From Candidatus Sericytochromatia bacterium (lineage in GTDB: Bacteria > Cyanobacteriota > Sericytochromatia > S15B-MN24 > UBA4093), in contig JAKFBU010000077.1 of the NCBI GenBank assembly GCA_036676985.1, positions 48,576 to 112,575 of the forward strand: 64,000 nucleotides of DNA. The letters run 5' to 3'. The translations under genes and the position numbers were made by a program. How positions within the stretch are numbered: position 1 is the first letter of the stretch; each line of letters opens with the position of its first letter. The notes below the pieces were generated by a model. It saw nothing but the letters and a program-made list of their open reading frames with translations, did no database searches and was not told the DNA's origin. This document shows positions 1 through 64,000 of this stretch, piece by piece.

Positions 1-88
1 GGGCGTGTCCGAGGGGGAATCCGGGCGTTGACGCCGAACTCGATGGGAGTAGGCTGAGGTCGGCGCTTTAGAAACCAGGAGGCTCCCC

Positions 89-250
89 ATGAGCGATACC
101 CATCCGAAACCCGAGCCCGGGCGAAACGTCCCATACGAACCCTCGCGCGAGGAGCTGGGCCCCCAGTTCTTTGCGACCCTCACGGTGGGCCAGGGCGTCG
201 ACGACCGGACCGCCAAGGACGCGGGAGAGAACCCCGAGGCGCGGATCTAG
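89..250 (+). CDS. small hypothetical protein (53 aa)
   Basis: AGGAGG RBS upstream of ATG at 89; open frame MSDTHPKPEPGR...ARI to TAG at 248-250; below the ORF-track size cutoff. Confidence 0.45.
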   Translation: MSDTHPKPEPGRNVPYEPSREELGPQFFATLTVGQGVDDRTAKDAGENPEARI

Positions 251-334
251 ACCTCAGGCCCTTGGCTCAAGCAACCAATGTCTCGAATTGAAAGGCGCCC
301 CCGGATTCCCGGTGGCGCCTTCGACTTGGTCCGA

Positions 335-850
335 CTAGCGGCTCAGGATGCCCGTGGCGGTGGCCACCCACGCGGGATGTCGGGTTTCGAGCTGCTGCCA
401 CAAGGCGAGCACGTCCTCGGAAACGGCGCGCCGATCGGCGGCGGGCAGGTTCAGGACCCCTTCCGCCTTCTCTTGCTGGCTTCCCTGCTTGTGCAGGGCC
501 TGGCGCAGGGTGGGGTGCTCGGTGAGCAGCTCGCGGTACCAGCCGTTGACGTCCTCGGCGATCGCCCGCCGCTCCTTGGCCGGCAGCGCCTGATACGCCT
601 TGCCCAAGGAGTTGAGCTTGGTGGCCGTGACGGGGACCCAGGCCTCGGTCTTGGCCGCGACCTCGGGATACCGCTCGTGAAGCTTGGCCGCGAGCGCCGT
701 CTGGTCCTCGGGGGCGAGCTGGTGGTGCCGCATGGCCGCCGTGACGGCTTGATCCTTGGCGAAGGCCAGCGTGGCCGGCCCATAGGTGGCAAGGCCCCAG
801 GCGCCGCCGGCGGCAAGCGCGATCGCCAGGATCGCGGTACGTAAACGCAT
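335..850 (-). CDS. secreted/membrane-anchored helical hypothetical protein
   Basis: 171-aa ORF with hydrophobic N-terminus (MRLRTAILAIALAAGG) and internal repeat (LPAKERRAIAEDV / LPAADRRAVSEDV). Confidence 0.7.
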   Translation of the reverse strand: MRLRTAILAIALAAGGAWGLATYGPATLAFAKDQAVTAAMRHHQLAPEDQTALAAKLHERYPEVAAKTEAWVPVTATKLNSLGKAYQALPAKERRAIAEDVNGWYRELLTEHPTLRQALHKQGSQQEKAEGVLNLPAADRRAVSEDVLALWQQLETRHPAWVATATGILSR

Positions 851-883
851 GATTGCGCTCCTCTCTAGGCGAAAGGGCAGAGT

Positions 884-1786
884 CTACCGTGGTTCCGGGC
901 TGGTCACAACAAGGGAGTGACCGTCCGCCACGGCGGCTGCGGCCGGCTGCACCTGCGTGCGCCACACGAGGTAGAACGCGCACAGGATGATGAGCCCCGC
1001 ACCCGCCGCCCCCATCCAGGTGAGGCCTTCGCCGAGCATGAGCCACGCGGCCACTGCCGCCACCGGCGACTCGAGCAGGAAGACGACGCCCGCCACGTGC
1101 GGCGGATAGGAGCGCTGCACCCAGGGCTGGAGCACGAAGGCCAACAGCGTGCTGATGAGCGTCAGGTAGAGGAGACCGGCAATCGGCAGGAAGCCGAGGC
1201 TGCTGATGCTCGGCGGGCCCTCCATGAGCCAGGCGAACGGCAGGCCGATCACCCCGACGGCCATCACCTGGGCCAGGCCGAAGGAGAGCAGGTCGGGCAC
1301 GGTGCGGGTGCAGCGGTCGAGCCAGAGGATGTGGAGGGCGCTTGCGATCGCGCAGCCGAGCGTGAGCAGGTCGCCCACGTTGAGACCTGCCAGGTCGAGG
1401 TTGCACATGAGCCCCACGCCGACCAGGGCCAGCGTGAGGACGAGCCACTCGGCGGCCCGCACCCGGTGCCGCAGGAACAGGGCGCCGATGGTCGGGATGA
1501 ACATGGCGTAGGTCGCCGTGATGAAGGCGCTCTTGGCCACGGTCGTATACCCGAGACCCATGGTCTGCAGCGCGAGACACGTGAAGAGCAGCGCCCCCCC
1601 GATGAAGGCTTCCTTCCACGCGCCAAAGCGGCGCCACGGGAAGAACGGAGCCGCCAGGAGGCCCGCGAGCAGGAAGCGCAGCTCGGTGAGCCAGACGGGT
1701 TCCAGCCCCAAGAGCGCCCAACGCATGGCGATGAAGGCAATGCCCCATACGGTGGGGATCATGAACAGGGTCAATAACCGGAGCAC
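884..1786 (-). CDS. DMT/EamA family transporter
   Basis: 300 aa, ~10 hydrophobic helices, motifs VWGIAF, LRFLLA, GDLLTLGCA, LLESPVAA typical of EamA duplicates. Confidence 0.9.
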   Translation of the reverse strand: MLRLLTLFMIPTVWGIAFIAMRWALLGLEPVWLTELRFLLAGLLAAPFFPWRRFGAWKEAFIGGALLFTCLALQTMGLGYTTVAKSAFITATYAMFIPTIGALFLRHRVRAAEWLVLTLALVGVGLMCNLDLAGLNVGDLLTLGCAIASALHILWLDRCTRTVPDLLSFGLAQVMAVGVIGLPFAWLMEGPPSISSLGFLPIAGLLYLTLISTLLAFVLQPWVQRSYPPHVAGVVFLLESPVAAVAAWLMLGEGLTWMGAAGAGLIILCAFYLVWRTQVQPAAAAVADGHSLVVTSPEPR

Positions 1787-1941
1787 GGGTGCCTCCTAGC
1801 CATGGGCCTGTGCGCCAGCTTGCAACGGCCTTGTTTACTAGCTTAGCAGCTGCTCGAGAGGATTGCATCCCCGGCGGCAACCGGAAAGGTTCGACCCTCG
1901 GCGAGCGATAAGAAGACTACCCCCGGTACCTCGGAGCCACC

Positions 1942-2778
1942 ATGCCCAGAACGCTCGTCGCCGCCCTCCTGCTCGTCCTGCTCGCCGGCTGCAGCCATCC
2001 GCTGCCGAACGGCCTGGCGGGCGATCGCGCCACGGGGGCCACCGCGCACGATCGGGCCCTCGCTCCGAGCTACCGGTTCATCCTCGGCAAGCGTCGCCCC
2101 GAGCTCGCCCAGACCGCCTTTCTGGCGGCCATGGCGGCGCGCTGGCTGCCGGCCGTTACCGCCATGCAGGCCCCCGATGGCCTCACCGGCTACGTGTCGG
2201 CCGTGCCGCCCGCCGCCGAGACCGGCCTGCCGGACGAGGTGGCGCTTGCGGTCTACGCGTCCGAGGCCGCTTATCTGCGCACCTGGGACACGGCAGCCGG
2301 ACGGGACGCCACCACGCTCGCAGCGACCCTCTTCGACCCCACGAATACCCGTACGACGCGGGTCGTGCCGCTTCCGGGAGGCTTGGTCGCGGGGGACGCC
2401 TGCGATGCCCTCGGGGCCCCGGTCGACTGGCAGCAGGGCTTCACGACCTTCTTCATCGGCCGGCGGCACGACGACCTCTCCTCGGCCGACTTCCTGCGGA
2501 GCCTGCATGCCCAGGTGGACCGCGAGCGCGCCGCCTTCGGCCCCCATGGCCTGCGCGGCTACGTCTTCATGGCGACCCGGGATCACAAGCTCTCGTTCAT
2601 GAACTGGCCCGACATGGCCACCTTCGGCCGGGCCATGGCCTCACCCGAGGGACAGGAGGTGGCCGCCGACTCCAGGCGCCTCATGCGCACGGTGCAGTTC
2701 GCGGGTGCCACGGGCTTCCGCGGGACGGTCGAGGCCGGCAAGGCGGTCCGGCTGGAAGGAGCGGGGCTGGACCCGTAG
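1942..2778 (+). CDS. lipoprotein of unknown function (possible C-terminal dimeric alpha/beta barrel, EthD-like)
   Basis: lipobox LLAGC; RRHDDLSSADFL segment reminiscent of EthD-like proteins. Confidence 0.6.
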   Translation: MPRTLVAALLLVLLAGCSHPLPNGLAGDRATGATAHDRALAPSYRFILGKRRPELAQTAFLAAMAARWLPAVTAMQAPDGLTGYVSAVPPAAETGLPDEVALAVYASEAAYLRTWDTAAGRDATTLAATLFDPTNTRTTRVVPLPGGLVAGDACDALGAPVDWQQGFTTFFIGRRHDDLSSADFLRSLHAQVDRERAAFGPHGLRGYVFMATRDHKLSFMNWPDMATFGRAMASPEGQEVAADSRRLMRTVQFAGATGFRGTVEAGKAVRLEGAGLDP

Positions 2779-2782
2779 CCCC

Positions 2783-3424
2783 CTACGCCTCGCCGTGGGT
2801 GAGCATGTAGGTCAGCTGCTGGAGCTCGCTCGTGATGTCGACGCTGCGGACGATGACGCCCTCCGGGGCCGTGAGGGCCACCGGCGAGAAGTTGAGCACC
2901 GCCTTGACCCCGGCCGCCACGACCCGGTCGAGGGCCGACTGGGCCTGATCGGCCGGCACCGTGAGGATGGCGATGTCGAGGGGCGTTTCGGCGGCGACGG
3001 CTTCGAGCTCGTCCAGGGACCGGACCTTGAGCCCGCCGATGGGCTTGCCGACGACGTCGGGTGAGACGTCGAAGACTCCGCGCAGCACCATGGAACTGCC
3101 CGGAAAGCCCGGATAGCGGGCGAGCGCCGTGCCGAGCGAGCCCGCGCCCATCACCGCGAGCGACCACTCTCGATCGAGCCCCAGGACCTCGGAGGTGACC
3201 CTCAGGAGGGTATCCACCTCGTACCCGAGTCCCGGACGGCCCAGGAGGGCCAGGTAGGAGAAGTCGCGCCGGAGCTGGGCGTCGCTCACGCTGAGCCGTG
3301 AGGCCAGCTCTCTGGAGGAGACGACCCGCTCACCGGCGTCGTGCATGGCTTGCAGCTCATGCCGGTAGCCGGGCAGCCTGGCCAGCGTCTCCTGCGGTAA
3401 CCGGCGGCGGATATTTCCCCACAT
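2783..3424 (-). CDS. rex: redox-sensing transcriptional repressor Rex
   Basis: RLPGY, VSSRELA, QLRRDFSY, GRPGLGY, Rossmann GAGSLGTAL, VLNFSP motifs. Confidence 0.95.
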   Translation of the reverse strand: MWGNIRRRLPQETLARLPGYRHELQAMHDAGERVVSSRELASRLSVSDAQLRRDFSYLALLGRPGLGYEVDTLLRVTSEVLGLDREWSLAVMGAGSLGTALARYPGFPGSSMVLRGVFDVSPDVVGKPIGGLKVRSLDELEAVAAETPLDIAILTVPADQAQSALDRVVAAGVKAVLNFSPVALTAPEGVIVRSVDITSELQQLTYMLTHGEA

Positions 3425-3579
3425 GCGCCCTCACATCGTCGTGCGTGCGTCTACAAACTGGAAAGTGTAGCAGACTTGCGGCCCAGTTCAAAGGGAGGGC
3501 TGCGGGGAACCCCTGAAGTCCACCTGACTCCGGACATTTCGGCTATATCGGGGCGATCTTTTGGCGGTCTGCGGCAAAC

Positions 3580-3673
3580 TACCTAAGTATCCGTGCTCAA
3601 TACGTAAACTTGAATAATATTGGCTAATAATCGCTGTTTTAATTCATTCGTACGGAGAAATACGGAATACGTC
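3580..3673 (+). promoter_or_regulatory. AT-rich promoter region with repeated TACG(G/T)A-type boxes upstream of cytochrome operon
   Basis: TACCTAAGTAT (3580-3590) and CGGAGAAATACGGAATACGTC (3653-3673); similar pair occurs inverted at 7035-7122. Confidence 0.4.
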
Positions 3674-3837
3674 CCCTGTAATGCCAATTATTCTCTTTTT
3701 CGTCGGGTGTCAGGTCTCCAGCCAGGTTGTTGGCTGGATGCTTAGCGGGCAAGTGCCTGCATTCACCCATCCGCTGCGTCACCAGCGGGAAGGACCTCGA
3801 ACCTCTTGAGAACCCCCATTGCGGTAGGAGAACGTCC

Positions 3838-4782
3838 ATGAAGAAACTCTTAACGGTGGCTGCTGGTCTCGCCGTGGCCACGGCCGTCGGCTGCACCGCG
3901 CAGCAAGTCGCCACGACCCCCGATAGCACTTCCAGCATCCTGTCCTGGTCCCTGACCAACCCTCCGACGGGTGCTGCGGTCCAGGGTGCCACGCTTTACG
4001 TCATGCTGGCGCCGGAGCTCGATCGCGAGGGCGCCGACATCATCTCGAAGAAGAACGGTTTCACCAAGGTCGAACTGCTCAAGCCAGACGGCACCGTCTT
4101 CAAGACGGCGACCCTCAAGAGCACCCAGTCCGCCGAGGTCAGCCTCACAGGCCTGACGACCATGGCCGACTACTTCCTGCGCTTCAACGGCAAGAACGAG
4201 GCCCTGGTGCCGACCCGCATCATGGACCCGGCTCAGCCGATCTTCCAGTACGTGGGCGCTCGGCTGCAGCGCTCGGTCATCGGTGACCTCAGCGATCCGA
4301 CCTTCGTCATCAAGGTCTACAGCCAGGCGACCATGGGGGCACACTACGGCAAGGATGCCAAGGGCGTCGTCAAGTTCACGGACGGCAAGCCCACGAGTCA
4401 GTACTCCTACTTCGTCTCGTGGCCCAAGAGCATGCCCCGCGGCAGCGACTGGGCGGAGCTCGGCACGGGCAAGCGCCTCGGTTTCAAGACCGCCAGCACC
4501 AAGCACGAGCATGACTACCATGGCTGGATCCTGGGTGACAACAACCACGGCAAGATCCAGCAGGGCCAGAAGGAGTACTGCAACACCTGCCACGGCCCCA
4601 ACCTGACCAATGCGGTCTCGACCGAATACAACGCCACGCCGAGCTTCGATACGGACGGCAGCGTCAAGTGGGACAAGGGCGTCACCTCGTGGTGGGGCAC
4701 CAGCACGTCCAAGGGCTTCTGCTTCAAGTGCCACTACGGTCCGGAAGGCGATCGTACCGGCCTGGTCGACCCCACCAAGTAA
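3838..4782 (+). CDS. diheme c-type cytochrome lipoprotein
   Basis: AGGAG RBS, ATG 3838, lipobox TAVGC, two CxxCH motifs (CNTCH, CFKCH) and His-rich segment KHEHDYHGW. Confidence 0.8.
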   Translation: MKKLLTVAAGLAVATAVGCTAQQVATTPDSTSSILSWSLTNPPTGAAVQGATLYVMLAPELDREGADIISKKNGFTKVELLKPDGTVFKTATLKSTQSAEVSLTGLTTMADYFLRFNGKNEALVPTRIMDPAQPIFQYVGARLQRSVIGDLSDPTFVIKVYSQATMGAHYGKDAKGVVKFTDGKPTSQYSYFVSWPKSMPRGSDWAELGTGKRLGFKTASTKHEHDYHGWILGDNNHGKIQQGQKEYCNTCHGPNLTNAVSTEYNATPSFDTDGSVKWDKGVTSWWGTSTSKGFCFKCHYGPEGDRTGLVDPTK

Positions 4783-4816
4783 GCGCGCCTGGCTTGAGAT
4801 TAGAGGATAGAGACAC

Positions 4817-5704
4817 ATGAAAATGCGCATGTACGCCATGGCCGCCACGCTGACGGGGCTGACCATGATCATCGGTTGCACCGGCAACCCCTCGGGGACG
4901 AACAATGCCACCCCGACGCCCGGCCCGACGGCGTCGCCGACCGCGGCCCCCCAGAACGTCGTGACGAGCTGGGATCCCCTGCCCTTCACCGGCTTCCCCG
5001 CCGATGCGACCCTGACCGGCCGGCTGGTCGAGCACGGCAAGGCCCCCCGCGATACCTGGACCGTCCAGTATCGCGTCTCGCGCACTTCCAGCGGCACCAA
5101 CGTCAACGAGGTCGCCCAGTCGGGCGGCAACGGCTACTTCTGGTTCAAGACGAGCCAGACAGGCAAGTCCAACTATGTCTACGTCTTCAAGGGCTATCCC
5201 TATGCCGAACACGAGGTCCACAACCTTTTGGCCTCGATGAATAGCAAGGAGGTCACGCTACCCGCGACCCTTGATGCCAACAACCCGCTGGCGACCATCG
5301 ACATGACCTGGGATGGCGCACTCTTGAAGCCCAAGATCGGCACGGCTATCAACTACGAGGGTGTCAAGTTCGAGTGGCCGGTGCCGGCTGCCTGCCCGAA
5401 CGCCACCTACAGCATCGATATCGCCCTGCAACACGATACGCGGAGCTATCTGTATCGCTCCATTTGGGACCCCGCGAACAAGGGCGGCCTGTCGACCAAC
5501 AGCTTCACGTGGGACGGCAAGATCAATGCGCCCAATCCCTTCAAGGACCGCGAGACCGGGGCCATCCTCGGCGACTGGAATGGCAAGGTGGCCAGTCAGG
5601 ATATCGCGGTGATCATCAACTTCGGGACCGACAAGCACCTGGCCAGCAACGTGGCGACCGAATCGTGGGGCACTTCGCGTGCGTTGTACTTCAACAAACT
5701 GTAG
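4817..5704 (+). CDS. lipoprotein of unknown function, beta-rich, Pro/Thr linker
   Basis: lipobox MIIGC, PTPGPTASPT linker, co-oriented 34 bp after cytochrome gene. Confidence 0.75.
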   Translation: MKMRMYAMAATLTGLTMIIGCTGNPSGTNNATPTPGPTASPTAAPQNVVTSWDPLPFTGFPADATLTGRLVEHGKAPRDTWTVQYRVSRTSSGTNVNEVAQSGGNGYFWFKTSQTGKSNYVYVFKGYPYAEHEVHNLLASMNSKEVTLPATLDANNPLATIDMTWDGALLKPKIGTAINYEGVKFEWPVPAACPNATYSIDIALQHDTRSYLYRSIWDPANKGGLSTNSFTWDGKINAPNPFKDRETGAILGDWNGKVASQDIAVIINFGTDKHLASNVATESWGTSRALYFNKL

Positions 5705-5935
5705 GCGATAAAACCTAGCGCCTCACTGCCGGCAGGAGCAGGCATCATAGCGAGCGGTGGACGGTTGACGTCCACCGCTCGCTTTCTCGGTCACAAACGC
5801 AGCCGGCACGCGAGCCCGCAGGGGGAGCCATGATCGCCACTTCCGGACCAGGGGAATCCCGATGTCTAGGAGCAAAATCAGGGCCTTCCTTACCGACGAT
5901 CTGCAACGTTCTATCGCATGAGTCCGCTGGCCCCC

Positions 5936-6061
5936 AGAGGGTGTTTGGAAAGGGCTGTGAAGCAGTGGGACGGGCCTCCGTGCCTGTCTCTGGACGGCCC
6001 ACGGGGGAAGTCAGGCAGGGACGCCTGACCTACACGCCAAAGAGCTTTCCTAACGCCCTCT
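5936..6061. mobile_element. MITE-like element copy 1 with ~17-bp terminal inverted repeats and internal REP-like hairpins
   Basis: AGAGGGTGTTTGGAAAG ... CTTTCCTAACGCCCTCT ends; internal GTGGGACGGGCCTCCGTGCCTGTC and GTCAGGCAGGGACGCCTGACC; similar to 8730-8862. Confidence 0.7.
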
Positions 6062-6146
6062 CAGGACCCGGAGGCTCACGTCAAAAGAGGCCGTGGCATT
6101 GCCACGGCCTCTGGTCCATTGCCGGCTATTTCATCCGGCGTTCGTT

Positions 6147-6932
6147 TTAGAAGGTCGTCTCGTCGTCCGGCGTGCCGGCGTTGTACCAGTCCTTGACGTT
6201 CTGGATCTGCTGCGGGGTGAGGAACGAGGTGGACTTGTTCAACATGCCGAGCATCACCGTCTTCTTGCCTTTGACCGAGTAGTAGTTCGTGGAGTCGATG
6301 GTGCCGATCCCTTCGGCCACATGGCAGGTGTTGCACGAAGCATGACCGAGCACGGGCTGGACGTCGGTCGACCAGGTTCGCGTCTTGGGCGCGTTGGGGT
6401 CCGTGGAGGCGACCGGCTGCGGAGCGTTGGGATCGGGCCCCTCGTGGCACTTGAAGCACGTCGTCGAGCCCACCGGGCTCGGCGGGATGCTGCCGTCGGC
6501 GGCCTTCTCGGTCGTGTGGCAGATGTTGCACGACTTGCCGTTGACCAGCGCCACCTTGTAGCCGCCCGCCTTGGTCGTGAAGGCTCCGTGCTCGGCCTTC
6601 CAGCCGGTCAGGTGCGGATTGCCGCTGGGGCCGCCGGCATGACAGGTGTAGCAGGTGTTGGTCGCGCCCTTGCTGGCCGCGATCGTCTTGTCCGCGCCCT
6701 GGGTCGAGGTGTGGCAGACGTTGCAGGACATGCCATTGTCGACCGTGGCCTTCTCGGGGCCGCCCATGGCCTGGACCTTCTTGCCGTGATCGTCTACCCA
6801 GTTGGCCGGGTGCTGGTTGGCCACCGGGAAGAGCGCGGGGAAGACCGAGCAGCCCGCCGCGATCGCGAGCGGCAGCCCCAACAAGGCGGCCTGGGAAATC
6901 TTCCGGATAATGCTGGTGTTGCGCGTTTTCAT
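6147..6932 (-). CDS. pentaheme c-type cytochrome lipoprotein
   Basis: lipobox IAAGC; five CxxCH (CNVCH, CYTCH, CNICH, CFKCH, CNTCH); repeated H-x3-W-x3-HG units; C-terminal TWSTDVQPVL..CNTCH resembles Planctomycete-type cytochrome c domain. Confidence 0.88.
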   Translation of the reverse strand: MKTRNTSIIRKISQAALLGLPLAIAAGCSVFPALFPVANQHPANWVDDHGKKVQAMGGPEKATVDNGMSCNVCHTSTQGADKTIAASKGATNTCYTCHAGGPSGNPHLTGWKAEHGAFTTKAGGYKVALVNGKSCNICHTTEKAADGSIPPSPVGSTTCFKCHEGPDPNAPQPVASTDPNAPKTRTWSTDVQPVLGHASCNTCHVAEGIGTIDSTNYYSVKGKKTVMLGMLNKSTSFLTPQQIQNVKDWYNAGTPDDETTF

Positions 6933-7313
6933 CGCCTTGCCACCTCATGTGCGGGCGGCCGTCCCCACCAAGGGCGGGCCGCCGTCTCGGGAGCGTACTG
7001 AGAAGTGTCTCCAGTATTCACGGATCGCCGGAACCACGTATCCGTAATCTCTACGCTCTCAACGGCGTTTCAATGCAGATTAGAGGAGACTAATCGGGTA
7101 GTCGGGGTGAAATACGTAGGTATGAACTCGGTATAGGGGTTTTTCGTTCCAATTTACATGAGATAGGCGTTACTTTCGGAAAAATACCGAACTTTCGCCA
7201 ATCTATTGCGACTAGGCGATTACAGTGCTTAGTATTGAGGCATCACGTCGCGGGTCACCGGTACAACGGCGAGTTGCCTCGGGGAATCGGCCTAATTCAG
7301 AGAGGGTTCCACA

Positions 7314-8018
7314 GTGAGAAAGCAGACCAGATTCATAGCGGGCCTGGTGGGGGCGGCCTTGCTCGCCCAGGCGGTGGGCGCCCTTCCGGCGCAGGCCGAG
7401 GAGTTCGCCCTGACGTCCACGGAGCGCGAGCAGGTCGTGCTCGTCGCCGGCGGCACGTCTCTGATGAGCGAGCCCATCCTCCTGGGGGCGACCCCCCTGT
7501 CGGTGGCAGCCGCTGCTGCCGCGAGCGATCCCGAGTGGGCCGACCTGGCCATCCCGCCCGATCCCGAGGCCGAGGCAAAGCTGGCGCAGGGCCACCTGCG
7601 AGAGAACATGTCGCTCGCGCACCTCCTGCTCGGCAGCGCGACCCTCGGGTTGCTGACCGGCGCCGGCATCACGGGCGTCATGCTCGTGAAGCAGAATGAC
7701 CCCAACATCCGCCTCCTGCACCAGGCCACGGTGGGCGTGGGCACGCTCACCTACCTCGCGGACGGCGCCCTGATGCTCTTCGCCCCGAAGCCCTACAAGA
7801 CCAAGGGTGAGGCCAACCTGAGCAACATCGACTACCACCGGTACCTCTTCTACCTGCATCTGGCGGGCATGACCTCGGCCGTCGTCACCGGGCTCATCGC
7901 GACCCGGCTCTGGAACCTCGACCCGTCGCTCGACATCCGTCGGACCCACCCGGCGATCGGCGGGGCCGCCATTGGCCTCATCGGCGTCTCGGCCGTCGTG
8001 ATGGCCCTCAACTTCTAG
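7314..8018 (+). CDS. exported integral membrane protein with His-bearing helices (possible heme b carrier)
   Basis: signal peptide (..AQA EE), ~4 TM segments each beginning near a His (LAHLL, LLHQA, YHRYLFYLH, THPAIG). Confidence 0.7.
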   Translation: MRKQTRFIAGLVGAALLAQAVGALPAQAEEFALTSTEREQVVLVAGGTSLMSEPILLGATPLSVAAAAAASDPEWADLAIPPDPEAEAKLAQGHLRENMSLAHLLLGSATLGLLTGAGITGVMLVKQNDPNIRLLHQATVGVGTLTYLADGALMLFAPKPYKTKGEANLSNIDYHRYLFYLHLAGMTSAVVTGLIATRLWNLDPSLDIRRTHPAIGGAAIGLIGVSAVVMALNF

Positions 8019-8028
8019 GAGGCTCCTG

Positions 8029-8607
8029 ATGAAAGCGCTAATCGCCGGTCTCGGTCTGGGGCTCCTCCTGGCAGCCCCCGCCTTTGCCGAGACCTACACG
8101 TTCACGGACAAGAGCAAGGTGACGTTCGTCGCCACCGCCCCCATGCGCTGGAACGGCGTTCACGGCACGTCCCACGACGTTCGGGGCAAGATCGAGGTCC
8201 CTGCCGGCAAGTTCGAGCAGGCCCTGGTGGGCATCGCCATTCCCATCGTCTCGTTCGAGGCCAAGAGCGGCATGGATCAGCACGCCTTCACGGCGCTCGA
8301 GGCGGCCAAGCACCCGGCGGTCATGTTCCGCGGCAAGAGCATCGTCATCGACACGAAGACCGAGACTCCCGAAGGCGTCCGGTTGGCAGGCAAGATCAAC
8401 GGCCTGTTGAACTTCCATGGGGTGGTGCAGCCGATCACGGCCCCGTTCACGGTCGTCCAGGGGGCCACGGAGAGCACCATCGAGTCGGAGTTCAAGGTGT
8501 CGCTCTCGGCGCACAAGGTCCCGCCCATCCGGGTCACGATCATCGAGGTCGACGATCCGGTCACCATCCACCTGAAGCTGGTGGCCGTCAAGCAGTCGGT
8601 CCAGTAG
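8029..8607 (+). CDS. YceI family protein
   Basis: signal peptide, SKVTF, LEAAKHPAVMF, GLLNFHGVVQPI motifs of YceI beta-barrel. Confidence 0.85.
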   Translation: MKALIAGLGLGLLLAAPAFAETYTFTDKSKVTFVATAPMRWNGVHGTSHDVRGKIEVPAGKFEQALVGIAIPIVSFEAKSGMDQHAFTALEAAKHPAVMFRGKSIVIDTKTETPEGVRLAGKINGLLNFHGVVQPITAPFTVVQGATESTIESEFKVSLSAHKVPPIRVTIIEVDDPVTIHLKLVAVKQSVQ

Positions 8608-8618
8608 TTCCAGCTAAC

Positions 8619-8648
8619 AGCGGCCCCCCTGCACGCAGGGGGGCCGCT
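8619..8648 (+). terminator. intrinsic terminator hairpin after yceI-like gene
   Basis: AGCGGCCCCCCTGC-ac-GCAGGGGGGCCGCT perfect stem. Confidence 0.75.
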
Positions 8649-8729
8649 TCATTGTTGACGGGGGCTTGAGGCCAGTTGAGGCGTTGTGCAGGCAATCACT
8701 CGAGACCCAGGATCATCCCGTTCACCCCG

Positions 8730-8862
8730 AGAGGGTGTATGGAAAGTACTTGGAGCCAGTGGGACAGGCCTCCGCGCCTGTCTCAGGGTGGCCCTACAAG
8801 GGCGTCAGGCAGGGACGCCTGGCCCACTGAGCCAAATCTTCCGGCCTTTTCAGACACCCTCT
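8730..8862. mobile_element. MITE-like element copy 2
   Basis: AGAGGGTGTATGGAAAG ... CTTTTCAGACACCCTCT ends; internal GTGGGACAGGCCTCCGCGCCTGTC and GTCAGGCAGGGACGCCTGGCCCAC. Confidence 0.7.
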
Positions 8863-8883
8863 TGGGGAGAGCGGTTCCTTTTC

Positions 8884-9069
8884 CTAAGGGTGCAGGTAGC
8901 GCAGCACCTGCTTGACCGCCGAGCGCTCCCGGAGGCGCTTCAGGGGGGCGGCAATCATGGCCTCGAAGGTCGAGACGTCGTCCAGTTCGCGCTGCCAGGT
9001 ATGAGGAGCGCATGCGGTCACGCTGGACGGAGTTGCGGACATGAGCAGAGAAAGCATATGGGCATGCAT
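8884..9069 (-). CDS. small hypothetical protein (61 aa)
   Basis: AAGGAGG RBS upstream of ATG; open frame. Confidence 0.4.
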   Translation of the reverse strand: MHAHMLSLLMSATPSSVTACAPHTWQRELDDVSTFEAMIAAPLKRLRERSAVKQVLRYLHP

Positions 9070-9293
9070 GGAAAGCCCTCCTTTACGACATCTAGGCGTT
9101 AGAGGATGGGTTTCGCGTGGCTGCTACCGGGTACCGGCGGTATCCCGTTCGGTTATCCCACCCGAACGTCATGGACGCTCTATAGCTTCCACGGTACCAA
9201 GGGCCAAGGTGTATAGTCCTAATACCAAGTAATCAGGAGTTTAAGGATAGGTTAAATCGGCAGAGTGTCTGGCATAGCGGACCTCGCATCGCC

Positions 9294-10583
9294 CTAGAAC
9301 CAGCTCTTGATGGCCTCGAGCGGTCCCACTAGCCAGGCCTTGTTCGCCGGCGGCTCGAACTCCGTGGGACCCTCGACCTTGCGCGCGGCTTCCCAGAGCG
9401 GTTGGAAGACCTGAGCTTCGATGGTCCGGATGGTCTTGGCGTTGAAGAAGAAGACGTTCAACTCGTGGTTCTCGAGGAGCGATCGCGTGTCCCCGTTGGT
9501 CGAGCCGATGCTCGTCCAGACGTCGTCCGCCGAGAGGTACTTGATGTGCATGAACTTCGGCCGGTAGAGGCCGACGCGGATGCCGGCCCGGGCCATGCGC
9601 TTGGCGCTCGACTGGTTCAGCAGGTGGAACGGGTCGAATGTGCTCCAGTCGGGCAGGAGCAGGCGCACGCGAACACCGCGCCGGGAGGCGGCGATGAAGG
9701 CCTGGACCAGCTCCTCGTCCCACATGTAGGGGAAGGCCACGTCCAGGCTGTGGCGGGAGTTGTGGGCCGCGAGCAGGTAGGCGGCCCGCACCTCATGGGC
9801 CTGCTCCGAGCCGGGCTCCATGAGGGCGATCTGCAGGGGCTCGTCCCCGATGGACGAGCCCGTCTGGCTCGAAGCATAGCGGTTCTGGCCCGAGGGGGGC
9901 ACGGCCTCCGCGAGATCGCCGCCCCACGCGCGCTTGAAGATCCAGGTGATGTGCCGGGCGGCTTCGCCGCGCATGTCGAGCATGAGGTCGTAGTAGTTGT
10001 AGCGGAAGGCGTCGCCGATGTTGACGCCGCCCGTGAGGGCGTGGCCCTCGTCGGACACGAGGATCTTGCGGTGGGTGATGTTGAAGCCCGTCGGGCTCCA
10101 GTAGTAGGGGTTGTGGATCTGGACGTTCACCCCGCCGCGCCGCAGGTAGTCGATGAGCTTGTAGTCCTCGCGGCCGTACTCGATCCCCAGGGAGTCGAGC
10201 CGGACGCGGACGTCCAGGCCGTCCTTGGCCCGCCGGATGAGGGCATCGGCGACCTCGCGCCCGGTCGCGTCGAAGTGGAAGATGAACATCTCCACGTACA
10301 CGCTGCGCCGGGCCTCGCGGATGAGGGCGAGCATGGCCCGGTGCGTGGCCTCGCCCCCCAGGTGGACGTCCACGTCGTTCTCCCGGGTGACGGGCAGACG
10401 GCAGCGCTCGGCGATCAGCTGGCGCAGGTCGCCCGCGGCTTGCGGGAGGTCGAGGGGCACGCGGTGGACCGGCAGACAGCCGCTCAGCATGGAGGCGAGC
10501 GCCGTGGCGATCGCCACGCCACGAGCCGCACGGCGCCACGTAGCGAGCAGTGGCAGACCAGGAGCAAGCGTCAGTTTCGGCAT
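9294..10583 (-). CDS. phospholipase D / cardiolipin synthase-like protein
   Basis: two HKD motifs (HRKILVSD, HIKYLSAD), GGVNIG, GSTNGDTRS; possible lipobox LSGC. Confidence 0.9.
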   Translation of the reverse strand: MPKLTLAPGLPLLATWRRAARGVAIATALASMLSGCLPVHRVPLDLPQAAGDLRQLIAERCRLPVTRENDVDVHLGGEATHRAMLALIREARRSVYVEMFIFHFDATGREVADALIRRAKDGLDVRVRLDSLGIEYGREDYKLIDYLRRGGVNVQIHNPYYWSPTGFNITHRKILVSDEGHALTGGVNIGDAFRYNYYDLMLDMRGEAARHITWIFKRAWGGDLAEAVPPSGQNRYASSQTGSSIGDEPLQIALMEPGSEQAHEVRAAYLLAAHNSRHSLDVAFPYMWDEELVQAFIAASRRGVRVRLLLPDWSTFDPFHLLNQSSAKRMARAGIRVGLYRPKFMHIKYLSADDVWTSIGSTNGDTRSLLENHELNVFFFNAKTIRTIEAQVFQPLWEAARKVEGPTEFEPPANKAWLVGPLEAIKSWF

Positions 10584-10933
10584 CCTACTCCTACCGGCTG
10601 TCGAACCAAAGGACGACGGCAGCGGTGCACTCCTGCTCGGGAACCCAATGGTGGAGCCCGACTCAGCGTTATGATGTTTCGCTGATTAAGCGTTGATAGC
10701 GCGCCGCTGCTTATTGCCACCATAACAGCTAGCGATGACGCGGGCTTTAGGTCGAAATGAACAGAGCTTCTCGTGCGCTTGATCCTTGGCGAACGAGTAC
10801 CTTGCAAGGCCTTTCAAACTCCCCTTCTTTCAAGGCGAAAACCTCACCTCGCGAGCCGCTGGGCCTTGTGAGATCGCCGGAAGGTCGGCATCATGGAGGT
10901 CTGAGCTCTCGGCTGCTTCTTGGGAGCATCCCC

Positions 10934-12196
10934 ATGTCCAAATCCCTTTCCACCCTCGCGGTGCCCACGATCGACGCGGAGCGTCTCGTCGAGCGCTTCT
11001 TGCGCTACGTGGCCATCGACACCCGGGCCCTTCCCGATGCCGACACCTACCCCAGCAACCCCAACGAGCGGGTGCTCGGGCAACTGCTGGTCGAGGAGCT
11101 GCGGGCGCTCGGGCTCGCCGACGCCACGCTCGACGAGCACGGCTACGTGATGGCCACCCTGAAGGGCAATCGGCCGGCGCCGGCCATCGGCTTCATCGCC
11201 CACCTCGACACGGCGGCCGAGACGCCCGGCGCGAACGTCATGCCCATCATCCGGCGCAACTACCAGGGCGAGACCCTGACCTTCCCCGGCAACCCGGACC
11301 TCGTGCTGTCGGTCGAGACGTGCCCGAGCCTGGCCACGGCCATCGGCGAGGACCTCATCACCACCGACGGCACGACGCTTCTGGGCGGCGACGACAAGGC
11401 GGGGATCGCGATCATCATGGCGGCCATCGAGGCCATGGTGCAGCACCCGGAGTGGCCGCACGGCGACCTGCGCATCGCCTTCACGCCGGACGAGGAGATC
11501 GGCGCGGGGACGCAGTACTTCGACATCCCGCGGTTCGGCGCCCGCTACGCCTACACCGTCGACGGCGAGGCCGCACCAGAGCTCAACGACGAGACGTTCA
11601 ACGCGGCGAGCGCCTCGCTCGCCATCACGGGCCTCAACGTCCATCCGGGCAAGGCCAAGGGGCTGATGGTCAACGCCATCCAGGTCATGGGCGACTTCCT
11701 CGCCCTGTTGCCGAGCGACCTGACGCCTCAGGCGACCGAGGGCCGGGTGGGCTTCATTCACCCGCACAACGTCCAGGGCACGGTCGATTCGGCCACCGTT
11801 GACCTGATCCTCCGGGACTTCGACCTGGAGGGGCTGCGCGCCAAGGAGCGGCTCCTCGAAGACGTCGTCGCCACCCTGCGGTACCGGTACCCCGAGGCCC
11901 AGATCGAGCTGGACATCCGCCAGTCCTACCGCAATATGCGTAGCTTCCTGGATGCGGTGCCCCAGGTGACGGAGCTGGCCCTCGAGGCGCTCGTGGAGGC
12001 GGGACTTACCCCCAAGCGGGTGCCACTGCGGGGAGGCACGGACGGATCGGCCCTGTCGTGCCAGGGAGTGCTCACGCCCAACCTCTTCACGGGCAGCGGC
12101 AACCACCATGGGCTCAGCGAGTGGGCCTCGATCCAGCAGATGACGAAGGCCGCCGAGGTCGTGGTGCGCCTGGCCAGGCTGTGGACGGAGCTCTAA
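10934..12196 (+). CDS. pepT: peptidase T (M20B tripeptidase)
   Basis: ERFLRYVAIDT, GFIAHLDT, TTLLGGDDKAG, FTPDEEIG, HPGKAKG, RGGTDG motifs. Confidence 0.95.
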   Translation: MSKSLSTLAVPTIDAERLVERFLRYVAIDTRALPDADTYPSNPNERVLGQLLVEELRALGLADATLDEHGYVMATLKGNRPAPAIGFIAHLDTAAETPGANVMPIIRRNYQGETLTFPGNPDLVLSVETCPSLATAIGEDLITTDGTTLLGGDDKAGIAIIMAAIEAMVQHPEWPHGDLRIAFTPDEEIGAGTQYFDIPRFGARYAYTVDGEAAPELNDETFNAASASLAITGLNVHPGKAKGLMVNAIQVMGDFLALLPSDLTPQATEGRVGFIHPHNVQGTVDSATVDLILRDFDLEGLRAKERLLEDVVATLRYRYPEAQIELDIRQSYRNMRSFLDAVPQVTELALEALVEAGLTPKRVPLRGGTDGSALSCQGVLTPNLFTGSGNHHGLSEWASIQQMTKAAEVVVRLARLWTEL

Positions 12197-12270
12197 ACGT
12201 CAACTCGGGCCGTAGCCGTCAGGTCTTCGGTGCATCCTGGCCTTCGCCGGGATGAAAGGGTGATACGTAG

Positions 12271-12310
12271 ACAAAGGCCATTCCGTGATGTATCTCGGAA
12301 TGGCCTTTGT
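12271..12310. terminator. bidirectional terminator between convergent pepT and OPT genes
   Basis: ACAAAGGCCATTCCG...CGGAATGGCCTTTGT inverted repeat. Confidence 0.75.
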
Positions 12311-12326
12311 TGTTTTGTTGACCTTG

Positions 12327-14267
12327 CTACTCGAGGCCGCCGGTCACGGCCAGGATGGCGGTGATGATGCCCATGAGGCTCTCGCCCGCGATGACGCCGG
12401 AGGCCACCGGGACGATGTAGCGCTCGGCCTTGCTCGCATTGGCCTTGACGAACCACCAGGCGGCGAGCGCGCCGAGGAACATCATCAGCGAGTTGGAGAA
12501 GGGCACGACGAGCGCGATGCCCAGGCCCACGGGCGACGGCATCCAGCGGGCGACACGCGGCGCATAGAACTCGATGAGGCCCAGGAGGATGCCCACCACG
12601 CCCATGACGCCCATGGCGATCAGCGCGCTCGGCGGCAAGGCCGAGAAGCCCTGGCTCAGGAGCTTGGCCACCCCGGCGTAGACCTGTGCCGAAGGGGCGG
12701 GGAACTGCTGGGTGCCGATGGCGTCGACGTTGGGAACCAGCAGGTTGAAGACGGGCACGCAGAAGATCGCGCCCGCCATGATGCCGAGGAACTGGGCGAA
12801 GAACTGCTGGCGGGGCTTGGCGCCTAGCAAGTAGCCGCTCTTGAGGTCCGTGAGCAAGTCCGCCGAGTGCGAGGAGATTCCGGCGGTGGCACCTGCTGTC
12901 ATGAGGTTTACGGACAAGTTGCCGGGCGAGATGGCGCCGAAGATGAGCTGGGTGAGCTGGCCCATGGCCGAGATGGGCGTGATGTCGGTCTCGCCGGTCG
13001 CCCGTGCGGCGACAATGGCGAGCAGGAACGAGAGCAGGACCGAGGTGACGCCCATCCAGACCGGGATGTGGAAGTAGGCGTGCTGCAGGAAGACGCAGAT
13101 GGCGCCGAGCACGACGAAGGCGCCCAGGAACCAGGAGCCCGGGATCTCGAGCTTGGCGAGCGGATCGTCGGCCTTCTGGGCGGCCTGGGGCTTGAAGACG
13201 TCGGCCAGGCCCGAGAAGGCACGCACCAGGGTCTTCCACTGGAGGAAGAAGATCAAGAGGCCGCTCGTGAGCATGATCGACGCGCCGGGCCACATGGACC
13301 ACTTGACCAGGTTGCGGTACCCGCCCTCGGCAGGGACGATGCCCTGGGAGATGAGCCAGGGCGCGAGGAAGCAGAAGTAGGCGATCGCCCCCACCATCAT
13401 GGAGAGCGCGATCCGGATGCCCATGATGGCGCCGGCACCGAGCATCAGGAGGCTGGACTCCCCCTGGATGGTCAATGAGCTGAGCGGCGTACCCATGATC
13501 TTGCCCGGCAGATCGAGGGTCGGCGGGATGTTGAAGCCCTTCATCCAGCCCACGGTGCCGTCCCGCAGCCATGCGACCATGGCACCCAGGAGGCCCGTGA
13601 TGCCCAGTGCCTTGGCCTGGGCGATGGACTCCGCACCCGAGGCATGCATGCTCTTGAGGGTCGTGGCGGTGGCAACACCCGTCGGGAAGCGGAGCTGCTC
13701 GATGTTGATCATGTTCCGCTTCATGGGGATGGCGACGATGACGCCCAGCATGCTGAGGGAGGCCATCCAGGTCCCGAGCTGCACGGGGGAGAGCTTCTGG
13801 CCGGTGGTCATCATGAGGGCCGGGATCGAGGAGATGAGCCCGGCGGTCGCGATGTAGCCCGCGGCCGACGCCGCCGAGCCCATGGCGTTGTTCTCCAGGA
13901 CGCTGAACTCCTCGCGCATGCCTCTCAGGAAGCGCTTGGGCAGGAAGAGGTCGAAGACCTTGGCCTGCGAGACGTACTGCAGGACCTTGAAGAGCGAGAA
14001 GGCGAGGATGGTCGCCGTGATCGTGACGCCCATGCCCCAGCCGGTCTTGAGGCCGACATAGAGGTTCGAGAGCGACATGATGCCCCCGATGACCATCCCG
14101 ATGATCGCCGAGCGGACGGTGAGCTGGCGGGCGTGGTCCCCCTGGTAGACGTGGTCGTACCAGAAGCGCTCGACGGCGTCGGGGTCCTTGCTGTCCACGG
14201 GCAGCTTCTGGTTGAAGTTGAACTCGAAGTCGGTCTTCGACGTACTGGGCTCCTCGCTGATGGCCAT
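12327..14267 (-). CDS. OPT family oligopeptide transporter
   Basis: QLTVRS, NLYVGLKTGW, LENN, LRFPTGVATA, GETDITP, DLKSGYLLGA, ASGVIAGES motifs. Confidence 0.93.
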   Translation of the reverse strand: MAISEEPSTSKTDFEFNFNQKLPVDSKDPDAVERFWYDHVYQGDHARQLTVRSAIIGMVIGGIMSLSNLYVGLKTGWGMGVTITATILAFSLFKVLQYVSQAKVFDLFLPKRFLRGMREEFSVLENNAMGSAASAAGYIATAGLISSIPALMMTTGQKLSPVQLGTWMASLSMLGVIVAIPMKRNMINIEQLRFPTGVATATTLKSMHASGAESIAQAKALGITGLLGAMVAWLRDGTVGWMKGFNIPPTLDLPGKIMGTPLSSLTIQGESSLLMLGAGAIMGIRIALSMMVGAIAYFCFLAPWLISQGIVPAEGGYRNLVKWSMWPGASIMLTSGLLIFFLQWKTLVRAFSGLADVFKPQAAQKADDPLAKLEIPGSWFLGAFVVLGAICVFLQHAYFHIPVWMGVTSVLLSFLLAIVAARATGETDITPISAMGQLTQLIFGAISPGNLSVNLMTAGATAGISSHSADLLTDLKSGYLLGAKPRQQFFAQFLGIMAGAIFCVPVFNLLVPNVDAIGTQQFPAPSAQVYAGVAKLLSQGFSALPPSALIAMGVMGVVGILLGLIEFYAPRVARWMPSPVGLGIALVVPFSNSLMMFLGALAAWWFVKANASKAERYIVPVASGVIAGESLMGIITAILAVTGGLE

Positions 14268-14384
14268 GGTCTACTCCTTGCTGACGGGATGCTTGGCCCA
14301 TGGTAGCAGCCTTTCGGGCGATAAGACAGCTAGTGGCGCGCCTTTGGGCCGATGGCTCGGCTAAAAAGTTCCAACCAATACGAA

Positions 14385-14415
14385 GAGGCCGGGGAACGTC
14401 TCGTTCCCCGGCCTC
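14385..14415 (-). terminator. terminator hairpin after transketolase
   Basis: GAGGCCGGGGAACG-tct-CGTTCCCCGGCCTC. Confidence 0.7.
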
Positions 14416-14427
14416 CCGAACTGCAGC

Positions 14428-16467
14428 CTAGTGCGCGGCGAGCTGGCGCTCCGCCTGCTTCTTTGCCATCAGGCGCCGGGCCTTCTCGACGACGTGCTCG
14501 GCCGTGAGGTGCAGCTGGATCATCAGCTCCCACGGGCCGCCGGACTCGCCGAAGCGATCGTCCACGCCCACCATGTCGAAGACCAGCGGCATCTGGTAAT
14601 CCCGCTCCTCGTTGACGACCGTGGCGACGAGGCCGCCGAAGCCGCCGCGCTGGTGCTCCTCGCAGGTGAGCAGCACGCCGGTCTCCTTGGCCGCGGCCAA
14701 GATCGCCCGGCGGTCGATGGGCTTGAGCGTGTGGAAGCTCACGACGCGCGTCTCGAGGCCGAACTCCTCCTTGAGGATGTAGGCGGCGCGCATGGCCTCG
14801 GGCACCATGGGGCCGCAGGCCAAGATCGAGAGGTCCTCGTTCTCCGAGCGGTAGCTCTCGGCGAGCACCGTCTCGAAGGCGTCCACGAACTTGGCCGCCC
14901 GGCCGCGGTAGCGGATGACGTTGGCCTTGCCGAGCACCATCGGGGACTCGGCGCTGGTGACGACGGGCGTGGCCTCGCGGGCAAAGCGGATGTAGGCCGG
15001 GCCGTGCAGCCGCATGATGGCCTCGTCGCAGAGCCGCTCGGTCTCCGGGCCGTCGCAGGGCACGAAGAGGTTCATGTTGGGCAGGATGGCCATCAGGCTG
15101 ATCTCTTCGAGGGCCTGGTGCGTGGCGCCGTCGGCGCCCACCGAGATGCCGCCGTGCGCGCCCGCGATCTTCACGTTCAGGTTGTCGTAGCAGATGGTGG
15201 TGCGCAGCTGATCCCAGGGCCGACCCGAGGCGAACACGCCGTAGGTGCCGGTGACGGGGATCTTGCCCTCGAGGGCAAGGCCCGCGGCCATCTGCATCAT
15301 GTTCTGCTCGGCGATGCCCGCGTTGAACACGCGCGGCAGGCGCTCGGGATGCCCGTCCTCGAAGTCCGAGATCTTGATGGAGCCCGAGATGTCGGCATGG
15401 ATGGTGACGAGGCGCGGGTCATCGCCGTTCTTCTTGAGCGATCGCCCGAACCCGAAGCGCGTGGGCTCCATGGTCACCTGCATGTCCGCTTCCTGGTTCC
15501 ACCAGTAGTTCTTGCCGAGGCCGGGCAGCTGCTCGGCCACGCGGACGTCCTGCTTGGCCTGGTAGTCCTCGACGTGCGCGAGCAGGCGCTTGGCGGTCTC
15601 GAGGGTGAAGGCCTCCGAGCCGATGTCCCCGATGGCCTGGGCGAACTCCTCGTCGTTGCGAGGAGCCACGCCGTGCCAGGCGGCCTTGTCCTCCATGTAG
15701 GAGACGCCCTTGCCCTTGACCGTTGCGGCCAGGATGACCGTGGGCTGGCCCTTGGCGGCACGCGCCGAGGCGAAGGCTTCCAGGATCTGCCCCATGTCGT
15801 GGCCGTCGATGGCGACGACGTTCCAGCCGAAGGCGCGGTACTTGTCGGCCAGGGGCTCGACCTTCATCACGTCCTCGACCCAGCCGTCGATCTGCAGGCG
15901 GTTGACGTCGATGACGGCGCACAGGTTGTCGAGGCCGTAGTTGCCGGCCGCCATGACGGCCTCCCAGACGCTGCCTTCCTGCTGCTCGCCGTCGCCCATG
16001 AGGCAGTAGACCCGGAAGTCCTTGTTATCCAGGCGAGCCGAGAGCGCGCTGCCCACGGCGATGCCGAGCCCCTGGCCGAGCGATCCGGACGAGACCTCGA
16101 CGCCCGGCAGGTGAGGCGCGTGGGGGTGGCCCTGGAAGCGGCTGTTGATCCGGCGCAGGGTGACGACGTCCTCGTAGGGGAAGTAGCCGGCCTTGGCCAT
16201 GGCCGCGTACATGGCGGGCGCCTTGTGGCCGGCCGAGAAGATGATGCGATCGCGCCCGTCCCAGCGGGGCTCCTTCGGATCCAGGCGCGCCTCGTTCAGG
16301 TAGAGGGCGGCGGCGATGTCCAGGATCGACAGGGTGCCTCCGGGGTGCCCGGAGCGCGCCGCGTAGATGGCCGTCAGGTTGAGGGCCCGCAGCTCGCGCG
16401 CCGCCGCCTCGAGGCCCGCGACGTCGTAGCGTTGTTCGGTGCCGGTTTTCGAATCGACCAAACCCAT
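14428..16467 (-). CDS. tkt: transketolase (fusion of split-type N- and C-terminal subunits)
   Basis: SGHPGG, DRIIFSAGH, GSLGQG, GDGEQQEG TPP motif, GIAEQNM, GADGATHQ. Confidence 0.92.
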   Translation of the reverse strand: MGLVDSKTGTEQRYDVAGLEAAARELRALNLTAIYAARSGHPGGTLSILDIAAALYLNEARLDPKEPRWDGRDRIIFSAGHKAPAMYAAMAKAGYFPYEDVVTLRRINSRFQGHPHAPHLPGVEVSSGSLGQGLGIAVGSALSARLDNKDFRVYCLMGDGEQQEGSVWEAVMAAGNYGLDNLCAVIDVNRLQIDGWVEDVMKVEPLADKYRAFGWNVVAIDGHDMGQILEAFASARAAKGQPTVILAATVKGKGVSYMEDKAAWHGVAPRNDEEFAQAIGDIGSEAFTLETAKRLLAHVEDYQAKQDVRVAEQLPGLGKNYWWNQEADMQVTMEPTRFGFGRSLKKNGDDPRLVTIHADISGSIKISDFEDGHPERLPRVFNAGIAEQNMMQMAAGLALEGKIPVTGTYGVFASGRPWDQLRTTICYDNLNVKIAGAHGGISVGADGATHQALEEISLMAILPNMNLFVPCDGPETERLCDEAIMRLHGPAYIRFAREATPVVTSAESPMVLGKANVIRYRGRAAKFVDAFETVLAESYRSENEDLSILACGPMVPEAMRAAYILKEEFGLETRVVSFHTLKPIDRRAILAAAKETGVLLTCEEHQRGGFGGLVATVVNEERDYQMPLVFDMVGVDDRFGESGGPWELMIQLHLTAEHVVEKARRLMAKKQAERQLAAH

Positions 16468-16529
16468 GGTTGTCCTCTCATATCCAGATGGCGCCGAGAA
16501 GGTCTCGGCGCCCTAGTCGTCACGGGGAG

Positions 16530-17750
16530 TTAGGCTTCGAGCCACTGCTTGAGGCGGGCGAGGCCCTCGGCCATCTCCTGGATGCCGATGCCCGAGTAGG
16601 CGAGGCGCACGTACCGGCGCGTCTCACCGGCCACCTCGCGCCCGAAGTGCATGCGGGTGCACAGGGAGACGCCGGTCGCCTCCAGGATCTGGACCCGGAA
16701 GTCGTCGTAGCTCTCGATGCCCTTGAGGCGCATGGCCTCGGTCACGTCGGGGAAGAGGTAGAAGGTGGCCTCGGGCTTGAAGCAGCTCACTCCCGGCATG
16801 GTGTTGAGCATCTCGACGGCCAGGTCGCGCCGCTCCTTGAATCGCGCGATGAGCATCTGAGCACCCGTCTGATCGCCGCGCAGGGCCTCGATGGCGCCAT
16901 GCTGGATGAACTGGGTGGTGCAGGACTCCGCGTTCACGTTGAGCTTGGCGATGACGTCGATGACGTCCTTGGGACCGATGGCGGCCCCCAGGCGCCAGCC
17001 CGACATGGCGTACTTCTTGGAAAAGGTGTAAAGGATGACCGAGCGCTCGACCATGCCGGGGAACGAGACGAGCGACTCCGACTTGCCGGCGTAGCGGATG
17101 TCGAAGTAGGCCTCGTCGCAGAGCACCCAGAGGTCGTGCTTGAGGACGATCTCCGCGAGCTTCTCGAGCTCCGCGTGGGAGGACTCGGCGCCGGTGGGGT
17201 TCTGGAGGTTGTTGAACACCAGGAACCGGGTCCGCGGGGTGATGGAGGCCTCGAGCTGCTCCAGGTCGATCTCGAAGTTGCTCGCCCCCGGGCGATAGCC
17301 GTAGGGCACGGCGACGCCCCCGTGGTACTCGATCTGCGACTCGTAGATGGGGTAGCCGGGGTTGGGGTAGAGGACCTCGTCGCCGGGGTTGAGCAGGGTG
17401 GCGAAGAACTTGCCGATGACGGGCTTGCCGCCCGGCTGAACGGCGACGTTCTCGGGGCCGTAGCTCGTGCCGCGCGAGCGGTTGATGTCGTCGGCGAGCG
17501 CCTCGCGCAGGCCCATGATGCCGGCGGGCGGGCAGTAGCCGGTCTTGCCGTCCTTCATGGCCTTGAGGGTGGCCTCGATGATGTTGTGCGGGGTGGCGAT
17601 ATTCAGATCGCCGAGGTGGAAGGGATAGACGACGTTGCCCTTGGCCGCGTGGGCGGCTGCCTCGGCGGAGACGGCGAAGGCGGTCTCGGTGCCCAGTCGG
17701 CCGATACGCTCGGCGAAGGCGTGACGGACGGGAGTCTCTATGGTTGGCAT
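16530..17750 (-). CDS. class I/II PLP-dependent aminotransferase (aspartate aminotransferase-like)
   Basis: NNLQNPTG, CDEAY, FSKKYAMSGWRLG motifs. Confidence 0.92.
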   Translation of the reverse strand: MPTIETPVRHAFAERIGRLGTETAFAVSAEAAAHAAKGNVVYPFHLGDLNIATPHNIIEATLKAMKDGKTGYCPPAGIMGLREALADDINRSRGTSYGPENVAVQPGGKPVIGKFFATLLNPGDEVLYPNPGYPIYESQIEYHGGVAVPYGYRPGASNFEIDLEQLEASITPRTRFLVFNNLQNPTGAESSHAELEKLAEIVLKHDLWVLCDEAYFDIRYAGKSESLVSFPGMVERSVILYTFSKKYAMSGWRLGAAIGPKDVIDVIAKLNVNAESCTTQFIQHGAIEALRGDQTGAQMLIARFKERRDLAVEMLNTMPGVSCFKPEATFYLFPDVTEAMRLKGIESYDDFRVQILEATGVSLCTRMHFGREVAGETRRYVRLAYSGIGIQEMAEGLARLKQWLEA

Positions 17751-18088
17751 CTTTGCCCCTCTCTGGTCGAATGGCGTCTTTGCCGTTCAGATGCAGGATC
17801 GCTGCACCCTCGAGCACGCCAATGAACTAGTGCTCAAGTAACCGTTTTTCATCATAAGCAGGAGGGTTATGCCGCACCAGATCTGTCAAAACAGTGAATT
17901 AACGGGCGTAAAATGCGGTTATTGTTCGATTGGTGCCATAAGATTAGAAAAATATGCCGGGTTAGAAAGATCTAATCTTCAGGAGGCGCAGCAGGGGCCG
18001 GGACCCTTTTCCGCGGCGGACGGTTAGAATGGGGGTGATGTTCGGGAAGAATAATGATCGAGCCATGTCATTGATCGGAGGTCATACG

Positions 18089-18559
18089 ATGAAGCGACGA
18101 CTGCGGCTGCTGATGATCGTGCCGTTGCTCCTGGCCTCATGCACCACCCTCGACGGCTACCTGCCCTGGGTGAAGAAGAGCGTGAGCGGCAGCAAGTCCG
18201 TGCTGGCGGCCGTGGATGCGTCCATCACCAAGGCCGTGCCCACCGATCCCGAGTACCAGGAGGATCCCTGGTCCTTCATCCTGCTGGTCCGCAACAAAAC
18301 CCCCCAGCCGCTGACGGTCGACTACAAGATCGTGTTCTTGGACCGCAAAGGAGAGCCCTCGGATGTCCAGTACGGCACCGTGGACTTTCCGCCCGAGTGG
18401 AAGGAAATCCGGAAGGGCGTCGTGCCGTTCGCCGAGTCGAGCCAGGCCAAGGTCAGCCTATACTTGCCGGGTGAGCCGGTCGCCTCCACCCCGCCGTACG
18501 CTGCGACCTATTCGGCGACGCCGGCGCCCGTTGCGACCCAGGACCCCGGCGGGCCATAG
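18089..18559 (+). CDS. lipoprotein of unknown function
   Basis: GGAGG RBS, MKRRLRLLMIVPLLLASC lipobox. Confidence 0.7.
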   Translation: MKRRLRLLMIVPLLLASCTTLDGYLPWVKKSVSGSKSVLAAVDASITKAVPTDPEYQEDPWSFILLVRNKTPQPLTVDYKIVFLDRKGEPSDVQYGTVDFPPEWKEIRKGVVPFAESSQAKVSLYLPGEPVASTPPYAATYSATPAPVATQDPGGP

Positions 18560-18605
18560 CGCCCTGATCAGCCCCCGGTCTTCCCGATGTGCGATCAGGG
18601 GCTGA

Positions 18606-19205
18606 TCAGCGAGCGGGCTGCTTCTGGATGGGCAGGGGCCTGATTTCGTGGGCGGAGATCGCCTGGGTCTCGGCCAGGTGCTCGTTCATGAGCATGATGG
18701 AGTCCGCCAGCACCTGTTGCAGCCCGATCATCTGGTCGAGCTTCGCGAAGACCCCCCGGGCCGGAGGTCCGGACACCGCGTCGCGCCGGTGGTCCACCTC
18801 GCGCAACACGCCGAGCGTCTCCCGGCTGCGGGCCACCAGGCGCTCGTCGAGCACCTTTTGGCGCGCGGCCAGCTGATCGGAGGTCTTCTTGGCGGCGGTC
18901 TGCGCCTCCTCCAGGTCCGTGGCCATCCGGACCATGTGTTTCCGGACCACCCCCATGTCCGCGCGCAGGACCTTCATCTCGCGCTCCATCGATAGAATCG
19001 AGTGGCGCATGGCCTTCAGGTCCTGCAGCAGCGGCGTCGCATGGCGCTCAATCCCCGCATCGGCCTTGGCGGCCGCTTGGAGGGCGTAGAAGCCTGCAAA
19101 GGCCAACCCGCCAACCAGGAGCAGGAGCAGGAGCGCAATGGCGCTCAGCAATCGGACGATCGCCGTCTGGGGGTCTGGCGTCATGCATGGGTCCTCCGAT
19201 GCCAT
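18606..19205 (-). CDS. membrane-anchored coiled-coil hypothetical protein
   Basis: N-terminal TM helix followed by heptad-rich helical region. Confidence 0.65.
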   Translation of the reverse strand: MASEDPCMTPDPQTAIVRLLSAIALLLLLLVGGLAFAGFYALQAAAKADAGIERHATPLLQDLKAMRHSILSMEREMKVLRADMGVVRKHMVRMATDLEEAQTAAKKTSDQLAARQKVLDERLVARSRETLGVLREVDHRRDAVSGPPARGVFAKLDQMIGLQQVLADSIMLMNEHLAETQAISAHEIRPLPIQKQPAR

Positions 19206-19279
19206 GGTAACGCCAACACGTCTGCCTGCTTAGCCAGGCGCTACGAGCTTTGCCGTGCAAGGCGCACAAGCCGCGTGGC

Positions 19280-21343
19280 CTACCCCGCCTGCTGCCCCTT
19301 GGGGTCGTCCACGATGCCCCGGCACGAGTTGACGCCGTCCTTGCGCCAGCGCACGCAGCCGTAGCCCTTGCCCGACGGGAAGCGGCTCGTGGGAGCGCCG
19401 CACAGCGGGCACTTGGGGTTCTGCATGGCCTCGACGCCCATGATGAAGCCGCAGGCCTCGCGTCCGCGGGAGCAGCAGTAGTACTCGCGATCGTTCTTGG
19501 GGCTGCGGATCCGCTTCATGAGGGCCCCGCAGCGGAAGCAGGTCGGGTTGTCGAACATGGCCTTCACGTCCGGCACCTCGGCGCTCTTGGCCTGCTTGCG
19601 GCCGCGAGCGCCACGGGCGCCTGATCGGCCTGCCGCCGGCGGAGCAGCGAACGGGCGACGCACGACGCCTTGCTGGGCGGCCTCCAGGAGCGGGTGGAAG
19701 CTCGTCCAGAAGGACGCGAGGAAACGGCGCCACTCCTCGTCCGAGCTCGCGATCCGGTCGAGGTCGCGCTCCAGCTGGGAGGTGAAGCCCTCGTGGATGA
19801 CGGCGGCGAAGTGGTTGCGCAGCTCGGTGTCCAGCTTTTCACCCCGCTCGGTGGGCGCGAGGTGCTTCTTGTCGATCTTGGAGACGAACTCCTTGCGCAG
19901 GATGAGCGAGACCATGGACGCGAACGTGCTCGGGCGCCCGATCCCCTTCTCTTCCAGGTACTTGATGAGCGTCGCCTCGGTGAAGCGATCGGGCGGCTTG
20001 CTCCAGTGCTGCTTGGGCTCCACCTTCAAGAGCCGGAGCGCCTGCCCCTGCTCGAGGGCCGGCAGCATGGTCTCCTTGGAGTCCCGGTCGTCGAGGATGG
20101 CGAGGTAGCCCGGCTGCTTGAGGACGCGCCCGCTGGCCTTGAGGGCATGCTCGCCCGCGTGGATCCAGACGTCGGTCGCGTCGAAGACGGCCGGTCGGCA
20201 CTGGCTCGCTAGGTAGGCCTTGGTGATGAGGTCGTAGAGCTGGCGGGCACGAGGCTCGATGCCCTCGCCAGGCTGCTCGCCGAGCCGCGTGGGGCGGATG
20301 CACTCGTGCGCCCCCTGGGCGCTCGCGGACTTGGCCTTGTGGATGTTGGGCTTGGCGGGCACCACCTCGGCGCCGTAGCGATCGCGCAGGAAGCCCAGCG
20401 TCTCCTTCTGGAACTCGGGGCTGACCGAGGGGTCGTCCGTGCGGATGTAGGTGACCAGGCCCGCCTCGAAGAGGGCCTTGGCATGCCGCGTGGTCTCGTC
20501 GGTGCCCATCTTGAGGCGGCTCGAGGCCTGCTGGAGCATGGTGCTCGTGATGAGGGGCGCGGGCGCCTGGCGCTTGGTCTCCTTGCGCTCGATGCGGGCG
20601 ACGGCGTGGGGCAGGCCGCGCAGGACCTGGGCGATCGCCTCGGCCTCCTCGCGCTTGGGGAGGGGCTGCTTCTTCGGGGCCTTGCCGCCCGAGAGCTTGC
20701 CCACGTACTCGGCCTCGAAGGAGGTCTTGTCCGGCCCGGTGTAGTGCGCATGCACGGACCAGGACTCGGTGGGCTTGAACTCGCGGATGGCCCGCTCGCG
20801 GTCCACGACGACCTTGAGGGCGACGGACTGCACGCGCCCGGCCGAGAGCTGCTGCTCGTCGGGCAGGCGGTTGCGGACGATGGGGCTGACCTTGTAGCCC
20901 ACGAGGCGATCGAGGATCCGCCGCGCCTGCTGGGCGTAGACCAGGTCGAGGTTGAGCGGGCGCACCTGGGCGAAGGCGCGCTGGAGGCCCTCCTTGGTGA
21001 TCTCGTGGAACTCCAAGCGCTGGACCTGCTTGGGCGCAAGGCCGATGGTCTCGGCGATGTGCCATCCGATGGCCTCGCCCTCGCGGTCGGCGTCCGAGGC
21101 CACGAAGATGGTATCTGGCTTGTAGCGGGTCTTGAGGGCCTTGAGCTTGGAGACGACGTCCTTCTTGTCGGGGGCGTAGACGTAGCTCGGCTCGAACTCG
21201 CGCTCGACGGCCACGCCCAGCTCGCGCTCGGGCAGATCGCGGAAGTGGCCCACGGTCGCCAGCACCTCGTAGCCGGAGCCCAGCAACTGCCGGATGGTCT
21301 TGGCCTTGTTGGGGGATTCGACGATGATGACGCCGCGTGCCAT
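19280..21343 (-). CDS. topA: type IA DNA topoisomerase I with C-terminal zinc ribbons
   Basis: IVESPNKAKTI, ASDADREGEAI, SAGRVQS, catalytic TYIRTD, GAHECIRPT, GIGRPST; CFRC..C..C and CPLC..C..C. Confidence 0.95.
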   Translation of the reverse strand: MARGVIIVESPNKAKTIRQLLGSGYEVLATVGHFRDLPERELGVAVEREFEPSYVYAPDKKDVVSKLKALKTRYKPDTIFVASDADREGEAIGWHIAETIGLAPKQVQRLEFHEITKEGLQRAFAQVRPLNLDLVYAQQARRILDRLVGYKVSPIVRNRLPDEQQLSAGRVQSVALKVVVDRERAIREFKPTESWSVHAHYTGPDKTSFEAEYVGKLSGGKAPKKQPLPKREEAEAIAQVLRGLPHAVARIERKETKRQAPAPLITSTMLQQASSRLKMGTDETTRHAKALFEAGLVTYIRTDDPSVSPEFQKETLGFLRDRYGAEVVPAKPNIHKAKSASAQGAHECIRPTRLGEQPGEGIEPRARQLYDLITKAYLASQCRPAVFDATDVWIHAGEHALKASGRVLKQPGYLAILDDRDSKETMLPALEQGQALRLLKVEPKQHWSKPPDRFTEATLIKYLEEKGIGRPSTFASMVSLILRKEFVSKIDKKHLAPTERGEKLDTELRNHFAAVIHEGFTSQLERDLDRIASSDEEWRRFLASFWTSFHPLLEAAQQGVVRRPFAAPPAAGRSGARGARGRKQAKSAEVPDVKAMFDNPTCFRCGALMKRIRSPKNDREYYCCSRGREACGFIMGVEAMQNPKCPLCGAPTSRFPSGKGYGCVRWRKDGVNSCRGIVDDPKGQQAG

Positions 21344-21550
21344 GGCTGCCCTCCTGTGAGTAGAACGGTTGTTCTATTCTACCCGAACCGGAGGAGACTT
21401 GGCAGGGGGTGCGGGCGTCAGATCGGCCGCAGGCGGTCCTTACGAGCATTTAATGGGATGCAAACGACCTCCAAAGGAGCCGCGCGAAAGTCTGCCCCGG
21501 GGGCACGGTATAAGGAGGTCAGGCACGCGGCAGCGGAGAGGAGAACCGGC

Positions 21551-22594
21551 ATGGCCTTCAACGTGGATGGATCGGCGCCCGTCTCGCGCTCAACCCCGGC
21601 ACGCGGCACCCACCCCATCTCCGAGGCCAGACCCGCCCAGCGCGAGGAGTCCGGCGTCACGCTGGACGCCTTCATGGCCTCGGCCCTCTCCGCGCGCCAC
21701 AAGTCCAACGAGGAGCAGCGCCTCGAAGAGGTGTTCTGGCGGGCGGTCTTCCAGCGCTACGATGCCAACGGCTCGGGGATGCTGAGCGATCGCGAGCTGC
21801 GCAAGCTCGCGGAGGATCATCCGGATCTCGCCTATCTCGTCAATGCCAAGGCGTCCAATGTCGACGGCCAGTTCGCTCAGGATCCCTACCTGATGCGCCT
21901 GATGCAGGACGTTCAGGTCGGAGACCTGGTCTTCGTCAAGGGGACGGGGGTGGTGGCGGCCGCCACCCGTTCGGAATGGACCCACGTGGCCATGTGCGTC
22001 GAGAAGGGCCCACCTCCCAAGTTCGTCGAGGCCGTGGGCATGACGGGCGGGGCGGGCAGCCGCGGGGGCGTGCGCGAGAGCGACTTCTTCCAGTTCGTCA
22101 GCGACTCGGACCTGCTCACGACGGGCAAGGCCGGCAAATTTTCCATCGTCCGGCCCAGCACGGATCCCCGTGAGATCGCTGCGGCGGTGCGCTTCGCGCG
22201 CGAGCAGGTCGGCAAGCCCTACGACTTCGCCTTCCGGAACAACAACGGCAAGTATTACTGCAGCGAGCTGGTCTACGACGCCTACAACCACAACCCCTAC
22301 ATGCCGACCTGTCCCGAGACGCCGCTCCTCGGCCTCGAGAAGAGCCGGTCGCGCGATGTCCTCGTCGATGCCGCCAAGGGCCTTGCTCGCGCGCTCTTCG
22401 GCAGCGAGGAGAGCGCGGGGCGCCTGATCGAGCGTTTCATGCTCCGGGACAGCCAGCCCGGCCCACGCCGCGCGACAGGTGGGAGCGAGAGCACGCGTAA
22501 CCAACGGCACGGCTTCGTGTCGCCCACCGACGTCCTCAACGGCAGCCGCACCCGGATCGTGGGTACCTACGAGCCCAGCCCGCAACAGCCTTGA
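21551..22594 (+). CDS. EF-hand + YiiX/YebB-like permuted papain (NlpC/P60) amidase
   Basis: EF-hand DANGSGMLSDRE; GDLVF, WTHVAM, GKPYDF, YYCSELV motifs. Confidence 0.85.
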   Translation: MAFNVDGSAPVSRSTPARGTHPISEARPAQREESGVTLDAFMASALSARHKSNEEQRLEEVFWRAVFQRYDANGSGMLSDRELRKLAEDHPDLAYLVNAKASNVDGQFAQDPYLMRLMQDVQVGDLVFVKGTGVVAAATRSEWTHVAMCVEKGPPPKFVEAVGMTGGAGSRGGVRESDFFQFVSDSDLLTTGKAGKFSIVRPSTDPREIAAAVRFAREQVGKPYDFAFRNNNGKYYCSELVYDAYNHNPYMPTCPETPLLGLEKSRSRDVLVDAAKGLARALFGSEESAGRLIERFMLRDSQPGPRRATGGSESTRNQRHGFVSPTDVLNGSRTRIVGTYEPSPQQP

Positions 22595-22609
22595 CCGGCG
22601 CCTGATATG

Positions 22610-22645
22610 CGAGCCCCCGCCTTCCTGCTGGAAGGCGGGGGCTCG
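22610..22645. terminator. terminator hairpin
   Basis: CGAGCCCCCGCCTTCC-tgct-GGAAGGCGGGGGCTCG. Confidence 0.7.
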
Positions 22646-22796
22646 TCGCATGGCGGCCGACGAGCCCATCGAGCGGCCGCTGCTACTTGGTTTAAGCAGT
22701 TTTGGCATAAGGATGTTGCAAAAGTCGGTCGCTTGCCGTATGATGCCCCTACTTTCGAAAGGTCGCTGCCTCACCCTCACCACAAAGGAGATTTTC

Positions 22797-23273
22797 ATGA
22801 AGACGTCCCTCAAGTCTTATGCCATGACGACCCTGGCGATCGCCGCGCTGCTCTCGGTCGGCGCCGTGGCGCCCCAGGCCGCCGATGCTGCCCCGGTCAG
22901 CCTGAAGGGCAAGCCCCCCGCCAAGTTCGTGAAGGTGAGCGATGCCCTCAAGAATCCGGGCATGGCCTTCGTGTCCGGCCTGGGGACCCTGTACGTCGAT
23001 CCCGCGACGCTGCCCGCCGGCCCGTTCCTCGGCTACGACAAGGCCGGAAACTTGGTCAACGTGACCTACATGCTGCCCTCCGACGAGATCGAGAAGAACG
23101 TCGCCTGGCCCAACCTCGGCACCTCGGTGAGCGGCCTGAAGGTGGATCACACGGAAGTTCACGTCTCGGGGGCTCATCCCGGGGTCATGGAGCGCCACAT
23201 CCACGTGATCAACTGGCTGATCTCCGACAGCGAAAAGCAGAAGCGGCTGGGCGCCTATCCCCATCTGCACTAG
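22797..23273 (+). CDS. secreted small protein with His-rich C-terminus (possible metal binding)
   Basis: AGGAG RBS, signal peptide, DHTEVH..HPG..RHIH. Confidence 0.7.
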   Translation: MKTSLKSYAMTTLAIAALLSVGAVAPQAADAAPVSLKGKPPAKFVKVSDALKNPGMAFVSGLGTLYVDPATLPAGPFLGYDKAGNLVNVTYMLPSDEIEKNVAWPNLGTSVSGLKVDHTEVHVSGAHPGVMERHIHVINWLISDSEKQKRLGAYPHLH

Positions 23274-23339
23274 ATGAGCAGCAGGCCGGGGGGCAGGGCT
23301 CCCCGGCCTCGATCGGCCTATGGAAGGGAACGATTGGAC

Positions 23340-23918
23340 ATGATTGAGTTGAAGGTTCCGGCCCGTGACACGGATGCCCTTTCGGCCATCCGGACGCTGT
23401 TGACGGTCATCGGCGAGGATCCGGACCGCGAAGGGTTGAGCGACACGCCGGCCCGGATCTTGAAGAGCTGGACCGAGCTGTTCGCGGGCTATCGTCAATC
23501 GCCCGATAGCATTCTGTCCACGACGTTCGACGAGGTGGACGGATACCAGGAGATCGTCCTGCTGCGGGGCATTCCCTTCCATTCCACTTGCGAGCATCAC
23601 TGGCTCCCCTTCGAGGGCACCGCGCACGTGGCCTATCTCCCCAACGGGCGCGTGGTCGGCCTCTCCAAGCTCGCGAGGTTGGTGGACTGCTTCGCGCGCC
23701 GCCTTCAGATCCAGGAGCGCCTGACCCAGCAGATCGTCGACTCGCTGATGGCTCACCTGGCGGCACGCGGCGCGGCCGTCCTGATCGAGGCGCGTCATTC
23801 CTGCATGAGCTGCCGTGGGATCCGGAAAGAAGGCGCGTCCATGCTGACCGCGGCCTATGCGGGCGAGTTTCACCGGCCCGAGCGCCGGGCGGAGTTCCTC
23901 TCGCTCATCAAGGCCTGA
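23340..23918 (+). CDS. folE: GTP cyclohydrolase I
   Basis: [48 protein letters not shown]. Confidence 0.95.
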
Positions 23919-24020
23919 GGCCCCCCCCACGGGCCCTCATGCCGGCTGGGTGGGCTCGAAGGACCATCCGACGCCATTGCGCTGGTATAATCGTGGCGAA
24001 GGACGAGATGAGGGGCAGGT

Positions 24021-24668
24021 ATGCTGGAACGGTTCGGAAGACGGCAACAGGAGCTGCTGAGGCTCATGCTGAAGAACAAGGCGGGCGTGTCCATCGACGA
24101 GCTCGCCGCTGGGGCCCGGATCACGCGTACGGCCGTTCGTCAGCACCTGGCGGCCCTGGAGGCGGACGGCTACGTCTGCAAGGGGGACGAGCGCAAGACG
24201 GCGGGACGCCCCGGACAGACGTTCGTGCTCACCACGCGCGGCACGGACCTGTTTCCCAAGCAGTACAGCTGGTTCTCCGGCTTGATGCTGCAAGCGCTGA
24301 GACAGGAGCGCGGCAGCGAGGGCCTGGCCCAGTGGTTCCGGGAACTGGCCGCGACCATCGCCGTGAGCCTCGCCCCGCGCTTGGCGGGCAAGGATGAGGC
24401 GCAACGGCTGGACGAGGTCGCCACCATCCTGAACGAGCTGGCCTTCGAGGCCAGCGTCGTGCATCCGACCGATCGGTCCGAGGCGCCGGCCATCGAGGCC
24501 TCCAACTGCGTGTATCACGATCTCGCCGCGGTGTTTCCGGAGATCTGCCAGTTCGATGTGGAGCTGCTGACGCGGCTCACCGGTACCCCGCTGGAGCATC
24601 ACGAGTGCATGGTGCGCGGCGGGCACGTCTGCCGGTTTCGGGCCGGGTCTCCCGACCGCCCCCAATAG
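24021..24668 (+). CDS. ArsR/SufR-like HTH regulator with C-terminal Cys ligands
   Basis: wHTH (TAVRQHLAALE, GRP), FPKQY, NCVY..EIC..C..C pattern. Confidence 0.8.
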   Translation: MLERFGRRQQELLRLMLKNKAGVSIDELAAGARITRTAVRQHLAALEADGYVCKGDERKTAGRPGQTFVLTTRGTDLFPKQYSWFSGLMLQALRQERGSEGLAQWFRELAATIAVSLAPRLAGKDEAQRLDEVATILNELAFEASVVHPTDRSEAPAIEASNCVYHDLAAVFPEICQFDVELLTRLTGTPLEHHECMVRGGHVCRFRAGSPDRPQ

Positions 24669-24673
24669 TCCCC

Positions 24674-27646
24674 TCACGGGCTTTCGGTTTCCGCACGGCT
24701 TGCGAGCGGCAGGCTGAACCAGAAGGTGCTGCCGACTCCGAGCCGGCTGCGGACGCCGATGCTGCCGTCGTGGGCGTCCACGATGGCCTTGGAGATGCTG
24801 AGTCCGAGCCCCGTTCCGCCCTTGCGCCGCTTGCCCTGCTCGAGCTGGCTGAAGCGCTTGAAGAGGCGTGGAATGTCCTGCTGGGCGATTCCCTCGCCGG
24901 TATCCGCGACCTCGACGATCGAGCAAGGCCCCTCGACCCGAGCGCTCACCCGGATGAGGCCCCCGGCCGGCGTGAACTTGATGGCGTTGGACAGGAGGTT
25001 GGCCATGACTCGCTCGAGCCGATCGGCGTCCCCCCGGATGGGGGGCAGGTCGCTCGGGACATCCACCTCCAGACGCAGCCCCGCATCCTCGATCTGAGGG
25101 CGCATGCTCTCGGTGACGGCCATCAGATTCTGGGCCAGGTCGACGTCCTCCAGGACCAGGTTGAAGCTGCCGGCCTCGAGCCGCGCGAAGTCCAGGAGAT
25201 CGTTCACCATGCGTGCCAGGCGCTGGGTACTCCGCTGGATCTGGGCGACGTACTGGAGCTGCTGGTCGCTCAGGGGGGCGGAGAGCTCGTCCTCGAGGAA
25301 CTCGGCGTACCCCAGGATCGCCGTCAGGGGAATCCGCAGGTCGTGGGACATGGAGTTGACGAAGTCGTTCTTGAGCTGATCGAGCTCCTGGAGTTTGGCG
25401 TACTGCTCGCGCAGGGTGTCCTCCAGCCTGCGACGCTCGGTCAGATCCCGGAAGCTCCAGATACGGCCGAATAGCTCTCCTTGCGGGGACACCACCGGGG
25501 CCGTGTAGCGATCGAAGACCCGTCCGTCCGCCAGTTCGAGCTCGTCGCGCGCCGACTGCATGGGGTGCTCGTACATGGCTTCCGCGTGCGCGAGGAAGCC
25601 CTGCGGGTCCTTGAGCTGCGTCAGCACGTAATCCAGGAGGGCGCGATCGTCGACCTCCTGCACCATGCGGGCCGGGATGTTCCATAGCGCGAGGAAGCGT
25701 GAGTTGTAGCCGATGATCGCACGGTGCTCGTCGACGACGAGGAAGCCGTCGAGAGTCGCCTCTTGCTGGGCCTGGAGCAGGGTCAGCGTGCGCGTTTGCG
25801 CTTCTTCGATGCGCTTGCGCTCCGTGACGTCCTGGACGGTGCCGAACACACACGCGGGCTTCTGCCGGGCGTCAAAGCGGACGTTGCCGTAGGAGTGCAG
25901 GTGGCGGATCTCGCCGTCCGCTCGAATGATGCGAAAGTCCGCCTGGTACGATCGTCCCTCCCGGATGGCCCGGTCCAGGTGGCCCTTCAGCAAGGCGCGA
26001 TCGTCCGGATGGATGTGGGCAAAGAGGGCCTCTCGCGTGCCTGCGAACTGGTCGGGCATGAGGCCGTAGATCCGGTAGGTTTCCTCGCTCCACGTGAGGC
26101 GGTCGGCCTCGAAGTCCCACGACCAGCTGCCCAGGTGCGCGATCCGCTGGGTTTCGGCCAGGCTCGCCTCGAGCTTCTTGCGCTCCGTGACGTCCATCGC
26201 CACGCCGATCAAGCAGGCCTCGGGGCCATGTTCCCCCTGGGCGACGGCATACCAGACCTGGAAGACGCTCGGGCCCAGCGCCACCTCGTCTTGCGTGATC
26301 GCGCCGCGCATGGCTCGTTCCAGACTCGCGACGAGGGCCGGGAATGCCTGGAAGGCCTCCGGGAAGGACCGTCCGATCCAGCCGCGCTCGGGATCCGCGT
26401 AGGGCGCGAGCGATCGCCCCTCGGCGAACGTCACGATGCCGCCGGGCGAGATGGTCAAGAGGATGACCGGAGCGTTGTCCGCCACCAGCCGGAATCGCCG
26501 CTCCGCGGCTTCCAGGGCCTCGTTGGCCTGCTGCAGCTCGGAAATCGTGTGCTCGACCTGTTCCGCCATGCGGTTAAAGGCCGCGGCGAGCTGTCCGAAC
26601 TCGTCTTGGAAGCCGTCGTGCACCCGTTCGACCCAGTTGCCGTGGGAGATGCCGTCGGCGCTGGCCTCGAGCCGCCGCAGGGGTTCGGTGACCTGGCGGC
26701 TGACGATCTGGACCGCCAGGCCGATCAAGCCCAGCATGAGGAGCGTCAGGAGGGCGATCGCCCGCGCGAGATCGTTGACGGGGGCGAGCGCCTCCGCCTG
26801 ATCGACTTCGCTCAGCAGCATCCAGTGGGGCGAGCCTGGCACGGACGGGGCAACCGGAAAGGGAGCGAACGAGCCGACCACGGGCACCCCGCGGTAGTCC
26901 TCGTACATGGCCGTTCCCCAGCGGCCGTCTGCCGCCTCTTGGAAGCCCTTGCTGTCGATCTGGCGGCTCAGGGGCGGATCCGGACCGAAGCGCGACTCGC
27001 TGATCATGGTGCCGTCACGGCGGACCAGGTACGTCTCCCCGCTGCCCCGGATCCGTCCCTGGTGCAAGAAAGCGTTGAGCTGCGAGAGGTTGATCATGGC
27101 GACCAGGGAGCCCAGCGACCTCCCCTGGTTCGTGACGGGCATGCCGTAGTAGTAGACGGGCAGGGCCGGATTGTCGGGATCCTTCCGGGCATCCGAGACG
27201 GTGGGCCCCTTCAAGGAGGCCTGGACGAACGGCTGATCCACGGGGGGACCTCCCCCGCCGCCGCCCGCGCTCGAGACCAGTCGCCCGTGGCGATCGAAGA
27301 TGCCGAGCCACACGAAGTCCGGATACTGCTTCTGGACCGCGACGAGGGCTTCTTGCCGAGATTGCGGATCGAGCCGCCCCGCCGCTGCGAGGCTCAACAG
27401 CGCCATCACGTCCTGCTGCTGCTCGAGAAGGCGCTTCGCCTCGATCAAGGAGAAGTTGCGCAGTGCGGTGACCTCTTCGGTGATGGTCAGGCGAAGCGCC
27501 CGGCTGGTCAAGGTCATGGCGATGGCCGAGTAGAGGAGCAGCGGCAAGACGGCGACGAGCAGCATCCAACCGGCGAGCTTCACGGAGAAGGAACTCCGGC
27601 GCCGCGTCCCGTTGGTGGCCTGCGTCGTCTTGCTCGGCTCGTCCAT
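24674..27646 (-). CDS. sensor histidine kinase (dCache-HAMP-PAS-PAS-PAS-HisKA-HATPase)
   Basis: two TM helices, YEDYRGVPV, DEFGQLA, PAS motifs, SHDLRIPL, NLLSNAIKFT, GTGLGL. Confidence 0.92.
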   Translation of the reverse strand: MDEPSKTTQATNGTRRRSSFSVKLAGWMLLVAVLPLLLYSAIAMTLTSRALRLTITEEVTALRNFSLIEAKRLLEQQQDVMALLSLAAAGRLDPQSRQEALVAVQKQYPDFVWLGIFDRHGRLVSSAGGGGGGPPVDQPFVQASLKGPTVSDARKDPDNPALPVYYYGMPVTNQGRSLGSLVAMINLSQLNAFLHQGRIRGSGETYLVRRDGTMISESRFGPDPPLSRQIDSKGFQEAADGRWGTAMYEDYRGVPVVGSFAPFPVAPSVPGSPHWMLLSEVDQAEALAPVNDLARAIALLTLLMLGLIGLAVQIVSRQVTEPLRRLEASADGISHGNWVERVHDGFQDEFGQLAAAFNRMAEQVEHTISELQQANEALEAAERRFRLVADNAPVILLTISPGGIVTFAEGRSLAPYADPERGWIGRSFPEAFQAFPALVASLERAMRGAITQDEVALGPSVFQVWYAVAQGEHGPEACLIGVAMDVTERKKLEASLAETQRIAHLGSWSWDFEADRLTWSEETYRIYGLMPDQFAGTREALFAHIHPDDRALLKGHLDRAIREGRSYQADFRIIRADGEIRHLHSYGNVRFDARQKPACVFGTVQDVTERKRIEEAQTRTLTLLQAQQEATLDGFLVVDEHRAIIGYNSRFLALWNIPARMVQEVDDRALLDYVLTQLKDPQGFLAHAEAMYEHPMQSARDELELADGRVFDRYTAPVVSPQGELFGRIWSFRDLTERRRLEDTLREQYAKLQELDQLKNDFVNSMSHDLRIPLTAILGYAEFLEDELSAPLSDQQLQYVAQIQRSTQRLARMVNDLLDFARLEAGSFNLVLEDVDLAQNLMAVTESMRPQIEDAGLRLEVDVPSDLPPIRGDADRLERVMANLLSNAIKFTPAGGLIRVSARVEGPCSIVEVADTGEGIAQQDIPRLFKRFSQLEQGKRRKGGTGLGLSISKAIVDAHDGSIGVRSRLGVGSTFWFSLPLASRAETESP

Positions 27647-27768
27647 TGCTCGCCTTCCTCGAGCCTCCGCCGGGGAGCGCGAACGCTGCCTGCGGAGGTT
27701 CGCTGCCTCGACGAAGTGGGGTCATCCGGTCATATTAGCAGCCCGGGGGGCCAGTACAACCAACACTC

Positions 27769-27802
27769 GCTCGGGGGCGATCCCGGAGGATCGCCCCCGA
27801 GC
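27769..27802 (-). terminator. terminator hairpin after APC permease
   Basis: GCTCGGGGGCGATCC-cgga-GGATCGCCCCCGAGC. Confidence 0.7.
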
Positions 27803-27818
27803 GTTCTTCAGGCCGTGG

Positions 27819-29774
27819 CTAGGAGCGTCCCAGGTGGAAGGGGACGTCGATCACGGCCGTGTTGGGGCGAAAGAACAAGGCGACCTTGAGCTTGAGCGCG
27901 TCTTGGTTGTGCAGCAGGTATTCCCACCAGCGGTGCAGGACCAGCTCGGACAGGATGACGGTGGTGAGGGCATGGCGCGTCGCCGAGGTCTGCGCGTCCA
28001 GGAAGGTGAGCAGGGGAGAGACCAGCGATCGGTACGGAGACTCGAGGATGACGAGCGGGATGGCCGGGTCGAGCGCGTCCCACTCTTGCTTCAGGCGCTG
28101 GGCGGACGCGAGGTCGTCGGTCACGTGCAGCGCGGTCACGTCCCCCGAGAGGGAGCGCGCGAAGCGCAGGTTCCGGATGGCCGACTGGTTGAGGCTCGAG
28201 ATCAAGACGAAGGTCTTGCCGGGAGCGCTCGGATCCAGCGTGAGTCCATCCCGGTGAGCGAGGGAAAGCTGCCGGCCCACACGCGCATAGTGCCGCTGGA
28301 TGCCCTTGAGGGTGCAGACGAGGATCGGCAGCAGCAGGACGACGATCCATGCGCCGTGCACGAACTTCGTCGCGGCGATGACCAGGGCGACCACGGCCGT
28401 GGTCGCGGCCCCCACGCCGTTGATGGCGAGCCCCTGGCGCCAGCCCGGCTCGCGGCGCGTCCACCAGCGCTTGACCATGCTCGCCTGCGAGAAGGTGAAC
28501 GAGACGAAGACGCCCACCGCGTAGAGGGGGACGAGCAGGTGGACGTTGCCGTGCACCAGGACGATCAGGAGCCCCGCGAGGAAGCCCAGGGCCTGGATGC
28601 CGGTCGAGAGGGCGAGGCGATCGCCCCGGAAGACGAACTGCCGCGGCATGATCCCGTCCTTGGCCATGAAGTAGGCGAGGCGCGGGAAGTCCGCGTAGGC
28701 CGTGTTGGCCGCGAGGATCAGGATCAAGGCGGTGCTCGCCTGGATCAGGTAGTAGAAGGGCCCATGGCCGAACACCGCCCGGGCGATCTGGGATACGACC
28801 GTCTCCCCGTGATGGGGCAGGATGCCGTAGTGATGGGCGAACAGGCTGATGCCGATGAACAGGGAGCCGAGGACGAGGGCCATCGCCACGAGCGTCGTGA
28901 CGGCATTCTTGGCCTGCGGGGCCTTGAACAGGGCGATGCTGTCCGAGATGGCCTCGGTCCCGGACATGGCCGTGCAGCCCGAGGCGAAGGCCCGCAGCAC
29001 GAGCAGCAGGGTCAGGCTTTCGGTCACCTGGGGCGAGAGGCCGGCGACGCTCTCCACGGGCGGCAACCCGACCATCCAGCGCCAGGCACCCACGCCGAAC
29101 ATGACGAGGAGACTCGCGACGAAGGCGTAGGCGGGCACGGTGAAGAGGGCGGCGGAGTCGCGGACGCCCCGGAGGTTTGCGATCGTCAGGAAGGCGACGG
29201 CCAGGAGGGCCAGCTCGACGGTGTGCGGGCGGAGCGCCGGGAAGGCCGAGGTGACGGCGGCGATGCCCGCCGTGACGCTGACGGCCACCGTCAGGACGTA
29301 GTCGATCATCAGGGCGGAGCCGGCGGCCATGGCGGCGCTCTGGCCGAAGTTGTCCTTGGTGACGACGTAGGTGCCCCCGCCCAGCGGATACTTGAGGATC
29401 GTCTGCCGGTAGGAATAGACCACGATGGCCAGGAGGGCGATGATGGCGAGCGTGATGGGGACGGTCAGGTTGACGGCCGCGCTGCCGGCGACGACCAGGA
29501 CGAGCAGGATCTCCTCGCTGGCATAGGCGGTCGACGAGATGGCATCCGAAGACAGGACTGCCAAGGCCTTGCGCTTGGTCAGGCGCTCATGGTCGGCCTG
29601 GGTGTTGGAGATGGGTCGGCCGATGAGCGTCTGCTTCAGCTTGGCCACCACGCCCGGCAGGCCTCGCTGCGGTCGGCTCGCTCGCTCGCTCGCGACGAGG
29701 TGTCCGTCGAGCTCCCCGGCCTCGAGCAGAGGCCCCGTCGTTTTGCCCGTTGTCCTGAGGTAATCGGTCGCCAT
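27819..29774 (-). CDS. APC family permease, KimA/YdaO-like potassium transporter
   Basis: LSSDAISSTAYASEE, GGGTY, DYVLTVAVS, NLRGVRDS, GTEAISD, DFPRL, SPYRSL, LHNQ. Confidence 0.88.
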   Translation of the reverse strand: MATDYLRTTGKTTGPLLEAGELDGHLVASERASRPQRGLPGVVAKLKQTLIGRPISNTQADHERLTKRKALAVLSSDAISSTAYASEEILLVLVVAGSAAVNLTVPITLAIIALLAIVVYSYRQTILKYPLGGGTYVVTKDNFGQSAAMAAGSALMIDYVLTVAVSVTAGIAAVTSAFPALRPHTVELALLAVAFLTIANLRGVRDSAALFTVPAYAFVASLLVMFGVGAWRWMVGLPPVESVAGLSPQVTESLTLLLVLRAFASGCTAMSGTEAISDSIALFKAPQAKNAVTTLVAMALVLGSLFIGISLFAHHYGILPHHGETVVSQIARAVFGHGPFYYLIQASTALILILAANTAYADFPRLAYFMAKDGIMPRQFVFRGDRLALSTGIQALGFLAGLLIVLVHGNVHLLVPLYAVGVFVSFTFSQASMVKRWWTRREPGWRQGLAINGVGAATTAVVALVIAATKFVHGAWIVVLLLPILVCTLKGIQRHYARVGRQLSLAHRDGLTLDPSAPGKTFVLISSLNQSAIRNLRFARSLSGDVTALHVTDDLASAQRLKQEWDALDPAIPLVILESPYRSLVSPLLTFLDAQTSATRHALTTVILSELVLHRWWEYLLHNQDALKLKVALFFRPNTAVIDVPFHLGRS

Positions 29775-29944
29775 TCCGGTTGAGCCTGATCCCTTTCGTG
29801 TCGCCCCGGAGCCCGCCGCGTCCAAGGGCGGGACCAGGGTACCTCGACCGTACGGGATGGCCGTTAACGGAAGGTCATGCGGTGATGATCCTCATGTTGT
29901 GAGGCTCCCCGGCCCTCGACCGGGTGGGGAGGGCGACCGGGCCG

Positions 29945-31666
29945 CTACCGATTCCAGGCGGCGGGGATGGTGAACCAGAAACGGCTGCCCTTGCCCGGCT
30001 CGCTCTCGACCCCGATGGATCCGCCGTGGGCCTCCACGAGCGCCTTGCTGATGCTCAGCCCCAGGCCAGTCCCTTTCTTGCGCTTGCCCGCCTCGAGCTG
30101 CGAGAAGCGCTGGAAGAGCTTGGGAAGGTCCTCGGGCGCGATGCCCTCGCCGTTGTCTTCCACCTCCACGCGGACCGCGTGCGCGTCCGCGCGGACGCGC
30201 ACGGTGATGGCGCCCCCCTCCGGCGTGAACTTGAGGGCGTTGCTGAGCAAGTTGGCCATCACCTGGCTGAGGCGCTGGGCATCCGCTCGCATGATCAGGG
30301 GTTGATCCGGCAGCTCCAGGCGCAGGTCCACATGCGCCTCCCGGGCTTGTGGGAGGAAGCTGTCCGCGAGCTCGCGGATCCGGGGGGTCATGTCGACCTG
30401 CTCGAGCTTCAGCTCGAACGTGCCCGCCTCCATGCGGGCGAAGTCCAGGAGGTCGTCCACCAGGCGCTGCAAGCGCTGGGTGCTGTCCTGGATCTGGTGC
30501 ACGAATTGCGCCTGGGTGGGGGTCAGCTGCCCGCCGATGTGGTCCTCCAGGAATTCGGCGTAGCCCATGATGGTGGTCAACGGGGTCCGCAGCTCGTGCG
30601 AGACGGCGTTGACGAAGCTGCTCTTCAGCCGATCGAGCTCCTTGGCATGTTCCAGCTCCACGGTGCGCTGGACGACCTCCTCCTCGGCCCGCTTGCGCTC
30701 GAGCTCCGCCTCCAGGCGCTTGGCGACCACCTTGAGCAGCATGTGGGCGTAATCCAGGTTCTCGAGGGGCCGGGAGTGCATCACGGCGATCAGGCCCATG
30801 GGGGTGCCCGACGAGTCGAAGAGCGGCATGCCGGCATAGCTCTCGAGGCCCAGCGGCTCGAGGAACGGGTCCTCCGGGAATTGCCTGGCGAGCTCCTGCG
30901 GGAAGGCGCTAAACTGCTTGCCGAACACCCGCTGGCAGGGCGTCCCCTGGAGGGGATAGGCGAAGCCCTCGACGACCTCCCCGCGCTGCAGCAGCACCAC
31001 CGGGCGCATGGTCATCGGGTCCGCGGCGGACACCTCGTCGATGAGCACGTAATCGACCTGGAGGGCCTTTGCCAGGTAACGGGAAATCGAGGTGAAGAAC
31101 GTCCGGCCGGTGGAGGCCGAGAGACCTTGCGCCAGCTCGGTCAGGGCGTTCTCGACCCGCTTTTGCTCGGTGATGTCGCGCGAGATCCCGATCAGACCCA
31201 GCAGCTCACCGGTCGGCGAGCAGTAGGGAAACTTGGTGGTCTGGTATACCCGCTCGGTTGGGCCCCTTCCCACGAGGTCCTCGACCGTGTGCGGCGCTCG
31301 CGAGTCCAGGACGCTGCGATCGGTCTCGGTGAAGCGCTGGGCCATCTCGGCCGGGAAGATCTCCGCGTCCGTCCGGCCGAGAATCTCGTCGCTGGGGCGT
31401 CCAAAGGCGATCGCGGCCGCGGGGTTGACGAGCAGGTAGCGCCCCTTGAGATCCTTGATGAAGATGGGCTCCGGAGCGTGCTCGACGATGGCCTCGAGCT
31501 TGGCCTCGCTGCCGCGATGGCCGTCGTGGTGGTCGGCGCCGCTGATAGACTGCCGGATGGCACGCCGGAGGAACTCGGCATCGCTCAGCCCTTGGCGACG
31601 CGCGAGGTCCCGGACCTGGGCCAGCTCAGCCTCACTTAGATGTACGGGGGGGACAGATGAGCTCAC
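29945..31666 (-). CDS. cytoplasmic PAS-GAF histidine kinase
   Basis: PAS ([14 protein letters not shown]), GAF ([16 protein letters not shown]), [14 protein letters not shown]. Confidence 0.9.
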
Positions 31667-31862
31667 AACTTCGATCCTCGACAGGGCTCCGATGTCCGAA
31701 CATTATCCCACCCTCTGTCACGGGGAACAACGCCGCAGAGGGGCGGGCCGGCTCCCGCCCTTGCTCCGGAACCGTCATCGATGGGCGTCCTGTCTAGACA
31801 TGCGAAGCCAGCTTGGATGTCAGGAGGCAGAGCGGGTGCGCTCGACCGAGGCCGGTGGGGGC

Positions 31863-33260
31863 TCACCAGGCACAGGGCCGATAATCCTTCAGGAACAGCC
31901 CGTAATAGGGCATTTCAGGTTGCGTGAGACCTTGAGCGACGGGATGGTAGATGCGCGAGGCCCCATCGATGATGTCGAGCGGCGGAAAGAAGCCACGTTC
32001 GCCCTGGCCTCGCTCGCGCTTGGGAGTCGGGTTCTCGTCGGTGATCCAGCCGGTGTCGACGCTCGTCATGTAGATGTGGTCGCGGGCGTAGTCCTCGCCC
32101 GAGGTGCGCGTCATCATGTTGAGGGCGGCCTTCGCCATGTTGGTGTGGGGATGGTAAACGGTTTTGTGACGGTTGAACTGCCCTTCCATCGCCGAGACGT
32201 TGACGATGAAGCGCCGCTCGAACGGCGATCGCGTCATCAAGGGTTTCAGGCGACTATTCAGCAAAAAGGGCGCGGTCACGTTGATCAACTGCACCTCGAG
32301 CATCTCGGGCACGCTGACCTCGTCGAGCCGGCTCATCCAGCTGTTGCTGGACCGCGTGTCCAGACGCTCCTCGTTGTCCACGAAGCGATCGACGGACATC
32401 ACGTCCCGCAGCGCGGGCAGTGCCGCCGAGCCATCCGTCAGCGCCAGCGTCGACGACCGTGGGGCCTCCTGCACGACCAGGCGACGGGCTTCCAAGGGCA
32501 GCGACTCCGTCGGGTGCTGCTCCTGGGCGACCAGTGCCGAGTAGAACCCCGGCGGCCGGCGAACGGTCTGGGCGGCGTTATGGATCAGGATCTCGAGGGA
32601 CGGTTCGGTGTCCAGCAGGTGGCGCGCGAAGGTCTCGACGGCCGGGATGTTGCGCAGATCGAGGCCGTAGACATGAACCCGATGCAGCCACTCGGCCGAG
32701 TCGGGCTCGGCGTGCAGACGGCTGGCCGCCGCATAGGGAAACCGGGTCGTCACGATCACCTTGGCCCCGTCGCGCAGCAGGCGTAAGACGGTCTGATGGC
32801 CGATCTTCACCCGCCCGCCGGTCACCAGCGCCGTTCTCCCCGTCAGGTCGGCGCGCAGGTGCCGCATCTGAAAGTTGAACGCGGCACACGACGGGCAGAG
32901 GAGGTGATAGAAGCCGTGGACCTCCGTGAAGTCCGCCTTGCAGACGTAACAGGTCTCGGGCTGGTTGAGCGTCCGCACGACGGCCGGGGCCGCCGGCAAC
33001 AGCGGCGTCGTCGCGGGCAGGGCGTCGCGCTGCAGGCTTACCATGGCGGTGGTCGCCTGCAGGCTCCGGTCCTCGTTCGCCAGTCTTCGCCGCTCGACGT
33101 TCCGGTCGTGCCGCTTGCCCTCCTTGTAGATCTTCGCGATCAGGCCGTTCAGGCGATCGCTGCGGCGCATGGCGCCGCCCGAGTCGGCGATCCGTTGCAG
33201 GACGCTGAGACAGACGTCCATCTCGTCTTGGGAAATATCCAGGGCGGCTCCTCCAGTCAA
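31863..33260 (-). CDS. SDR family oxidoreductase with N-terminal CxxC..CxxC knuckle
   Basis: CYVCK..LCPSC, TGGRVKIG, NAAQT, NVSAMEG, HPHTNMAKAALN, VDTGW. Confidence 0.88.
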   Translation of the reverse strand: MTGGAALDISQDEMDVCLSVLQRIADSGGAMRRSDRLNGLIAKIYKEGKRHDRNVERRRLANEDRSLQATTAMVSLQRDALPATTPLLPAAPAVVRTLNQPETCYVCKADFTEVHGFYHLLCPSCAAFNFQMRHLRADLTGRTALVTGGRVKIGHQTVLRLLRDGAKVIVTTRFPYAAASRLHAEPDSAEWLHRVHVYGLDLRNIPAVETFARHLLDTEPSLEILIHNAAQTVRRPPGFYSALVAQEQHPTESLPLEARRLVVQEAPRSSTLALTDGSAALPALRDVMSVDRFVDNEERLDTRSSNSWMSRLDEVSVPEMLEVQLINVTAPFLLNSRLKPLMTRSPFERRFIVNVSAMEGQFNRHKTVYHPHTNMAKAALNMMTRTSGEDYARDHIYMTSVDTGWITDENPTPKRERGQGERGFFPPLDIIDGASRIYHPVAQGLTQPEMPYYGLFLKDYRPCAW

Positions 33261-33468
33261 AGGGACGTCGGCACGAAGCCGTCCTCCCGATTGTAGGATA
33301 TCAGGTGCTCCTCGCGCATGAGGCCTCCGGGGGCGTGATGCGGGCTGTCACCACCGTCTTGCGGGCGATCTGCCGCTGGCGAAGTTGCCAAACGAAACAG
33401 GCAATTGGACTCCCGGCCTGAATTGACCGCTATACTGGCGTAGGTCCCCCCTTCCCGTGGAGCGAATC

Positions 33469-35067
33469 ATGCAACAATGGCGCGTAGGCCTGCGAACCCA
33501 GATCATGCTCGCGTTCATGCTGACGCTCACCGTGATCCTGTCTCTGGCCTGCTGGCGGTTCTATTCCGTCGCGACGAGCGTTTCGCGTCAGCAGCTGCAA
33601 GAGCGCCTCATGTACGGTGCCAGCTTGGCGGCGCTGAGCGTTGATCACGCGCTGCACAGCCGGGTCACCTCGGAGCGGGAGCCCGCGTACCAGGACATCA
33701 AGCGGCAACTCATCCGAGCCCGAGCGGCGGCCCCGTATCTCAGGGACGTCTACACCTTGCGTCCCGTCAATGGGAAGCTCTGGGAATATCTCGTGGATGC
33801 CGAACGGGCGGATAGCCCCCTCTTTACGCCCTTTGGGCATGAGTATCCCGTCGGAAACGAGATCGCGGTCCTGACGGAGGCCCTCACCAGACCGACCGCG
33901 ACCAAGGAGCTCTACCGGGATGCGTACGGGGTCTGGCTTTCGGGCTTTGCCCCCCTACCGGATGCCGCCGGCAAGCCTTACGCCGTCCTCGCCATCGATA
34001 TCAGCGCCGAGAGCGTTCTCGCGCGAGAAGAGCAACTCAGGCGCCTGATCATGGGGATCTTCGTGCTCGGGCTCGGCTTGGCGGCGCTCATGAGCTACGT
34101 GCTGGCCCGCCTCCTCAACCGTCCCATCGAACAGCTCGTCGCAGCCACGACGCTGGTGGGACAGGGAGACCTGGCCGTCCGCGTCCCCGAGCACCGCCAG
34201 GATGAACTGGGCCAGCTCGCGCGCTCCTTCAATCACATGCTCGGCGAGCTCGCCACGAAGCAACAGGAGCTCAAGGAACAGGAGCGCGTGCTCCAGGAAC
34301 TTGCCACCGCCCGCAAGATCCAGCAGGCCATGCTGCCCTCGGCCGCACCCGAGTCCAAGACCCTCAACATCGATTTCTACGCCCAGTCGGCGAGCGAAGT
34401 GGGCGGCGATTACTTCGACTTTTTGCCGCTCGACGACCATCGCATGGCCATCGTCATCGGCGACGTCACGGGCCACGGGGTGCCCGCCGCGCTCCTGATG
34501 GCCATGGTCCGCAGCTGCCTGCACACGCAGGTGCTCTCCAACCACCAGATTTCGGATGTCATGCGCGTGGCAAACCGTACGGTCTACCAGGGATCCTACG
34601 AGCGGCGCCTCATGACCTTCTTCTACTCCATTCTCGATACCCGGACGGGTCATCTGCGCTTTGCCAACGCCGGTCACCTGCATCCCTACCTCTTCCGCTC
34701 CAAGGATGGCCGACTGGAGCAACTCGATTCCTCCGCCTATCCCTTGGGGGTCAAGGCCGCCAGCAACTACCGGGAACAGGAGCTGCAGCTCGCGGATGGG
34801 GACCTGATGGTCTTCTATTCCGACGGGATCATCGAGGCCATGAACCCTGAGGGCGAGGAGTTCGGCTTCGAGCGCATGGAGGCGGCGATCGCCCGCCATG
34901 GTCACCGCTCCGCCAGCGAGATCGTCACCGCCCTGCTGCTCGACTGGAAGGGCTTCACCCAGGGCGGCGAGCGTCCCCCCGAGGACGACGTCACCGTGGT
35001 GGCCGTCAAATTCCAGACCGGCGGCACGAATCCGGAGCCTGGAGCCGTCGCAACGCTCGAGGTCTAA
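33469..35067 (+). CDS. membrane sensor PP2C phosphatase (HAMP-SpoIIE/RsbU-like)
   Basis: VGGDYFD, GDVTGHGVPAA, NAGH, YSDGIIEA, DDVT. Confidence 0.92.
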   Translation: MQQWRVGLRTQIMLAFMLTLTVILSLACWRFYSVATSVSRQQLQERLMYGASLAALSVDHALHSRVTSEREPAYQDIKRQLIRARAAAPYLRDVYTLRPVNGKLWEYLVDAERADSPLFTPFGHEYPVGNEIAVLTEALTRPTATKELYRDAYGVWLSGFAPLPDAAGKPYAVLAIDISAESVLAREEQLRRLIMGIFVLGLGLAALMSYVLARLLNRPIEQLVAATTLVGQGDLAVRVPEHRQDELGQLARSFNHMLGELATKQQELKEQERVLQELATARKIQQAMLPSAAPESKTLNIDFYAQSASEVGGDYFDFLPLDDHRMAIVIGDVTGHGVPAALLMAMVRSCLHTQVLSNHQISDVMRVANRTVYQGSYERRLMTFFYSILDTRTGHLRFANAGHLHPYLFRSKDGRLEQLDSSAYPLGVKAASNYREQELQLADGDLMVFYSDGIIEAMNPEGEEFGFERMEAAIARHGHRSASEIVTALLLDWKGFTQGGERPPEDDVTVVAVKFQTGGTNPEPGAVATLEV

Positions 35068-35166
35068 GGTGAGGGTTGCCGTCGCCCCGGAGGCGGGGCG
35101 CTCCGCGCGTGTGACATAATTGGAAGAGCGAGCCTGTTGGCCTCGTTTTTCTGAGGATGGCCCTGG

Positions 35167-37221
35167 ATGCGGCTGCTGACGACGCGAAGCATCAAACACA
35201 AGATCACGCTACGGGTCGGGATGGCCGTTGCGGTCGTCCTGGCCGTCCTGATCGGATTCGTGAGCGCGACGGTCCGCCAGGCCCAGATCGAATCGACCAA
35301 GCAGCGCGGACGCATCCTGGTCGCGGACATGGCCCAGCAAATCGAGGCCTTCAACCGGGAAGGGCTGGTCATTGCCAAGACGATGGCGGTCTTCCAGGAA
35401 TCCGGGGCCTTCGGGAACCGGGAGGCCACCCTTCGCTTCCTGCATGACCTGATCCAGTCTCGTCCCGAGTATTTCGGCACCTGGACCCTCTATGCGCGGA
35501 ACGCGGACGGTCAGGATGCCGGGTGGATCGGCCGCCCCGGATCGCACTCCCGCACCGGGCAATTCCTCGCCTTTTGGAACCCGACCTCCACGGGCCGCAA
35601 GCTGGGGGCGGCAGAAGACATCACGGAAGCGGAGGACTCCTTCGGCATCTGGGCGATGGCGCGACGGCCGCCCCATTCGTTCATCATGGAGCCCTACCTC
35701 TACAACGAGGAGCTCCAGACCTCGTACGGTCAGGCTTTCTGGATCGACGGCACCATCAAGGGGGTTGCGGGCATCGATCGCAGCCTGCGGAAGCTTCGCC
35801 TACAACTCGCTGCCGAGAAGCCGTACCGAACCGCCGTCTTCGTCCTGATCAGCCCCTCGGGCCGCTACATCGTGGCGCCGGATGCGACGCTCCAGACCCA
35901 GCCGATCTCCCGGTTCCCTGAGCAATGGGCGGTCTTCGAGGGGCTGCCCGGGGCTCGCACCCAGGGGTTTCAGGTCGTGACCAACCCCTTCACGGGGCAT
36001 GAGAGCTGGATGTTCCATGCCCCGGTGGTGGCCGGGAACTGGACCCTCGCCATGCTGGTCGACCAGGCCGAGGTTCTCTCCCCGGTCAACCGCCTGGTGG
36101 GCATTATCCTGGGGCTCGGTCTGGTGGGGCTCGTTCTGGTGTCCCTGCTCCTGTACGGCTTGATCGCCAGGGCCGTCTCTCCCATGGATCGCCTGGTAAA
36201 GGCTTGCGAAGCGACGGCGCAGGGGGATCTGGACACGGTGCAGGCCCTCGTGCCGGGTGTCGCGTCGCGCGACGGGGACGAGTTCGACCGGATGGCGGCA
36301 GCCTTCCGCCATGCGGTCCACTACCTCACGTCCATGGCCGAGCGGCTGGAGCAGGTCGCGCGCGGCGATCTGAGCGTCCGCATCACTCCCTTCAGCGACC
36401 GCGATCGGTTCGGCAAGGCGCTGGCTCGATACGTGGTGATGATCGCGGACACCATTACCCAGCTCAATCGAGCCAAGGAGCAGCTGCACGAGAGCAATGA
36501 GCGGCTCCAGGATCTCGATCGCCTCAAGACCGACTTCGTCAACGCGGTCAGCCACGACCTGCGGACCCCGCTCACCTCGATCAAGGGGTATACGGAGTTT
36601 CTCGAGGACGAGCTGGGTGGTCCCCTGACTGCCCAGCAGGCGGACTACGTGTCGCAGATCGCCAAGAGCACCAGCCGTCTCGAGCATCTGGTCGACGACC
36701 TGCTGGACGTCGCGCGGGTCGAGGCGGGAACGCTCCAGCTGAGGTTCGAGGACGTCGATCTGGCTGCGATTGTCCGGGAAGTCATCGATAGCTTGCTCCC
36801 CCAGGCACAGGCGGCCCGCCTCACCCTCGAGGCCAGCCTGCCCGACGAGCCCTTGCGGGTACGCTGCGACGCCTCGCGGATCGAGCGGGTCTTGATCAAC
36901 CTGGTGAACAACGCCGTCAAGTTCACGCCTGAAGGCGGCAGCATCCTGGTCAGCGCTCGGCTCGACGGGGAGGTCGTGCGGTGTGAGGTCGCGGACAACG
37001 GCATCGGGATCGCGCCTGAAGACGTTCCCAAGCTCTTCCAGCGCTTTGGCCAGCTCAAGAGCGGTTCCGCAAAAGGCGGCACGGGCCTTGGTCTAAGCAT
37101 CTCCAAGGCCATCGTCGAGGCTCATCAGGGAGCCATCGGGGTCGACAGCGAGGCCGGACGGGGCAGCACCTTCTGGTTCACGCTGCCCCGAGGGAATGAC
37201 ATGAAAGGGGATCTGGCCTGA
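35167..37221 (+). CDS. sensor histidine kinase (dCache-HAMP-HisKA-HATPase)
   Basis: TM helices, MEPY, GVAGID, SHDLRTPL, NLVNNAVKFT, GTGLGL. Confidence 0.9.
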   Translation: MRLLTTRSIKHKITLRVGMAVAVVLAVLIGFVSATVRQAQIESTKQRGRILVADMAQQIEAFNREGLVIAKTMAVFQESGAFGNREATLRFLHDLIQSRPEYFGTWTLYARNADGQDAGWIGRPGSHSRTGQFLAFWNPTSTGRKLGAAEDITEAEDSFGIWAMARRPPHSFIMEPYLYNEELQTSYGQAFWIDGTIKGVAGIDRSLRKLRLQLAAEKPYRTAVFVLISPSGRYIVAPDATLQTQPISRFPEQWAVFEGLPGARTQGFQVVTNPFTGHESWMFHAPVVAGNWTLAMLVDQAEVLSPVNRLVGIILGLGLVGLVLVSLLLYGLIARAVSPMDRLVKACEATAQGDLDTVQALVPGVASRDGDEFDRMAAAFRHAVHYLTSMAERLEQVARGDLSVRITPFSDRDRFGKALARYVVMIADTITQLNRAKEQLHESNERLQDLDRLKTDFVNAVSHDLRTPLTSIKGYTEFLEDELGGPLTAQQADYVSQIAKSTSRLEHLVDDLLDVARVEAGTLQLRFEDVDLAAIVREVIDSLLPQAQAARLTLEASLPDEPLRVRCDASRIERVLINLVNNAVKFTPEGGSILVSARLDGEVVRCEVADNGIGIAPEDVPKLFQRFGQLKSGSAKGGTGLGLSISKAIVEAHQGAIGVDSEAGRGSTFWFTLPRGNDMKGDLA

Positions 37222-37238
37222 GCTTGGGCCGGGTCGGC

Positions 37239-37733
37239 TCAGCGCTTCTGGATGGGGTATCCTTTGGCCACCCAGTCCGCCTCGAAGCTCTTGGGAAGGA
37301 ACAGGACCTTGATGCGCTCGCCGCGACGGGAGTTGGCCTGCGTAAATGCGGGCTGGATGAAGGGGCACATGTCAAACGAACAGCAGCCGCAATAGAGCAC
37401 GATGTCCCGATCCTGGGGCAATTGCTCGAGGTCTTTCTGGAAGGCGGCCTTGGTCTCGGGAGTGTTCACGCCCTGGAAATGGAGGGCCCCGGGCACGTGG
37501 CTGTCCTCATAGAGGGACTGGACGCCCACATGCACGACGATGGGCGGTTTCGGGCCTTTGAGGTCGCGCGCTAACTGTTCGGGGGTCACGAACCCGCTCT
37601 GGTGGGCGTTCTCCATGTGCTGGCTGTCACTCGCGGCACGAGGAGCGTCGGGCAGAGGCGAAGCAAGCGTCCCGGCAGGCACCAGGGCCCAGCCCAGGGC
37701 GGCGATCGCAGCGGCAACGATGAGGTGGTGCAT
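37239..37733 (-). CDS. exported rhodanese-like domain protein
   Basis: signal peptide, HVPGA, IVLYCGCC, WVAKGYP. Confidence 0.8.
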   Translation of the reverse strand: MHHLIVAAAIAALGWALVPAGTLASPLPDAPRAASDSQHMENAHQSGFVTPEQLARDLKGPKPPIVVHVGVQSLYEDSHVPGALHFQGVNTPETKAAFQKDLEQLPQDRDIVLYCGCCSFDMCPFIQPAFTQANSRRGERIKVLFLPKSFEADWVAKGYPIQKR

Positions 37734-38123
37734 GGCTTTCTTCTCCTCCTGTTTCGAGAAGCGGCGGAAGGGAGGGCGCGGAGGACTCTGGCCCGCTCTA
37801 GGAATGCTTGATCGGTGCAGCACCTTGTGCCCGCCGGGCGTTGGGATGAATCAGTCGGCTCTCGGGCGTACCCTAAGCCGATCAGGGGCACATCAGGACC
37901 CGTCTTACCCTTACCCGGGCTGAGCGTTCCTACAACTTAGAGACTTCTTAGCGACTCAATCGCCGATCATGGTCCAAGGGCAAGTCCCCGAATATGGTGT
38001 CGCTCGGCCCATAGCCTTTCCTGCCTTCCTGCTTTCTCCACCCCACGCGGGCGCCCCGCGCGCCGAATCGCAGTATAATGAGCAACAGACCGTCATCCGA
38101 CCGAGAACGCTGAGAGGATCCCC

Positions 38124-39260
38124 TTGCCCACTTTCGAAGAACTGTCGATTCCTGCCGCTCTGCTCGAGAAGCTGCAAAAGCAGCAGATCACGGAGCCGAC
38201 CGAGGTTCAACAGGCCGCTATCCCGGCGATCCTCGCTGGCAGGGACGTCATCGTTCACTCCCAGACCGGAACGGGCAAGACGCTGGCGTACCTGCTCCCC
38301 CTCCTCACGCGGTTGGATCCGGCTGCTACGAGCCTCCAGGCGGTGATCGTGGTGCCCACCCGCGAGCTCGGGATGCAGATCTTCCGCGAGATCAACCAGC
38401 TGACCGACGGCGGACCGCTCTTCGCACAGCAGTTGATTGGCGGCGCGAACGTCCGGCACCAGATTGAACGCCTCAAGAAGCGGCCGCCCATCGTGGTGGG
38501 GACACCAGGCCGCATCGCCGAGCTCATCACCGCCGGCAAGCTGAACACCCACACCGTCAAGACGCTCGTGGTCGACGAGATCGACCAGGTCCTCGCGCCG
38601 GCCTTCAAGAACGAGCTGATTCGGATCCTCAAGGCCATTTCTCGCGATCGCCAGACGATCTTCGTCTCCGCCACCATTCCGGCGGCCGTCGAAGAGGTCT
38701 CCCAGCGCTGGATGAAGGAGCCCCTCCACGTTCAGGTGGCGGCCACCCTCAAGCTGCCGGAGACCCTCACCCATTCCTACTTGATCGCCGAACGGGACAA
38801 GACCGATGCCCTACGGCGTCTCCTGCATGCCCAGTCGCCGAAGGCCGCGATCGCCTTCGTCAACGAGGGCCGGCGTGTTTCGGATCTCGTGAGCAAGCTC
38901 TCGTACAAGGGCCTTGCGGTCGCGGCCCTGCACGGCCAGGCCCGCAAGGAGGAGCGGAGCGTCCTCCTCAAGGGGTTCCGCGAGGGCAAGTTCCAGCTGC
39001 TCCTTGCGACCGAGCTAGCGGCCCGGGGGCTCGACATCAAGGGCCTGACCCACGTCTACAACCTGGATCTGCCGACGGATGCCGAGCACTACATTCACCG
39101 GGCGGGCCGCACCGGGCGCGCGGGGGTGGCCGGCACCGTCGTGTCGATCGTCGCTCCCGGCGAGCGCTTCGTCATCGAAAAATTCGCAAAGGCGCTCGGG
39201 CAGGAGATTCGAGAGATCGAGCTCTCCCATGGGAAGGCCTGGGACCGCAGCACGACCTAA
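38124..39260 (+). CDS. DEAD-box RNA helicase
   Basis: Q motif, SQTGTGKT, PTREL, GTPGR, DEID, SAT, ARGLD, HRAGRTGR. Confidence 0.95.
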   Translation: MPTFEELSIPAALLEKLQKQQITEPTEVQQAAIPAILAGRDVIVHSQTGTGKTLAYLLPLLTRLDPAATSLQAVIVVPTRELGMQIFREINQLTDGGPLFAQQLIGGANVRHQIERLKKRPPIVVGTPGRIAELITAGKLNTHTVKTLVVDEIDQVLAPAFKNELIRILKAISRDRQTIFVSATIPAAVEEVSQRWMKEPLHVQVAATLKLPETLTHSYLIAERDKTDALRRLLHAQSPKAAIAFVNEGRRVSDLVSKLSYKGLAVAALHGQARKEERSVLLKGFREGKFQLLLATELAARGLDIKGLTHVYNLDLPTDAEHYIHRAGRTGRAGVAGTVVSIVAPGERFVIEKFAKALGQEIREIELSHGKAWDRSTT

Positions 39261-39408
39261 GGGCTCGATGGCCGCCAGCCCGAGAAGGGGCAAGCCTTGG
39301 CCCCGGGCGACGTCGCGATCGCTCTTGGGCTAGGCCGAGAGCTAGATTGTCAGGTTTCAAGGGGATCTGACGCACGTGGTCGTGTGTCTGGGGGCTAAAT
39401 CCCGAGCC

Positions 39409-40152
39409 TCACGGCTTGCGCAGGACCGCCTCGGCAACCGCGTCCCCGGTAGCGTAGGCATGCTGCTCGACAGGTTGAGCGCGGTACGCTCGGACCCCCT
39501 TGGAGGGGGTGGCGTAATCGAAGAAGTTGTCGTACCAGGTGGTGGCGATGGCCGCATAGGGATCGGCAGGGTCCAGCTTCTTCCTGGACGCTGCATCCCC
39601 TTTCTCCCACTGCATGGCATGGGTCTGCTCGTGAACCACCGTGTTCAGGAACTCGGCCGCGCTGACCATCGACTTCGGACCGATGGTGATGGGCTGGTTG
39701 GAACCCGCCGTGAAGCCACCGCGATAGGGCCCCTCCTCGAGGCCTAGCGGTCTTGGGCGGAAGCCGTAGATTCCCCCCTGGATAGTAGAAATGCGTTCGC
39801 CGAGCTGCATTCGAAGGTCCTGCGGGAGGCGGGGCCATGAGCGTAGCCCCTTCATCACCGCCTCATCCTGAAGCAGCGTCTGGATCAGGGCCTCACGGCA
39901 CGCAAGGTCGCGGGTCTGCCAGTCCTTCGAGGGCGGCACGCTGGGCAGGGGTGGAATCGGACCTGCCAGCTTGGCCTTGAGCTGTTCCAGCTGGCCGACT
40001 TGAGTACTCAGGCCAAGGCGATCGCCAGCTAGGACCGGCCTGGGCTCGGAGGGGGCAGGCGACTTGGTGGTCGCAGCTCGCCTGGGAGCGCTGGTTGAGC
40101 CAGCATTGCTTTGCTTGATAGTTGTGCTCAAGCGATCCTCCCAGGTCAACAT
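39409..40152 (-). CDS. hypothetical zincin-like metalloprotease
   Basis: HEQTH motif, downstream YRAQPVE; low-complexity N-terminus. Confidence 0.65.
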   Translation of the reverse strand: MLTWEDRLSTTIKQSNAGSTSAPRRAATTKSPAPSEPRPVLAGDRLGLSTQVGQLEQLKAKLAGPIPPLPSVPPSKDWQTRDLACREALIQTLLQDEAVMKGLRSWPRLPQDLRMQLGERISTIQGGIYGFRPRPLGLEEGPYRGGFTAGSNQPITIGPKSMVSAAEFLNTVVHEQTHAMQWEKGDAASRKKLDPADPYAAIATTWYDNFFDYATPSKGVRAYRAQPVEQHAYATGDAVAEAVLRKP

Positions 40153-40393
40153 GGGCCATGGGGTGCATGGACGGGATGGGGGCGGGTTGGTCCTTAGGAC
40201 TCCTATACCCCTGCTTGATGCTTATGTTACCGGCGTGACAAGGCTTCTCTGACCCGGGCACCCAGAGGGAGTCGGCAGTGCCGCTTTCCTGGGGGCGGTT
40301 GACTTCTGACTCGCTATGGCTTAATTACTGTCAAATTTCCATTAGCTTTTATTAAGGCAGAGACGTCGAAGCTTCGAATCACAAGGAGATTGA

Positions 40394-41164
40394 ATGCGAA
40401 CAAACCGCGGAATCATCGCTGCCATCATGCTGTTGTCTATCGTTTTTATGGGGCTCGACTGGAGCCGCTTGATACTCCATCCGGCAGATTTGGAAGTCTC
40501 TCCCCTCTCCAATGCCATGAAAGTCTGTGTCTCTTTCCTGGCGACGGTGGTCGCCTGGCGAGCCCGAAACCACGGCTTCTCCAGTGGCGATGAAGCGGCT
40601 TTCCGGATCCTTTTTTCCCTCGTGTTCGTTGCCGACGTTTGCTTCGTAGTGGGCCTGGCCCCCGTGGGCATCGTCTTGTTCGCCATTTTTCAGGGGTTGC
40701 TGGCAAAGCGAAACCTGACGGGATGGCAAGAGGCTAAGGCCGCCCTCACCAGAGACTCGGCCGCGCTGGGCGGTGTGGCGTTGGGCGTCGCAGCTTCTCT
40801 CGGGGGAACGCTTTTTGGGATCTATCACTTGCAGGGGGTCACGCCCTTGCTGTTTGTGATCGCCGTCTACGTGACCTTCTTGTGGGCCTCCGTCGTGTCG
40901 GCCTGGGCATCGCGCGCCATTGGTCATTTTCCCCGCCGGAACGCGGGCATGATGGCGCTGGGGATGTCCCTCTTCTTGTTGTGTGACATCACGGTCGCCG
41001 GTAACTTGGCCCTGCCGCCGGACAGCATGATGCGTGTCGTGACGTCGAGTTTGACCTGGATGTTCTATGCACCGGCATTGGTCCTGATTGCGCTTTCCGC
41101 CTGGCGAAATCCGGTAAGCTCCGTCCCTCAGGACATTCGGCAGACGGTCGATTCCGTGAACTAA
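40394..41164 (+). CDS. YhhN/lysoplasmalogenase-like membrane protein
   Basis: multi-TM, ADVCF, GMSLFLLCDITV, WMFYAPA pattern. Confidence 0.7.
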   Translation: MRTNRGIIAAIMLLSIVFMGLDWSRLILHPADLEVSPLSNAMKVCVSFLATVVAWRARNHGFSSGDEAAFRILFSLVFVADVCFVVGLAPVGIVLFAIFQGLLAKRNLTGWQEAKAALTRDSAALGGVALGVAASLGGTLFGIYHLQGVTPLLFVIAVYVTFLWASVVSAWASRAIGHFPRRNAGMMALGMSLFLLCDITVAGNLALPPDSMMRVVTSSLTWMFYAPALVLIALSAWRNPVSSVPQDIRQTVDSVN

Positions 41165-41265
41165 GGTTGGACGGACCTGACGTCCGATATCCGGGTCAAT
41201 AATTGCTTGGGTAGTCATCCGAAATAGGCGTTTGTTCGAGTCTTTCCCGGGCCTGCCTATTAACA

Positions 41266-41340
41266 GGAGAAACAATCAGCCCCTCGTCTGCATATGAGGC
41301 GAGGGGCCTTTAGCGCGCCTGGCGAGACGACTATCGAACT
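41266..41340 (-). repeat. att-like junction R1 (hairpin + tRNA-Arg 3' half variant)
   Basis: GGAGAAACAATCAGCCCCTCGTCT-GCATATG-AGGCGAGGGGC then core TTAGCGCGCCTGGCGAGACGACTATCGAACT at 41310-41340. Confidence 0.9.
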
Positions 41341-41474
41341 TTCGTAACCGGGAATGGACCCATTAATCGGCCCGACACCTGAGCCTGGGCCCTTTGGGGG
41401 CATGTCATGTTGGTTGTCGCTTTCTGACACGGACACTTATTGCTAGAGTTTGCCTGAAAGGAGGACTAACGACA

Positions 41475-41753
41475 GTGCTTTCGAAAATCAAGCTTTCGCT
41501 CACCAGAATTGCCGTAGCTCTTTCTCTTATTTTCGCGATGAGTTTGCCAAGCGATGCGGGCAGAGGCTGTTGCTCCTGGCATGGAGGCGTGGCGGGATGC
41601 GACGAAACGGTTGGCCGCCTTGTGTGTAATGATGGGACATACTCTCCGAGCTGCACATGCGTGCGTAGTCTCCCTACGCCTGCGCCAGAACCTACGCTTA
41701 CGCCAGAGCCAATCCCTATGCCAACATCCGAAGACGAAGTGAGCAATCGGTAG
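41475..41753 (+). CDS. small secreted Cys-rich protein (cassette 1 cargo)
   Basis: AGGAGG RBS, GTG start, signal peptide, GRGCCSWHGGVAGC..VCNDGTYSPSCTC, Pro-rich tail. Confidence 0.75.
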   Translation: MLSKIKLSLTRIAVALSLIFAMSLPSDAGRGCCSWHGGVAGCDETVGRLVCNDGTYSPSCTCVRSLPTPAPEPTLTPEPIPMPTSEDEVSNR

Positions 41754-41839
41754 ACACCGCATTTGCATCAATTAATCGGTTATCCTCTATATCGGTCAAG
41801 GATTAGCCTCAAAGGGAATATCTGCATGGATGAAAAAGT

Positions 41840-41902
41840 GACCCCCCGCCTGCATTTGAGGCGAGGGGTCGTTAGCGCGCCTGGCGAGACGACTATCGAA
41901 CT
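41840..41902 (-). repeat. att-like junction R2
   Basis: GACCCCCCGCCT-GCATTTG-AGGCGAGGGGTC then identical 31-bp core at 41872-41902. Confidence 0.9.
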
Positions 41903-41914
41903 AACGTCTGCGCG

Positions 41915-42421
41915 TTATTGCGCCTGAAGCGTTACGTCTGAATTCCACAGATACTGAGCTTTTTGACCTGTTCCGCGCCGCCCGATCGTGCGGATGATCT
42001 CATCGCTGGCGAGGCCCAGTGAATGCAGTATTTCCCTGGCCCGGCTGATGGTGGGGTAAATCGAGGACGGGGACATGCCAGGGATTCCAACTTCGATGTC
42101 CTTAAGGGAGAGCGGGGTGCCTGCGTGTCGATAGAGTAGCCGAATGAGGTCCTCGACGCGGGGCGGGAGTAGGGCCCGCTTGCTTTTGTAACGCAAGGTG
42201 CCGGTAGTCAGCAGCAGGTCGCCTTCGCTTTTGGGAAGGGGAATGGGTGACGCCGTTGCCTCGGTGGCGATACGCTGAGTGTTGGGTCGGTCGTGCCCTG
42301 TCATGAGGCTTAGGGCCTGCTTGTAGGCAGCCACCCAGCCAAGGAATTGTTCCGGGGTCTGGTTCTGCTCCATGGCCTTTAGTAGGAGGTGCTCGATTAC
42401 CTCTTCCGGTGTTGTGCCCAT
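41915..42421 (-). CDS. OmpR-type winged-helix DNA-binding protein (cassette 2 cargo)
   Basis: LIRLLYRHAGTPLS..IYPTISRAREIL..IIRTIGRRG resembles Trans_reg_C; no receiver domain. Confidence 0.65.
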   Translation of the reverse strand: MGTTPEEVIEHLLLKAMEQNQTPEQFLGWVAAYKQALSLMTGHDRPNTQRIATEATASPIPLPKSEGDLLLTTGTLRYKSKRALLPPRVEDLIRLLYRHAGTPLSLKDIEVGIPGMSPSSIYPTISRAREILHSLGLASDEIIRTIGRRGTGQKAQYLWNSDVTLQAQ

Positions 42422-42743
42422 TGGCTTCCTCCCTCTGTTCAGCATCCACCCTGTTGCCACTATACACGACTAGCAAAGACTTAACACGTCTTGCTGGATA
42501 CTTTTGTTCGCGACTACTGAGGTGGCAAGCGTTCTCGATATCATCTGTCGTGCTGATTTTCGGAGTTGACCATAGGGCGAATGCATGATGAGGCTTGGCG
42601 TAACTACCAAGTTGACCAAGGTTTCGCATGATCGACGGGCTCAGTCTCCAGTATGGACGCCGACGTAATCCAAGGATAATGTGCTATTCTTGGATTCTAA
42701 GGGGCGAGGTCCAAGGTATCCAGACGAAACGCAGGAGGTGACA

Positions 42744-43982
42744 ATGGGCCGCCTTGTCGAACGTTATTGGGGATCAGACTGGGGTCGCATGGGAGGGCGA
42801 CGCGCGCGGCGCGGCTTCACGTACTTTGCGTATGTACCATCGACTGTCAGCGATCTGGAGCTGACGTTGCCCGCGGATCTCGCAGCTGAAATGATGGAGA
42901 CGGAAGCCCAACTAAGGGAATTACAGGGCGGCGCCAATCTACTGGGCCTCGAGTCGCTCAGCCGCCAGTTGCTCCGGGCCGAAAGTATCGCCTCGTCACG
43001 CATCGAGGGTCTCGAGCTTTCTCATCGCCGACTCGTCACGGCGCTCTACGATCCGGATGTCGCGGACGAGACTGCCCGTTTCGTCCTGGGAAACATCGCC
43101 GCCATGGAGTCGGCGATCCGACTTGCCACGGAATCACAGACGTTCGGCCTTACGGAACTCCTGGAGATCCATCGCCAGCTTCTGGAGCGTACGCCACTCC
43201 AGCGGATCGCCGGCCAAATCCGACTTGATCAGAACTGGATCGGGGGAGGGGCGGCAGGCCCACGCAACGCCGAATTCATACCGCCACCTGAGGACGAGGT
43301 GGAGGCCTTGCTCGAGGACTTGTGCGTCTTCATCGAACGAGACGACTTGCCTGCGATTGTCCAAGCGGCGATCGCACATGCCCAGTTCGAGACCATACAC
43401 CCTTTCGCCGATGGGAATGGGCGCGTCGGTCGTGCCCTTATTCATGCCATCCTGCGACGGCGAGGGGTTGCCACGACGATCGTTCCACCCATCAGCACCG
43501 TACTCGCCACCAACGGAGCGCGATACGTGCAAGGTCTCACCAGTTTCCGGGAAGAAAACACGCTCGATTGGTGCACATTCTTCACCCGGGTGGTGGCAAG
43601 CGCGGTCCAGCACTCAAACGATCTCGCCCATCGCCTAACCGCCCTTCAGGCCCGCTGGCATGAACAGGCCCATCATCCTCGTCGCAACTCGACCGCCGAA
43701 AAGCTCATTCAATCATTGCCCTCCAGTCCCGTGTTGGATATCCGCCTCGCGGCCGAGGTGGCTCAGGTGAGTGAAGAAGCGGCTCGTTTGGCTATCAATG
43801 CGCTCGCTGAGGCTGATGTCTTGAGTCCCATTCGGGTCGGGCGACGTAGGGGCCAGGCATGGGAGGCCAAGGAGATCGTGGCCTTACTTGATAACTTCGA
43901 ATGGGACCTCACGACTCCGACTCAACCCGAGCAACCGCGTCGTCGATCGCCTCGTCGTCGAGTCGTCCCGATGGAGAAATGA
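42744..43982 (+). CDS. Fic family protein (cassette 2 cargo)
   Basis: canonical HPFADGNGRVGR motif, ESIASSRIEG inhibitory-type helix, C-terminal HTH; AGGAGG RBS. Confidence 0.93.
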   Translation: MGRLVERYWGSDWGRMGGRRARRGFTYFAYVPSTVSDLELTLPADLAAEMMETEAQLRELQGGANLLGLESLSRQLLRAESIASSRIEGLELSHRRLVTALYDPDVADETARFVLGNIAAMESAIRLATESQTFGLTELLEIHRQLLERTPLQRIAGQIRLDQNWIGGGAAGPRNAEFIPPPEDEVEALLEDLCVFIERDDLPAIVQAAIAHAQFETIHPFADGNGRVGRALIHAILRRRGVATTIVPPISTVLATNGARYVQGLTSFREENTLDWCTFFTRVVASAVQHSNDLAHRLTALQARWHEQAHHPRRNSTAEKLIQSLPSSPVLDIRLAAEVAQVSEEAARLAINALAEADVLSPIRVGRRRGQAWEAKEIVALLDNFEWDLTTPTQPEQPRRRSPRRRVVPMEK

Positions 43983-44047
43983 GCGGCCCCCCGCCTAAGA
44001 TGCAGGCGGGGGGCCGTTAGCGCGCCTGGCGAGACGACTATCGAACC
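43973..44047 (-). repeat. att-like junction R3
   Basis: GGAGAAATGAGCGGCCCCCCGCCT-AAGATGC-AGGCGGGGGGCCG then core 44017-44047 (30/31 identical). Confidence 0.9.
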
Positions 44048-44189
44048 TTGGTAGCCAGGTTAAGTGATTTGCCGATCCGTCCTAACGCCTAAACTGGCCG
44101 TGTTTTCCTGGACGACGCTAGCCTTGGGGGCGGCTTTTAACTCGCCCAAGCCAATGAAGTCGAATCGCAGCATTGGCGAGGGGCAGACG

Positions 44190-45668
44190 CTACACGTTGG
44201 AATAGGCTCGCGTGCGCGCCACCCAGGCCATGACGTCCTCCTTGGGAGGCAAGTCTTGCAAGTCGATCAATGAGAGTTCGTCTTTCGAAATCGATTGGGA
44301 CGCTACTAGACGATTGGCATGACGCTCGAGGATCTTCTCGAAAAAGTTTCTGACTTCGCGTGCATTGCCAAAACCAGGTCCTTTGTTCTTGTAGACGTAG
44401 TCGAGAATGACTTTCGTCCCCTGAACACATCGCGGGGTCAATACATAGCCCGAATCTTCGGCCATTTTGAGGAGGATTGTATGCAGTTCCTCGGATGAGT
44501 AATCCGTAAATTCGATGTATTTGTTGAATCGCGAGCGCAGCCCCGGATTAGATTCGATAAAGTCCACCATTTTCTCGGAATAGCCAGCCACGATGACCAC
44601 TAGGTCATCCCGCCGGTCCTCCATGAGCTTCAAAAGGGTGTCGATGGCTTCACGGCCAAAGTCATTGTCACTGCCCTTTGGCGCGAGCGAATAAGCCTCA
44701 TCGATGAACAAGACGCCGCCGACAGCGCGTGAGACTACGTCACGCGTCTTGATCGCGGTCTGACCCACGTACCCCGCGACAAGACCGGATCGATCGACTT
44801 CGATCAAATGCCCCTTTGAAAGCAAGCCCAGCGAGCGGTAAACGTGCGCGAGGAGGCGGGCCACCGTCGTCTTGCCCGTGCCGGGATTACCCGAAAAGAC
44901 GAGGTGCAGAGAAAGCGGAGGAACTGGTAGCCCCGCCTGCTCACGAAGCTGGCGGACGCGTAAGAGGTTCGTCAGGGTCAAAACGTCTTGCTTGACCGGA
45001 CCCAAGCCCACCAATCGACTCAGCTGCTCCTGCAACTCCTCCCAACTCCTGGCAGGCTCCTGCTCGACCTGACTATCCTCTTGGAATTCGTCGTCCTCCT
45101 CATCGTCGAATGCTACCCGTATTCCGGTGCCGTCATCGGAAACGATCTCGATCTCGGCATCGCCATCCTCGACGTACACGCCGTTCATGCGGCAGATGAC
45201 CTGAAAGCTAGAGATTGTTTGGTTGAGGAGATCGAGCTCGCTTTCCGTGATTTTTCCGTCAATCGCGATGAGAGTCTTGCCAAGAACCTCGAACAATCCG
45301 ATTATGGCGTTCGCCATGGTGTTGTCCAGGTCCTTATCGCTTTCAATGGCTGCTTTTAGCAGCTGCGGAAAGCGAATGTGGTGATCGATTTCATCGGACA
45401 GAAAGGACTCGATGTAGCGGATCATATCTGCCTTGGAAAAGTCCAGATCCAACATCGTGCAGATGAGCTGATGCTCCTCGTCCGACAGATATTCGTCAGC
45501 CGATACGAGCAGGGCCGAAAAATAGAATAGGTTCTTGACGGTGACTTCCGACGGGTCCATATTCCGGACGATAAGGCGACTCCAGTAGCCTGCTTCCTTG
45601 AGGTTCTGAGCGCACTCGATGAGCTTTGTGGCGATGTGTTTGGCTTCTGCAACCTTCTGGGCGTTCAT
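44190..45668 (-). CDS. CbbX/SpoVK-type AAA+ ATPase with N-terminal TerB-like helical domain (cassette 3 cargo)
   Basis: HLVFSGNPGTGKTTVAR, YVGQTA, LFIDEAYSL, SNPGLRSRF, GNAREVRN; N-term ADEYLSDEE and AIDGKITESE TerB-like motifs. Confidence 0.88.
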   Translation of the reverse strand: MNAQKVAEAKHIATKLIECAQNLKEAGYWSRLIVRNMDPSEVTVKNLFYFSALLVSADEYLSDEEHQLICTMLDLDFSKADMIRYIESFLSDEIDHHIRFPQLLKAAIESDKDLDNTMANAIIGLFEVLGKTLIAIDGKITESELDLLNQTISSFQVICRMNGVYVEDGDAEIEIVSDDGTGIRVAFDDEEDDEFQEDSQVEQEPARSWEELQEQLSRLVGLGPVKQDVLTLTNLLRVRQLREQAGLPVPPLSLHLVFSGNPGTGKTTVARLLAHVYRSLGLLSKGHLIEVDRSGLVAGYVGQTAIKTRDVVSRAVGGVLFIDEAYSLAPKGSDNDFGREAIDTLLKLMEDRRDDLVVIVAGYSEKMVDFIESNPGLRSRFNKYIEFTDYSSEELHTILLKMAEDSGYVLTPRCVQGTKVILDYVYKNKGPGFGNAREVRNFFEKILERHANRLVASQSISKDELSLIDLQDLPPKEDVMAWVARTRAYSNV

Positions 45669-45684
45669 CTTGAAAAATTCCTGC

Positions 45685-46638
45685 TTATACTAGGCCATAT
45701 TCGCGGAACAATTTCATCAGTTCATTCCCATCGAGAAGTATTACTTGATTCTGTTGGGCATACTCGATGGCATCCGGTGATGTCTCGCCATTTGTGATGT
45801 AGACAATCTTGTCAAAGTTTCGGTTCCCCTTGGCAGAGAAAGGCATCATAAGCTGAAAGCGGGTGATGTACTCGTCTTCCCGAAAGTAGATGAGCCACTC
45901 TTGGCCCGACTCGAAGTGGCCGATCAGTTGCACGGCCTCATCCACATAACCAAGTTTCTCGAGCCGGCAGCGGAGTTTTCGAAATAGTTGAAAAACGAGC
46001 AGCTCCAAGCCTGATGTAGTTTCAGGCAAGGCCATGTCTTCACCAAAGGCGTCCACGTTCTCCAAATTGCCTGCCGTGCCTGCAATGAGTGCGTTGTTGT
46101 TTCTGGGCTTGGTTGGAGCCACGGGTGCCGCGTCGCTGCCGGAGGCAGCTTCTCGCTTTGGCGCCTTTTGCGGCTTGTGAGCATTGGATGGCGTTGGCTC
46201 TTGCCCCGTGCTCTCGGGTGGCGGAGCCACATAGTGTCCCAACGTAAGGAGGATCGTTCCGATTACGCAGGTGCTGAACCAGGCTGCTTGCCAGTCTGAG
46301 AAGCGGAATAACAGTTGTATCGGCAGAAAGAGGATCGCCGATACAACGAAGGCTCCAACAGCGACTTCCAGCGTAGTGAAGGGCTTGGAATCGACCGATG
46401 GTGCTTCCACTGCCTGGTTGGTCGAAGCCTTGAACGAGCGACCCGTCTTGGATTTCTGGCCATGGTTCACGGTGTAGGAAACGCCCGTTCCTGGCAACGA
46501 AACGGTAGTGCGGCTCCCATTCTTGCCTACGGTGTGCTTAAAGCCTTTTCCACCGAATGTCGTAGAAATCCCGCTCTTGCTGAAGTTAAGCGTGACGCCG
46601 GGCATCAGTTTTAGCCGACGTGAGAATCTAAATCCCAT
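45685..46638 (-). CDS. DUF4236 - 2TM - Mrr-like restriction endonuclease domain protein (cassette 3 cargo)
   Basis: N-term MGFRFSRRLKLMPGVTLNFSKSGIS..SLPGTGVSY (DUF4236); C-term ITNGETSPDAIEYA..LLDGNEL (Mrr_cat-like). Confidence 0.8.
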   Translation of the reverse strand: MGFRFSRRLKLMPGVTLNFSKSGISTTFGGKGFKHTVGKNGSRTTVSLPGTGVSYTVNHGQKSKTGRSFKASTNQAVEAPSVDSKPFTTLEVAVGAFVVSAILFLPIQLLFRFSDWQAAWFSTCVIGTILLTLGHYVAPPPESTGQEPTPSNAHKPQKAPKREAASGSDAAPVAPTKPRNNNALIAGTAGNLENVDAFGEDMALPETTSGLELLVFQLFRKLRCRLEKLGYVDEAVQLIGHFESGQEWLIYFREDEYITRFQLMMPFSAKGNRNFDKIVYITNGETSPDAIEYAQQNQVILLDGNELMKLFREYGLV

Positions 46639-47230
46639 GGAACCTCGTGATGCAGATAGAAGATCTCGTCATTTGATCGGTATACCCGATCATTGGTTAA
46701 TCGAAAGTAGAACAAATTTTCAAGCAGGACGGCAAGATAGGGGCAGCTTTCCTGCCTTTCACTGAAGTGGCCTCTTGGTTGGTTGAGAACTGCTGACCGA
46801 TATGGCCGGGTGACCTCCCCCGGAACCTTGGCTGTAGGGGATAACAGTCCTTGCTTGGGCTACGGTAAAGTGAGAGTGTCGCTCCGCGGTTGAGGTCCTT
46901 CCGAGGCGGTAAAACGGCCCAGCGGCTCTGTCGCTGGACCAAGGCGCGCTTGGAGAGGAAACGTTCGACCATTGGTCATCGGGTCATTGCGCTGGCGGGG
47001 AGATTAAGTCCTGACTAGGCCTCTGTTTCGGGGACCATGGCCGTAGGGCAGATTCGTCCTTGAGCGAGGTCTACCGAACCGCTGTCGGGAGTTCTACTTC
47101 ACTGCCTGTTCGGCGTGCGTCGCGTCGAGTGAGGCGGTTGGTCGGTCAAAGGTCGCGCCTCGGCTGCCTCCTGTTGGGGGCAATCGTCCATAAACGACGC
47201 GACGGCAGCGCTTCTGGGCCACCCTTGCGC

Positions 47231-47259
47231 TTGGAAAAGAGTGCTTGCCTGGGCATAAT
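47231..47259 (+). promoter_or_regulatory. sigma70-like promoter
   Basis: TTGGAA-N17-CATAAT upstream of GGAGGAGG RBS. Confidence 0.5.
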
Positions 47260-47289
47260 GGAAGGGCCCCACGCCCGGAGGAGGATGCC

Positions 47290-50200
47290 ATTTCAAGTCT
47301 GGTCCCTACCGTTGCAGGATACGTTCCCGACCTCTTGCTGACGTGGCCCGGATGGCATGCGGTCCCCGAGGCACGGATCGAGCGGTTACCGGGTGTCGTC
47401 CTCTTGGGGGACATCAGCGGCTTTACGGCCTTGACCGAGCGCCTGGCGCAGACGGGCACCGCCAGCGCCGAGCAACTCACGGACATCCTCAATGCCACCT
47501 TCGGACAGCTCATCGACGTCGTGTACCGCCTGGGCGGAGACGTCCTGAAGTTCGCGGGAGACGCCTTGCTTGCCGTTTGGCCTGCCACGGTTCACCCGGA
47601 TGGTCTCTCTGGGGCGCTCAACCTGGCCATCCAGTGCGGGCTCGAGATGCAGGCCCTCATGCAGGCATCGCCCTCCAACCACGAGCACCTGGCGCTGCGC
47701 GTCTCGATCGGGGCAGGGGACATCGCCATTGGAAAGGTCGGGGGAGAACGCAATCGCTGGGAGTTGCTTATCGCCGGCGATCCGCTCGCCGAGATCACGC
47801 AGATCGAGCCCGATGGTGCCCCCGGTCAGGTCCTGCTCTCAGCAGACGACGTCCCGCTGGTGGCGACGGACGTCCTGGGCCAACTCGTCTCGCCTCTCGC
47901 CTTTCGGATTGACGGCTTGCGCCGACGCTTGGTACCCGCGCCTCGAGTCGGCGGTCCGGCTGAACCGGAGATCGATGGATTGTTGGCCTTTGTGCCCGGA
48001 TCGATCCGGTCGCGTCTGGAGGCCGGGCAGACCGGCTGGCTCGCCGAGATGCGCCAGGTCTCGGTCGTCTTCATCAACTTGCCGGAGATGGGGAGCTTGG
48101 CCTCTCTCGACCGGGTCCAGGAGGTCTTTCGAGCGATCCAGGGGTGTCTCTATCGCTACGAAGGCAGCCTCAACAAGCTCAGCGTGGACGAAAAGGGCGT
48201 CTCGATCCTGGGGGCGTTCGGCCTCCCGCCGCTTGCCCATGAGGACGATCCGCTGCGGGCCCTGCAGGCGGCAAGCGATATCTGGAAGACCCTGAGTGCG
48301 CTCGGGGTACGAGCGGCCGTCGGCCTTGCCACCGGGCGGGTCTTCTGTGGTGAGGTCGGCAACGCCCGGCGCCGCGAGTACACGGTCATCGGGGATACGG
48401 TGAATCTGGCGGCACGCCTGATGCAGGCCGCAAAGCAGGGGATCCTGTGCGACGAGGCGACCCGCCTGGCCGCTCGCGATCGCTGGAGCTTCGAGGAACT
48501 GACGCCGGTTGCCTTCAAGGGCAAGGCGAAAGTGGTCTCGGTGTTTCGTCCCTTGCACATTGCGGCCCCCAAACGCCGCCGCGAGGGGCGCCTGATCGGC
48601 CGCGAGAAGGAGCTCGCAGCGCTCATCCCGCTTCAGGACGCCTTGCTCACCGGAGAGGCCACCCCGCTGGTTTGGCTCGAGGGCGAGCCGGGCATCGGGA
48701 AGTCCTACCTGGTGGACACCTTGATGCAGTCCGCCCGATCCCGGGGCCTCGCGTGCCTCCACGGTGCAGGGGACGCCATCGAGCGCGTCAGCCCCTACCG
48801 CGCCTGGCTTCCCATCCTGCACGCGATCGTCCTCGGAGACGTGGCTCCTCAGTTCCCAAACCGCGTCGAGGCGAGGCTCGAAACGCTCCTCGGCGATCGC
48901 TCCGACTTGTGGCCCATGCGATCGCTCCTCAACGCGCTGTTGCCGATCGACCTGCCCGGGAACGATGCGGTGCAGGGCCTCGATGCCACCTTGAGGGCAC
49001 AGATCACCCGCGACCTGCTCGTCGCCTTGATCCGCGGGTATGCGAGCACTCGACCCTGCATGCTGATCCTCGAAGATGCCCACTGGTTCGATTCGGCCTC
49101 GTGGCACCTCATGGCCCAGGTGGTCGCGTCCGATCGCCCTCTCTTGCTCGTCGTGACGACCCGTCCGAGCAGCCCGGTCCCCGCGGAGCTCACCGGCACC
49201 TTGAAGGGCCCCCACACACGCACCCTGCGGCTCGGCCCCCTCGAGCCGCAGGAGATCGAGGCGGTCGTGTGCGCTCGGCTGGGCGTAACGGCGCTCTCGG
49301 AACCCCTGGGGCACTTCATCCGAGAGCGCACGGAAGGCAATCCCTTCTTCAGCGAGGAGCTGGCGCTCGCTCTGCGGGAGGCGGGTCACCTGGAGCACGT
49401 CGCGGGCGAGCTACGCCTGGCGCCGACCGCTGACCCCGCCCGCTTGGACCTGCCGACCAACTTGGAGGGAATCGTCACCAGTCGACTCGATCGGTTGCCG
49501 CCGTCCCCGCAACTTCTGGCCAAGGTGGCGAGCGTCATCGGCCGCTCCTTTACCCTCGAGATGCTGACGGAGGTCTTACCGCTGGTCGACGCGCGCGAAC
49601 GCCTGCCGGAGTGGCTCGAAGAGCTCGTGGCCCTGGAGATCGTGAGCCCCGACCCGCTGGCCGACGGTCCTGCGTATCGGTTCCGGCATGCCATCACGCA
49701 CCACGTGACCTATCACTTGCTGGTGCCTAGCCAGCGACAAGCCTTGCACAGGGCCGTGGCCACGTATCTGGAGGCCGGGCCCGATCAGCGCGACCAGCTG
49801 CCCCACCTCACGCTTTTGGCCCATCACTGGGTGCAGGCCGACGATGTGGAACGCGCCTTTCCCTACCTCGAGCGGGCTGGCGACCATGCCCTCGCGACCA
49901 GTGCCCATCTCGAAGCCATAGAGTGTTACTCGCAGGCCTTGGCGCTGGCCGATCAGGGGCGGCTAGGCGTCGAGGCGGACACGATCATCCGGTTGCACGA
50001 CCGCCTGGGAGAGGCGTGTTTTGGTCTGGGGCGCATGACCGAGGCTCGGCAGCACCTGGAGCAGGGGCTGGCTAGACTTGGTCTTCCGATCGCAGAGACA
50101 TGGTCAGGGATCGGCAAGGGCATCACCAGCGAGATCTGGGCGCAGGTCGTGCAATGCTGGAAGCTTCCGTGGGGATGCCGCTCTAATTCCCTGTCGCAGG

Positions 50201-51357
50201 ACGCGCGGCTGCAAGCCGCGCGCCTGTTGGAGTTGCTCTTCGGGGCCTACATGTACACCAACGACCATGTGCGAGCGGCCTACGTCGCCCTGCGTGCCCT
50301 CAACCTTATCGAAAGCCTACCGCACACGGCCGAGTGGGCGCTTGCCAACGCGGAGATCGCCGCTCTGGTGTCTCACCTCAACGTGCGCAAGGTGTCCAAC
50401 TACTACCATGCGCGGGCCGAGGCGGCGGTCGGGACGCTCGACAACCTGTCACTGCGATCCCGCGTGCTCCAGATGAGCGGCATCTACTGGATGAATCTGA
50501 ACGACGCCCCGCGACTCAATCGGGTGCTCGAAGAGGCGATCGCCTTGACGGAACGCATGGGCGATCGCCGCGTCTGGGCCGAGTGCATGCACCTTCTGGG
50601 CTACAAGCACTACCAGCGGTGCGAATACACGTCTGCCATCATGGTGGGTGAGCGCCTGGCGGCAGCCTCGGAGCGGGCCGGGGACCTGCAAATGCAGGGC
50701 GGGGGGATCACGCTCGTGGCCTATGCTCTGTCCGATCTGGGCCGCGACGATGAAGCCTTGGCTTTGCTGGACGCCAATCAGCGCGTCTTCGAATGGAGCG
50801 AGAACCCGCTGGTCCCGATCAACCTGCAGGCCATACGCGCCAAGGCCCTGCTGCGCCTCGGGCGGCATGAGGACGCGTTGGCGGCCGCATGGGCCGTGGC
50901 CGACCAGCTCGAGCGATATGTTCCGACCGGGGATCCCGGTATCGGCGCACACCAGGTCGTCTGGTCCGTTCTCTACGAGTTGACGATCCTCCGCCGGTCG
51001 GCGATGGAGGGCGATCGCGAGCGCATCCTCAAGTTTGGGTGGCGCACGGCCTCGATCTTGCACGGTGCGGCACATGGGAGCCGGCAGCTCGAAAGCTCTG
51101 CCGAACTCGTGCGCGGTCAAGTCCAAGCCTTTGACGGGTGCACGCGCGACGCGATCCGAGCCTGGAAGCGGGCCTTGGAGCGGGCGCTTCGTCAGGATCA
51201 TCGCCACCAACTCGGGCTCGTCCACCTGGAGTTCGCGCGCCACGAACAGACGCCCAAAGCCCGTCGTGCCGTGCACCTTGGCGAAGCCGCGGCGAGTTTC
51301 GAAGCCATCGGCGCCCGATATGAACTGGAACTCGTTCGCACCTTACAGGCCCGCTAG
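47290..51357 (+). CDS. tandem class III adenylate/guanylate cyclase - STAND AAA ATPase - TPR protein (cassette 3 cargo); start codon uncertain
   Basis: GDISGFTALTE, KFAGDA, GDTVNLAARLM, GEPGIGKS, LEDAHWFD, EGNPFF, TPR-like C-terminus. Confidence 0.9.
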   Translation: MSSLVPTVAGYVPDLLLTWPGWHAVPEARIERLPGVVLLGDISGFTALTERLAQTGTASAEQLTDILNATFGQLIDVVYRLGGDVLKFAGDALLAVWPATVHPDGLSGALNLAIQCGLEMQALMQASPSNHEHLALRVSIGAGDIAIGKVGGERNRWELLIAGDPLAEITQIEPDGAPGQVLLSADDVPLVATDVLGQLVSPLAFRIDGLRRRLVPAPRVGGPAEPEIDGLLAFVPGSIRSRLEAGQTGWLAEMRQVSVVFINLPEMGSLASLDRVQEVFRAIQGCLYRYEGSLNKLSVDEKGVSILGAFGLPPLAHEDDPLRALQAASDIWKTLSALGVRAAVGLATGRVFCGEVGNARRREYTVIGDTVNLAARLMQAAKQGILCDEATRLAARDRWSFEELTPVAFKGKAKVVSVFRPLHIAAPKRRREGRLIGREKELAALIPLQDALLTGEATPLVWLEGEPGIGKSYLVDTLMQSARSRGLACLHGAGDAIERVSPYRAWLPILHAIVLGDVAPQFPNRVEARLETLLGDRSDLWPMRSLLNALLPIDLPGNDAVQGLDATLRAQITRDLLVALIRGYASTRPCMLILEDAHWFDSASWHLMAQVVASDRPLLLVVTTRPSSPVPAELTGTLKGPHTRTLRLGPLEPQEIEAVVCARLGVTALSEPLGHFIRERTEGNPFFSEELALALREAGHLEHVAGELRLAPTADPARLDLPTNLEGIVTSRLDRLPPSPQLLAKVASVIGRSFTLEMLTEVLPLVDARERLPEWLEELVALEIVSPDPLADGPAYRFRHAITHHVTYHLLVPSQRQALHRAVATYLEAGPDQRDQLPHLTLLAHHWVQADDVERAFPYLERAGDHALATSAHLEAIECYSQALALADQGRLGVEADTIIRLHDRLGEACFGLGRMTEARQHLEQGLARLGLPIAETWSGIGKGITSEIWAQVVQCWKLPWGCRSNSLSQDARLQAARLLELLFGAYMYTNDHVRAAYVALRALNLIESLPHTAEWALANAEIAALVSHLNVRKVSNYYHARAEAAVGTLDNLSLRSRVLQMSGIYWMNLNDAPRLNRVLEEAIALTERMGDRRVWAECMHLLGYKHYQRCEYTSAIMVGERLAAASERAGDLQMQGGGITLVAYALSDLGRDDEALALLDANQRVFEWSENPLVPINLQAIRAKALLRLGRHEDALAAAWAVADQLERYVPTGDPGIGAHQVVWSVLYELTILRRSAMEGDRERILKFGWRTASILHGAAHGSRQLESSAELVRGQVQAFDGCTRDAIRAWKRALERALRQDHRHQLGLVHLEFARHEQTPKARRAVHLGEAAASFEAIGARYELELVRTLQAR

Positions 51358-51466
51358 GCGAAGACCAAGGCCCCTTAGCCTCAAGGCTTGGGCCTGCGAC
51401 TAGAAGTTGTTGAATAGGCGTTTTTCCCATTTGCCTGGTGACCCGGCGAGAACTATCGCTAATAGT

Positions 51467-51533
51467 GAACCCCCGCAAACCGTGATGGCTTGCGGGGGTT
51501 CGTCAGCGCGCCTGGCGAGACAACTATCGAACT
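51467..51533 (-). repeat. att-like junction R4
   Basis: GAACCCCCGCAA..TTGCGGGGGTTC hairpin then TCAGCGCGCCTGGCGAGACAACTATCGAACT (29/31 identical) at 51503-51533. Confidence 0.88.
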
Positions 51534-51701
51534 ACATTAACTAGGTTAAGTGAATTACCGATCGCTCCTAACACTTGACTTGGCCTTGATTTCTGGGACC
51601 ACGTCGGCTCCTCCAGCTCTGCAAAATTTCCATCGTCTCTATGTTCACATAATAACCTTCTTGTAATAATGTCACATCTGGATTCATAAAGGAGTGCATC
51701 C

Positions 51702-52313
51702 ATGATTGCTCTGAGCTCCGTAACTTCTTCGCTAAAGGCAGCCAAGTCCATTCAGGCCTTTGTCGAAGGCGGAATACTCTCGACCATTCTGTCAGCCATT
51801 GGAGACGTGGAATACCGCGCAGCGGCTCGAGTTCTTAGGAATCTTAATGAAGCATCGAATCAACGGGAGCGGGTTTTGTCGGCAATTAACCACTTAGAAA
51901 CGTCCCATATAGCATATTCAACTGATATAAATCGAATGACTGGCATAATCGAATATGTTCGTGGGATTAAACGAATGTCCGTGGCAAAAAAAGACGTATT
52001 TACGCTATGTATTCTGGCTATCTGCTATAAATACACAGGAGAATTGACCCTTATGAGGGAGTCTCTGGATCAGGCCAAAGAGGTTTTGAATATTTATCCC
52101 AAGATGGAAGATCAAACCATTAAAGAAATTTTTTGCGACAAGAAGCACAGGAGTCAATACGTCAAGGCCTTGACATCAATTATTCCTACCTATTTCACGC
52201 CCGGCATCCTAAAAGAAATCGACGACACGCCAACCATCTATGGCGCCGATTTTGAGTCCTTTCAAGCCGAACTGCTCTCAAAGGTTGTTGCCGAGCCTTC
52301 ATCCGTTGTTTAG
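51702..52313 (+). CDS. AT-rich hypothetical protein (cassette 4 cargo)
   Basis: AAGGAG RBS, 203-aa ORF in visibly AT-richer DNA. Confidence 0.65.
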   Translation: MIALSSVTSSLKAAKSIQAFVEGGILSTILSAIGDVEYRAAARVLRNLNEASNQRERVLSAINHLETSHIAYSTDINRMTGIIEYVRGIKRMSVAKKDVFTLCILAICYKYTGELTLMRESLDQAKEVLNIYPKMEDQTIKEIFCDKKHRSQYVKALTSIIPTYFTPGILKEIDDTPTIYGADFESFQAELLSKVVAEPSSVV

Positions 52314-52348
52314 GCCTCGCTAGACCGAAGTATAGAAAGGAGCGGGCA

Positions 52349-52648
52349 ATGCAATCAGTAGCTCAGGATGTAAAGCCCTTGTATTGGCAGAACAGTTACC
52401 ATAACCTGAGTGGATACTATCCAGGGTTTACAGTCTATAGAAATCGCATTGAGTACGATAACCGTCCCTTCATGCCGAGTGGTCGAATCACCGTTTACTT
52501 TAAGAACATCGTTAGCGTTGATGCTGTTGGCAACGGCATCTTATCCTACAAACGGGTAGTAATTACAACGATGGATGGGGATAGGCATGAGATCAGGACA
52601 AAGGAAAATCACGAGTTGAGAGAGATCATCTTGGGGCTGACGAAGTAA
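52349..52648 (+). CDS. small PH-fold-like hypothetical protein (cassette 4 cargo)
   Basis: AAGGAG RBS, 99 aa, FTVYRNRIEY..VYFKNIVSV..VVITT pattern of bacterial PH domains. Confidence 0.6.
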   Translation: MQSVAQDVKPLYWQNSYHNLSGYYPGFTVYRNRIEYDNRPFMPSGRITVYFKNIVSVDAVGNGILSYKRVVITTMDGDRHEIRTKENHELREIILGLTK

Positions 52649-52803
52649 TCCTGAGGCCCTATTCGTGAACCAATCCATTGCCGGACAAGCTCAATTCCCG
52701 TGAGAACTCACCTTTCTATCTGTCCGGCGCTGGGGGAGCAGGTCAGTCCCGTTGGTCCCATTCCAATAACCGGCTCCAGACTTGGAAAACCCAACTCTCA
52801 ACC

Positions 52804-53961
52804 TTATGCCGAAATCTCACTTCCCGCCGCCCGGTAGGCAGCCAGAATTAGGGGAACCAACGCCTTGATGTCGGAAATATCGCTGATCACCACCCGACAC
52901 GAATCCGCCGCTTGGTTATAGTTTTCGACCTTGCCCGCATCACCAAGAATGGCGTTCGCCTGTGACAGAGGGATATGGAAGACGACCGATTTCTTGTCGG
53001 TGCCGAACAGAAGGCGCATGAACCAGCGGGATGGCTTCTCCAAATGTATGACAAAGTAGCTGGCCGTATCCTTGTAAGCCACATGGGAATCCCCACCATT
53101 GGTGGCCTTGATGGTCTCACAGACCAGGTTGAAAGCGGCCAGCTCCTCTTCAGTGGTAACCACCGCGGTCTTGAAGTCGGGAGACTTGGTTCCTTCCGCT
53201 GCAGGCACCAGGTCCTGAGCCGAAGGAACAATCGCGGCGACCTCGTCGGTCTTGGCGATCTCCTGGGTGAGGCCCTGGGAGACCATGTCGACCAACACGT
53301 CGGACATTGCCTGCTGGACGAGCGGCGTCAGGCGTTCCAGGACATTGGCCGTAATGCGCCCCTGGTAGATGTCGCTGCACATGAACCGCACAAACTCGTC
53401 CGAGGTGTCTCGGAACAAGGACCGTACCTTCTTCTTGAGGGTCCGCAGGTAGACCAGGTTCTCCGCACGAGTGACCAGCCCCGAGGGATCGAAGCAATCG
53501 GCCCGGAACCCATCGAGGATGGCGATCTCCTCCGGGCGAATCGACTCGATCTCGAACTCGAAAAACGGCTCCGAGTCCATGAGGTTCGGCGCTTTGAGAT
53601 CTGTAAAGAACTTGTACCGGACCCCGTTCGTGATGACGGCGAGCTTGACCCCGGGCGTCGAGTTGAAGTACTTGGCGAGCTGGGCGTCGTAGTTGTCTAG
53701 CTGCGAGGCCACGGGTTTCGCCTCTACGAAGAGCACTGGCGCCCCCTTGAGGAAGACCGCGTAGTCCACCTTTTCCTTGTTGGCCGCAAACCCGGCGCGA
53801 TATTCGGGATAGAGTACCGACGGATCGTGGATGTCGTAGCCGAGGACTTGGAAGAAGGGCAGGATCAGGGAGTTCTTGGTCAACTCCTCGTTCCCCTTGC
53901 AGTGCTCCTTACGAGCAGAAACCTGGGAGGCCAACCTGTAGACTTCTTCAGCGAATCCCAT
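52804..53961 (-). CDS. type I restriction enzyme HsdR N-terminal-domain nuclease protein (stand-alone; cassette 4 cargo)
   Basis: EELTKNSLILPFFQVLGYD, EKVDYA..FVEAK PD-(D/E)xK, QLAKYF, ITNGVRYKFFTDL..NLMDSEPF, VVTTEEE. Confidence 0.88.
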   Translation of the reverse strand: MGFAEEVYRLASQVSARKEHCKGNEELTKNSLILPFFQVLGYDIHDPSVLYPEYRAGFAANKEKVDYAVFLKGAPVLFVEAKPVASQLDNYDAQLAKYFNSTPGVKLAVITNGVRYKFFTDLKAPNLMDSEPFFEFEIESIRPEEIAILDGFRADCFDPSGLVTRAENLVYLRTLKKKVRSLFRDTSDEFVRFMCSDIYQGRITANVLERLTPLVQQAMSDVLVDMVSQGLTQEIAKTDEVAAIVPSAQDLVPAAEGTKSPDFKTAVVTTEEELAAFNLVCETIKATNGGDSHVAYKDTASYFVIHLEKPSRWFMRLLFGTDKKSVVFHIPLSQANAILGDAGKVENYNQAADSCRVVISDISDIKALVPLILAAYRAAGSEISA

Positions 53962-54219
53962 ATGGTCCTTCCTTTGCAGGGTAGCTAGGCAGTGTCACGT
54001 GAATTTCCTCGTTATAGACCTGGATCATGGCAACGGATCGGCGAGGGTCCGCCAACGATTGTACTTGGCAAGCGGACGTCATGCAATTTTGCTTATTTAT
54101 TTTTACGGTGACGATTTGTTCGGTTTGCGCCAGTTCGCGGCTCAGATACCGTCCTGTGACCTGATCTCGAAATCCTGTCCAGCAAAGGCTTTTGGGACAA
54201 ACGAGTTGACGGAAAGTGC

Positions 54220-54236
54220 GAGTCTCACTGAGACTC
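54220..54236. promoter_or_regulatory. perfect 8-1-8 palindrome, candidate protein-binding site
   Basis: GAGTCTCA-C-TGAGACTC. Confidence 0.45.
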
Positions 54237-54247
54237 ACCTTCACGTC

Positions 54248-54295
54248 GGAGAAACGATCGGCCCCCCGTCTGCATTTGAGACGGGGGGCTGTTAG
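54248..54295 (-). terminator. hairpin immediately 3' of tRNA-Arg; same family as R1-R3 hairpins
   Basis: GGAGAAACGATCGGCCCCCCGTCT-GCATTTG-AGACGGGGGGCTGTTAG. Confidence 0.8.
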
Positions 54296-54368
54296 CGCGC
54301 CTGACAAGACTCGAACTTGTGACTTCTTGCTCCGGAGGCAAGCGCTCTATCCACTGAGCTACAGGCGC
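54296..54368 (-). tRNA. tRNA-Arg(CCG), CCA not encoded
   Basis: folds as GCGCCTG TA GCTC AGTGGATA GAGC G CTTGC CTCCGGA GCAAG AAGTC ACAAG TTCGAGT CTTGT CAGGCGC G (73 nt), anticodon CCG. Confidence 0.97.
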
Positions 54369-54425
54369 AATCGCAGATGCGAAGTCTTAAGTATAGGCGG
54401 ATCCGCTGCTAGGGTCAAGATCGGC

Positions 54426-54938
54426 CTACGGGGCACCCCGCGTCACGATGACCCGGTACAGGTAGTCCGAGCCCGGCAATGAACTGAAGTCCAGCGTTCG
54501 GGCCGGATCCCCCTGATAGTGATACGTCCAGGTCGTCGTCCCCGTGCGCTTGCTGGTCGACTTGCCGGTTGGCTTGCCGTACCAGCGCTCCACGTCCCTG
54601 AGCGTCCAGGAGGTCCTTAGCGTCGACCCATGCTTGAGCTGGGAGTCGAGGTACATGGGGCCCGCCGCCAGGTAGAAGAGGACGGACTGCACCTCCCCCG
54701 CGCCCGAGGCGTAGAGGTCGATGCCCCCGAGATAGGGGGCTTTCCCTTCCACCAGGTAGTGACGGCCCCCGTCCCCCTCCGAGTCCAGCTCCGGCTTGTG
54801 GCCGAGCCAGTCGAAGAAGACCTGCTCAGAGGGCGTCGCGGGCTGCAGGTAGCGCTCCCAGTCCTGACGATCCAGTTGCGGGGCGGCGGCGACCGGAGTG
54901 GCGATCGCCACCGCCATCAAACCCAGCAAATACCGCAT
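54426..54938 (-). CDS. secreted hypothetical protein
   Basis: ATG overlaps TAA of upstream TlpA gene; signal peptide MRYLLGLMAVAIATPVAA. Confidence 0.7.
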   Translation of the reverse strand: MRYLLGLMAVAIATPVAAAPQLDRQDWERYLQPATPSEQVFFDWLGHKPELDSEGDGGRHYLVEGKAPYLGGIDLYASGAGEVQSVLFYLAAGPMYLDSQLKHGSTLRTSWTLRDVERWYGKPTGKSTSKRTGTTTWTYHYQGDPARTLDFSSLPGSDYLYRVIVTRGAP

Positions 54939-55474
54939 TAGAGGAGGGGCTGGATTTCCTTCATGAAGGCGTCCTTGAGCTCCTCCTCGGTCGACCCGGG
55001 CAGGCCCACGAACTTCTTCACGATGTTGCCCTTGCGGTCCACGATGAACGTGGTGGGGATGCCCCGGATGCCACCGTAGGCCGAGACCACGCCCTGGTCC
55101 CCGATGACCACCGGGTAGTTCATCTTGTTTTCCTTGACGAAGGGAGCCACCACCGAGTCGCCCTTCTGGTCCAGCGAGATGCCGATGATCTCGACGCCCT
55201 TGCCCTTGAGATCCTTGTACATGCTGATGAAGTGCGGGATCTCCTCGCGGCAGGGCGGGCACCAGGTCGCCCAGAAGTTCACGATGCGGACCTTGCCGCT
55301 GTAGTCGGAGAGCTTGACGGCCTTGCCGTCGCCCGTGCGAGGCAGGGAGAAGTCGGGGGCCTGCTTGGGGGCGGCGATCGCCACACCGGCCGAGGGGTCG
55401 AACGCGGGCACGGCGAGCACGCCGAACGCGGCCAGCGCCACGGAAAGGGGAAGCCACTGCTTCAACGTCGCCAT
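54938..55474 (-). CDS. TlpA/ResA family thiol-disulfide oxidoreductase
   Basis: APDFSL, NFWATWCPPCREEIP, GIPTTF. Confidence 0.92.
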   Translation of the reverse strand: MATLKQWLPLSVALAAFGVLAVPAFDPSAGVAIAAPKQAPDFSLPRTGDGKAVKLSDYSGKVRIVNFWATWCPPCREEIPHFISMYKDLKGKGVEIIGISLDQKGDSVVAPFVKENKMNYPVVIGDQGVVSAYGGIRGIPTTFIVDRKGNIVKKFVGLPGSTEEELKDAFMKEIQPLL

Positions 55475-55638
55475 GTCGTTATCTCCTTCGTAGGGATTGG
55501 AAGCTTTCAAGTAACGTACCCCGAGGGCCGCCCGGAGTGCAAGCCTCCTGGATCCGTTGGACTTGCCGCGACTCCGTTTGGTTCCGGCTCGCTCCCTGGT
55601 ATAACACTTCTAGCCTGCCTTCCCGAGGAGATGCCGCC

Positions 55639-56544
55639 ATGTCGTTCGCCCGCCGTTTGCTTCCCCTTATGGTCCTGGCGCTCGTGGGCTGCCCGGGGCC
55701 GCAGTCCGGCGTCTCGGCGACCTCGACCAGCTTGCAGCTGCAGCTGGAGCGACTGTCGCCCATAAGGCGGGAGCAGGGGCATTACGCGGTCTGGGCGATC
55801 GCAGGCGCCACGACGAGCGTGGGAACCCCTTTTCTCGTGACCGGGGAGGGGCTCAGGACCCTCGAGGGAGCCGCCTGGGATGGCAAGGCGACGGTTCCGT
55901 TCGCTCGCGGCGACCTTTCCCAGGTGCTCGTGACCTTGGAGCCCCCGACGTCGGCGGATCGATTGCCCGCCAAGCAGGAAATTCTCCGGGGCGGCGTTGC
56001 GAACGGAAAGGCGGTGCTGGTGCTCGCGGCCCCTTTTGAACCGGGAGCCCTCGAGACGGCCACGGGGAGTTACCTCTTGGACAACCCCTCTACCATCTCG
56101 CTCGGCGATATGAACGGCGTCTGCTTCATGAACGAGCGCCGCTCGGCCGGCGGCCTGCAGGTCCCGTTTCCGCCGCCCGAGAAGTGGGGCTACGAGAGCT
56201 GGATCGAGCTGAAGGGACGCCTCATGCCGCTCGGGAAGTTCGTGGATCCGGACGGTCCGGACGACTGGAACGGCTTTTCGGGCCGGGTGCCGCCGTTTCC
56301 CGGGGAGGACTTCAACGAGAACCTGCCCGAGGGCGTCGAGACGGGTTTCAATCGGCCCGATCTGCGCGGCGCGAAGCTGATCGTGAGCGTGGAGCCGCGT
56401 AGCTTGCAGCGCGAGGAGGTCTTTCCCTCGATCCGGGTCTTCGAGGCGACCGTGCCCATGGATGCGGAGCACTACAAGGCGTATCGCATGCAGAACGTGG
56501 CGGCAGATGGTCTGCCGCGTGGAGCGGCCACCATACTGGATTGA
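55639..56544 (+). CDS. lipoprotein of unknown function
   Basis: GAGGAG RBS, lipobox ALVGC, YESW and PPFPGEDF motifs. Confidence 0.7.
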   Translation: MSFARRLLPLMVLALVGCPGPQSGVSATSTSLQLQLERLSPIRREQGHYAVWAIAGATTSVGTPFLVTGEGLRTLEGAAWDGKATVPFARGDLSQVLVTLEPPTSADRLPAKQEILRGGVANGKAVLVLAAPFEPGALETATGSYLLDNPSTISLGDMNGVCFMNERRSAGGLQVPFPPPEKWGYESWIELKGRLMPLGKFVDPDGPDDWNGFSGRVPPFPGEDFNENLPEGVETGFNRPDLRGAKLIVSVEPRSLQREEVFPSIRVFEATVPMDAEHYKAYRMQNVAADGLPRGAATILD

Positions 56545-56551
56545 GAAGGAA

Positions 56552-56608
56552 CCGTTCGCCCCTTCGACAGGCTCAGGACAGGCTTTCGACCGGGCTCAAG
56601 ACGAACGG
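56552..56608. repeat. REP-like palindromic repeat (CTTCGACAGGCTCAG family)
   Basis: CCGTTCG..CCTTCGACAGGCTCAGGACAGGCTTTCGACCGGGCTCAAGACGAACGG between convergent genes. Confidence 0.65.
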
Positions 56609-56661
56609 GATGTGTTGTGGGGGCGCGCTGAAGGGCATGCCCTCCGATTTCTCGGACTTGG

Positions 56662-57360
56662 TTACGGCAGGTCGAAGAGTAGTATTTCGGCCGAGTCGTC
56701 GGATTGAAGATGGATCTCGGGCTCGCCCTCGATGCGCGCGCCGTCGCCAGTCTTGAGCGACTGACCATTCACCCGGACGTTGCCCCGGGCCACGTGCAGG
56801 TAGGCCTTGCGGCCCGGCTGAAGGGCGTAGGTCGCGCTCTCGCCGTCCTTCAGGGTGCTGACGTAGAGCAAGGCGTCCTGGTGGATGACCAGGGAGCCGT
56901 CCCGGCCGTCCGGCGAGCAGACCAGGCGCAGGGTGCCGCGGCGATCCCCCTCCGGGAAGGCCTTCTGGGCGTAACTCGGCGTGAGGTTGCGCTGGTTCGG
57001 GATGATCCAGATCTGGAAGAAGTGGACGGGCTCGGCTTCCGAGGGGTTGTACTCGCTGTGCATGACCCCCGTGCCCGCGCTCATCCGCTGGATGTCGCCC
57101 GGACGGATGCGCGCGACGTTGCCCATGCTGTCCTTGTGCTCCAGGGTGCCGTCGAGCACGAGGGAGATGATTTCCATGTTGTCGTGGCCGTGCGTCCCGA
57201 AGCCCATCGCCGGCGCGACCGTGTCGTCGTTGATGACGCGAAGGCAGGAGTAGCCCATCTCCTGAGGGTCGTAATAGTGGGCAAACGAGAACGTGTGGTA
57301 GGTGTCGAGCCAGCCATGGGTGGCGTGGCCGCGCTCCTCGGCCGGACGGATCTTCAGCAT
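56662..57360 (-). CDS. pirin family protein (YhhW-like)
   Basis: GWLDTYHTFSF, LRVINDD, HGHDNMEI, HKDSMGN, MSAGTGVMHSE. Confidence 0.93.
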   Translation of the reverse strand: MLKIRPAEERGHATHGWLDTYHTFSFAHYYDPQEMGYSCLRVINDDTVAPAMGFGTHGHDNMEIISLVLDGTLEHKDSMGNVARIRPGDIQRMSAGTGVMHSEYNPSEAEPVHFFQIWIIPNQRNLTPSYAQKAFPEGDRRGTLRLVCSPDGRDGSLVIHQDALLYVSTLKDGESATYALQPGRKAYLHVARGNVRVNGQSLKTGDGARIEGEPEIHLQSDDSAEILLFDLP

Positions 57361-57422
57361 GGGGTCCTCTCGTTTCGTGCGTTCCGCGCCAACTATAACA
57401 GGGTCCGGGACAGTCGGACAGC

Positions 57423-60400
57423 TCAGCGCTCGGTGGCGGCGGACCCGTCGTCGGCCTCCGGTCGGGGGGACGCATGGTCCAGCGGCAGCTCGATCCAAAA
57501 GGTGCTTCCGGCCTCAGGGACGCTGTGCACGCCAATCCGCCCCCCATGGGCCTCGACGATCGACTGGCAGATGGAGAGCCCGAGCCCGGCCCCGCCCTTT
57601 TCACGGGTCGAGGTGGCGTCGACCTGGTAGAAGCGCTGGAAGAGCTTCTCGTGGTGCTCTGACTCGATGCCGATGCCGGTGTCCACCACCTCGACTCGTA
57701 CGGCGGAGGCGGTGGCCTGCAGGGAGACCGTGATCGTGCCGCCCGCCGGGGTGAACTTGACCGCGTTGCCGATCAGGTTGATCAGGACCTGCCCCAGGCG
57801 ATCCGGGTCTGCCGACAGCCGGACGGGGGCATCGGGCAAGAGGGTCCGAACCGAGAGCGCGTGTTCCCGGACGATCGGCCGGAGGCTCTCGACCACTTCC
57901 GTGATCTTTTGCCCCAGGTCGAAGGGCACGCGCACCAGGCTGAAGGTGCCGGATTCCATCCGGGCGAAGTCCAGGAGGTCGTCGACAAGGCGCTTGAGGC
58001 TCAGGGTGGCCTGCTGGATCTGGCGGACGGACTCCTCCTGGCCATTCGTCAGGTCGCCGTCGAGGCGGTCCTCCAGGAACTCGGCGTAGCCGAGGATCGT
58101 CGTCAGGGGCGTCCGCAGCTCATGGGAGACGAGGCTGAGGAAACTGGTCTTGAGCTGGTCGAGCTCCATCAGCTGGTCGTAGGCCTGCCGCAACTCGGCG
58201 GTCCGCTCCTCTACCCGACTTTCAAGCTCGCGCGCCTGGGCCTCCCGGATCTGCTGATTGGCTTCCATGTAGGCCGCCTTTTCCGCCGCCAGCGCGTTTT
58301 GCAGCGAGATGCCAGCCTGGGCCGACAGGATCTGCAGCACCGCCATGCGGTCGGAGCTGAAGGCATCGGTCAGGAGGTTGTTTTCCAGGTAGAGGACGCC
58401 GAGCAGGGCGCCCTGGTTGATCACGGGCAAGGCCAGGATCGACTTCGGGTGATGCGCCTGGACGTAAGGGTCCCGGGTGAAGCCGCCATGGTGGGCGGCA
58501 TCGCCCAGCACCACGACGGATCGGGTGCGGATGACGTAGCGGACGAGACTCGACGGTAAGCCCCCATGCTCTTCGAGCGTCTTGCCTTGCAGGAGCGTGA
58601 CCGTGCCGTCCACCGTGCTCTCGGCCTGGACCACGTAGGACGTGCCGCCCTCCGACTCCTGGGCGAGGATGAGCACTCCCGACTGGGCCCCCGCATTCTC
58701 CTTGACGATGGAGAGGAGCCGCTCCAGGAGACGCCTGAGGATCACCTCGCCCGAGATGGCCTGGGTGGCCTTCCAGACGGTCGAGAGGTCCAACACTCCG
58801 TTTGCGACCAGCTGCGGAACGAGGCCGAGATGGACCGGCTGCTCTCCCGTGGGTTCGAGCGCAGGGACCTCCGAAACATCGCCTGGCGCCTGATGCTCGA
58901 GGGACCGGACCTTGGCAATGGCTCCCCAACGCGAATAAGCCTCTCGGGCGTCCTGGAGGTAGGCGTGGGCAGCCTTGTTCAGGCCCTGCGCCTGGTAGAA
59001 GCGCGCGGCCGCCTCGTTGGCCAGTGCCTCGTAACGGACGAACCCGCGATCCTTGGCCTGCATCACGGCACGTTCGAACAGGATCGGTGCCTCGGTGAGA
59101 CGACCCTCCAGCCAAGCGAGCTCCGCCTCCATCAGGCTGAGGTGGCTCTGGAAATTCGCGGGGCAGTGGCGCGTCCATGCCTTCATCTGCCGGTGAAAGC
59201 CCCGGAGCAATCGCCATGCCGCCGCCCGCTCGGCACCACCGCGAGCCGCCATGCGAGCAGCCACCCGGAAGCCGTGGACGGCGAGGTCCACCACGTAGGG
59301 CGAGCCCGCTAGGGCTTTGATGGTGCGTTTGGCGGCCAGGAGCTCCGACCAGGCGACCTCCCACTGCTCATGAAGGCAGGCGAGCTGGAGCTTGCAGAGG
59401 TGATAGATGGAAAGGCCCGAGACGTACCGCGCTTCCTGCATCTGCTCCAGGCAGTGCCCCTCGTCGAAGCGGGCATCGCTCAAGCTGAGGGGAGAGTGGG
59501 TCTCGCCGCGCAGGCTGCGCCAGAGTTGCTGGGCGCATAACGCCGCGTTCAGGGCGTTCTGGTAATGGGACTGCCGGCAGATCGCGAGGTAGTGCTCCCC
59601 GGCGGTGACGGCCGCGCCCAGGTCCGCCTGAGGGGCCCAGAAGTGGACGTAGCCGCAGGCGAAGGCCATGAACAGGAAGTCACCGGACCGGCGCCCGACG
59701 TCCACGGACTCCTTGAACCAGGCATCGAGCCCCTCCCAGGGAGCGCTCCAGCTGTGGGCGAACAGGGCGTAAAGCACGAGCGTGCGGCTCTTGGTGTGGT
59801 AGGCCCCGAAGCGCTCGGTGAGGCGCAGGGCGAGCTCTCCGAACTCGTAGGCCCCCGTGAAGTCCCCGAGGCCGGCCAGCATGACCGAATAGCACGAGTA
59901 GGCGGTCACGGCCTCGACACAGTTGCCGTGGCGCAGGGACAGGCGGGCCAACCGGAGCATGGTCGTCGCGAAGAGCGTCTCGTTGCCCGTGAGGTAGGCA
60001 GGAGCCATGAAGTCCGCCAGGATTCGCATGGTGAGCCGGATGCGAGGGTCCGTGACGAGCGGCGCCGCTTCGAAGTCCCGGGCCGTGCGGCGACCCTGGA
60101 CGGCCTTGGTGAGCGCGAGCTCCTTGGCGACCGAAGCCGCGCCGGGCTGGGCGGAGAGCTTGATGCCCAGCAGGCCGAGTGCCTTCAAGCCTTCCCCGAT
60201 GGCCTCGTCCATGCGGTTACTGAAGGAGTAGAGGCTGGAGGTCAAGGCGTGGACCTCGGCCCGCTCGATCGGGGTACGGCTGCGGCGCATCAGCTCGACA
60301 CAGCAGCGCTCGGCCACCTCGAACTCGCCGCACAGGTGGGCACAGGCCACGCTCAGCCGGAAGATTTCGAGCGCGAGTTCGGGATGATCCGACCAGGTGC

Positions 60401-62717
60401 TATCGGGCAGGACCTCCCGGGCCACTTCCACGAACTCGAAGGCCGGCCGATAGGCCGCCGACTCCTTGGCCTTGCGCGCGGCCTGCAGGTTCAGGCGGGC
60501 GAGCTCGAGGCGTTCTCTGTCGTCGATCATGAGCGCACGGCCGGCGTTCAGCTGTAGCGCGATCTCCTGGCCATGGACCCGGAGCTCCTCCTCGTCGGCC
60601 TGAGCGAGCATGAGCCGTCCGATTCGCAGGTGCAGGCTCCGGCGCTCCTCGTCCGGCAGCAGGGCATACGCCGCCTGCCGTACCCGGTCGTGCAGGAACT
60701 CGCAGCGGGTCGCGTGCGAAAGCGACTTCGGCTCATCCTTTGCGCCCGGGCAAGAAGCGTCCTCGTTCCGGGGCAGGACGAGACCCGCGATGAAGGCCGG
60801 CCACAGGGCATTCACGAGGTCGGCGGGCGATCGCCCCCATGCCTGGGCCAGCAGGCGCAGATCGAAGGCACGCCCGATGGCTGCCGCCAGGCTCAAGAGT
60901 GCCTGCGTCTCGGGCTCGAGCCGCCGGATCCGACCCAGCATGAACTCCACGACGTCCTCGCGCATGCGCGCCCGGGGCAGGGCGTCGACCTCCCAGGTCC
61001 AGCGCGCTTCCCGGTCATCGAAGAACACGAGGCCATCCTGGTGCAAGGTCCGCAGGAGCTCCTTGGCGAAGAACGGGTTGCCATCGGTCCGCGCGAACAG
61101 GAAAGAGCCGAGGCTGCGCGTTTCCGTGGGGTCCGTCTGCAAGGCGTCGGCGACAAGCCGGTTGATGGCGTCTTCGTCGAGCGGCCGGAGCGGCATATGC
61201 CGGACGCCAGGGACGTCCAGCAGGTCGGTGAGCTCGGCCGACAGCTCCTCGTTTCGGAAGGCCACGATCAGCAGCAGCGCCAGGTCCCCCTGGGTTTCGA
61301 GCCAGCGGCGGAGCAGGAGGATGGTCGGAGTGTCGCTCCATTGCAGATCGTCCAGGAAGAGGACGACGGGCTGCTCGGGAGAGGCGAGCGTCGCGACGAG
61401 CCGGTCGATGGTCGACAGGAAGCGGTTCTGCTCTTCGGTCGGGTTGAGCGTCTCCAGGGGCGGCTGGGGGCCGATGACGTGAACGAGATCGGGCACGAGC
61501 TCCAGCGCGATGTGGCCATTCTGGCCGAGTGCGAGCAGGAGGTCGGCCTTCCAGGTGGCCAGTCGTTCCTCCGGCTCGGTGAGCAGGTGCCTCACCAGAC
61601 GCCCGAGGGCCTCGGAGAGTGCCGCGTAGGGCGCCTGCCGCTGGTACTGGTCGAACTTGCCGGCCAGGAATAGCCCGCACGAGGCGGTGGCCTGCCGCAT
61701 GACGTCGTGGACCAGGGTGGTCTTGCCGCTCCCGGCCGGTCCGGCCAGGGTGACGAGGACCGTCTTTCCGTTTCGAGCGGCATCGAAGGCGGCGTGCAGG
61801 GCCTGGGCCTCTTGGTCGCGGCCGAGGAGGCGCGGGTGTAGCTGGAAGGAGTCCCGGACCTCGGCACGTGCCAGGGGGAACGGGGTGATGGTCCCGGTCT
61901 CACGCCACTGGCGCTGCCCCTCCAACAGGTCGTTCAGCAGTCCCTTGGCACTCTGGTAGCGCTCCGAGGGGTTCTTGGCCATGAGCTTGAGCACCAGGTC
62001 GCCGAGCGCATCCGGAAGGGTTCGGTTGAGGCGTTGGGGTGGCGCCGGAAGTTGGGCCACATGGCTGTAGACCCACTCGAGGGGATCCGAGGCCTTGAAC
62101 GGCGGCTCTCCGGCGAGGAGCGAGTAGAAGGTGACGCCCAGCGAATAAAGGTCACTCCGCGCATCCGGCTCGTGGCTCAGGCGTCCGGACAGCTCGGGGG
62201 CCATGAAGGCGAGCGATCCGGCGAGGGCGTGCGGGGGCTCGCCGGGGTTCCCGAGCTCGGAGGCGAGGCAGAAGCCGAAGAGACGTAACGTCTGGCGTTC
62301 GGAATCCCAGAGGATGTTGCCAGGGTGCAGGTCTCGGTGCAGGAAGCGCTGGTGGAGGGAGTCCAGGGCTCGGGCGCAGGCAATGGCGAGCGGAAAGAAG
62401 TCCTCCAGCGGCATGGGCTGGCCGGGGGAGACCAGCGAGGAAAGCGGTTGCGCTCCGCTGTCCTCGAAGACGATGGCCAGGCTGGTGCCCGAGGGCACCA
62501 GTCCCAGCGGCCGGACGGCGAGTCCGACCTCCATGCCGTCCAGCAGCTCGTGTTCACGCTTCAGGATCGACTGGGCCAGGGCGGCGGGGACTTCCTCGCT
62601 GACCGTCTTGAGCAGGACCGGCAGCCGGTCCGCGTCGCGGATCGCTCGATACACTGCCGTGCGCGTGGAGCGCTGCAGTTCATGGGTGATCCGAAACCCT
62701 GGAATGGATGGAGACAT
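57423..62717 (-). CDS. Ser/Thr kinase-like - AAA ATPase - GAF - histidine kinase (HstK-type hybrid)
   Basis: HRDLHPGN, MAPE, RSDLYSLG; GPAGSGKT, LDDLQWSD, GNPFF, FLHDRV; GAF (YLENNL); [14 protein letters not shown]. Confidence 0.92.
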   Translation of the reverse strand: MSPSIPGFRITHELQRSTRTAVYRAIRDADRLPVLLKTVSEEVPAALAQSILKREHELLDGMEVGLAVRPLGLVPSGTSLAIVFEDSGAQPLSSLVSPGQPMPLEDFFPLAIACARALDSLHQRFLHRDLHPGNILWDSERQTLRLFGFCLASELGNPGEPPHALAGSLAFMAPELSGRLSHEPDARSDLYSLGVTFYSLLAGEPPFKASDPLEWVYSHVAQLPAPPQRLNRTLPDALGDLVLKLMAKNPSERYQSAKGLLNDLLEGQRQWRETGTITPFPLARAEVRDSFQLHPRLLGRDQEAQALHAAFDAARNGKTVLVTLAGPAGSGKTTLVHDVMRQATASCGLFLAGKFDQYQRQAPYAALSEALGRLVRHLLTEPEERLATWKADLLLALGQNGHIALELVPDLVHVIGPQPPLETLNPTEEQNRFLSTIDRLVATLASPEQPVVLFLDDLQWSDTPTILLLRRWLETQGDLALLLIVAFRNEELSAELTDLLDVPGVRHMPLRPLDEDAINRLVADALQTDPTETRSLGSFLFARTDGNPFFAKELLRTLHQDGLVFFDDREARWTWEVDALPRARMREDVVEFMLGRIRRLEPETQALLSLAAAIGRAFDLRLLAQAWGRSPADLVNALWPAFIAGLVLPRNEDASCPGAKDEPKSLSHATRCEFLHDRVRQAAYALLPDEERRSLHLRIGRLMLAQADEEELRVHGQEIALQLNAGRALMIDDRERLELARLNLQAARKAKESAAYRPAFEFVEVAREVLPDSTWSDHPELALEIFRLSVACAHLCGEFEVAERCCVELMRRSRTPIERAEVHALTSSLYSFSNRMDEAIGEGLKALGLLGIKLSAQPGAASVAKELALTKAVQGRRTARDFEAAPLVTDPRIRLTMRILADFMAPAYLTGNETLFATTMLRLARLSLRHGNCVEAVTAYSCYSVMLAGLGDFTGAYEFGELALRLTERFGAYHTKSRTLVLYALFAHSWSAPWEGLDAWFKESVDVGRRSGDFLFMAFACGYVHFWAPQADLGAAVTAGEHYLAICRQSHYQNALNAALCAQQLWRSLRGETHSPLSLSDARFDEGHCLEQMQEARYVSGLSIYHLCKLQLACLHEQWEVAWSELLAAKRTIKALAGSPYVVDLAVHGFRVAARMAARGGAERAAAWRLLRGFHRQMKAWTRHCPANFQSHLSLMEAELAWLEGRLTEAPILFERAVMQAKDRGFVRYEALANEAAARFYQAQGLNKAAHAYLQDAREAYSRWGAIAKVRSLEHQAPGDVSEVPALEPTGEQPVHLGLVPQLVANGVLDLSTVWKATQAISGEVILRRLLERLLSIVKENAGAQSGVLILAQESEGGTSYVVQAESTVDGTVTLLQGKTLEEHGGLPSSLVRYVIRTRSVVVLGDAAHHGGFTRDPYVQAHHPKSILALPVINQGALLGVLYLENNLLTDAFSSDRMAVLQILSAQAGISLQNALAAEKAAYMEANQQIREAQARELESRVEERTAELRQAYDQLMELDQLKTSFLSLVSHELRTPLTTILGYAEFLEDRLDGDLTNGQEESVRQIQQATLSLKRLVDDLLDFARMESGTFSLVRVPFDLGQKITEVVESLRPIVREHALSVRTLLPDAPVRLSADPDRLGQVLINLIGNAVKFTPAGGTITVSLQATASAVRVEVVDTGIGIESEHHEKLFQRFYQVDATSTREKGGAGLGLSICQSIVEAHGGRIGVHSVPEAGSTFWIELPLDHASPRPEADDGSAATER

Positions 62718-62817
62718 AGCAGCCCTTCCCGACGGTCGTACTTGGTTATACCCCTGGTTGCTCGAGCGCTAAGTCGGAAAAGTCGCGGCTGCCCTGAAGA
62801 ATGCGTGAGGCCTGCGG

Positions 62818-63330
62818 CTAGAAGGGGCTCTTGACCAGGCCCAGGCTCGTGACGAGCTTCTGGAACTCGCCCAGTGAGACCTCGCCGTCGTCGTCCTTGT
62901 CGGCAAGAGTGAAGACCAGCTTCGCGTAGGGCACGTGCTTGATGTCCTCGCGGGTGACCTTGCCGTCGAAGTTGGTGTCGCAGACGGTGTAGAGGAGGCG
63001 CGTGGCCGTGTCGACGGTGGTGGCCATCATCTGCAAGAGCTCGTCGAAGCTGAGGTAGCCGTCGTTGTTCTTGTCGAAGTAGGGCCGCATGAAGAAGGGG
63101 CCGGGGGCGTTCTTGGCCAGCTCCTTCTTGCTGACGAGGCCGTCGCCGTTGTCGTCGAGGTACTTGAAGTACAGCTTCATCAGCTGCTTGATCTGCCCCT
63201 TGACCAGGTTGACGTCCCGGGCCTCGAGGGTCTCGGCGGAAGGGGGGCGGACGCTGGCCTGCTGGACGGGGGAGCCGCCGCAGCCGGCAAGGAAGAGGGC
63301 GAGGAGGGCGATGGGGGCAACGTGTTTCAC
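62818..63330 (-). CDS. EF-hand lipoprotein
   Basis: lipobox LAGC; four EF-hands (DDNGDGLVSKKE, DKNNDGYLSFDE, DTNFDGKVTRED, DKDDDGEVSLGE). Confidence 0.85.
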   Translation of the reverse strand: MKHVAPIALLALFLAGCGGSPVQQASVRPPSAETLEARDVNLVKGQIKQLMKLYFKYLDDNGDGLVSKKELAKNAPGPFFMRPYFDKNNDGYLSFDELLQMMATTVDTATRLLYTVCDTNFDGKVTREDIKHVPYAKLVFTLADKDDDGEVSLGEFQKLVTSLGLVKSPF

Positions 63331-63505
63331 GGGTACGAGTCTCCTGAGGGAACTAAATTCTTTAACTTATTGATTAATACACGTTAATCTTGCGTTCCTG
63401 AACCGGCGACTTCCGGGGCGAGCGAGCGGGAGGCTTGGCGAGGCTCGTGGCCATGCGGTTTTCAGGCGATTGAATCTATGGTGTAATTCAGGCGAGGAGG
63501 GCTTC

Positions 63506-64000
63506 ATGGCTGACCAGCAGGACCTTACGGAGATCGAAGCCACGCTTCGCACGCTGTACGACGCGCTCAAGGGGCTCGACGACGGGGCGGTGGCAGACTA
63601 CATCCCGGAGCTCGCCAAGGCCGACCAGGGCTGGTTCGCCATTTGCCTGTGCAGCCCGGAGGGTCGGATCTACGAGGTCGGCGATGCGCGGCAGGCGTTC
63701 ACCATCCAGTCGGTCTCGAAGCCCCTCCTCTATGGCCTGGCCCTGGATACCTACGGCCGGGAGTTCGTCGCGACGCGGGTCGGCGTCGAGCCGACGGGCG
63801 ACTCCTTCCACTCCATCATCAAGCTGGACGAGCAATCGAAGCGCCCGCACAACCCCATGGTGAACGCGGGGGCGATCGCCATGACGAGCCTCGTGCAGGG
63901 CGTTTCCCCAACCGATCGCCTGGTGCGGCTCCTGGGCACCCTCGAGCGCTACGTGGGGCACCGGGTGTCGGTGGACATGGCGGTCTACACCTCGGAGCGC
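63506..64000 (+). CDS. glsA: glutaminase A (truncated by window end)
   Basis: GAGGAGG RBS; VADYIPELAKAD, FTIQSVSKP, VGVEPTGDSF, NPMVNAGAI. Confidence 0.92.
   Translation, partial: MADQQDLTEIEATLRTLYDALKGLDDGAVADYIPELAKADQGWFAICLCSPEGRIYEVGDARQAFTIQSVSKPLLYGLALDTYGREFVATRVGVEPTGDSFHSIIKLDEQSKRPHNPMVNAGAIAMTSLVQGVSPTDRLVRLLGTLERYVGHRVSVDMAVYTSER

Follow-up and report, generated by a model that had tools for sequence, protein, structure and literature searches.

Direct repeats with a 5-bp-expanded tRNA tail separate recombinase-less cassettes behind a tRNA-Arg(CCG) gene and are candidate attachment sites of a large serine recombinase

In the genome of a soil bacterium (G000, contig C77), a tRNA-Arg(CCG) gene is followed by four direct repeats, R1 to R4, each consisting of a copy of the T-loop-to-acceptor tail of the tRNA with an inserted TAGTC, a short trailer, and a GC-rich hairpin. 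On balance, we lean toward the view that these repeats are attachment-site junctions from a series of site-specific insertions at the tRNA 3' end, for which the most likely enzyme is a large serine recombinase (LSR) that this genome does not encode. The 5-bp-expanded motif is conserved in three genera and at two tRNA-Arg isoacceptors, and outside this genome it is linked to LSR genes. For the array itself, which lies in the stretch of 64,000 nucleotides analyzed here (the window), we infer an LSR as the enzyme class, the crossover point, the order of insertion, and the mobilization of recombinase-less cassettes in trans.

The tRNA gene is intact, does not encode CCA, and is the one tRNA-Arg(CCG) call in this region, on which ARAGORN and Rfam agree. 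A preliminary description of this DNA had reported TAGTC as an insertion in the repeats relative to the tRNA, and this was borne out both by a repeat search, which recovered five in-register 76-nt copies (Table 1), and by a MAFFT alignment, in which the tRNA row is gapped over five columns, precisely opposite the TAGTC of the four repeats. The minus-strand sequence is GTTCGA-TAGTC-GTCTCGCCAGGCGCGC in the repeats and GTTCGA-GTCTTGTCAGGCGCGC in the tRNA, so that, as had also been described, the distance from the GCG/CGC center to the end of GTTCGA is 18 bp in the repeats and 13 bp in the tRNA. A 33-nt core differs at only 0–2 positions among the four repeat copies, and with this core as the query, nhmmer returned E values of 1e-11 to 1e-12 per copy; the pattern read backwards, as a control, had 0 matches in the same genome. 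From the tRNA outward, the order of the array is tRNA, cassette 4, R4, cassette 3, R3, cassette 2, R2, cassette 1, and R1. The repeats are not an assembly artefact of this genome, as public contigs from independent runs bridge both R4 (X4, 51151-52319) and R3 (X5, 43307-44446). An inverted, insertion-free copy of the tRNA T-arm is found just beyond R1, and a similar inverted copy is present on contig C30 of the same genome, 70 nt 3' of a tRNA-Arg(CCT) gene.

Table 1. Features of the tRNA-Arg(CCG) array, in window positions
Feature	Position	Strand	Content or basis
Inverted, insertion-free tRNA T-arm copy, just beyond R1	41231-41252	plus	GTTCGAGTCTTTCCCGGGCC; sequence
R1, 76-nt copy	41264-41339		repeat search
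R1 right arm	41264-41315	minus	CGCTAA trailer, GC-rich hairpin, TTTCTCC
R1 proposed P-type half-site	41316-41339	minus	GTTCGATAGTCGTCTCGCCAGGCG, 24 bp; repeat search, alignment, nhmmer
Cassette 1, 0.5 kb	41340-41825		only a 119-aa ORF, no Pfam match
R2, 76-nt copy	41826-41901		repeat search
R2 right arm	41826-41877	minus	trailer and hairpin, z = -4.8
R2 proposed P-type half-site	41878-41901	minus	24 bp identical to R1; repeat search, alignment, nhmmer
Cassette 2, 2.1 kb	41902-43970		SoFic-type Fic protein and small minus-strand ORFs
SoFic-type Fic gene	42681-43982	plus	Pfam Fic 5.9e-21; PADLOC SoFic 2.2e-74
R3, 76-nt copy	43971-44046		repeat search
R3 right arm	43971-44022	minus	trailer and hairpin, z = -4.2; Fic gene stop codon inside
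R3 proposed P-type half-site	44023-44046	minus	24 bp identical to R1; repeat search, alignment, nhmmer
Cassette 3, 7.4 kb	44047-51456		AAA ATPase, DUF4236+Mrr_cat, cyclase+STAND+TPR
AAA ATPase, cassette 3	44190-45668	minus	
DUF4236+Mrr_cat, cassette 3	45685-46638	minus	
Cyclase+STAND+TPR, cassette 3	47245-51357	plus	
R4, 76-nt copy	51457-51532		repeat search
R4 right arm	51457-51508	minus	hairpin in same position, other sequence, z = -5.7
R4 proposed P-type half-site	51509-51532	minus	one change, TAGTT for TAGTC; repeat search, alignment, nhmmer
Cassette 4, 2.7 kb, 45-55% GC	51533-54245		203-aa and 99-aa ORFs (plus), HSDR_N-like ORF
HSDR_N-like 385-aa ORF, cassette 4, nearest gene to tRNA	52804-53961	minus	
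tRNA tail, 76-nt copy	54246-54321		repeat search
Trailer and terminator hairpin of the live tRNA	54246-54297	minus	homologous to R1 and R2 arms
tRNA-Arg(CCG), intact	54295/54296-54368	minus	ARAGORN and Rfam RF00005, 71.2 bits
Proposed B-type half-site, tRNA positions 53-71	54298-54316	minus	GTTCGAGTCTTGTCAGGCG, 19 bp up to proposed center 71/72; sequence, with geometry by analogy with LI integrase

Measured to a common point, the candidate P half of the repeats extends 24 bp and the candidate B half of the tRNA 19 bp, and as a sequence pattern, the inner 15 positions of the two are identical at 11/15. An outer motif apparently displaced by 5 bp in the attP manner, with the inner register kept, is seen in the window and in two related genomes, G002 (another genus) and G008 (a related genus of the same family). 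The offset published for the LI integrase, which the preliminary description had invoked, agrees with half-sites of 24 and 19 bp, as the zinc-ribbon-domain (ZD) motif of that enzyme is described at bp 16-24 in attP and 11-19 in attB (Rutherford et al. 2013, PMC3783163). The mirror motif proposed for the other arm (ATTTGA/ATATGA) fared less well: it is present in the three homologous arms, where positions 19-24 read TCAAAT in the tRNA and R2 and TCATAT in R1, but these match TCGAAC at only 4/6 and 3/6 positions, and it is missing at the same positions from R3 (TGCATC) and R4 (AGCCAT). Overall, the right arms in the window match the P half in dyad at 9-10 of 23-24 positions by our count.

The four cassettes are mutually unrelated in gene content and range from 45 to 68% GC; their cargo is phage-defence-like, and none of the four contains a recombinase gene. 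No recombinase domain was found in the scanned ORFs around the repeat copies, whether in the window, on contigs C30 and C28 of G000, or on G002:C28. G000 has no full-length LSR, only a 258-aa fragment (C41) and a short gene (C61), the latter conserved across the class. The array does not match an integron cassette array: there is no integrase at either end, the genes lie on both strands, and the hairpins are explained as tRNA terminators.

Of 401 genomes sampled from the phylum, 2 contain a 16-mer of the motif (five times in G000 and once in G002), and the reversed control gave 3 matches. The G002 copy consists of GTTCGATAGTCGTCTC fused to 15 nt identical to the tail of the local tRNA-Arg(ACG), 0.85 kb 3' of that tRNA, which implies that the outer motif is kept while the inner part follows the target. 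The check suggested in the preliminary description was to look in related DNA for a gene that combines Resolvase, Recombinase, and zinc-ribbon domains and is linked to the core, and a Resolvase and Recombinase gene so linked was found twice, once with the zinc ribbon. Among 80 metagenomic loci with an 18-mer of the motif, a single one, on contig L108, lies at most 4 nt from the 3' end of a tRNA-Arg(CCG), in mirror orientation. There, a B half, GTTCGATTCCCACTGGGGG (19 bp), is followed by TACTTA and the 18-mer (24 bp); these half lengths place the symmetry axis with the P half of the window at the same tRNA position, 71/72, and the P' arm is the exact mirror of the 18-mer of the window. Reading into this site is a 573-aa ORF that matches Resolvase (3.6e-21) and also Recombinase (2.1e-6), but no zinc ribbon, in Pfam; it is ~25% identical over 75% of its length to annotated phage serine integrases. 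The link rests on one short contig, whose only other ORF is a partial ISL3-like transposase.

The second case is contig C22 of G008, where an LSR with Resolvase, Recombinase, and Zn_ribbon_recom domains abuts tRNA-Arg(ACG) as the tRNA-proximal gene of an island and is followed by ~27 kb, a repeat A (GTTCTGAGGTCGTCCCTCTGGGCGCGC and a hairpin), and a repeat B. Repeats A and B are diverged copies of the window repeat, both with the 5-bp expansion, and the whole 32-kb island is also flanked by a 75-nt direct repeat of tRNA tail and terminator. The L108 and G008 enzymes are only 21% identical. Across 47 genomes of the class, 17 LSR frames of at least 500 aa were found, six of which converge on and abut the 3' end of a tRNA (Arg, Pro twice, Val, Ala, and Glu). 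All six junctions run from the tRNA end through a short trailer into a GC hairpin, just as the right arms in the window are built. No 5-bp-expanded tRNA copy was found in the examined contig parts of the LSR-tRNA islands G012:C289, G026:C59, and G026:C95 or in the whole 12-kb contig G010:C555. To our knowledge, LSRs are not an enzyme class classically tied to tRNA genes. Taken as a whole, the LSR interpretation of the preliminary description is partly supported, by its geometry and by the linkage to LSR genes in L108 and G008, but it is set against the lack of a full-length LSR in the genome of the window and the weak mirror motif.

In the mechanism that we propose, the live tRNA would supply a B-type half-site, with the T-loop GTTCGA at bp 14-19 from a crossover between positions 71 and 72, and the mobile unit would supply a P-type half-site, in which a tRNA-tail copy with 5 extra bp places GTTCGA at bp 19-24. 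This P/B offset would correspond to the attP/attB offset of the ZD motif in the LI integrase. Every unit would bring its own trailer and terminator hairpin, serving the tRNA while that unit is the newest, and repeated insertion would push older units outward, giving the present order, with internal junctions that may be of P-P' type. With the center at 71/72, the central dinucleotide would be GC in G000, G002, and G008 and GT in L108. Within GCGCGC every dinucleotide is palindromic, which is atypical for LSR sites; in work on Bxb1, a palindromic central dinucleotide reportedly removes orientation control in the LSRs studied. Tandem growth is also not standard LSR behavior. For an LSR, recombination of attL or attR with other sites reportedly requires a directionality factor (PMC3783163), so adding a unit at a B-P' junction would take a permissive, Ccr-like enzyme. 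A broader proposal, which we put forward only tentatively and regard as doubtful, is that an LSR lineage uses the conserved tRNA T-loop (GTTCGA) as its ZD motif, docks at tRNA 3' ends with crossover at 71/72, carries a "tRNA tail plus 5 bp" attP mimic that can be re-matched to new tRNAs, and in trans stacks recombinase-less defence cassettes in the manner of an integron or SCC island.

The repeats may instead be ordinary attachment scars of tyrosine integrases, in which tandem tRNA-targeting islands later lost their integrases, the repeats are the displaced fragments of the tRNA, and TAGTC was inserted by accident into an ancestral attP and passed to all its descendants. We regard this as unlikely. 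The classical signature of such islands is a tRNA 3' fragment directly repeated in the same orientation as the tRNA, with identity over 13-15 nt and homologous flanks, although a displaced 3' fragment of this kind is common to both enzyme classes and does not discriminate between them. Tandem arrays are catalogued for tyrosine integrases (PMC4383910). As the preliminary description allowed, TCGTTA-GCGCGCC-TGGCGA is compatible with a 7-bp overlap between two 6-bp arms, which match as an inverted repeat at only 4/6 positions. G000 does have tyrosine integrases, on C62, adjoining tRNA-SeC, and on C41, and the G008 island contains a weak, sub-threshold Phage_integrase-like match (23.6 bits). However, contig C77 has no match to Phage_integrase (PF00589), no tyrosine integrase was found in the selected ORFs scanned at G000:C30, G000:C28, G002:C28, and L108, and the sole locus with the exact motif beside a recombinase has an LSR. 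An inert inherited insertion would predict neither the retention of the 5-bp expansion while the inner sequence was re-matched to another tRNA nor its mirror-wise recurrence at an exactly symmetric distance, and the 18-bp conserved block is long for a core-type site of a tyrosine integrase. If a tyrosine integrase did make the array, it would be a tandem island of the usual kind, now decayed, whose shared insertion is a curiosity.

It is improbable that the array has no dedicated recombinase history and that its repeats spread through segmental duplication, or through homologous recombination among tRNA-tail copies with their terminators, with the LSR geometry a coincidence. Some copies are related by descent, as the R3 and R4 flanks have 112 nt in common at 78% and similarity among the R1, R2, and tRNA arms is 66-82%. 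Public contigs, which are short and hence weak evidence, have no junction polymorphism at the repeats. Duplication is at odds with cassettes that differ so widely in genes and GC, with a nearly invariant core beside hairpins that have diverged to about 62-82% with pairing preserved, and with target-matched inner sequences in copies at other tRNA-Arg genes and in other genera. We give very little credence to a functional RNA module, in which a tRNA-like 3' domain and terminator would be transcribed together with the cassettes. A fold of the core as UAGUCGUCU/AGGCG.CGCUA is possible, with a strong hairpin next to it, and the hairpin weakly resembles Rfam P35 (39 bits, below the gathering score of 70); against this, no Rfam family exceeds its threshold, compensatory change is found in 1/21 predicted pairs across three sequences, and the fold of the entire R1 is no better than that of shuffled sequences (z = -0.9).

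If the LSR reading is true, serine integrases would regularly target tRNA genes in at least one class of bacteria, and the array would offer a natural case in which the attP/attB 5-bp rule can be read from sequence, with a universally conserved feature of an RNA gene as the attB motif. Such a motif would suggest how these enzymes change targets and how new integrase/att pairs may be predicted. The array would also illustrate how defence islands can be built from recombinase-less cassettes.

Several known systems resemble parts of this arrangement. In attP and attB of Listeria phage A118 and the LI integrase, an inner segment bound by the recombinase domain (RD) is shared in register and the outer motif lies 5 bp further out in attP (PMC3783163). 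Here, in contrast, the attB would be the 3' end of a tRNA gene with the universal T-loop as its outer motif, the right arms consist of terminator hairpins and show little symmetry, the dinucleotide at the center would be a palindrome, and there is no cognate enzyme in the genome. The tyrosine-integrase islands catalogued by Islander likewise stack in tandem, with an intact tRNA and displaced 3' fragments in the same orientation marking their ends, but as described there, each array member has its own integrase and the fragments are plain copies (PMC4383910), whereas here there is no integrase, all fragments have the same 5-bp expansion, and the recombinases linked to the motif elsewhere are serine-type. 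Tycheposons, in the different host lineage of Prochlorococcus, also have cargo stacked at tRNA genes, with nothing but partial tRNA copies between the elements and degenerate remnants deeper inside; most rely on tyrosine recombinases and have replication genes, an LSR is present in a minority (27 of 937), and half-site geometry is not mentioned in the sections of the report drawn on here (bioRxiv 10.1101/2020.12.28.424599). The SCC islands of staphylococci target rlmH rather than a tRNA, contain genes for their Ccr large serine recombinases where the present array has none, and carry resistance genes rather than phage-defence-like cargo. We know of no description of a 5-bp-expanded target mimic for SCC. 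In the available account, however, SCC islands dock at the 3' end of a conserved gene, their tandem units are parted by direct-repeat recombination sites, and psi-SCC elements lack a recombinase of their own, so that composite SCC islands are a precedent for LSR-built tandem arrays with recombinase-less units (PMC5397144).

Downstream of the sole tRNA gene in the window, tRNA-Arg(CCG), four direct repeats of the tRNA tail (R4 to R1) delimit four cassettes, and the window, bases 48576-112575 of contig C77, stops at a contig end. Each repeat is laid out as GTTCGA-TAGTC-GTCTCGCC-AGGCGCGC-TAA, followed by a GC-rich hairpin and TTTCTCC, and its 12-nt outer motif is GTTCGAWAGTCG. The tRNA tail itself is laid out as GTTCGA-GTCTTGTC-AGGCGCGC-TAA and runs into a hairpin homologous to those of the repeats, so that the alignment has a gap of five columns in the tRNA row relative to the repeats. 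The 33-nt core varies by 0 to 2 differences among the repeat copies; the hairpins, although diverged to 62-82%, retain strong folding, with z between -4.2 and -5.7 in R2-R4 and at -3.5 in the trailer of the tRNA. In the tRNA, the 3' strand of the T-stem, CTTGT, pairs with ACAAG; the repeats have CTCGC instead, and for this reason an exchange that leaves the tRNA intact must fall 3' of the T-stem, within CAGGCGCGCTAA.

Features of the tRNA-Arg(CCG) repeat array and the content of its cassettes
Feature	Position	Strand	Description
tRNA-Arg(CCG)	54295-54368	minus	Sole tRNA in the window; Rfam 71.2 bits
Repeat R4	51457-51532	minus	Direct repeat, first 3' of the tRNA
Repeat R3	43971-44046	minus	Direct repeat, second 3' of the tRNA
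Repeat R2	41826-41901	minus	Direct repeat, third 3' of the tRNA
Repeat R1	41264-41339	minus	Direct repeat, outermost from the tRNA
Cassette 1			119-aa ORF only
Cassette 2			SoFic-type Fic protein (PADLOC, 2.2e-74)
Cassette 3			AAA ATPase; DUF4236-Mrr nuclease; 1370-aa cyclase-STAND-TPR protein
Cassette 4			Two small ORFs; HSDR_N-like protein

None of the four cassettes contains a recombinase gene. GC content drops from ~65% to 45-60% at ~39.5-54.5 kb, the cyclase gene excepted. The gene on the 5' flank of the tRNA is syntenic in three relatives (G002, G003, and G004), where this flank is conserved; the left flank of the array is not, and its DEAD-box helicase gene is placed elsewhere in the relatives, so the empty site is not reconstructable. 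The core-looking region 5' of the tRNA also encodes, at 57423-62717 on the minus strand, a 1764-aa protein with Ser/Thr kinase, AAA_16 (STAND-like), GAF, HisKA, and HATPase_c domains. Matches to the ORF at 54426-55457 in four genomes (G003, G004, G007, and G009) have one or two in-frame stops each, mostly TGA; possible reasons are over-calling of the window ORF and decay or recoding of the gene in the relatives. The stretch is present in soil and groundwater runs of several studies, and contigs from public runs confirm the window junctions. No joints, loose ends, or rearrangement at the repeats were found in the contigs of four runs (X4, X5, X6, and X7), which are short, of low depth, and silent on excision.

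The preliminary description had read the five extra base pairs as the outward shift that separates attP from attB half-sites of a large serine recombinase (LSR). The published model of the Listeria LI integrase puts the zinc-ribbon-domain motif at bp 16-24 in attP half-sites and at bp 11-19 in attB half-sites and leaves the register of the recombinase domain unchanged (PMC3783163), and the window halves fit these positions: the element-type half (P half) comprises an 18-mer plus CAGGCG, 24 bp in all, and the tRNA's own half (B half) 19 bp, with outer nonamers GTTCGATAG and GTTCGAGTC, respectively, and 11 of the 15 inner positions identical. A stretch of approximately 70 nt on the 5' side of the core, in the sense of the minus strand, is similar in R3 (44047-44117), R4 (51533-51603), and a copy elsewhere in the genome (C28, 8120-8188), and partly in R1; it is an arm that these copies share on the element side, outside the 24-bp half-site. 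The right arms suit an LSR less well. The proposed mirror motif ATTTGA is a 4/6 match, found in three mutually homologous arms and missing from R3 and R4. As mirror images of the P half the right arms are unconvincing, and the evidence on dyad symmetry is mixed. The implied central dinucleotide, GC, is palindromic, whereas LSR sites are expected to have a nonpalindromic center. Inverted copies of the T-arm lacking the 5-bp expansion also occur 70-100 nt 3' of R1 (41231-41252, plus strand), of the live tRNA (~54195-54215, weaker), and of tRNA-Arg(CCT) on contig C30 (~190-210, with a 2-nt insertion). A reading of the repeats as functional RNA was considered and rejected.

A search with nhmmer recovered six repeat copies in the window's own genome (G000): four in the window, one on C30, and a degenerate one on C28, where no tRNA is found in the first 40 kb of the contig; weak matches on C41 are coding sequence. 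The C30 copy lies 2.1 kb 3' of tRNA-Arg(CCT) and encloses a second Fic gene and a PRiA4_ORF3 gene. The end of contig C68 and the start of C30, where this cassette follows, carry the same tRNA-Arg(CCT) sequence, and therefore the assembly breaks at this tRNA. The exact core, TTCGANAGTNGTCTCNCCAGGCGCGC, and its Arg-generalized form had no matches in the genome contig collection, a 24-letter form had none in the metagenome contig collection, and the exact core was absent from the viral contig collection; the three matches from two scans of viral contigs all lie in coding context without a tRNA and were dismissed as chance.

Of 401 genomes sampled from the phylum, two contain the 16-mer GTTCGAWAGTYGTCTC: G000 and, from a different genus, G002. 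In G002 the motif lies 0.85 kb 3' of tRNA-Arg(ACG) and is followed by 15 nt identical to the tail of that local tRNA rather than to the CCG tRNA; the outer, 5-bp-expanded part is thus conserved, and the inner sequence varies with the tRNA at each locus. In a third genus, G008 has the diverged copies GTTCTGAGGTCGTCCCTCTGGGCGCGC and GTTCTAAGATCGTCCCGCTGGGCGCGCC 3' of tRNA-Arg(ACG), both accompanied by a trailer and a hairpin. Each of these two genomes (C28 of G002, L040/L041, and C22 of G008) contains a pair of identical tRNA-Arg(ACG) genes separated by several kb, with the repeat family behind the first; in G002, genes for GlnRS, a subtilase, an AraC protein, and a hemerythrin lie between them. 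A degenerate 18-mer scan of 47 genomes of the class added one credible copy (G009, C14) and an uncertain one (G015, C8); three further matches look like coding sequence by context.

The gene expected by the preliminary description, an LSR linked to the core in related DNA, was found at two loci. A metagenome scan with looser criteria yielded 80 loci out of 82 stretches reported, and 79 of the loci have no tRNA-Arg context and look like chance matches (ten ORFs from six of them are ordinary genes, such as those for a phosphorylase, a TonB receptor, and histidinol dehydrogenase). At the remaining locus, L108, a tRNA-Arg(CCG) is followed after 4 nt by the 18-mer in mirror orientation, as ...GTTCGATTCCCACTGGGGG|TACTTA-GCGAGACGACTATCGAAC and then a terminator. 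The adjacent, convergent 573-aa ORF, which has Resolvase and Recombinase domains, crosses the site and continues into the tRNA. With 19 bp on the tRNA side and 24 bp on the element side, the two halves have the lengths seen in the window, and the mirror axis is therefore the same tRNA position, 71|72, in both. We estimate the probability of a chance 18-mer match beside tRNA-Arg(CCG) at ~1e-3 over 80 matches, and the exact symmetric spacing would add about tenfold more improbability. The L108 enzyme had no relatives among viral contigs and, among phages and plasmids, only distant serine integrases (22-29% identity). The second locus is in G008: tRNA-Arg(ACG) is directly adjoined by the gene for an LSR that has the full set of three Pfam domains, and the first 5-bp-expanded repeat lies 27 kb farther, where the distal end of the element would be.

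Across the 47 class genomes, 6 of 17 LSR frames of at least 500 aa converge on and abut a tRNA 3' end, and all six junctions consist of the tRNA end, a 4-8-nt trailer, and a GC hairpin, as in the right arms of the window. Several of the 11 other frames are on short contigs, and one ARAGORN call (G001, C298) looked spurious. The six frames (L169, L170, L180, L181, L184, and L188, from G008, G010, G012, and G026) run through the terminator hairpin into the antisense strand of the tRNA 3' end, which seems to place attP at these loci within the int gene's 3' end or immediately beyond it; the two G008 frames end in ...RDSNPRP.... Three of the hairpins (at tRNA-Arg, tRNA-Ala, and tRNA-Glu) have a common palindromic loop region, GGATCTGATGGRTCC / GGACCGTCAGGGTCC. 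No distal tRNA-like repeats were found in the examined parts of G012:C289, G026:C59, and G026:C95 or in the whole 12-kb contig G010:C555. The second G008 LSR, at tRNA-Pro, has two distal repeats that simply copy 17-20 nt of the tRNA and show no clean 5-bp expansion, shares its island with a tyrosine integrase, and was set aside as uninformative. The LSR of G002 (C11) is 1.5 kb away from tRNA-Val, and the motif is absent from its vicinity. One ORF of ~265-300 aa with a Recombinase domain (E ~1e-20 to 1e-25; L136-L165) occurs in 43 of the 47 genomes and, being so widely conserved, looks vertically inherited rather than mobile; the G000 member, outside the window (C61, 8560-9264), has 304 aa and additionally a Resolvase domain.

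A plausible model is that mobile units carrying a P half (a mimic of the tRNA tail lengthened by 5 bp) and a P' arm (a replacement trailer and terminator) recombine with the B half of the tRNA at positions 71|72. The tRNA would keep its body and gain the unit's trailer and terminator, the previous trailer would be displaced behind the unit's P half, and repeated insertion would produce an array. We infer the enzyme class, the cut site, and mobilization in trans in this model. It would account for the terminator-like hairpin after every repeat, conserved in position and free in sequence, as each unit brings its own, for a core conserved far better than its surroundings, and for the intact tRNA.

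As to the enzyme, L108, G008, and the six LSR frames at tRNA 3' ends all point to an LSR, and we lean, if only slightly, toward an LSR having built the array. The LSRs at issue are mutually distant (20-28% identity), and a full-length LSR is missing from G000, which leaves a fossil array or one served in trans. According to the same LI-integrase paper, canonical LSRs do not recombine attP with attL (PMC3783163), and stacking would accordingly need a permissive enzyme, as in the staphylococcal SCC composite islands, or another route. An origin through a tyrosine integrase, which we consider unlikely, would draw on a misfit to the LSR reading in G008, where the whole 32-kb island is also flanked by a 75-nt direct repeat and contains a sub-threshold tyrosine-recombinase-like match; against it, the window's contig carries no tyrosine integrase, as it carries no LSR.

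Compared with known systems, the array resembles both classical tyrosine-integrase tRNA islands and tycheposons, but the integrase that defines them is missing from it. A limited literature search yielded an Islander statement and a tycheposon count only, and nothing that explicitly describes an attB for an LSR within the T-arm of a tRNA. The 5-bp offset of LSR attachment sites is present in the array and the enzyme linkage in related loci only, the evidence on dyad symmetry is mixed, and a nonpalindromic center is lacking, so that its membership among such sites is not established. We marginally favor regarding it as the product of a serine-type integration that targets T-arm/acceptor sites of tRNA genes and involves a target mimic 5 bp longer, alike in geometry to the LI-type att system and in stacking to the SCC composite islands built by Ccr, which have five recombination sites and psi-SCC units (PMC5397144).

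Follow-up and report, generated by a model that had tools for sequence, protein, structure and literature searches.

In integrons and CALINs, cassettes are excised between two sites, and the attC sites are imperfect palindromes with conserved core sites and extrahelical bases. Integron cassettes are mostly promoterless, lie in one orientation and are read from Pc. The composite SCC islands of staphylococci, located at rlmH, include recombinase-less pseudo-SCC elements and depend on Ccr serine recombinases, and the pdif modules of Acinetobacter plasmids are served by XerCD. Tandem accretion with CIMEs is described for ICESt1-related islands of Streptococcus (Pavlovic 2004, Bellanger 2011, in PMC5704250); according to that review, CIMEs retain attL and attR but no integration or transfer genes, and an existing att site can receive a new element. 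In Dehalococcoides, islands at ssrA lie in tandem between direct repeats of the 3' end of the small RNA (McMurdie et al. 2011, PMC3146451). That study counts 15 ssrA islands without an integration module, proposed to be CIMEs, and 16 with a serine integrase module, the enzyme being known and local (PMC3146451). The Prochlorococcus tycheposons, as described in a preprint (10.1101/2020.12.28.424599), encode an integrase of their own, and decayed copies are recognised by integrase fragments. Since integrase-less tandem islands bounded by att sites are published, the statement in an earlier note on this DNA, that such islands normally carry their own integrase, understates the literature.

The array described here lies at the 3' end of a tRNA-Arg(CCG) gene, whose upstream neighbour is an AhpC/TSA redoxin gene, in a soil bacterium (genome G000). 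The genome is a metagenome bin of 79 contigs with a GC content of 67.3% (1st percentile 58.6%). The window, i.e. the whole stretch of 64,000 nucleotides that was analysed, belongs to its contig C77. The anchor and the repeat units are:

54295..54368, minus strand: tRNA-Arg(CCG), the anchor (ARAGORN; Rfam tRNA 71.2 bits; sequence)
54246..54294, minus strand: trailer of the tRNA, hairpin at 54259-54289, then GATCGTTTCTCC (repeat families D1, I3)
51457..51603, minus strand: unit R4, left arm of ~70 nt, core 51503-51533 with 2 mismatches, different hairpin (repeat families D1 and D3; D3 is 112 nt, 78% to R3)
46902..47003 (unit proper ~46929-47003), minus strand: unit R3b, a degenerate fifth unit with the family arm and a pseudo-T-loop with the 5-nt insertion
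43971..44117, minus strand: unit R3, left arm, core 44017-44047 with 1 mismatch, hairpin 43986-44016
41826..41902, minus strand: unit R2, exact core 41872-41902, hairpin, no family left arm
41264..41405, minus strand: unit R1, farthest from the tRNA, exact core 41310-41340, hairpin, left arm weakly similar

The 31-bp core occurs on the plus strand at 41310, 41872, 44017 and 51503 with 0, 0, 1 and 2 mismatches, which confirms the positions and identities (31, 31, 30 and 29 of 31) reported earlier; shuffled sequence gave an expectation of 0.00 copies. The reverse complement of every core aligns with the tRNA 3' end, hence all copies have the orientation of the tRNA, as had been claimed. Identity with the tRNA is limited to CAGGCGCGCTAA, 12 nt that comprise the acceptor 3' strand, the discriminator and 4 trailer nt. 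This block, common to the cores and formed at the gene itself by the last bases of the tRNA plus CTAA, is found five times, always in tRNA orientation and downstream of the tRNA. The left 19 nt of the core, a pseudo-T-loop, resemble a T-loop with a 5-nt insertion and 2 changes relative to the tRNA. The helix predicted within the core is invariant and hence without covariation. Each of the four cores is followed by a GC-rich hairpin, and those after R1-R3 are of the same family as the hairpin in the tRNA trailer. The full unit of ~76 nt consists of a trailing 'GGAGAAA'-like stretch, the hairpin and the core. Its identity to R2 is 82% for R1 and R3, 66% for the tRNA copy and only 62% for R4, so the R4 hairpin does differ, also in agreement with the earlier description. 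In R2 an ORF ends 12 nt away, so the family left arm is missing. The right parts vary, with several hairpin types, one of them of CCT type. This anatomy fits putative attR-type junctions.

The spacings of the cores (562, 2145, 7486 and 2789 bp) were given correctly before, but R3b divides the 7486-bp segment into two, C1 and C2. R3b alone has an nhmmer E of 1.6, and it scores 50.2 bits with the unit model, of which it is one of the training rows. It is the best non-self match of the 3' end plus terminator of tRNA-Arg(CCT) (56 nt, 77%, E 3.7e-5), whose trailer and terminator its own resemble, and it is located at a GC break. The segments and their genes are:

40270..41263: low-GC stretch beyond R1, GC 56.8%, with ORF 40394-41164 (plus strand)
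41341..41825: cassette A, GC 52.6%, one ORF; family hits sub-threshold only
41394-41753, plus strand: cassette A ORF, small Cys-rich protein with hydrophobic N-terminus
41903..43970: cassette B, GC 58.9%, two divergent genes (Pfam, PADLOC, GC)
41915-42460, minus strand: cassette B ORF without family hit, ending at 41915
42681-43982, plus strand: cassette B SoFic-type Fic gene (Pfam Fic 5.9e-21; PADLOC SoFic 2.2e-74, full length)
44048..46901: cassette C1, GC 54.5% (Pfam families, GC)
44190-45668, minus strand: cassette C1 AAA ATPase (Pfam)
45685-46638, minus strand: cassette C1 DUF4236+Mrr_cat nuclease-like gene (Pfam)
46697-46972: doubtful 91-aa ORF overlapping R3b
47004..51456: cassette C2, GC 66.1%, one gene only
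47245-51357, plus strand: cassette C2 gene with cyclase, AAA_16 and TPR domains
51534..54245: cassette D, GC 51.4% (Pfam search, GC)
51702-52313 and 52349-52648, plus strand: cassette D ORFs, no family match
52804-53961, minus strand: cassette D HSDR_N nuclease-domain protein (Pfam)

The five cassettes are 0.56 (A), 2.1 (B), ~2.9 (C1), ~4.6 (C2) and 2.8 kb (D) in size. Four of the five are of foreign composition (GC 51-59% vs. 67.3% for the genome), with C2 as the genome-like exception. Genes are on both strands with their own intergenic regions, e.g. 220 nt between the divergent genes of B and 272 nt between the divergent pair at the C1/C2 boundary across R3b. Cassette B carries a predicted anti-phage defence gene of the SoFic type: residues 49-404 match positions 7-359 of 361 of PADLOC profile PDLC03963, and the protein contains HPFADGNGRVGR, the Fic active-site motif. 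The stop codons of the B genes are very close to the units. The Fic stop (43980-43982) is 3 nt before the R3 hairpin, thus within the 76-nt unit but not in the 31-bp core; the earlier note had placed it inside R3. The other gene does end 12 nt from the R2 core; its description as wHTH has no Pfam or NCBIfam support. The cargo is by prediction mostly foreign DNA and partly anti-phage; it includes the SoFic gene and nuclease/ATPase pairs. Beyond R1, homology with a same-genus genome stops at 40269, and the low-GC stretch that follows may be an older segment; the profile search found no unit at its far end.

A natural variant was found in run X5, which comes from a different sample of the source study. 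A single 2340-nt contig runs from 41309 straight on to 41872, with 31 nt that fit both sides, whereas contigs of the same run cover cassettes B-D at at least 99%. The X5 depth bins are those of this contig alone, and nothing covers cassette A. As Logan contigs use k=31, exactly the length of the core, the join is given by one contig at a depth of ~5. Samples thus differ in cassette A, which is either there or missing, with the boundaries exactly at the cores; neither an excised circle nor the junction of an empty site was seen. RecA deletion between the 31-bp repeats (53 bp at 94%) would account for the variant equally well. The earlier note had proposed that cassettes are inserted serially at the tRNA 3' end, so that the one nearest the tRNA is the newest. 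The array does exist and is anchored at the tRNA, and its genes abut the sites, but this order of insertion is not supported: cassette A, the sole variable one, is at the far end from the tRNA, the two cores that flank it are the only pair with 31/31 identity, and segment GC shows no gradient along the array.

The unit family extends to other loci of the genome and to relatives. Besides the two tRNA-Arg 3' ends, a profile search of 4.68 Mb gave 8 displaced units, which belong to 3 loci, and no further significant match. The family occurs only at island borders, which refutes a REP-like repeat, and it is not restricted to the tRNA-Arg(CCG) locus. The units outside the array, on contigs C30 and C28 of G000, are:

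C30:2192-2272: related unit
C28:8157-8234: related unit C28a, no clear hairpin
C28:17164-17262: related unit

About 65 nt of the left part are common to R3, R4 and C28a, and weaker in R1. The acceptor-like block of the C30 unit matches tRNA-Arg(CCG) and not the adjacent tRNA-Arg(CCT), so a simple one-step integration does not explain every copy. Units of the two tRNA-Arg loci are mixed, with a CCT-type trailer inside the CCG array. For the two C28 units, no tRNA is present within the joined contigs C42+C28. The core search suggested earlier gave the exact core in 1/61 genomes, G000 itself, and in 0 entries of genome, metagenome and viral collections. Four related genomes (G004, G005, G007 and G018) have diverged units, located behind tRNA-Arg and tRNA-Val genes. 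In G007, a unit 0.83 kb behind tRNA-Arg(ACG) has the same TAGTC insertion, followed by 15 nt identical to this local tRNA. In G004, a unit 1.17 kb behind tRNA-Val copies the end and trailer of that tRNA on its right side. Both show a conserved element end joined to local target sequence. The conserved arm and the pseudo-T-loop with the same 5-nt insertion thus recur across genera and families, joined to local tRNA ends that differ, and the trailers after the tRNAs at C30, G007 and G004 are unrelated.

To what extent these genomes encode a matching enzyme was addressed by domain searches. None of the 13 array ORFs scanned has a Pfam recombinase domain, no mobility family was found in 31 further ORFs of the window (DDE transposase families were not searched separately), and neither PF00589 nor PF00239 has a match anywhere on C77, in agreement with the earlier note. 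A six-frame PF00589 search of G000, which reads through stops, gave nothing on C77, C30 or C28, and no integrase pseudogene was detected in the array segments. We counted unit-bounded segments of 0.56-12 kb in five genomes: A, B, C1, C2, D, the C30 segment and C28a-b of G000, and one each in G007, G004 (contig C51), G018 and G005. A PF00589 or PF00239 gene or other Pfam recombinase was found in 0/11. The G005 segment holds IS3-type ORFs, and three segments (562, ~830 and ~1170 bp) are too small for an integrase gene. At cassette B the whole unit is flanked by two convergent stop codons at distances of 12 nt and 3 nt, which leaves neither room for nor a scar of a lost integrase gene. The tyrosine recombinases of G000 are two Xer-sized genes, one adjoining tRNA-SeC, one on contig C41 and a pseudogene at tRNA-Met. 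None adjoins a unit, and the search yielded no cognate integrase. Non-Xer integrases of G000 and its relatives are at other tRNAs and not orthologous. Neither a trans-acting recombinase nor a gene conserved alongside the units was found in G000 or the related genomes searched, and a recombinase gene adjoining the core elsewhere, for which the earlier note had suggested a search, was found beside no unit. In a bin of 79 contigs a helper element could simply be unbinned.

Our preferred reading, with a probability of about 0.5, is that the segments are non-autonomous, att-bounded mini-islands, whose insertion, loss and exchange at the tRNA 3' end are the work of a site-specific integrase acting in trans. 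The array would then be five small non-autonomous integrative elements, and every boundary a junction left by site-specific recombination and built of three parts: the conserved element end, i.e. an arm of up to ~65 nt plus the pseudo-T-loop GTTCGATAGTCGTCTCGC with 5 extra nt compared to a genuine T-loop; a short block with the exact sequence of the target tRNA acceptor strand and first trailer bases, the likely crossover region; and a trailer hairpin that would come from the neighbouring cassette or remain from the original site. The integrase would be encoded elsewhere, on a helper element or in the chromosome. It would integrate circular cassettes either at the tRNA end or at any unit already in place, and the same enzyme would excise a cassette between two units. 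Cargo would be mostly foreign DNA with its own promoters. We infer all three of site-specific recombination, action in trans and the crossover position.

Decay of autonomous islands that integrated at the tRNA 3' end in the classical way and afterwards lost their integration modules, leaving CIME-type relics that are immobile or mobile only in cis, is possible but in our view doubtful. It is the standard three-step route to CIMEs according to PMC5704250, and the tycheposon preprint reports fragmented integrases and scattered partial tRNAs (10.1101/2020.12.28.424599). The relatives also offer material for it: a 46-nt tRNA-Arg(CCT) fragment after a Fic gene in G004, a 30-mer tRNA fragment present 3 times in G002, a 31-nt repeat behind tRNA-Leu in G013, a G004 ORF adjoining the tRNA with a weak Arm-DNA-bind_4 match below the cut-off (E 0.15), and normal integrase-bearing elements at other tRNAs. 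However, an integrase or detectable fragment is lacking in all 11 segments, which are compact with genes abutting the units, and three of them are <1.2 kb; near-identical cores next to arms only 78% alike are unexpected for old neutral relics. We consider it improbable that no dedicated recombinase is involved and that the units are duplicated tRNA trailer copies, with gain, loss and swap after DNA uptake by homologous recombination or unequal crossing-over in 30-140-nt homologies. The R1/R2 homology is enough for rare RecA events, the X5 variant is the exact product of a deletion between direct repeats, no integrase was found, and exchange through shared homology would allow the mixing of CCG and CCT units. 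Yet this leaves the conserved arm and 5-nt insertion at different tRNA ends unexplained, as well as the origin of the first copy at each site, and the homology proximal to the tRNA is poor at several loci, with the unrelated trailers mentioned above.

Still less probable is a cassette-capture platform with a recombinase of unrecognised kind, either analogous to an integron or with an enzyme that is guided by RNA or structure and reads the pseudo-tRNA unit, with the unit in the role of attC and the tRNA end in that of attI. Conservation is one-sided, nearly the whole conserved site staying at one cassette end as in attC, cassettes are very small, one with a single ORF, the TA-like and defence cargo resembles that of chromosomal integrons, and a Tyr or Ser recombinase is not linked to units in five genomes. 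Against this, no conserved gene accompanies the units, the upstream neighbour of the tRNA is the redoxin gene, genes on both strands have intergenic regions of their own, hairpin sequences vary freely and C28a is without a clear one; covariation is silent on the invariant helix of the core. That the array is an assembly artefact, with repeats causing chimeric joins of unrelated contigs, deserves hardly any credence. The bin has 5% contamination, contig ends overlap by 123 nt and misjoins classically occur at repeats, but this overlap is longer than the units (~76 nt, of which at most 53 nt are near-identical). Moreover, independent runs from another study cover 30/30 depth bins, R4 is bridged by X4 record 6 and X5 record 14, and the R1/R2 junction into cassette B by X5 record 9.

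Compared with known systems, our mini-island reading shares with integrons and CALINs the small cassettes, one site at one end, a recombinase outside the cassette and the TA/defence cargo. The integron-like working proposed in the earlier note is not supported. Pc, intI and attI are all lacking here, C77 being without PF00589 and the redoxin gene lying upstream, the sites derive from a tRNA 3' end, and the genes are on both strands with gaps of 220 and 272 nt rather than promoterless in one orientation. The attC sites fold; here a GC-rich hairpin is in each unit but one, and its sequence is not conserved between loci. SCC and pdif modules are similar in being recombinase-less, with short recombination sites and an enzyme encoded elsewhere, but enzymes, sites and targets differ, and by eye the unit has no dif-like 11-6-11 layout. 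Tycheposons are similar in their repeated integrations at a tRNA; the preprint describes elements set apart by nothing but a partial tRNA copy, partial tRNAs spread through the island, and newly arriving elements that displace older ones inward. Own or fragmented integrases are present there and neither was seen here. The Dehalococcoides islands have a conserved motif upstream of the repeat, unlike the target, that marks the insertion point as the pseudo-T-loop would here, but their target is tmRNA, the repeat is 20 bp, and the islands are larger and carry rdhA genes. The CIME arrays agree in several points: a single target gene has a tandem row of att-bounded segments at its 3' end, direct repeats of that end lie downstream in its orientation, composition between repeats is foreign in 4/5 segments, and att sites are kept without integration or transfer genes. 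Differences are the far smaller segments (0.56-4.6 kb) without decay scars, and that neither decay from an ICE/IME nor an adjacent functional element was found, so with 0/11 integrases no neighbour mobilises in cis. Taken together, we regard the array as a CIME-like form of known tandem island accretion, small in size, and not as an integron; among genomic-island arrays of this known kind it is unusually small and looks helper-dependent.

A repeat search of the window returned five copies of a unit some 76 nt long, one of them the trailer of tRNA-Arg(CCG) itself, at spacings of 562, 2145, 7486 and 2789 bp. Identity to the second unit, R2, is 82% for R1, 82% for R3, 62% for R4 and 66% for the tRNA copy. 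Each of R1 to R4 contains a 31-bp core, no copy of which arose in 100 shuffles of the sequence. The features of the array are:

41310, plus strand: core of unit R1, no mismatch
41872, plus strand: core of unit R2, no mismatch
44017, plus strand: core of unit R3, one mismatch
about 46944-46990, same orientation as the other array units: unit R3b, a weak match
51503, plus strand: core of unit R4, two mismatches
54295-54368, minus strand: tRNA-Arg(CCG), the sole tRNA in the window

Read on the minus strand, every core aligns to the 3' end of tRNA-Arg(CCG), and all copies therefore lie in the orientation of the tRNA, which bears out the co-oriented array of tRNA-related cores described in the earlier note. 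Only 12 nt of the core, CAGGCGCGCTAA, are identical to the tRNA, and these comprise the acceptor 3' strand, the discriminator and four trailer bases. The remaining 19 nt read AGTTCGA-TAGTC-GTCTCGC, as against AGTTCGA-GTCTTGT in tRNA-Arg(CCG), and form a copy of the T-loop in which five bases are added and two altered (the pseudo-T-loop). A 9-bp helix within the core is invariant. A pairing of CCTGGC in the arm, the left part of the unit, with GCCAGG in the core was dropped, as it is lost in the related genomes G018 and G007 and in C28a. The Fic stop codon, previously placed inside R3, lies 3 nt ahead of the R3 hairpin, that is, within the 76-nt unit but outside the 31-bp core. In an Rfam search the tRNA was the sole match, with two sub-threshold P35 matches on hairpins.

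A profile of the units gave a further, weak match (E 1.6) at about 46944-46990. The sequence just downstream resembles the 3' end and terminator of tRNA-Arg(CCT) (56 nt, 77%, E 3.7e-5), which is the best non-self match to that end and terminator genome-wide, and the composition of the array changes most abruptly here, with GC of 54.5% to one side and 66.1% to the other. We counted it as the fifth unit, R3b, and the array thus falls into five segments.

Segments of the array, from the farthest to the nearest to tRNA-Arg(CCG)
A: 562 bp, 52.6% GC; one small Cys-rich ORF
B: 2145 bp, 58.9% GC; Fic gene and, divergent from it, an ORF with no family match
C1: about 2.9 kb, 54.5% GC; CbbX/SpoVK-like AAA ATPase and DUF4236+Mrr_cat protein
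C2: about 4.6 kb, 66.1% GC, genome-like; single gene of 1370 aa, its domains being cyclase, AAA_16 and TPR
D: 2789 bp, 51.4% GC; two ORFs without family and an HSDR_N nuclease-domain protein

The genome has 67.3% GC, with a first percentile of 58.6% for 2.5-kb pieces. The Fic protein of segment B is a full-length match to the PADLOC SoFic profile (E 2.2e-74); the 'wHTH' label of the earlier note, like readings of some small ORFs, reflects appearance only. By blastn of cassettes A and B, plasmids match only the Fic core region (12 records) and phages gave no match. A sixth unit spotted by eye at about 40349-40380 was unsupported by either profile. Just beyond R1, 40270-41263 is a stretch of 56.8% GC with one 256-aa ORF without family; homology to the same-genus genome ends at 40269, and the stretch is possibly an older insertion that bears no recognisable unit.

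The source genome is a metagenome bin of 79 contigs and 4.68 Mb, in which the window is C77:48576-112575, and it holds further units. On contig C30 a unit lies 2.1 kb behind tRNA-Arg(CCT), with a Fic gene (57% identical to that of cassette B) and a PRiA4_ORF3 gene in between, and contig C28 carries two units 9 kb apart, with no tRNA on C28 itself or the contig to which it is joined. When all eight units were made into a second profile, it recovered in this genome only those units and the 3' ends of the two tRNA-Arg genes (E 6.8e-10 and 0.0016), with nothing else below E 0.5. The repeat is therefore unlike a scattered REP element, a reading that the earlier note had considered. The family is not private to tRNA-Arg(CCG), as the C30 and C28 units lie outside that locus, and neither is it spread genome-wide. 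A 12-mer at C41:150938 was taken as chance, since it sits in GC-rich coding DNA. The CCT-type trailer of R3b within the CCG array and the CCG-type block of the C30 unit at the CCT locus suggest exchange between both tRNA-Arg loci; no single event yielding both could be reconstructed.

Contigs of this bin overlap by exactly 123 nt. C68, which carries tRNA-Arg(CCT), stops one base past the tRNA and within the bin continues only into C30, from which we infer a branch of the assembly graph at the end of that tRNA. After tRNA-Arg(CCT), at 48-122 on C30 (1-2300, locus L015), come its terminator and, about 50 nt past it, an inverted copy of the tRNA's own T-arm and acceptor end, whose T-loop has two extra bases. 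Palindromic CCTTGGGTA/TACCCAAGG motifs follow, upstream of a SoFic paralogue, and a comparable inverted T-arm copy comes after a unit in the related genome G005 (L082). The C28 units (L016) lie at 8136-8256 and 17164-17262, with HlyD and C39-peptidase ABC exporter genes between them; in the second the 5-nt insertion is missing and the hairpin has an inverted loop. Beyond it, 19-24 kb (19000-24000) is an island of 41-45% GC, and the joined contig C42 also has no tRNA.

With up to three mismatches to the exact core, 1 of 61 genomes matched, the source genome itself, and the core, exact or degenerate, gave no match in public genome, metagenome and viral contig collections. Three metagenome matches to a relaxed core pattern were treated as chance, being coding-looking DNA without hairpin, CTAA or tRNA. 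A sequence-only covariance model built from seven units matched eight of the 61 genomes, including the source, at E 0.01 or better; in 150 more genomes of the phylum the only addition was a genuine tRNA-Arg. Seven foreign loci were examined by eye, and those in G055, G014 and G011 were dropped as unconvincing, with no GTTCGA-type pseudo-T-loop with hairpin. Four genomes were kept:

G007: unit 0.83 kb behind tRNA-Arg(ACG); the same TAGTC insertion, after which 15 nt match that tRNA exactly; trailer different
G004 (contig C51): unit 1.17 kb behind tRNA-Val(CAC); right side copies the last bases and trailer of tRNA-Val
G018 (another family of the order): unit 11.9 kb behind tRNA-Arg(CCT); arm and pseudo-T-loop closely resemble those of R3/R4; between tRNA and unit, three large helicase/SNF2/sacsin-like genes
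G005: two units, separated by 2.4 kb that holds IS3-type ORFs

In G007 (C28:226000-243000, L083) there are two full tRNA-Arg(ACG) genes, co-oriented and 7.8 kb from each other, and the unit and its 0.83-kb low-GC segment are directly behind the first. Upstream of tRNA-Arg(CCG) is an AhpC/TSA redoxin gene, which adjoins the same tRNA in three family relatives and is the only neighbour common to the family-level genomes; the downstream sides are all different. In the same-genus genome the contig stops short of the tRNA and the left flank is rearranged, and no empty site could be defined in these relatives. Contig depth over the redoxin gene (54984-55617) is very high, up to 182, in all four sequencing runs compared with the window, and there are many loose ends; the gene is a conserved one, common to many organisms in those samples. 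The array region is flanked by inverted repeats (36885-37056 and 57621-57792; 67-72 nt, 74-78% complementary, 20.5 kb apart) that sit in paralogous histidine-kinase-type genes (35167-37221 and 57423-62717).

Fic homologues with 51-59% identity occur in five other genomes among 47 of the class, often beside other tRNA fragments. The tRNA-derived repeats near them are a 31-nt repeat behind tRNA-Leu in G013, a 46-nt tRNA-Arg(CCT) fragment in G004 and a 30-mer present three times in G002. That 30-mer is the 3' part of a G002 tRNA gene (C41:17065-20094, L061) that seems to be interrupted in its anticodon loop by about 200 nt, perhaps a group I intron; ARAGORN calls no tRNA at this place. The two other copies of the 30-mer are on C27, one directly after a SoFic homologue that adjoins a TIR-domain gene. 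In G013 (C89, L041) the 31-nt repeat behind tRNA-Leu(CAA) forms the edges of a 2.77-kb segment, within which, just downstream of the Fic gene, lies one copy of a 187-nt direct repeat (1707-1893 and 5534-5720, 98% identical).

The earlier claim that the array lacks an integrase stood. No Pfam recombinase domain was found in the 13 array ORFs scanned and no mobility family in 31 further window ORFs, and of the five PF00589 and two PF00239 matches in six-frame searches of the whole source genome none is on C77, C30 or C28. Across five genomes, 0 of 11 unit-bounded segments (seven in the source, four in relatives) hold a recognisable recombinase, and the recombinase gene linked to this core elsewhere that the earlier note had envisaged is in none of them. 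PF00589 genes were absent from the unit-bounded segments of G007, G004, G018 and G005, and PF00589 had no match on the contigs of relatives that bear Fic homologues beside tRNA fragments. The non-Xer integrases of the source and its relatives lie at other tRNAs, and identity among them does not exceed 42%. A G007 integrase downstream of tRNA-Arg(CCT), guessed from the look of the ORF, was discarded, with no PF00589 match on its contig, as was a G004 ORF considered an integrase N-terminus, which gave only Arm-DNA-bind_4 at E 0.15, below the cut-off, and by tblastn against the source genome nothing on C77. Neither an excised circle, an empty site nor a cognate enzyme was seen, and as the source is a metagenome bin a helper element may be unbinned.

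Natural variation was looked for in four of the 18 public runs listed for the window: X4 and X6 from a groundwater study, X5, a different sample of the source study, and X7 from rhizosphere. One 2340-nt X5 contig (depth 4.96) covers 41000-41309 and resumes at 41872-43901, a jump of 562 nt with 31 nt fitting both sides of the join. Two X5 depth bins over the cassette A region (2.14 and 3.38) are exactly the contribution of that contig alone, so cassette A is left uncovered by X5 contigs at 90% identity or above. Contigs with 0-7 differences cover B, C1, C2 and D. There is therefore a population that lacks cassette A, with its junction exactly at the core, as read from one contig of low depth assembled with k = 31, the length of the perfect repeat. 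This agrees with the cassette gain and loss at cores foreseen by the earlier note, and a deletion between direct repeats would give the same appearance. The note's further idea, that the newest cassette is next to the tRNA, finds no support: the variable cassette is the farthest from it, the cores flanking it are the only perfectly identical pair, and there is no GC gradient along the array. Other apparent joins in run contigs, with sides of only 20-42 nt at conserved motifs, were disregarded.

We favour the explanation that the segments are non-autonomous cassettes served by a recombinase in trans, with a probability of about one half. Each unit has the build of an attR-type junction, a conserved element end (arm and pseudo-T-loop) being linked by a short block identical to the target to sequence of the site or the neighbouring cassette, and recombination would take place in the acceptor strand or at the 3' boundary of the tRNA gene. 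The same element end is joined to different local tRNA ends across genomes, which points to a mobile sequence recombining at a defined place. Homologous recombination alone would account for the cassette A variant but leaves this conserved end at different tRNAs unexplained, and we consider it improbable. An artefact of assembly is hardly credible; contigs from two studies span R4 (X4 record 6 and X5 record 14, among the matches listed).

The segments could also be decayed autonomous islands, which we regard as rather unlikely. No segment holds a recombinase or a fragment of one, three are shorter than 1.2 kb, and in cassette B two convergent stop codons enclose the entire site. On these grounds we argue that the elements never carried an integrase, and for this reason cassettes served in trans are preferred to decayed islands. 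There is a slight chance that a dedicated enzyme or platform of an unrecognised kind is at work.

Defence genes move between genomes faster than known vehicles account for, catalogued islands are mostly defined by their integrase, and site-bounded elements without recombinase are usually dismissed as relics. In this case one site family marks the ends of 11 segments across five genomes, none with a recombinase, some below 1 kb and one naturally present or absent exactly at its sites. If these are helper-dependent cassettes, integrase-based island finders would overlook them, one site and one enzyme would make a simple system for shuffling single defence genes such as SoFic, and the pseudo-T-loop with its 5-nt insertion would be a search key for further members; if they are nothing more than relics, the locus would be a decayed hot spot of the ordinary sort. 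A quite speculative extension is that this order of soil bacteria has recombinase-less mini-islands as exchangeable cassettes, many of them defence- or TA-like, inserted by an enzyme in trans at tRNA-Arg and tRNA-Val 3' ends via a pseudo-tRNA site (a copied T-loop in which a 5-nt insertion is fixed), making tRNA ends chromosomal platforms for cassette capture, a functional integron analogue evolved from tRNA-targeting integration.

The integron-like working proposed in the earlier note is not supported by the array itself, which, unlike an integron, has no intI, genes in mixed orientation and cassettes with their own upstream regions. A full-text search for integrase-less or non-autonomous tRNA islands returned no title or abstract describing a comparable family. 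Tandem accretion and CIMEs, att-bounded integrase-less elements mobilizable in cis, are already in print (PMC5704250), as are tycheposon arrays, and a 2026 preprint on att-delimited islands treats tandem integrations of at least 2 kb. Work on Dehalococcoides ssrA islands (PMC3146451) reports 15 islands without an integration module and, as in the units here, a 15-bp motif beside the repeat without match to the target. Compared with these systems, the present family consists of att-bounded cassettes that are very small, have no recombinase, carry defence-type cargo and are distinguished by their pseudo-T-loop site.
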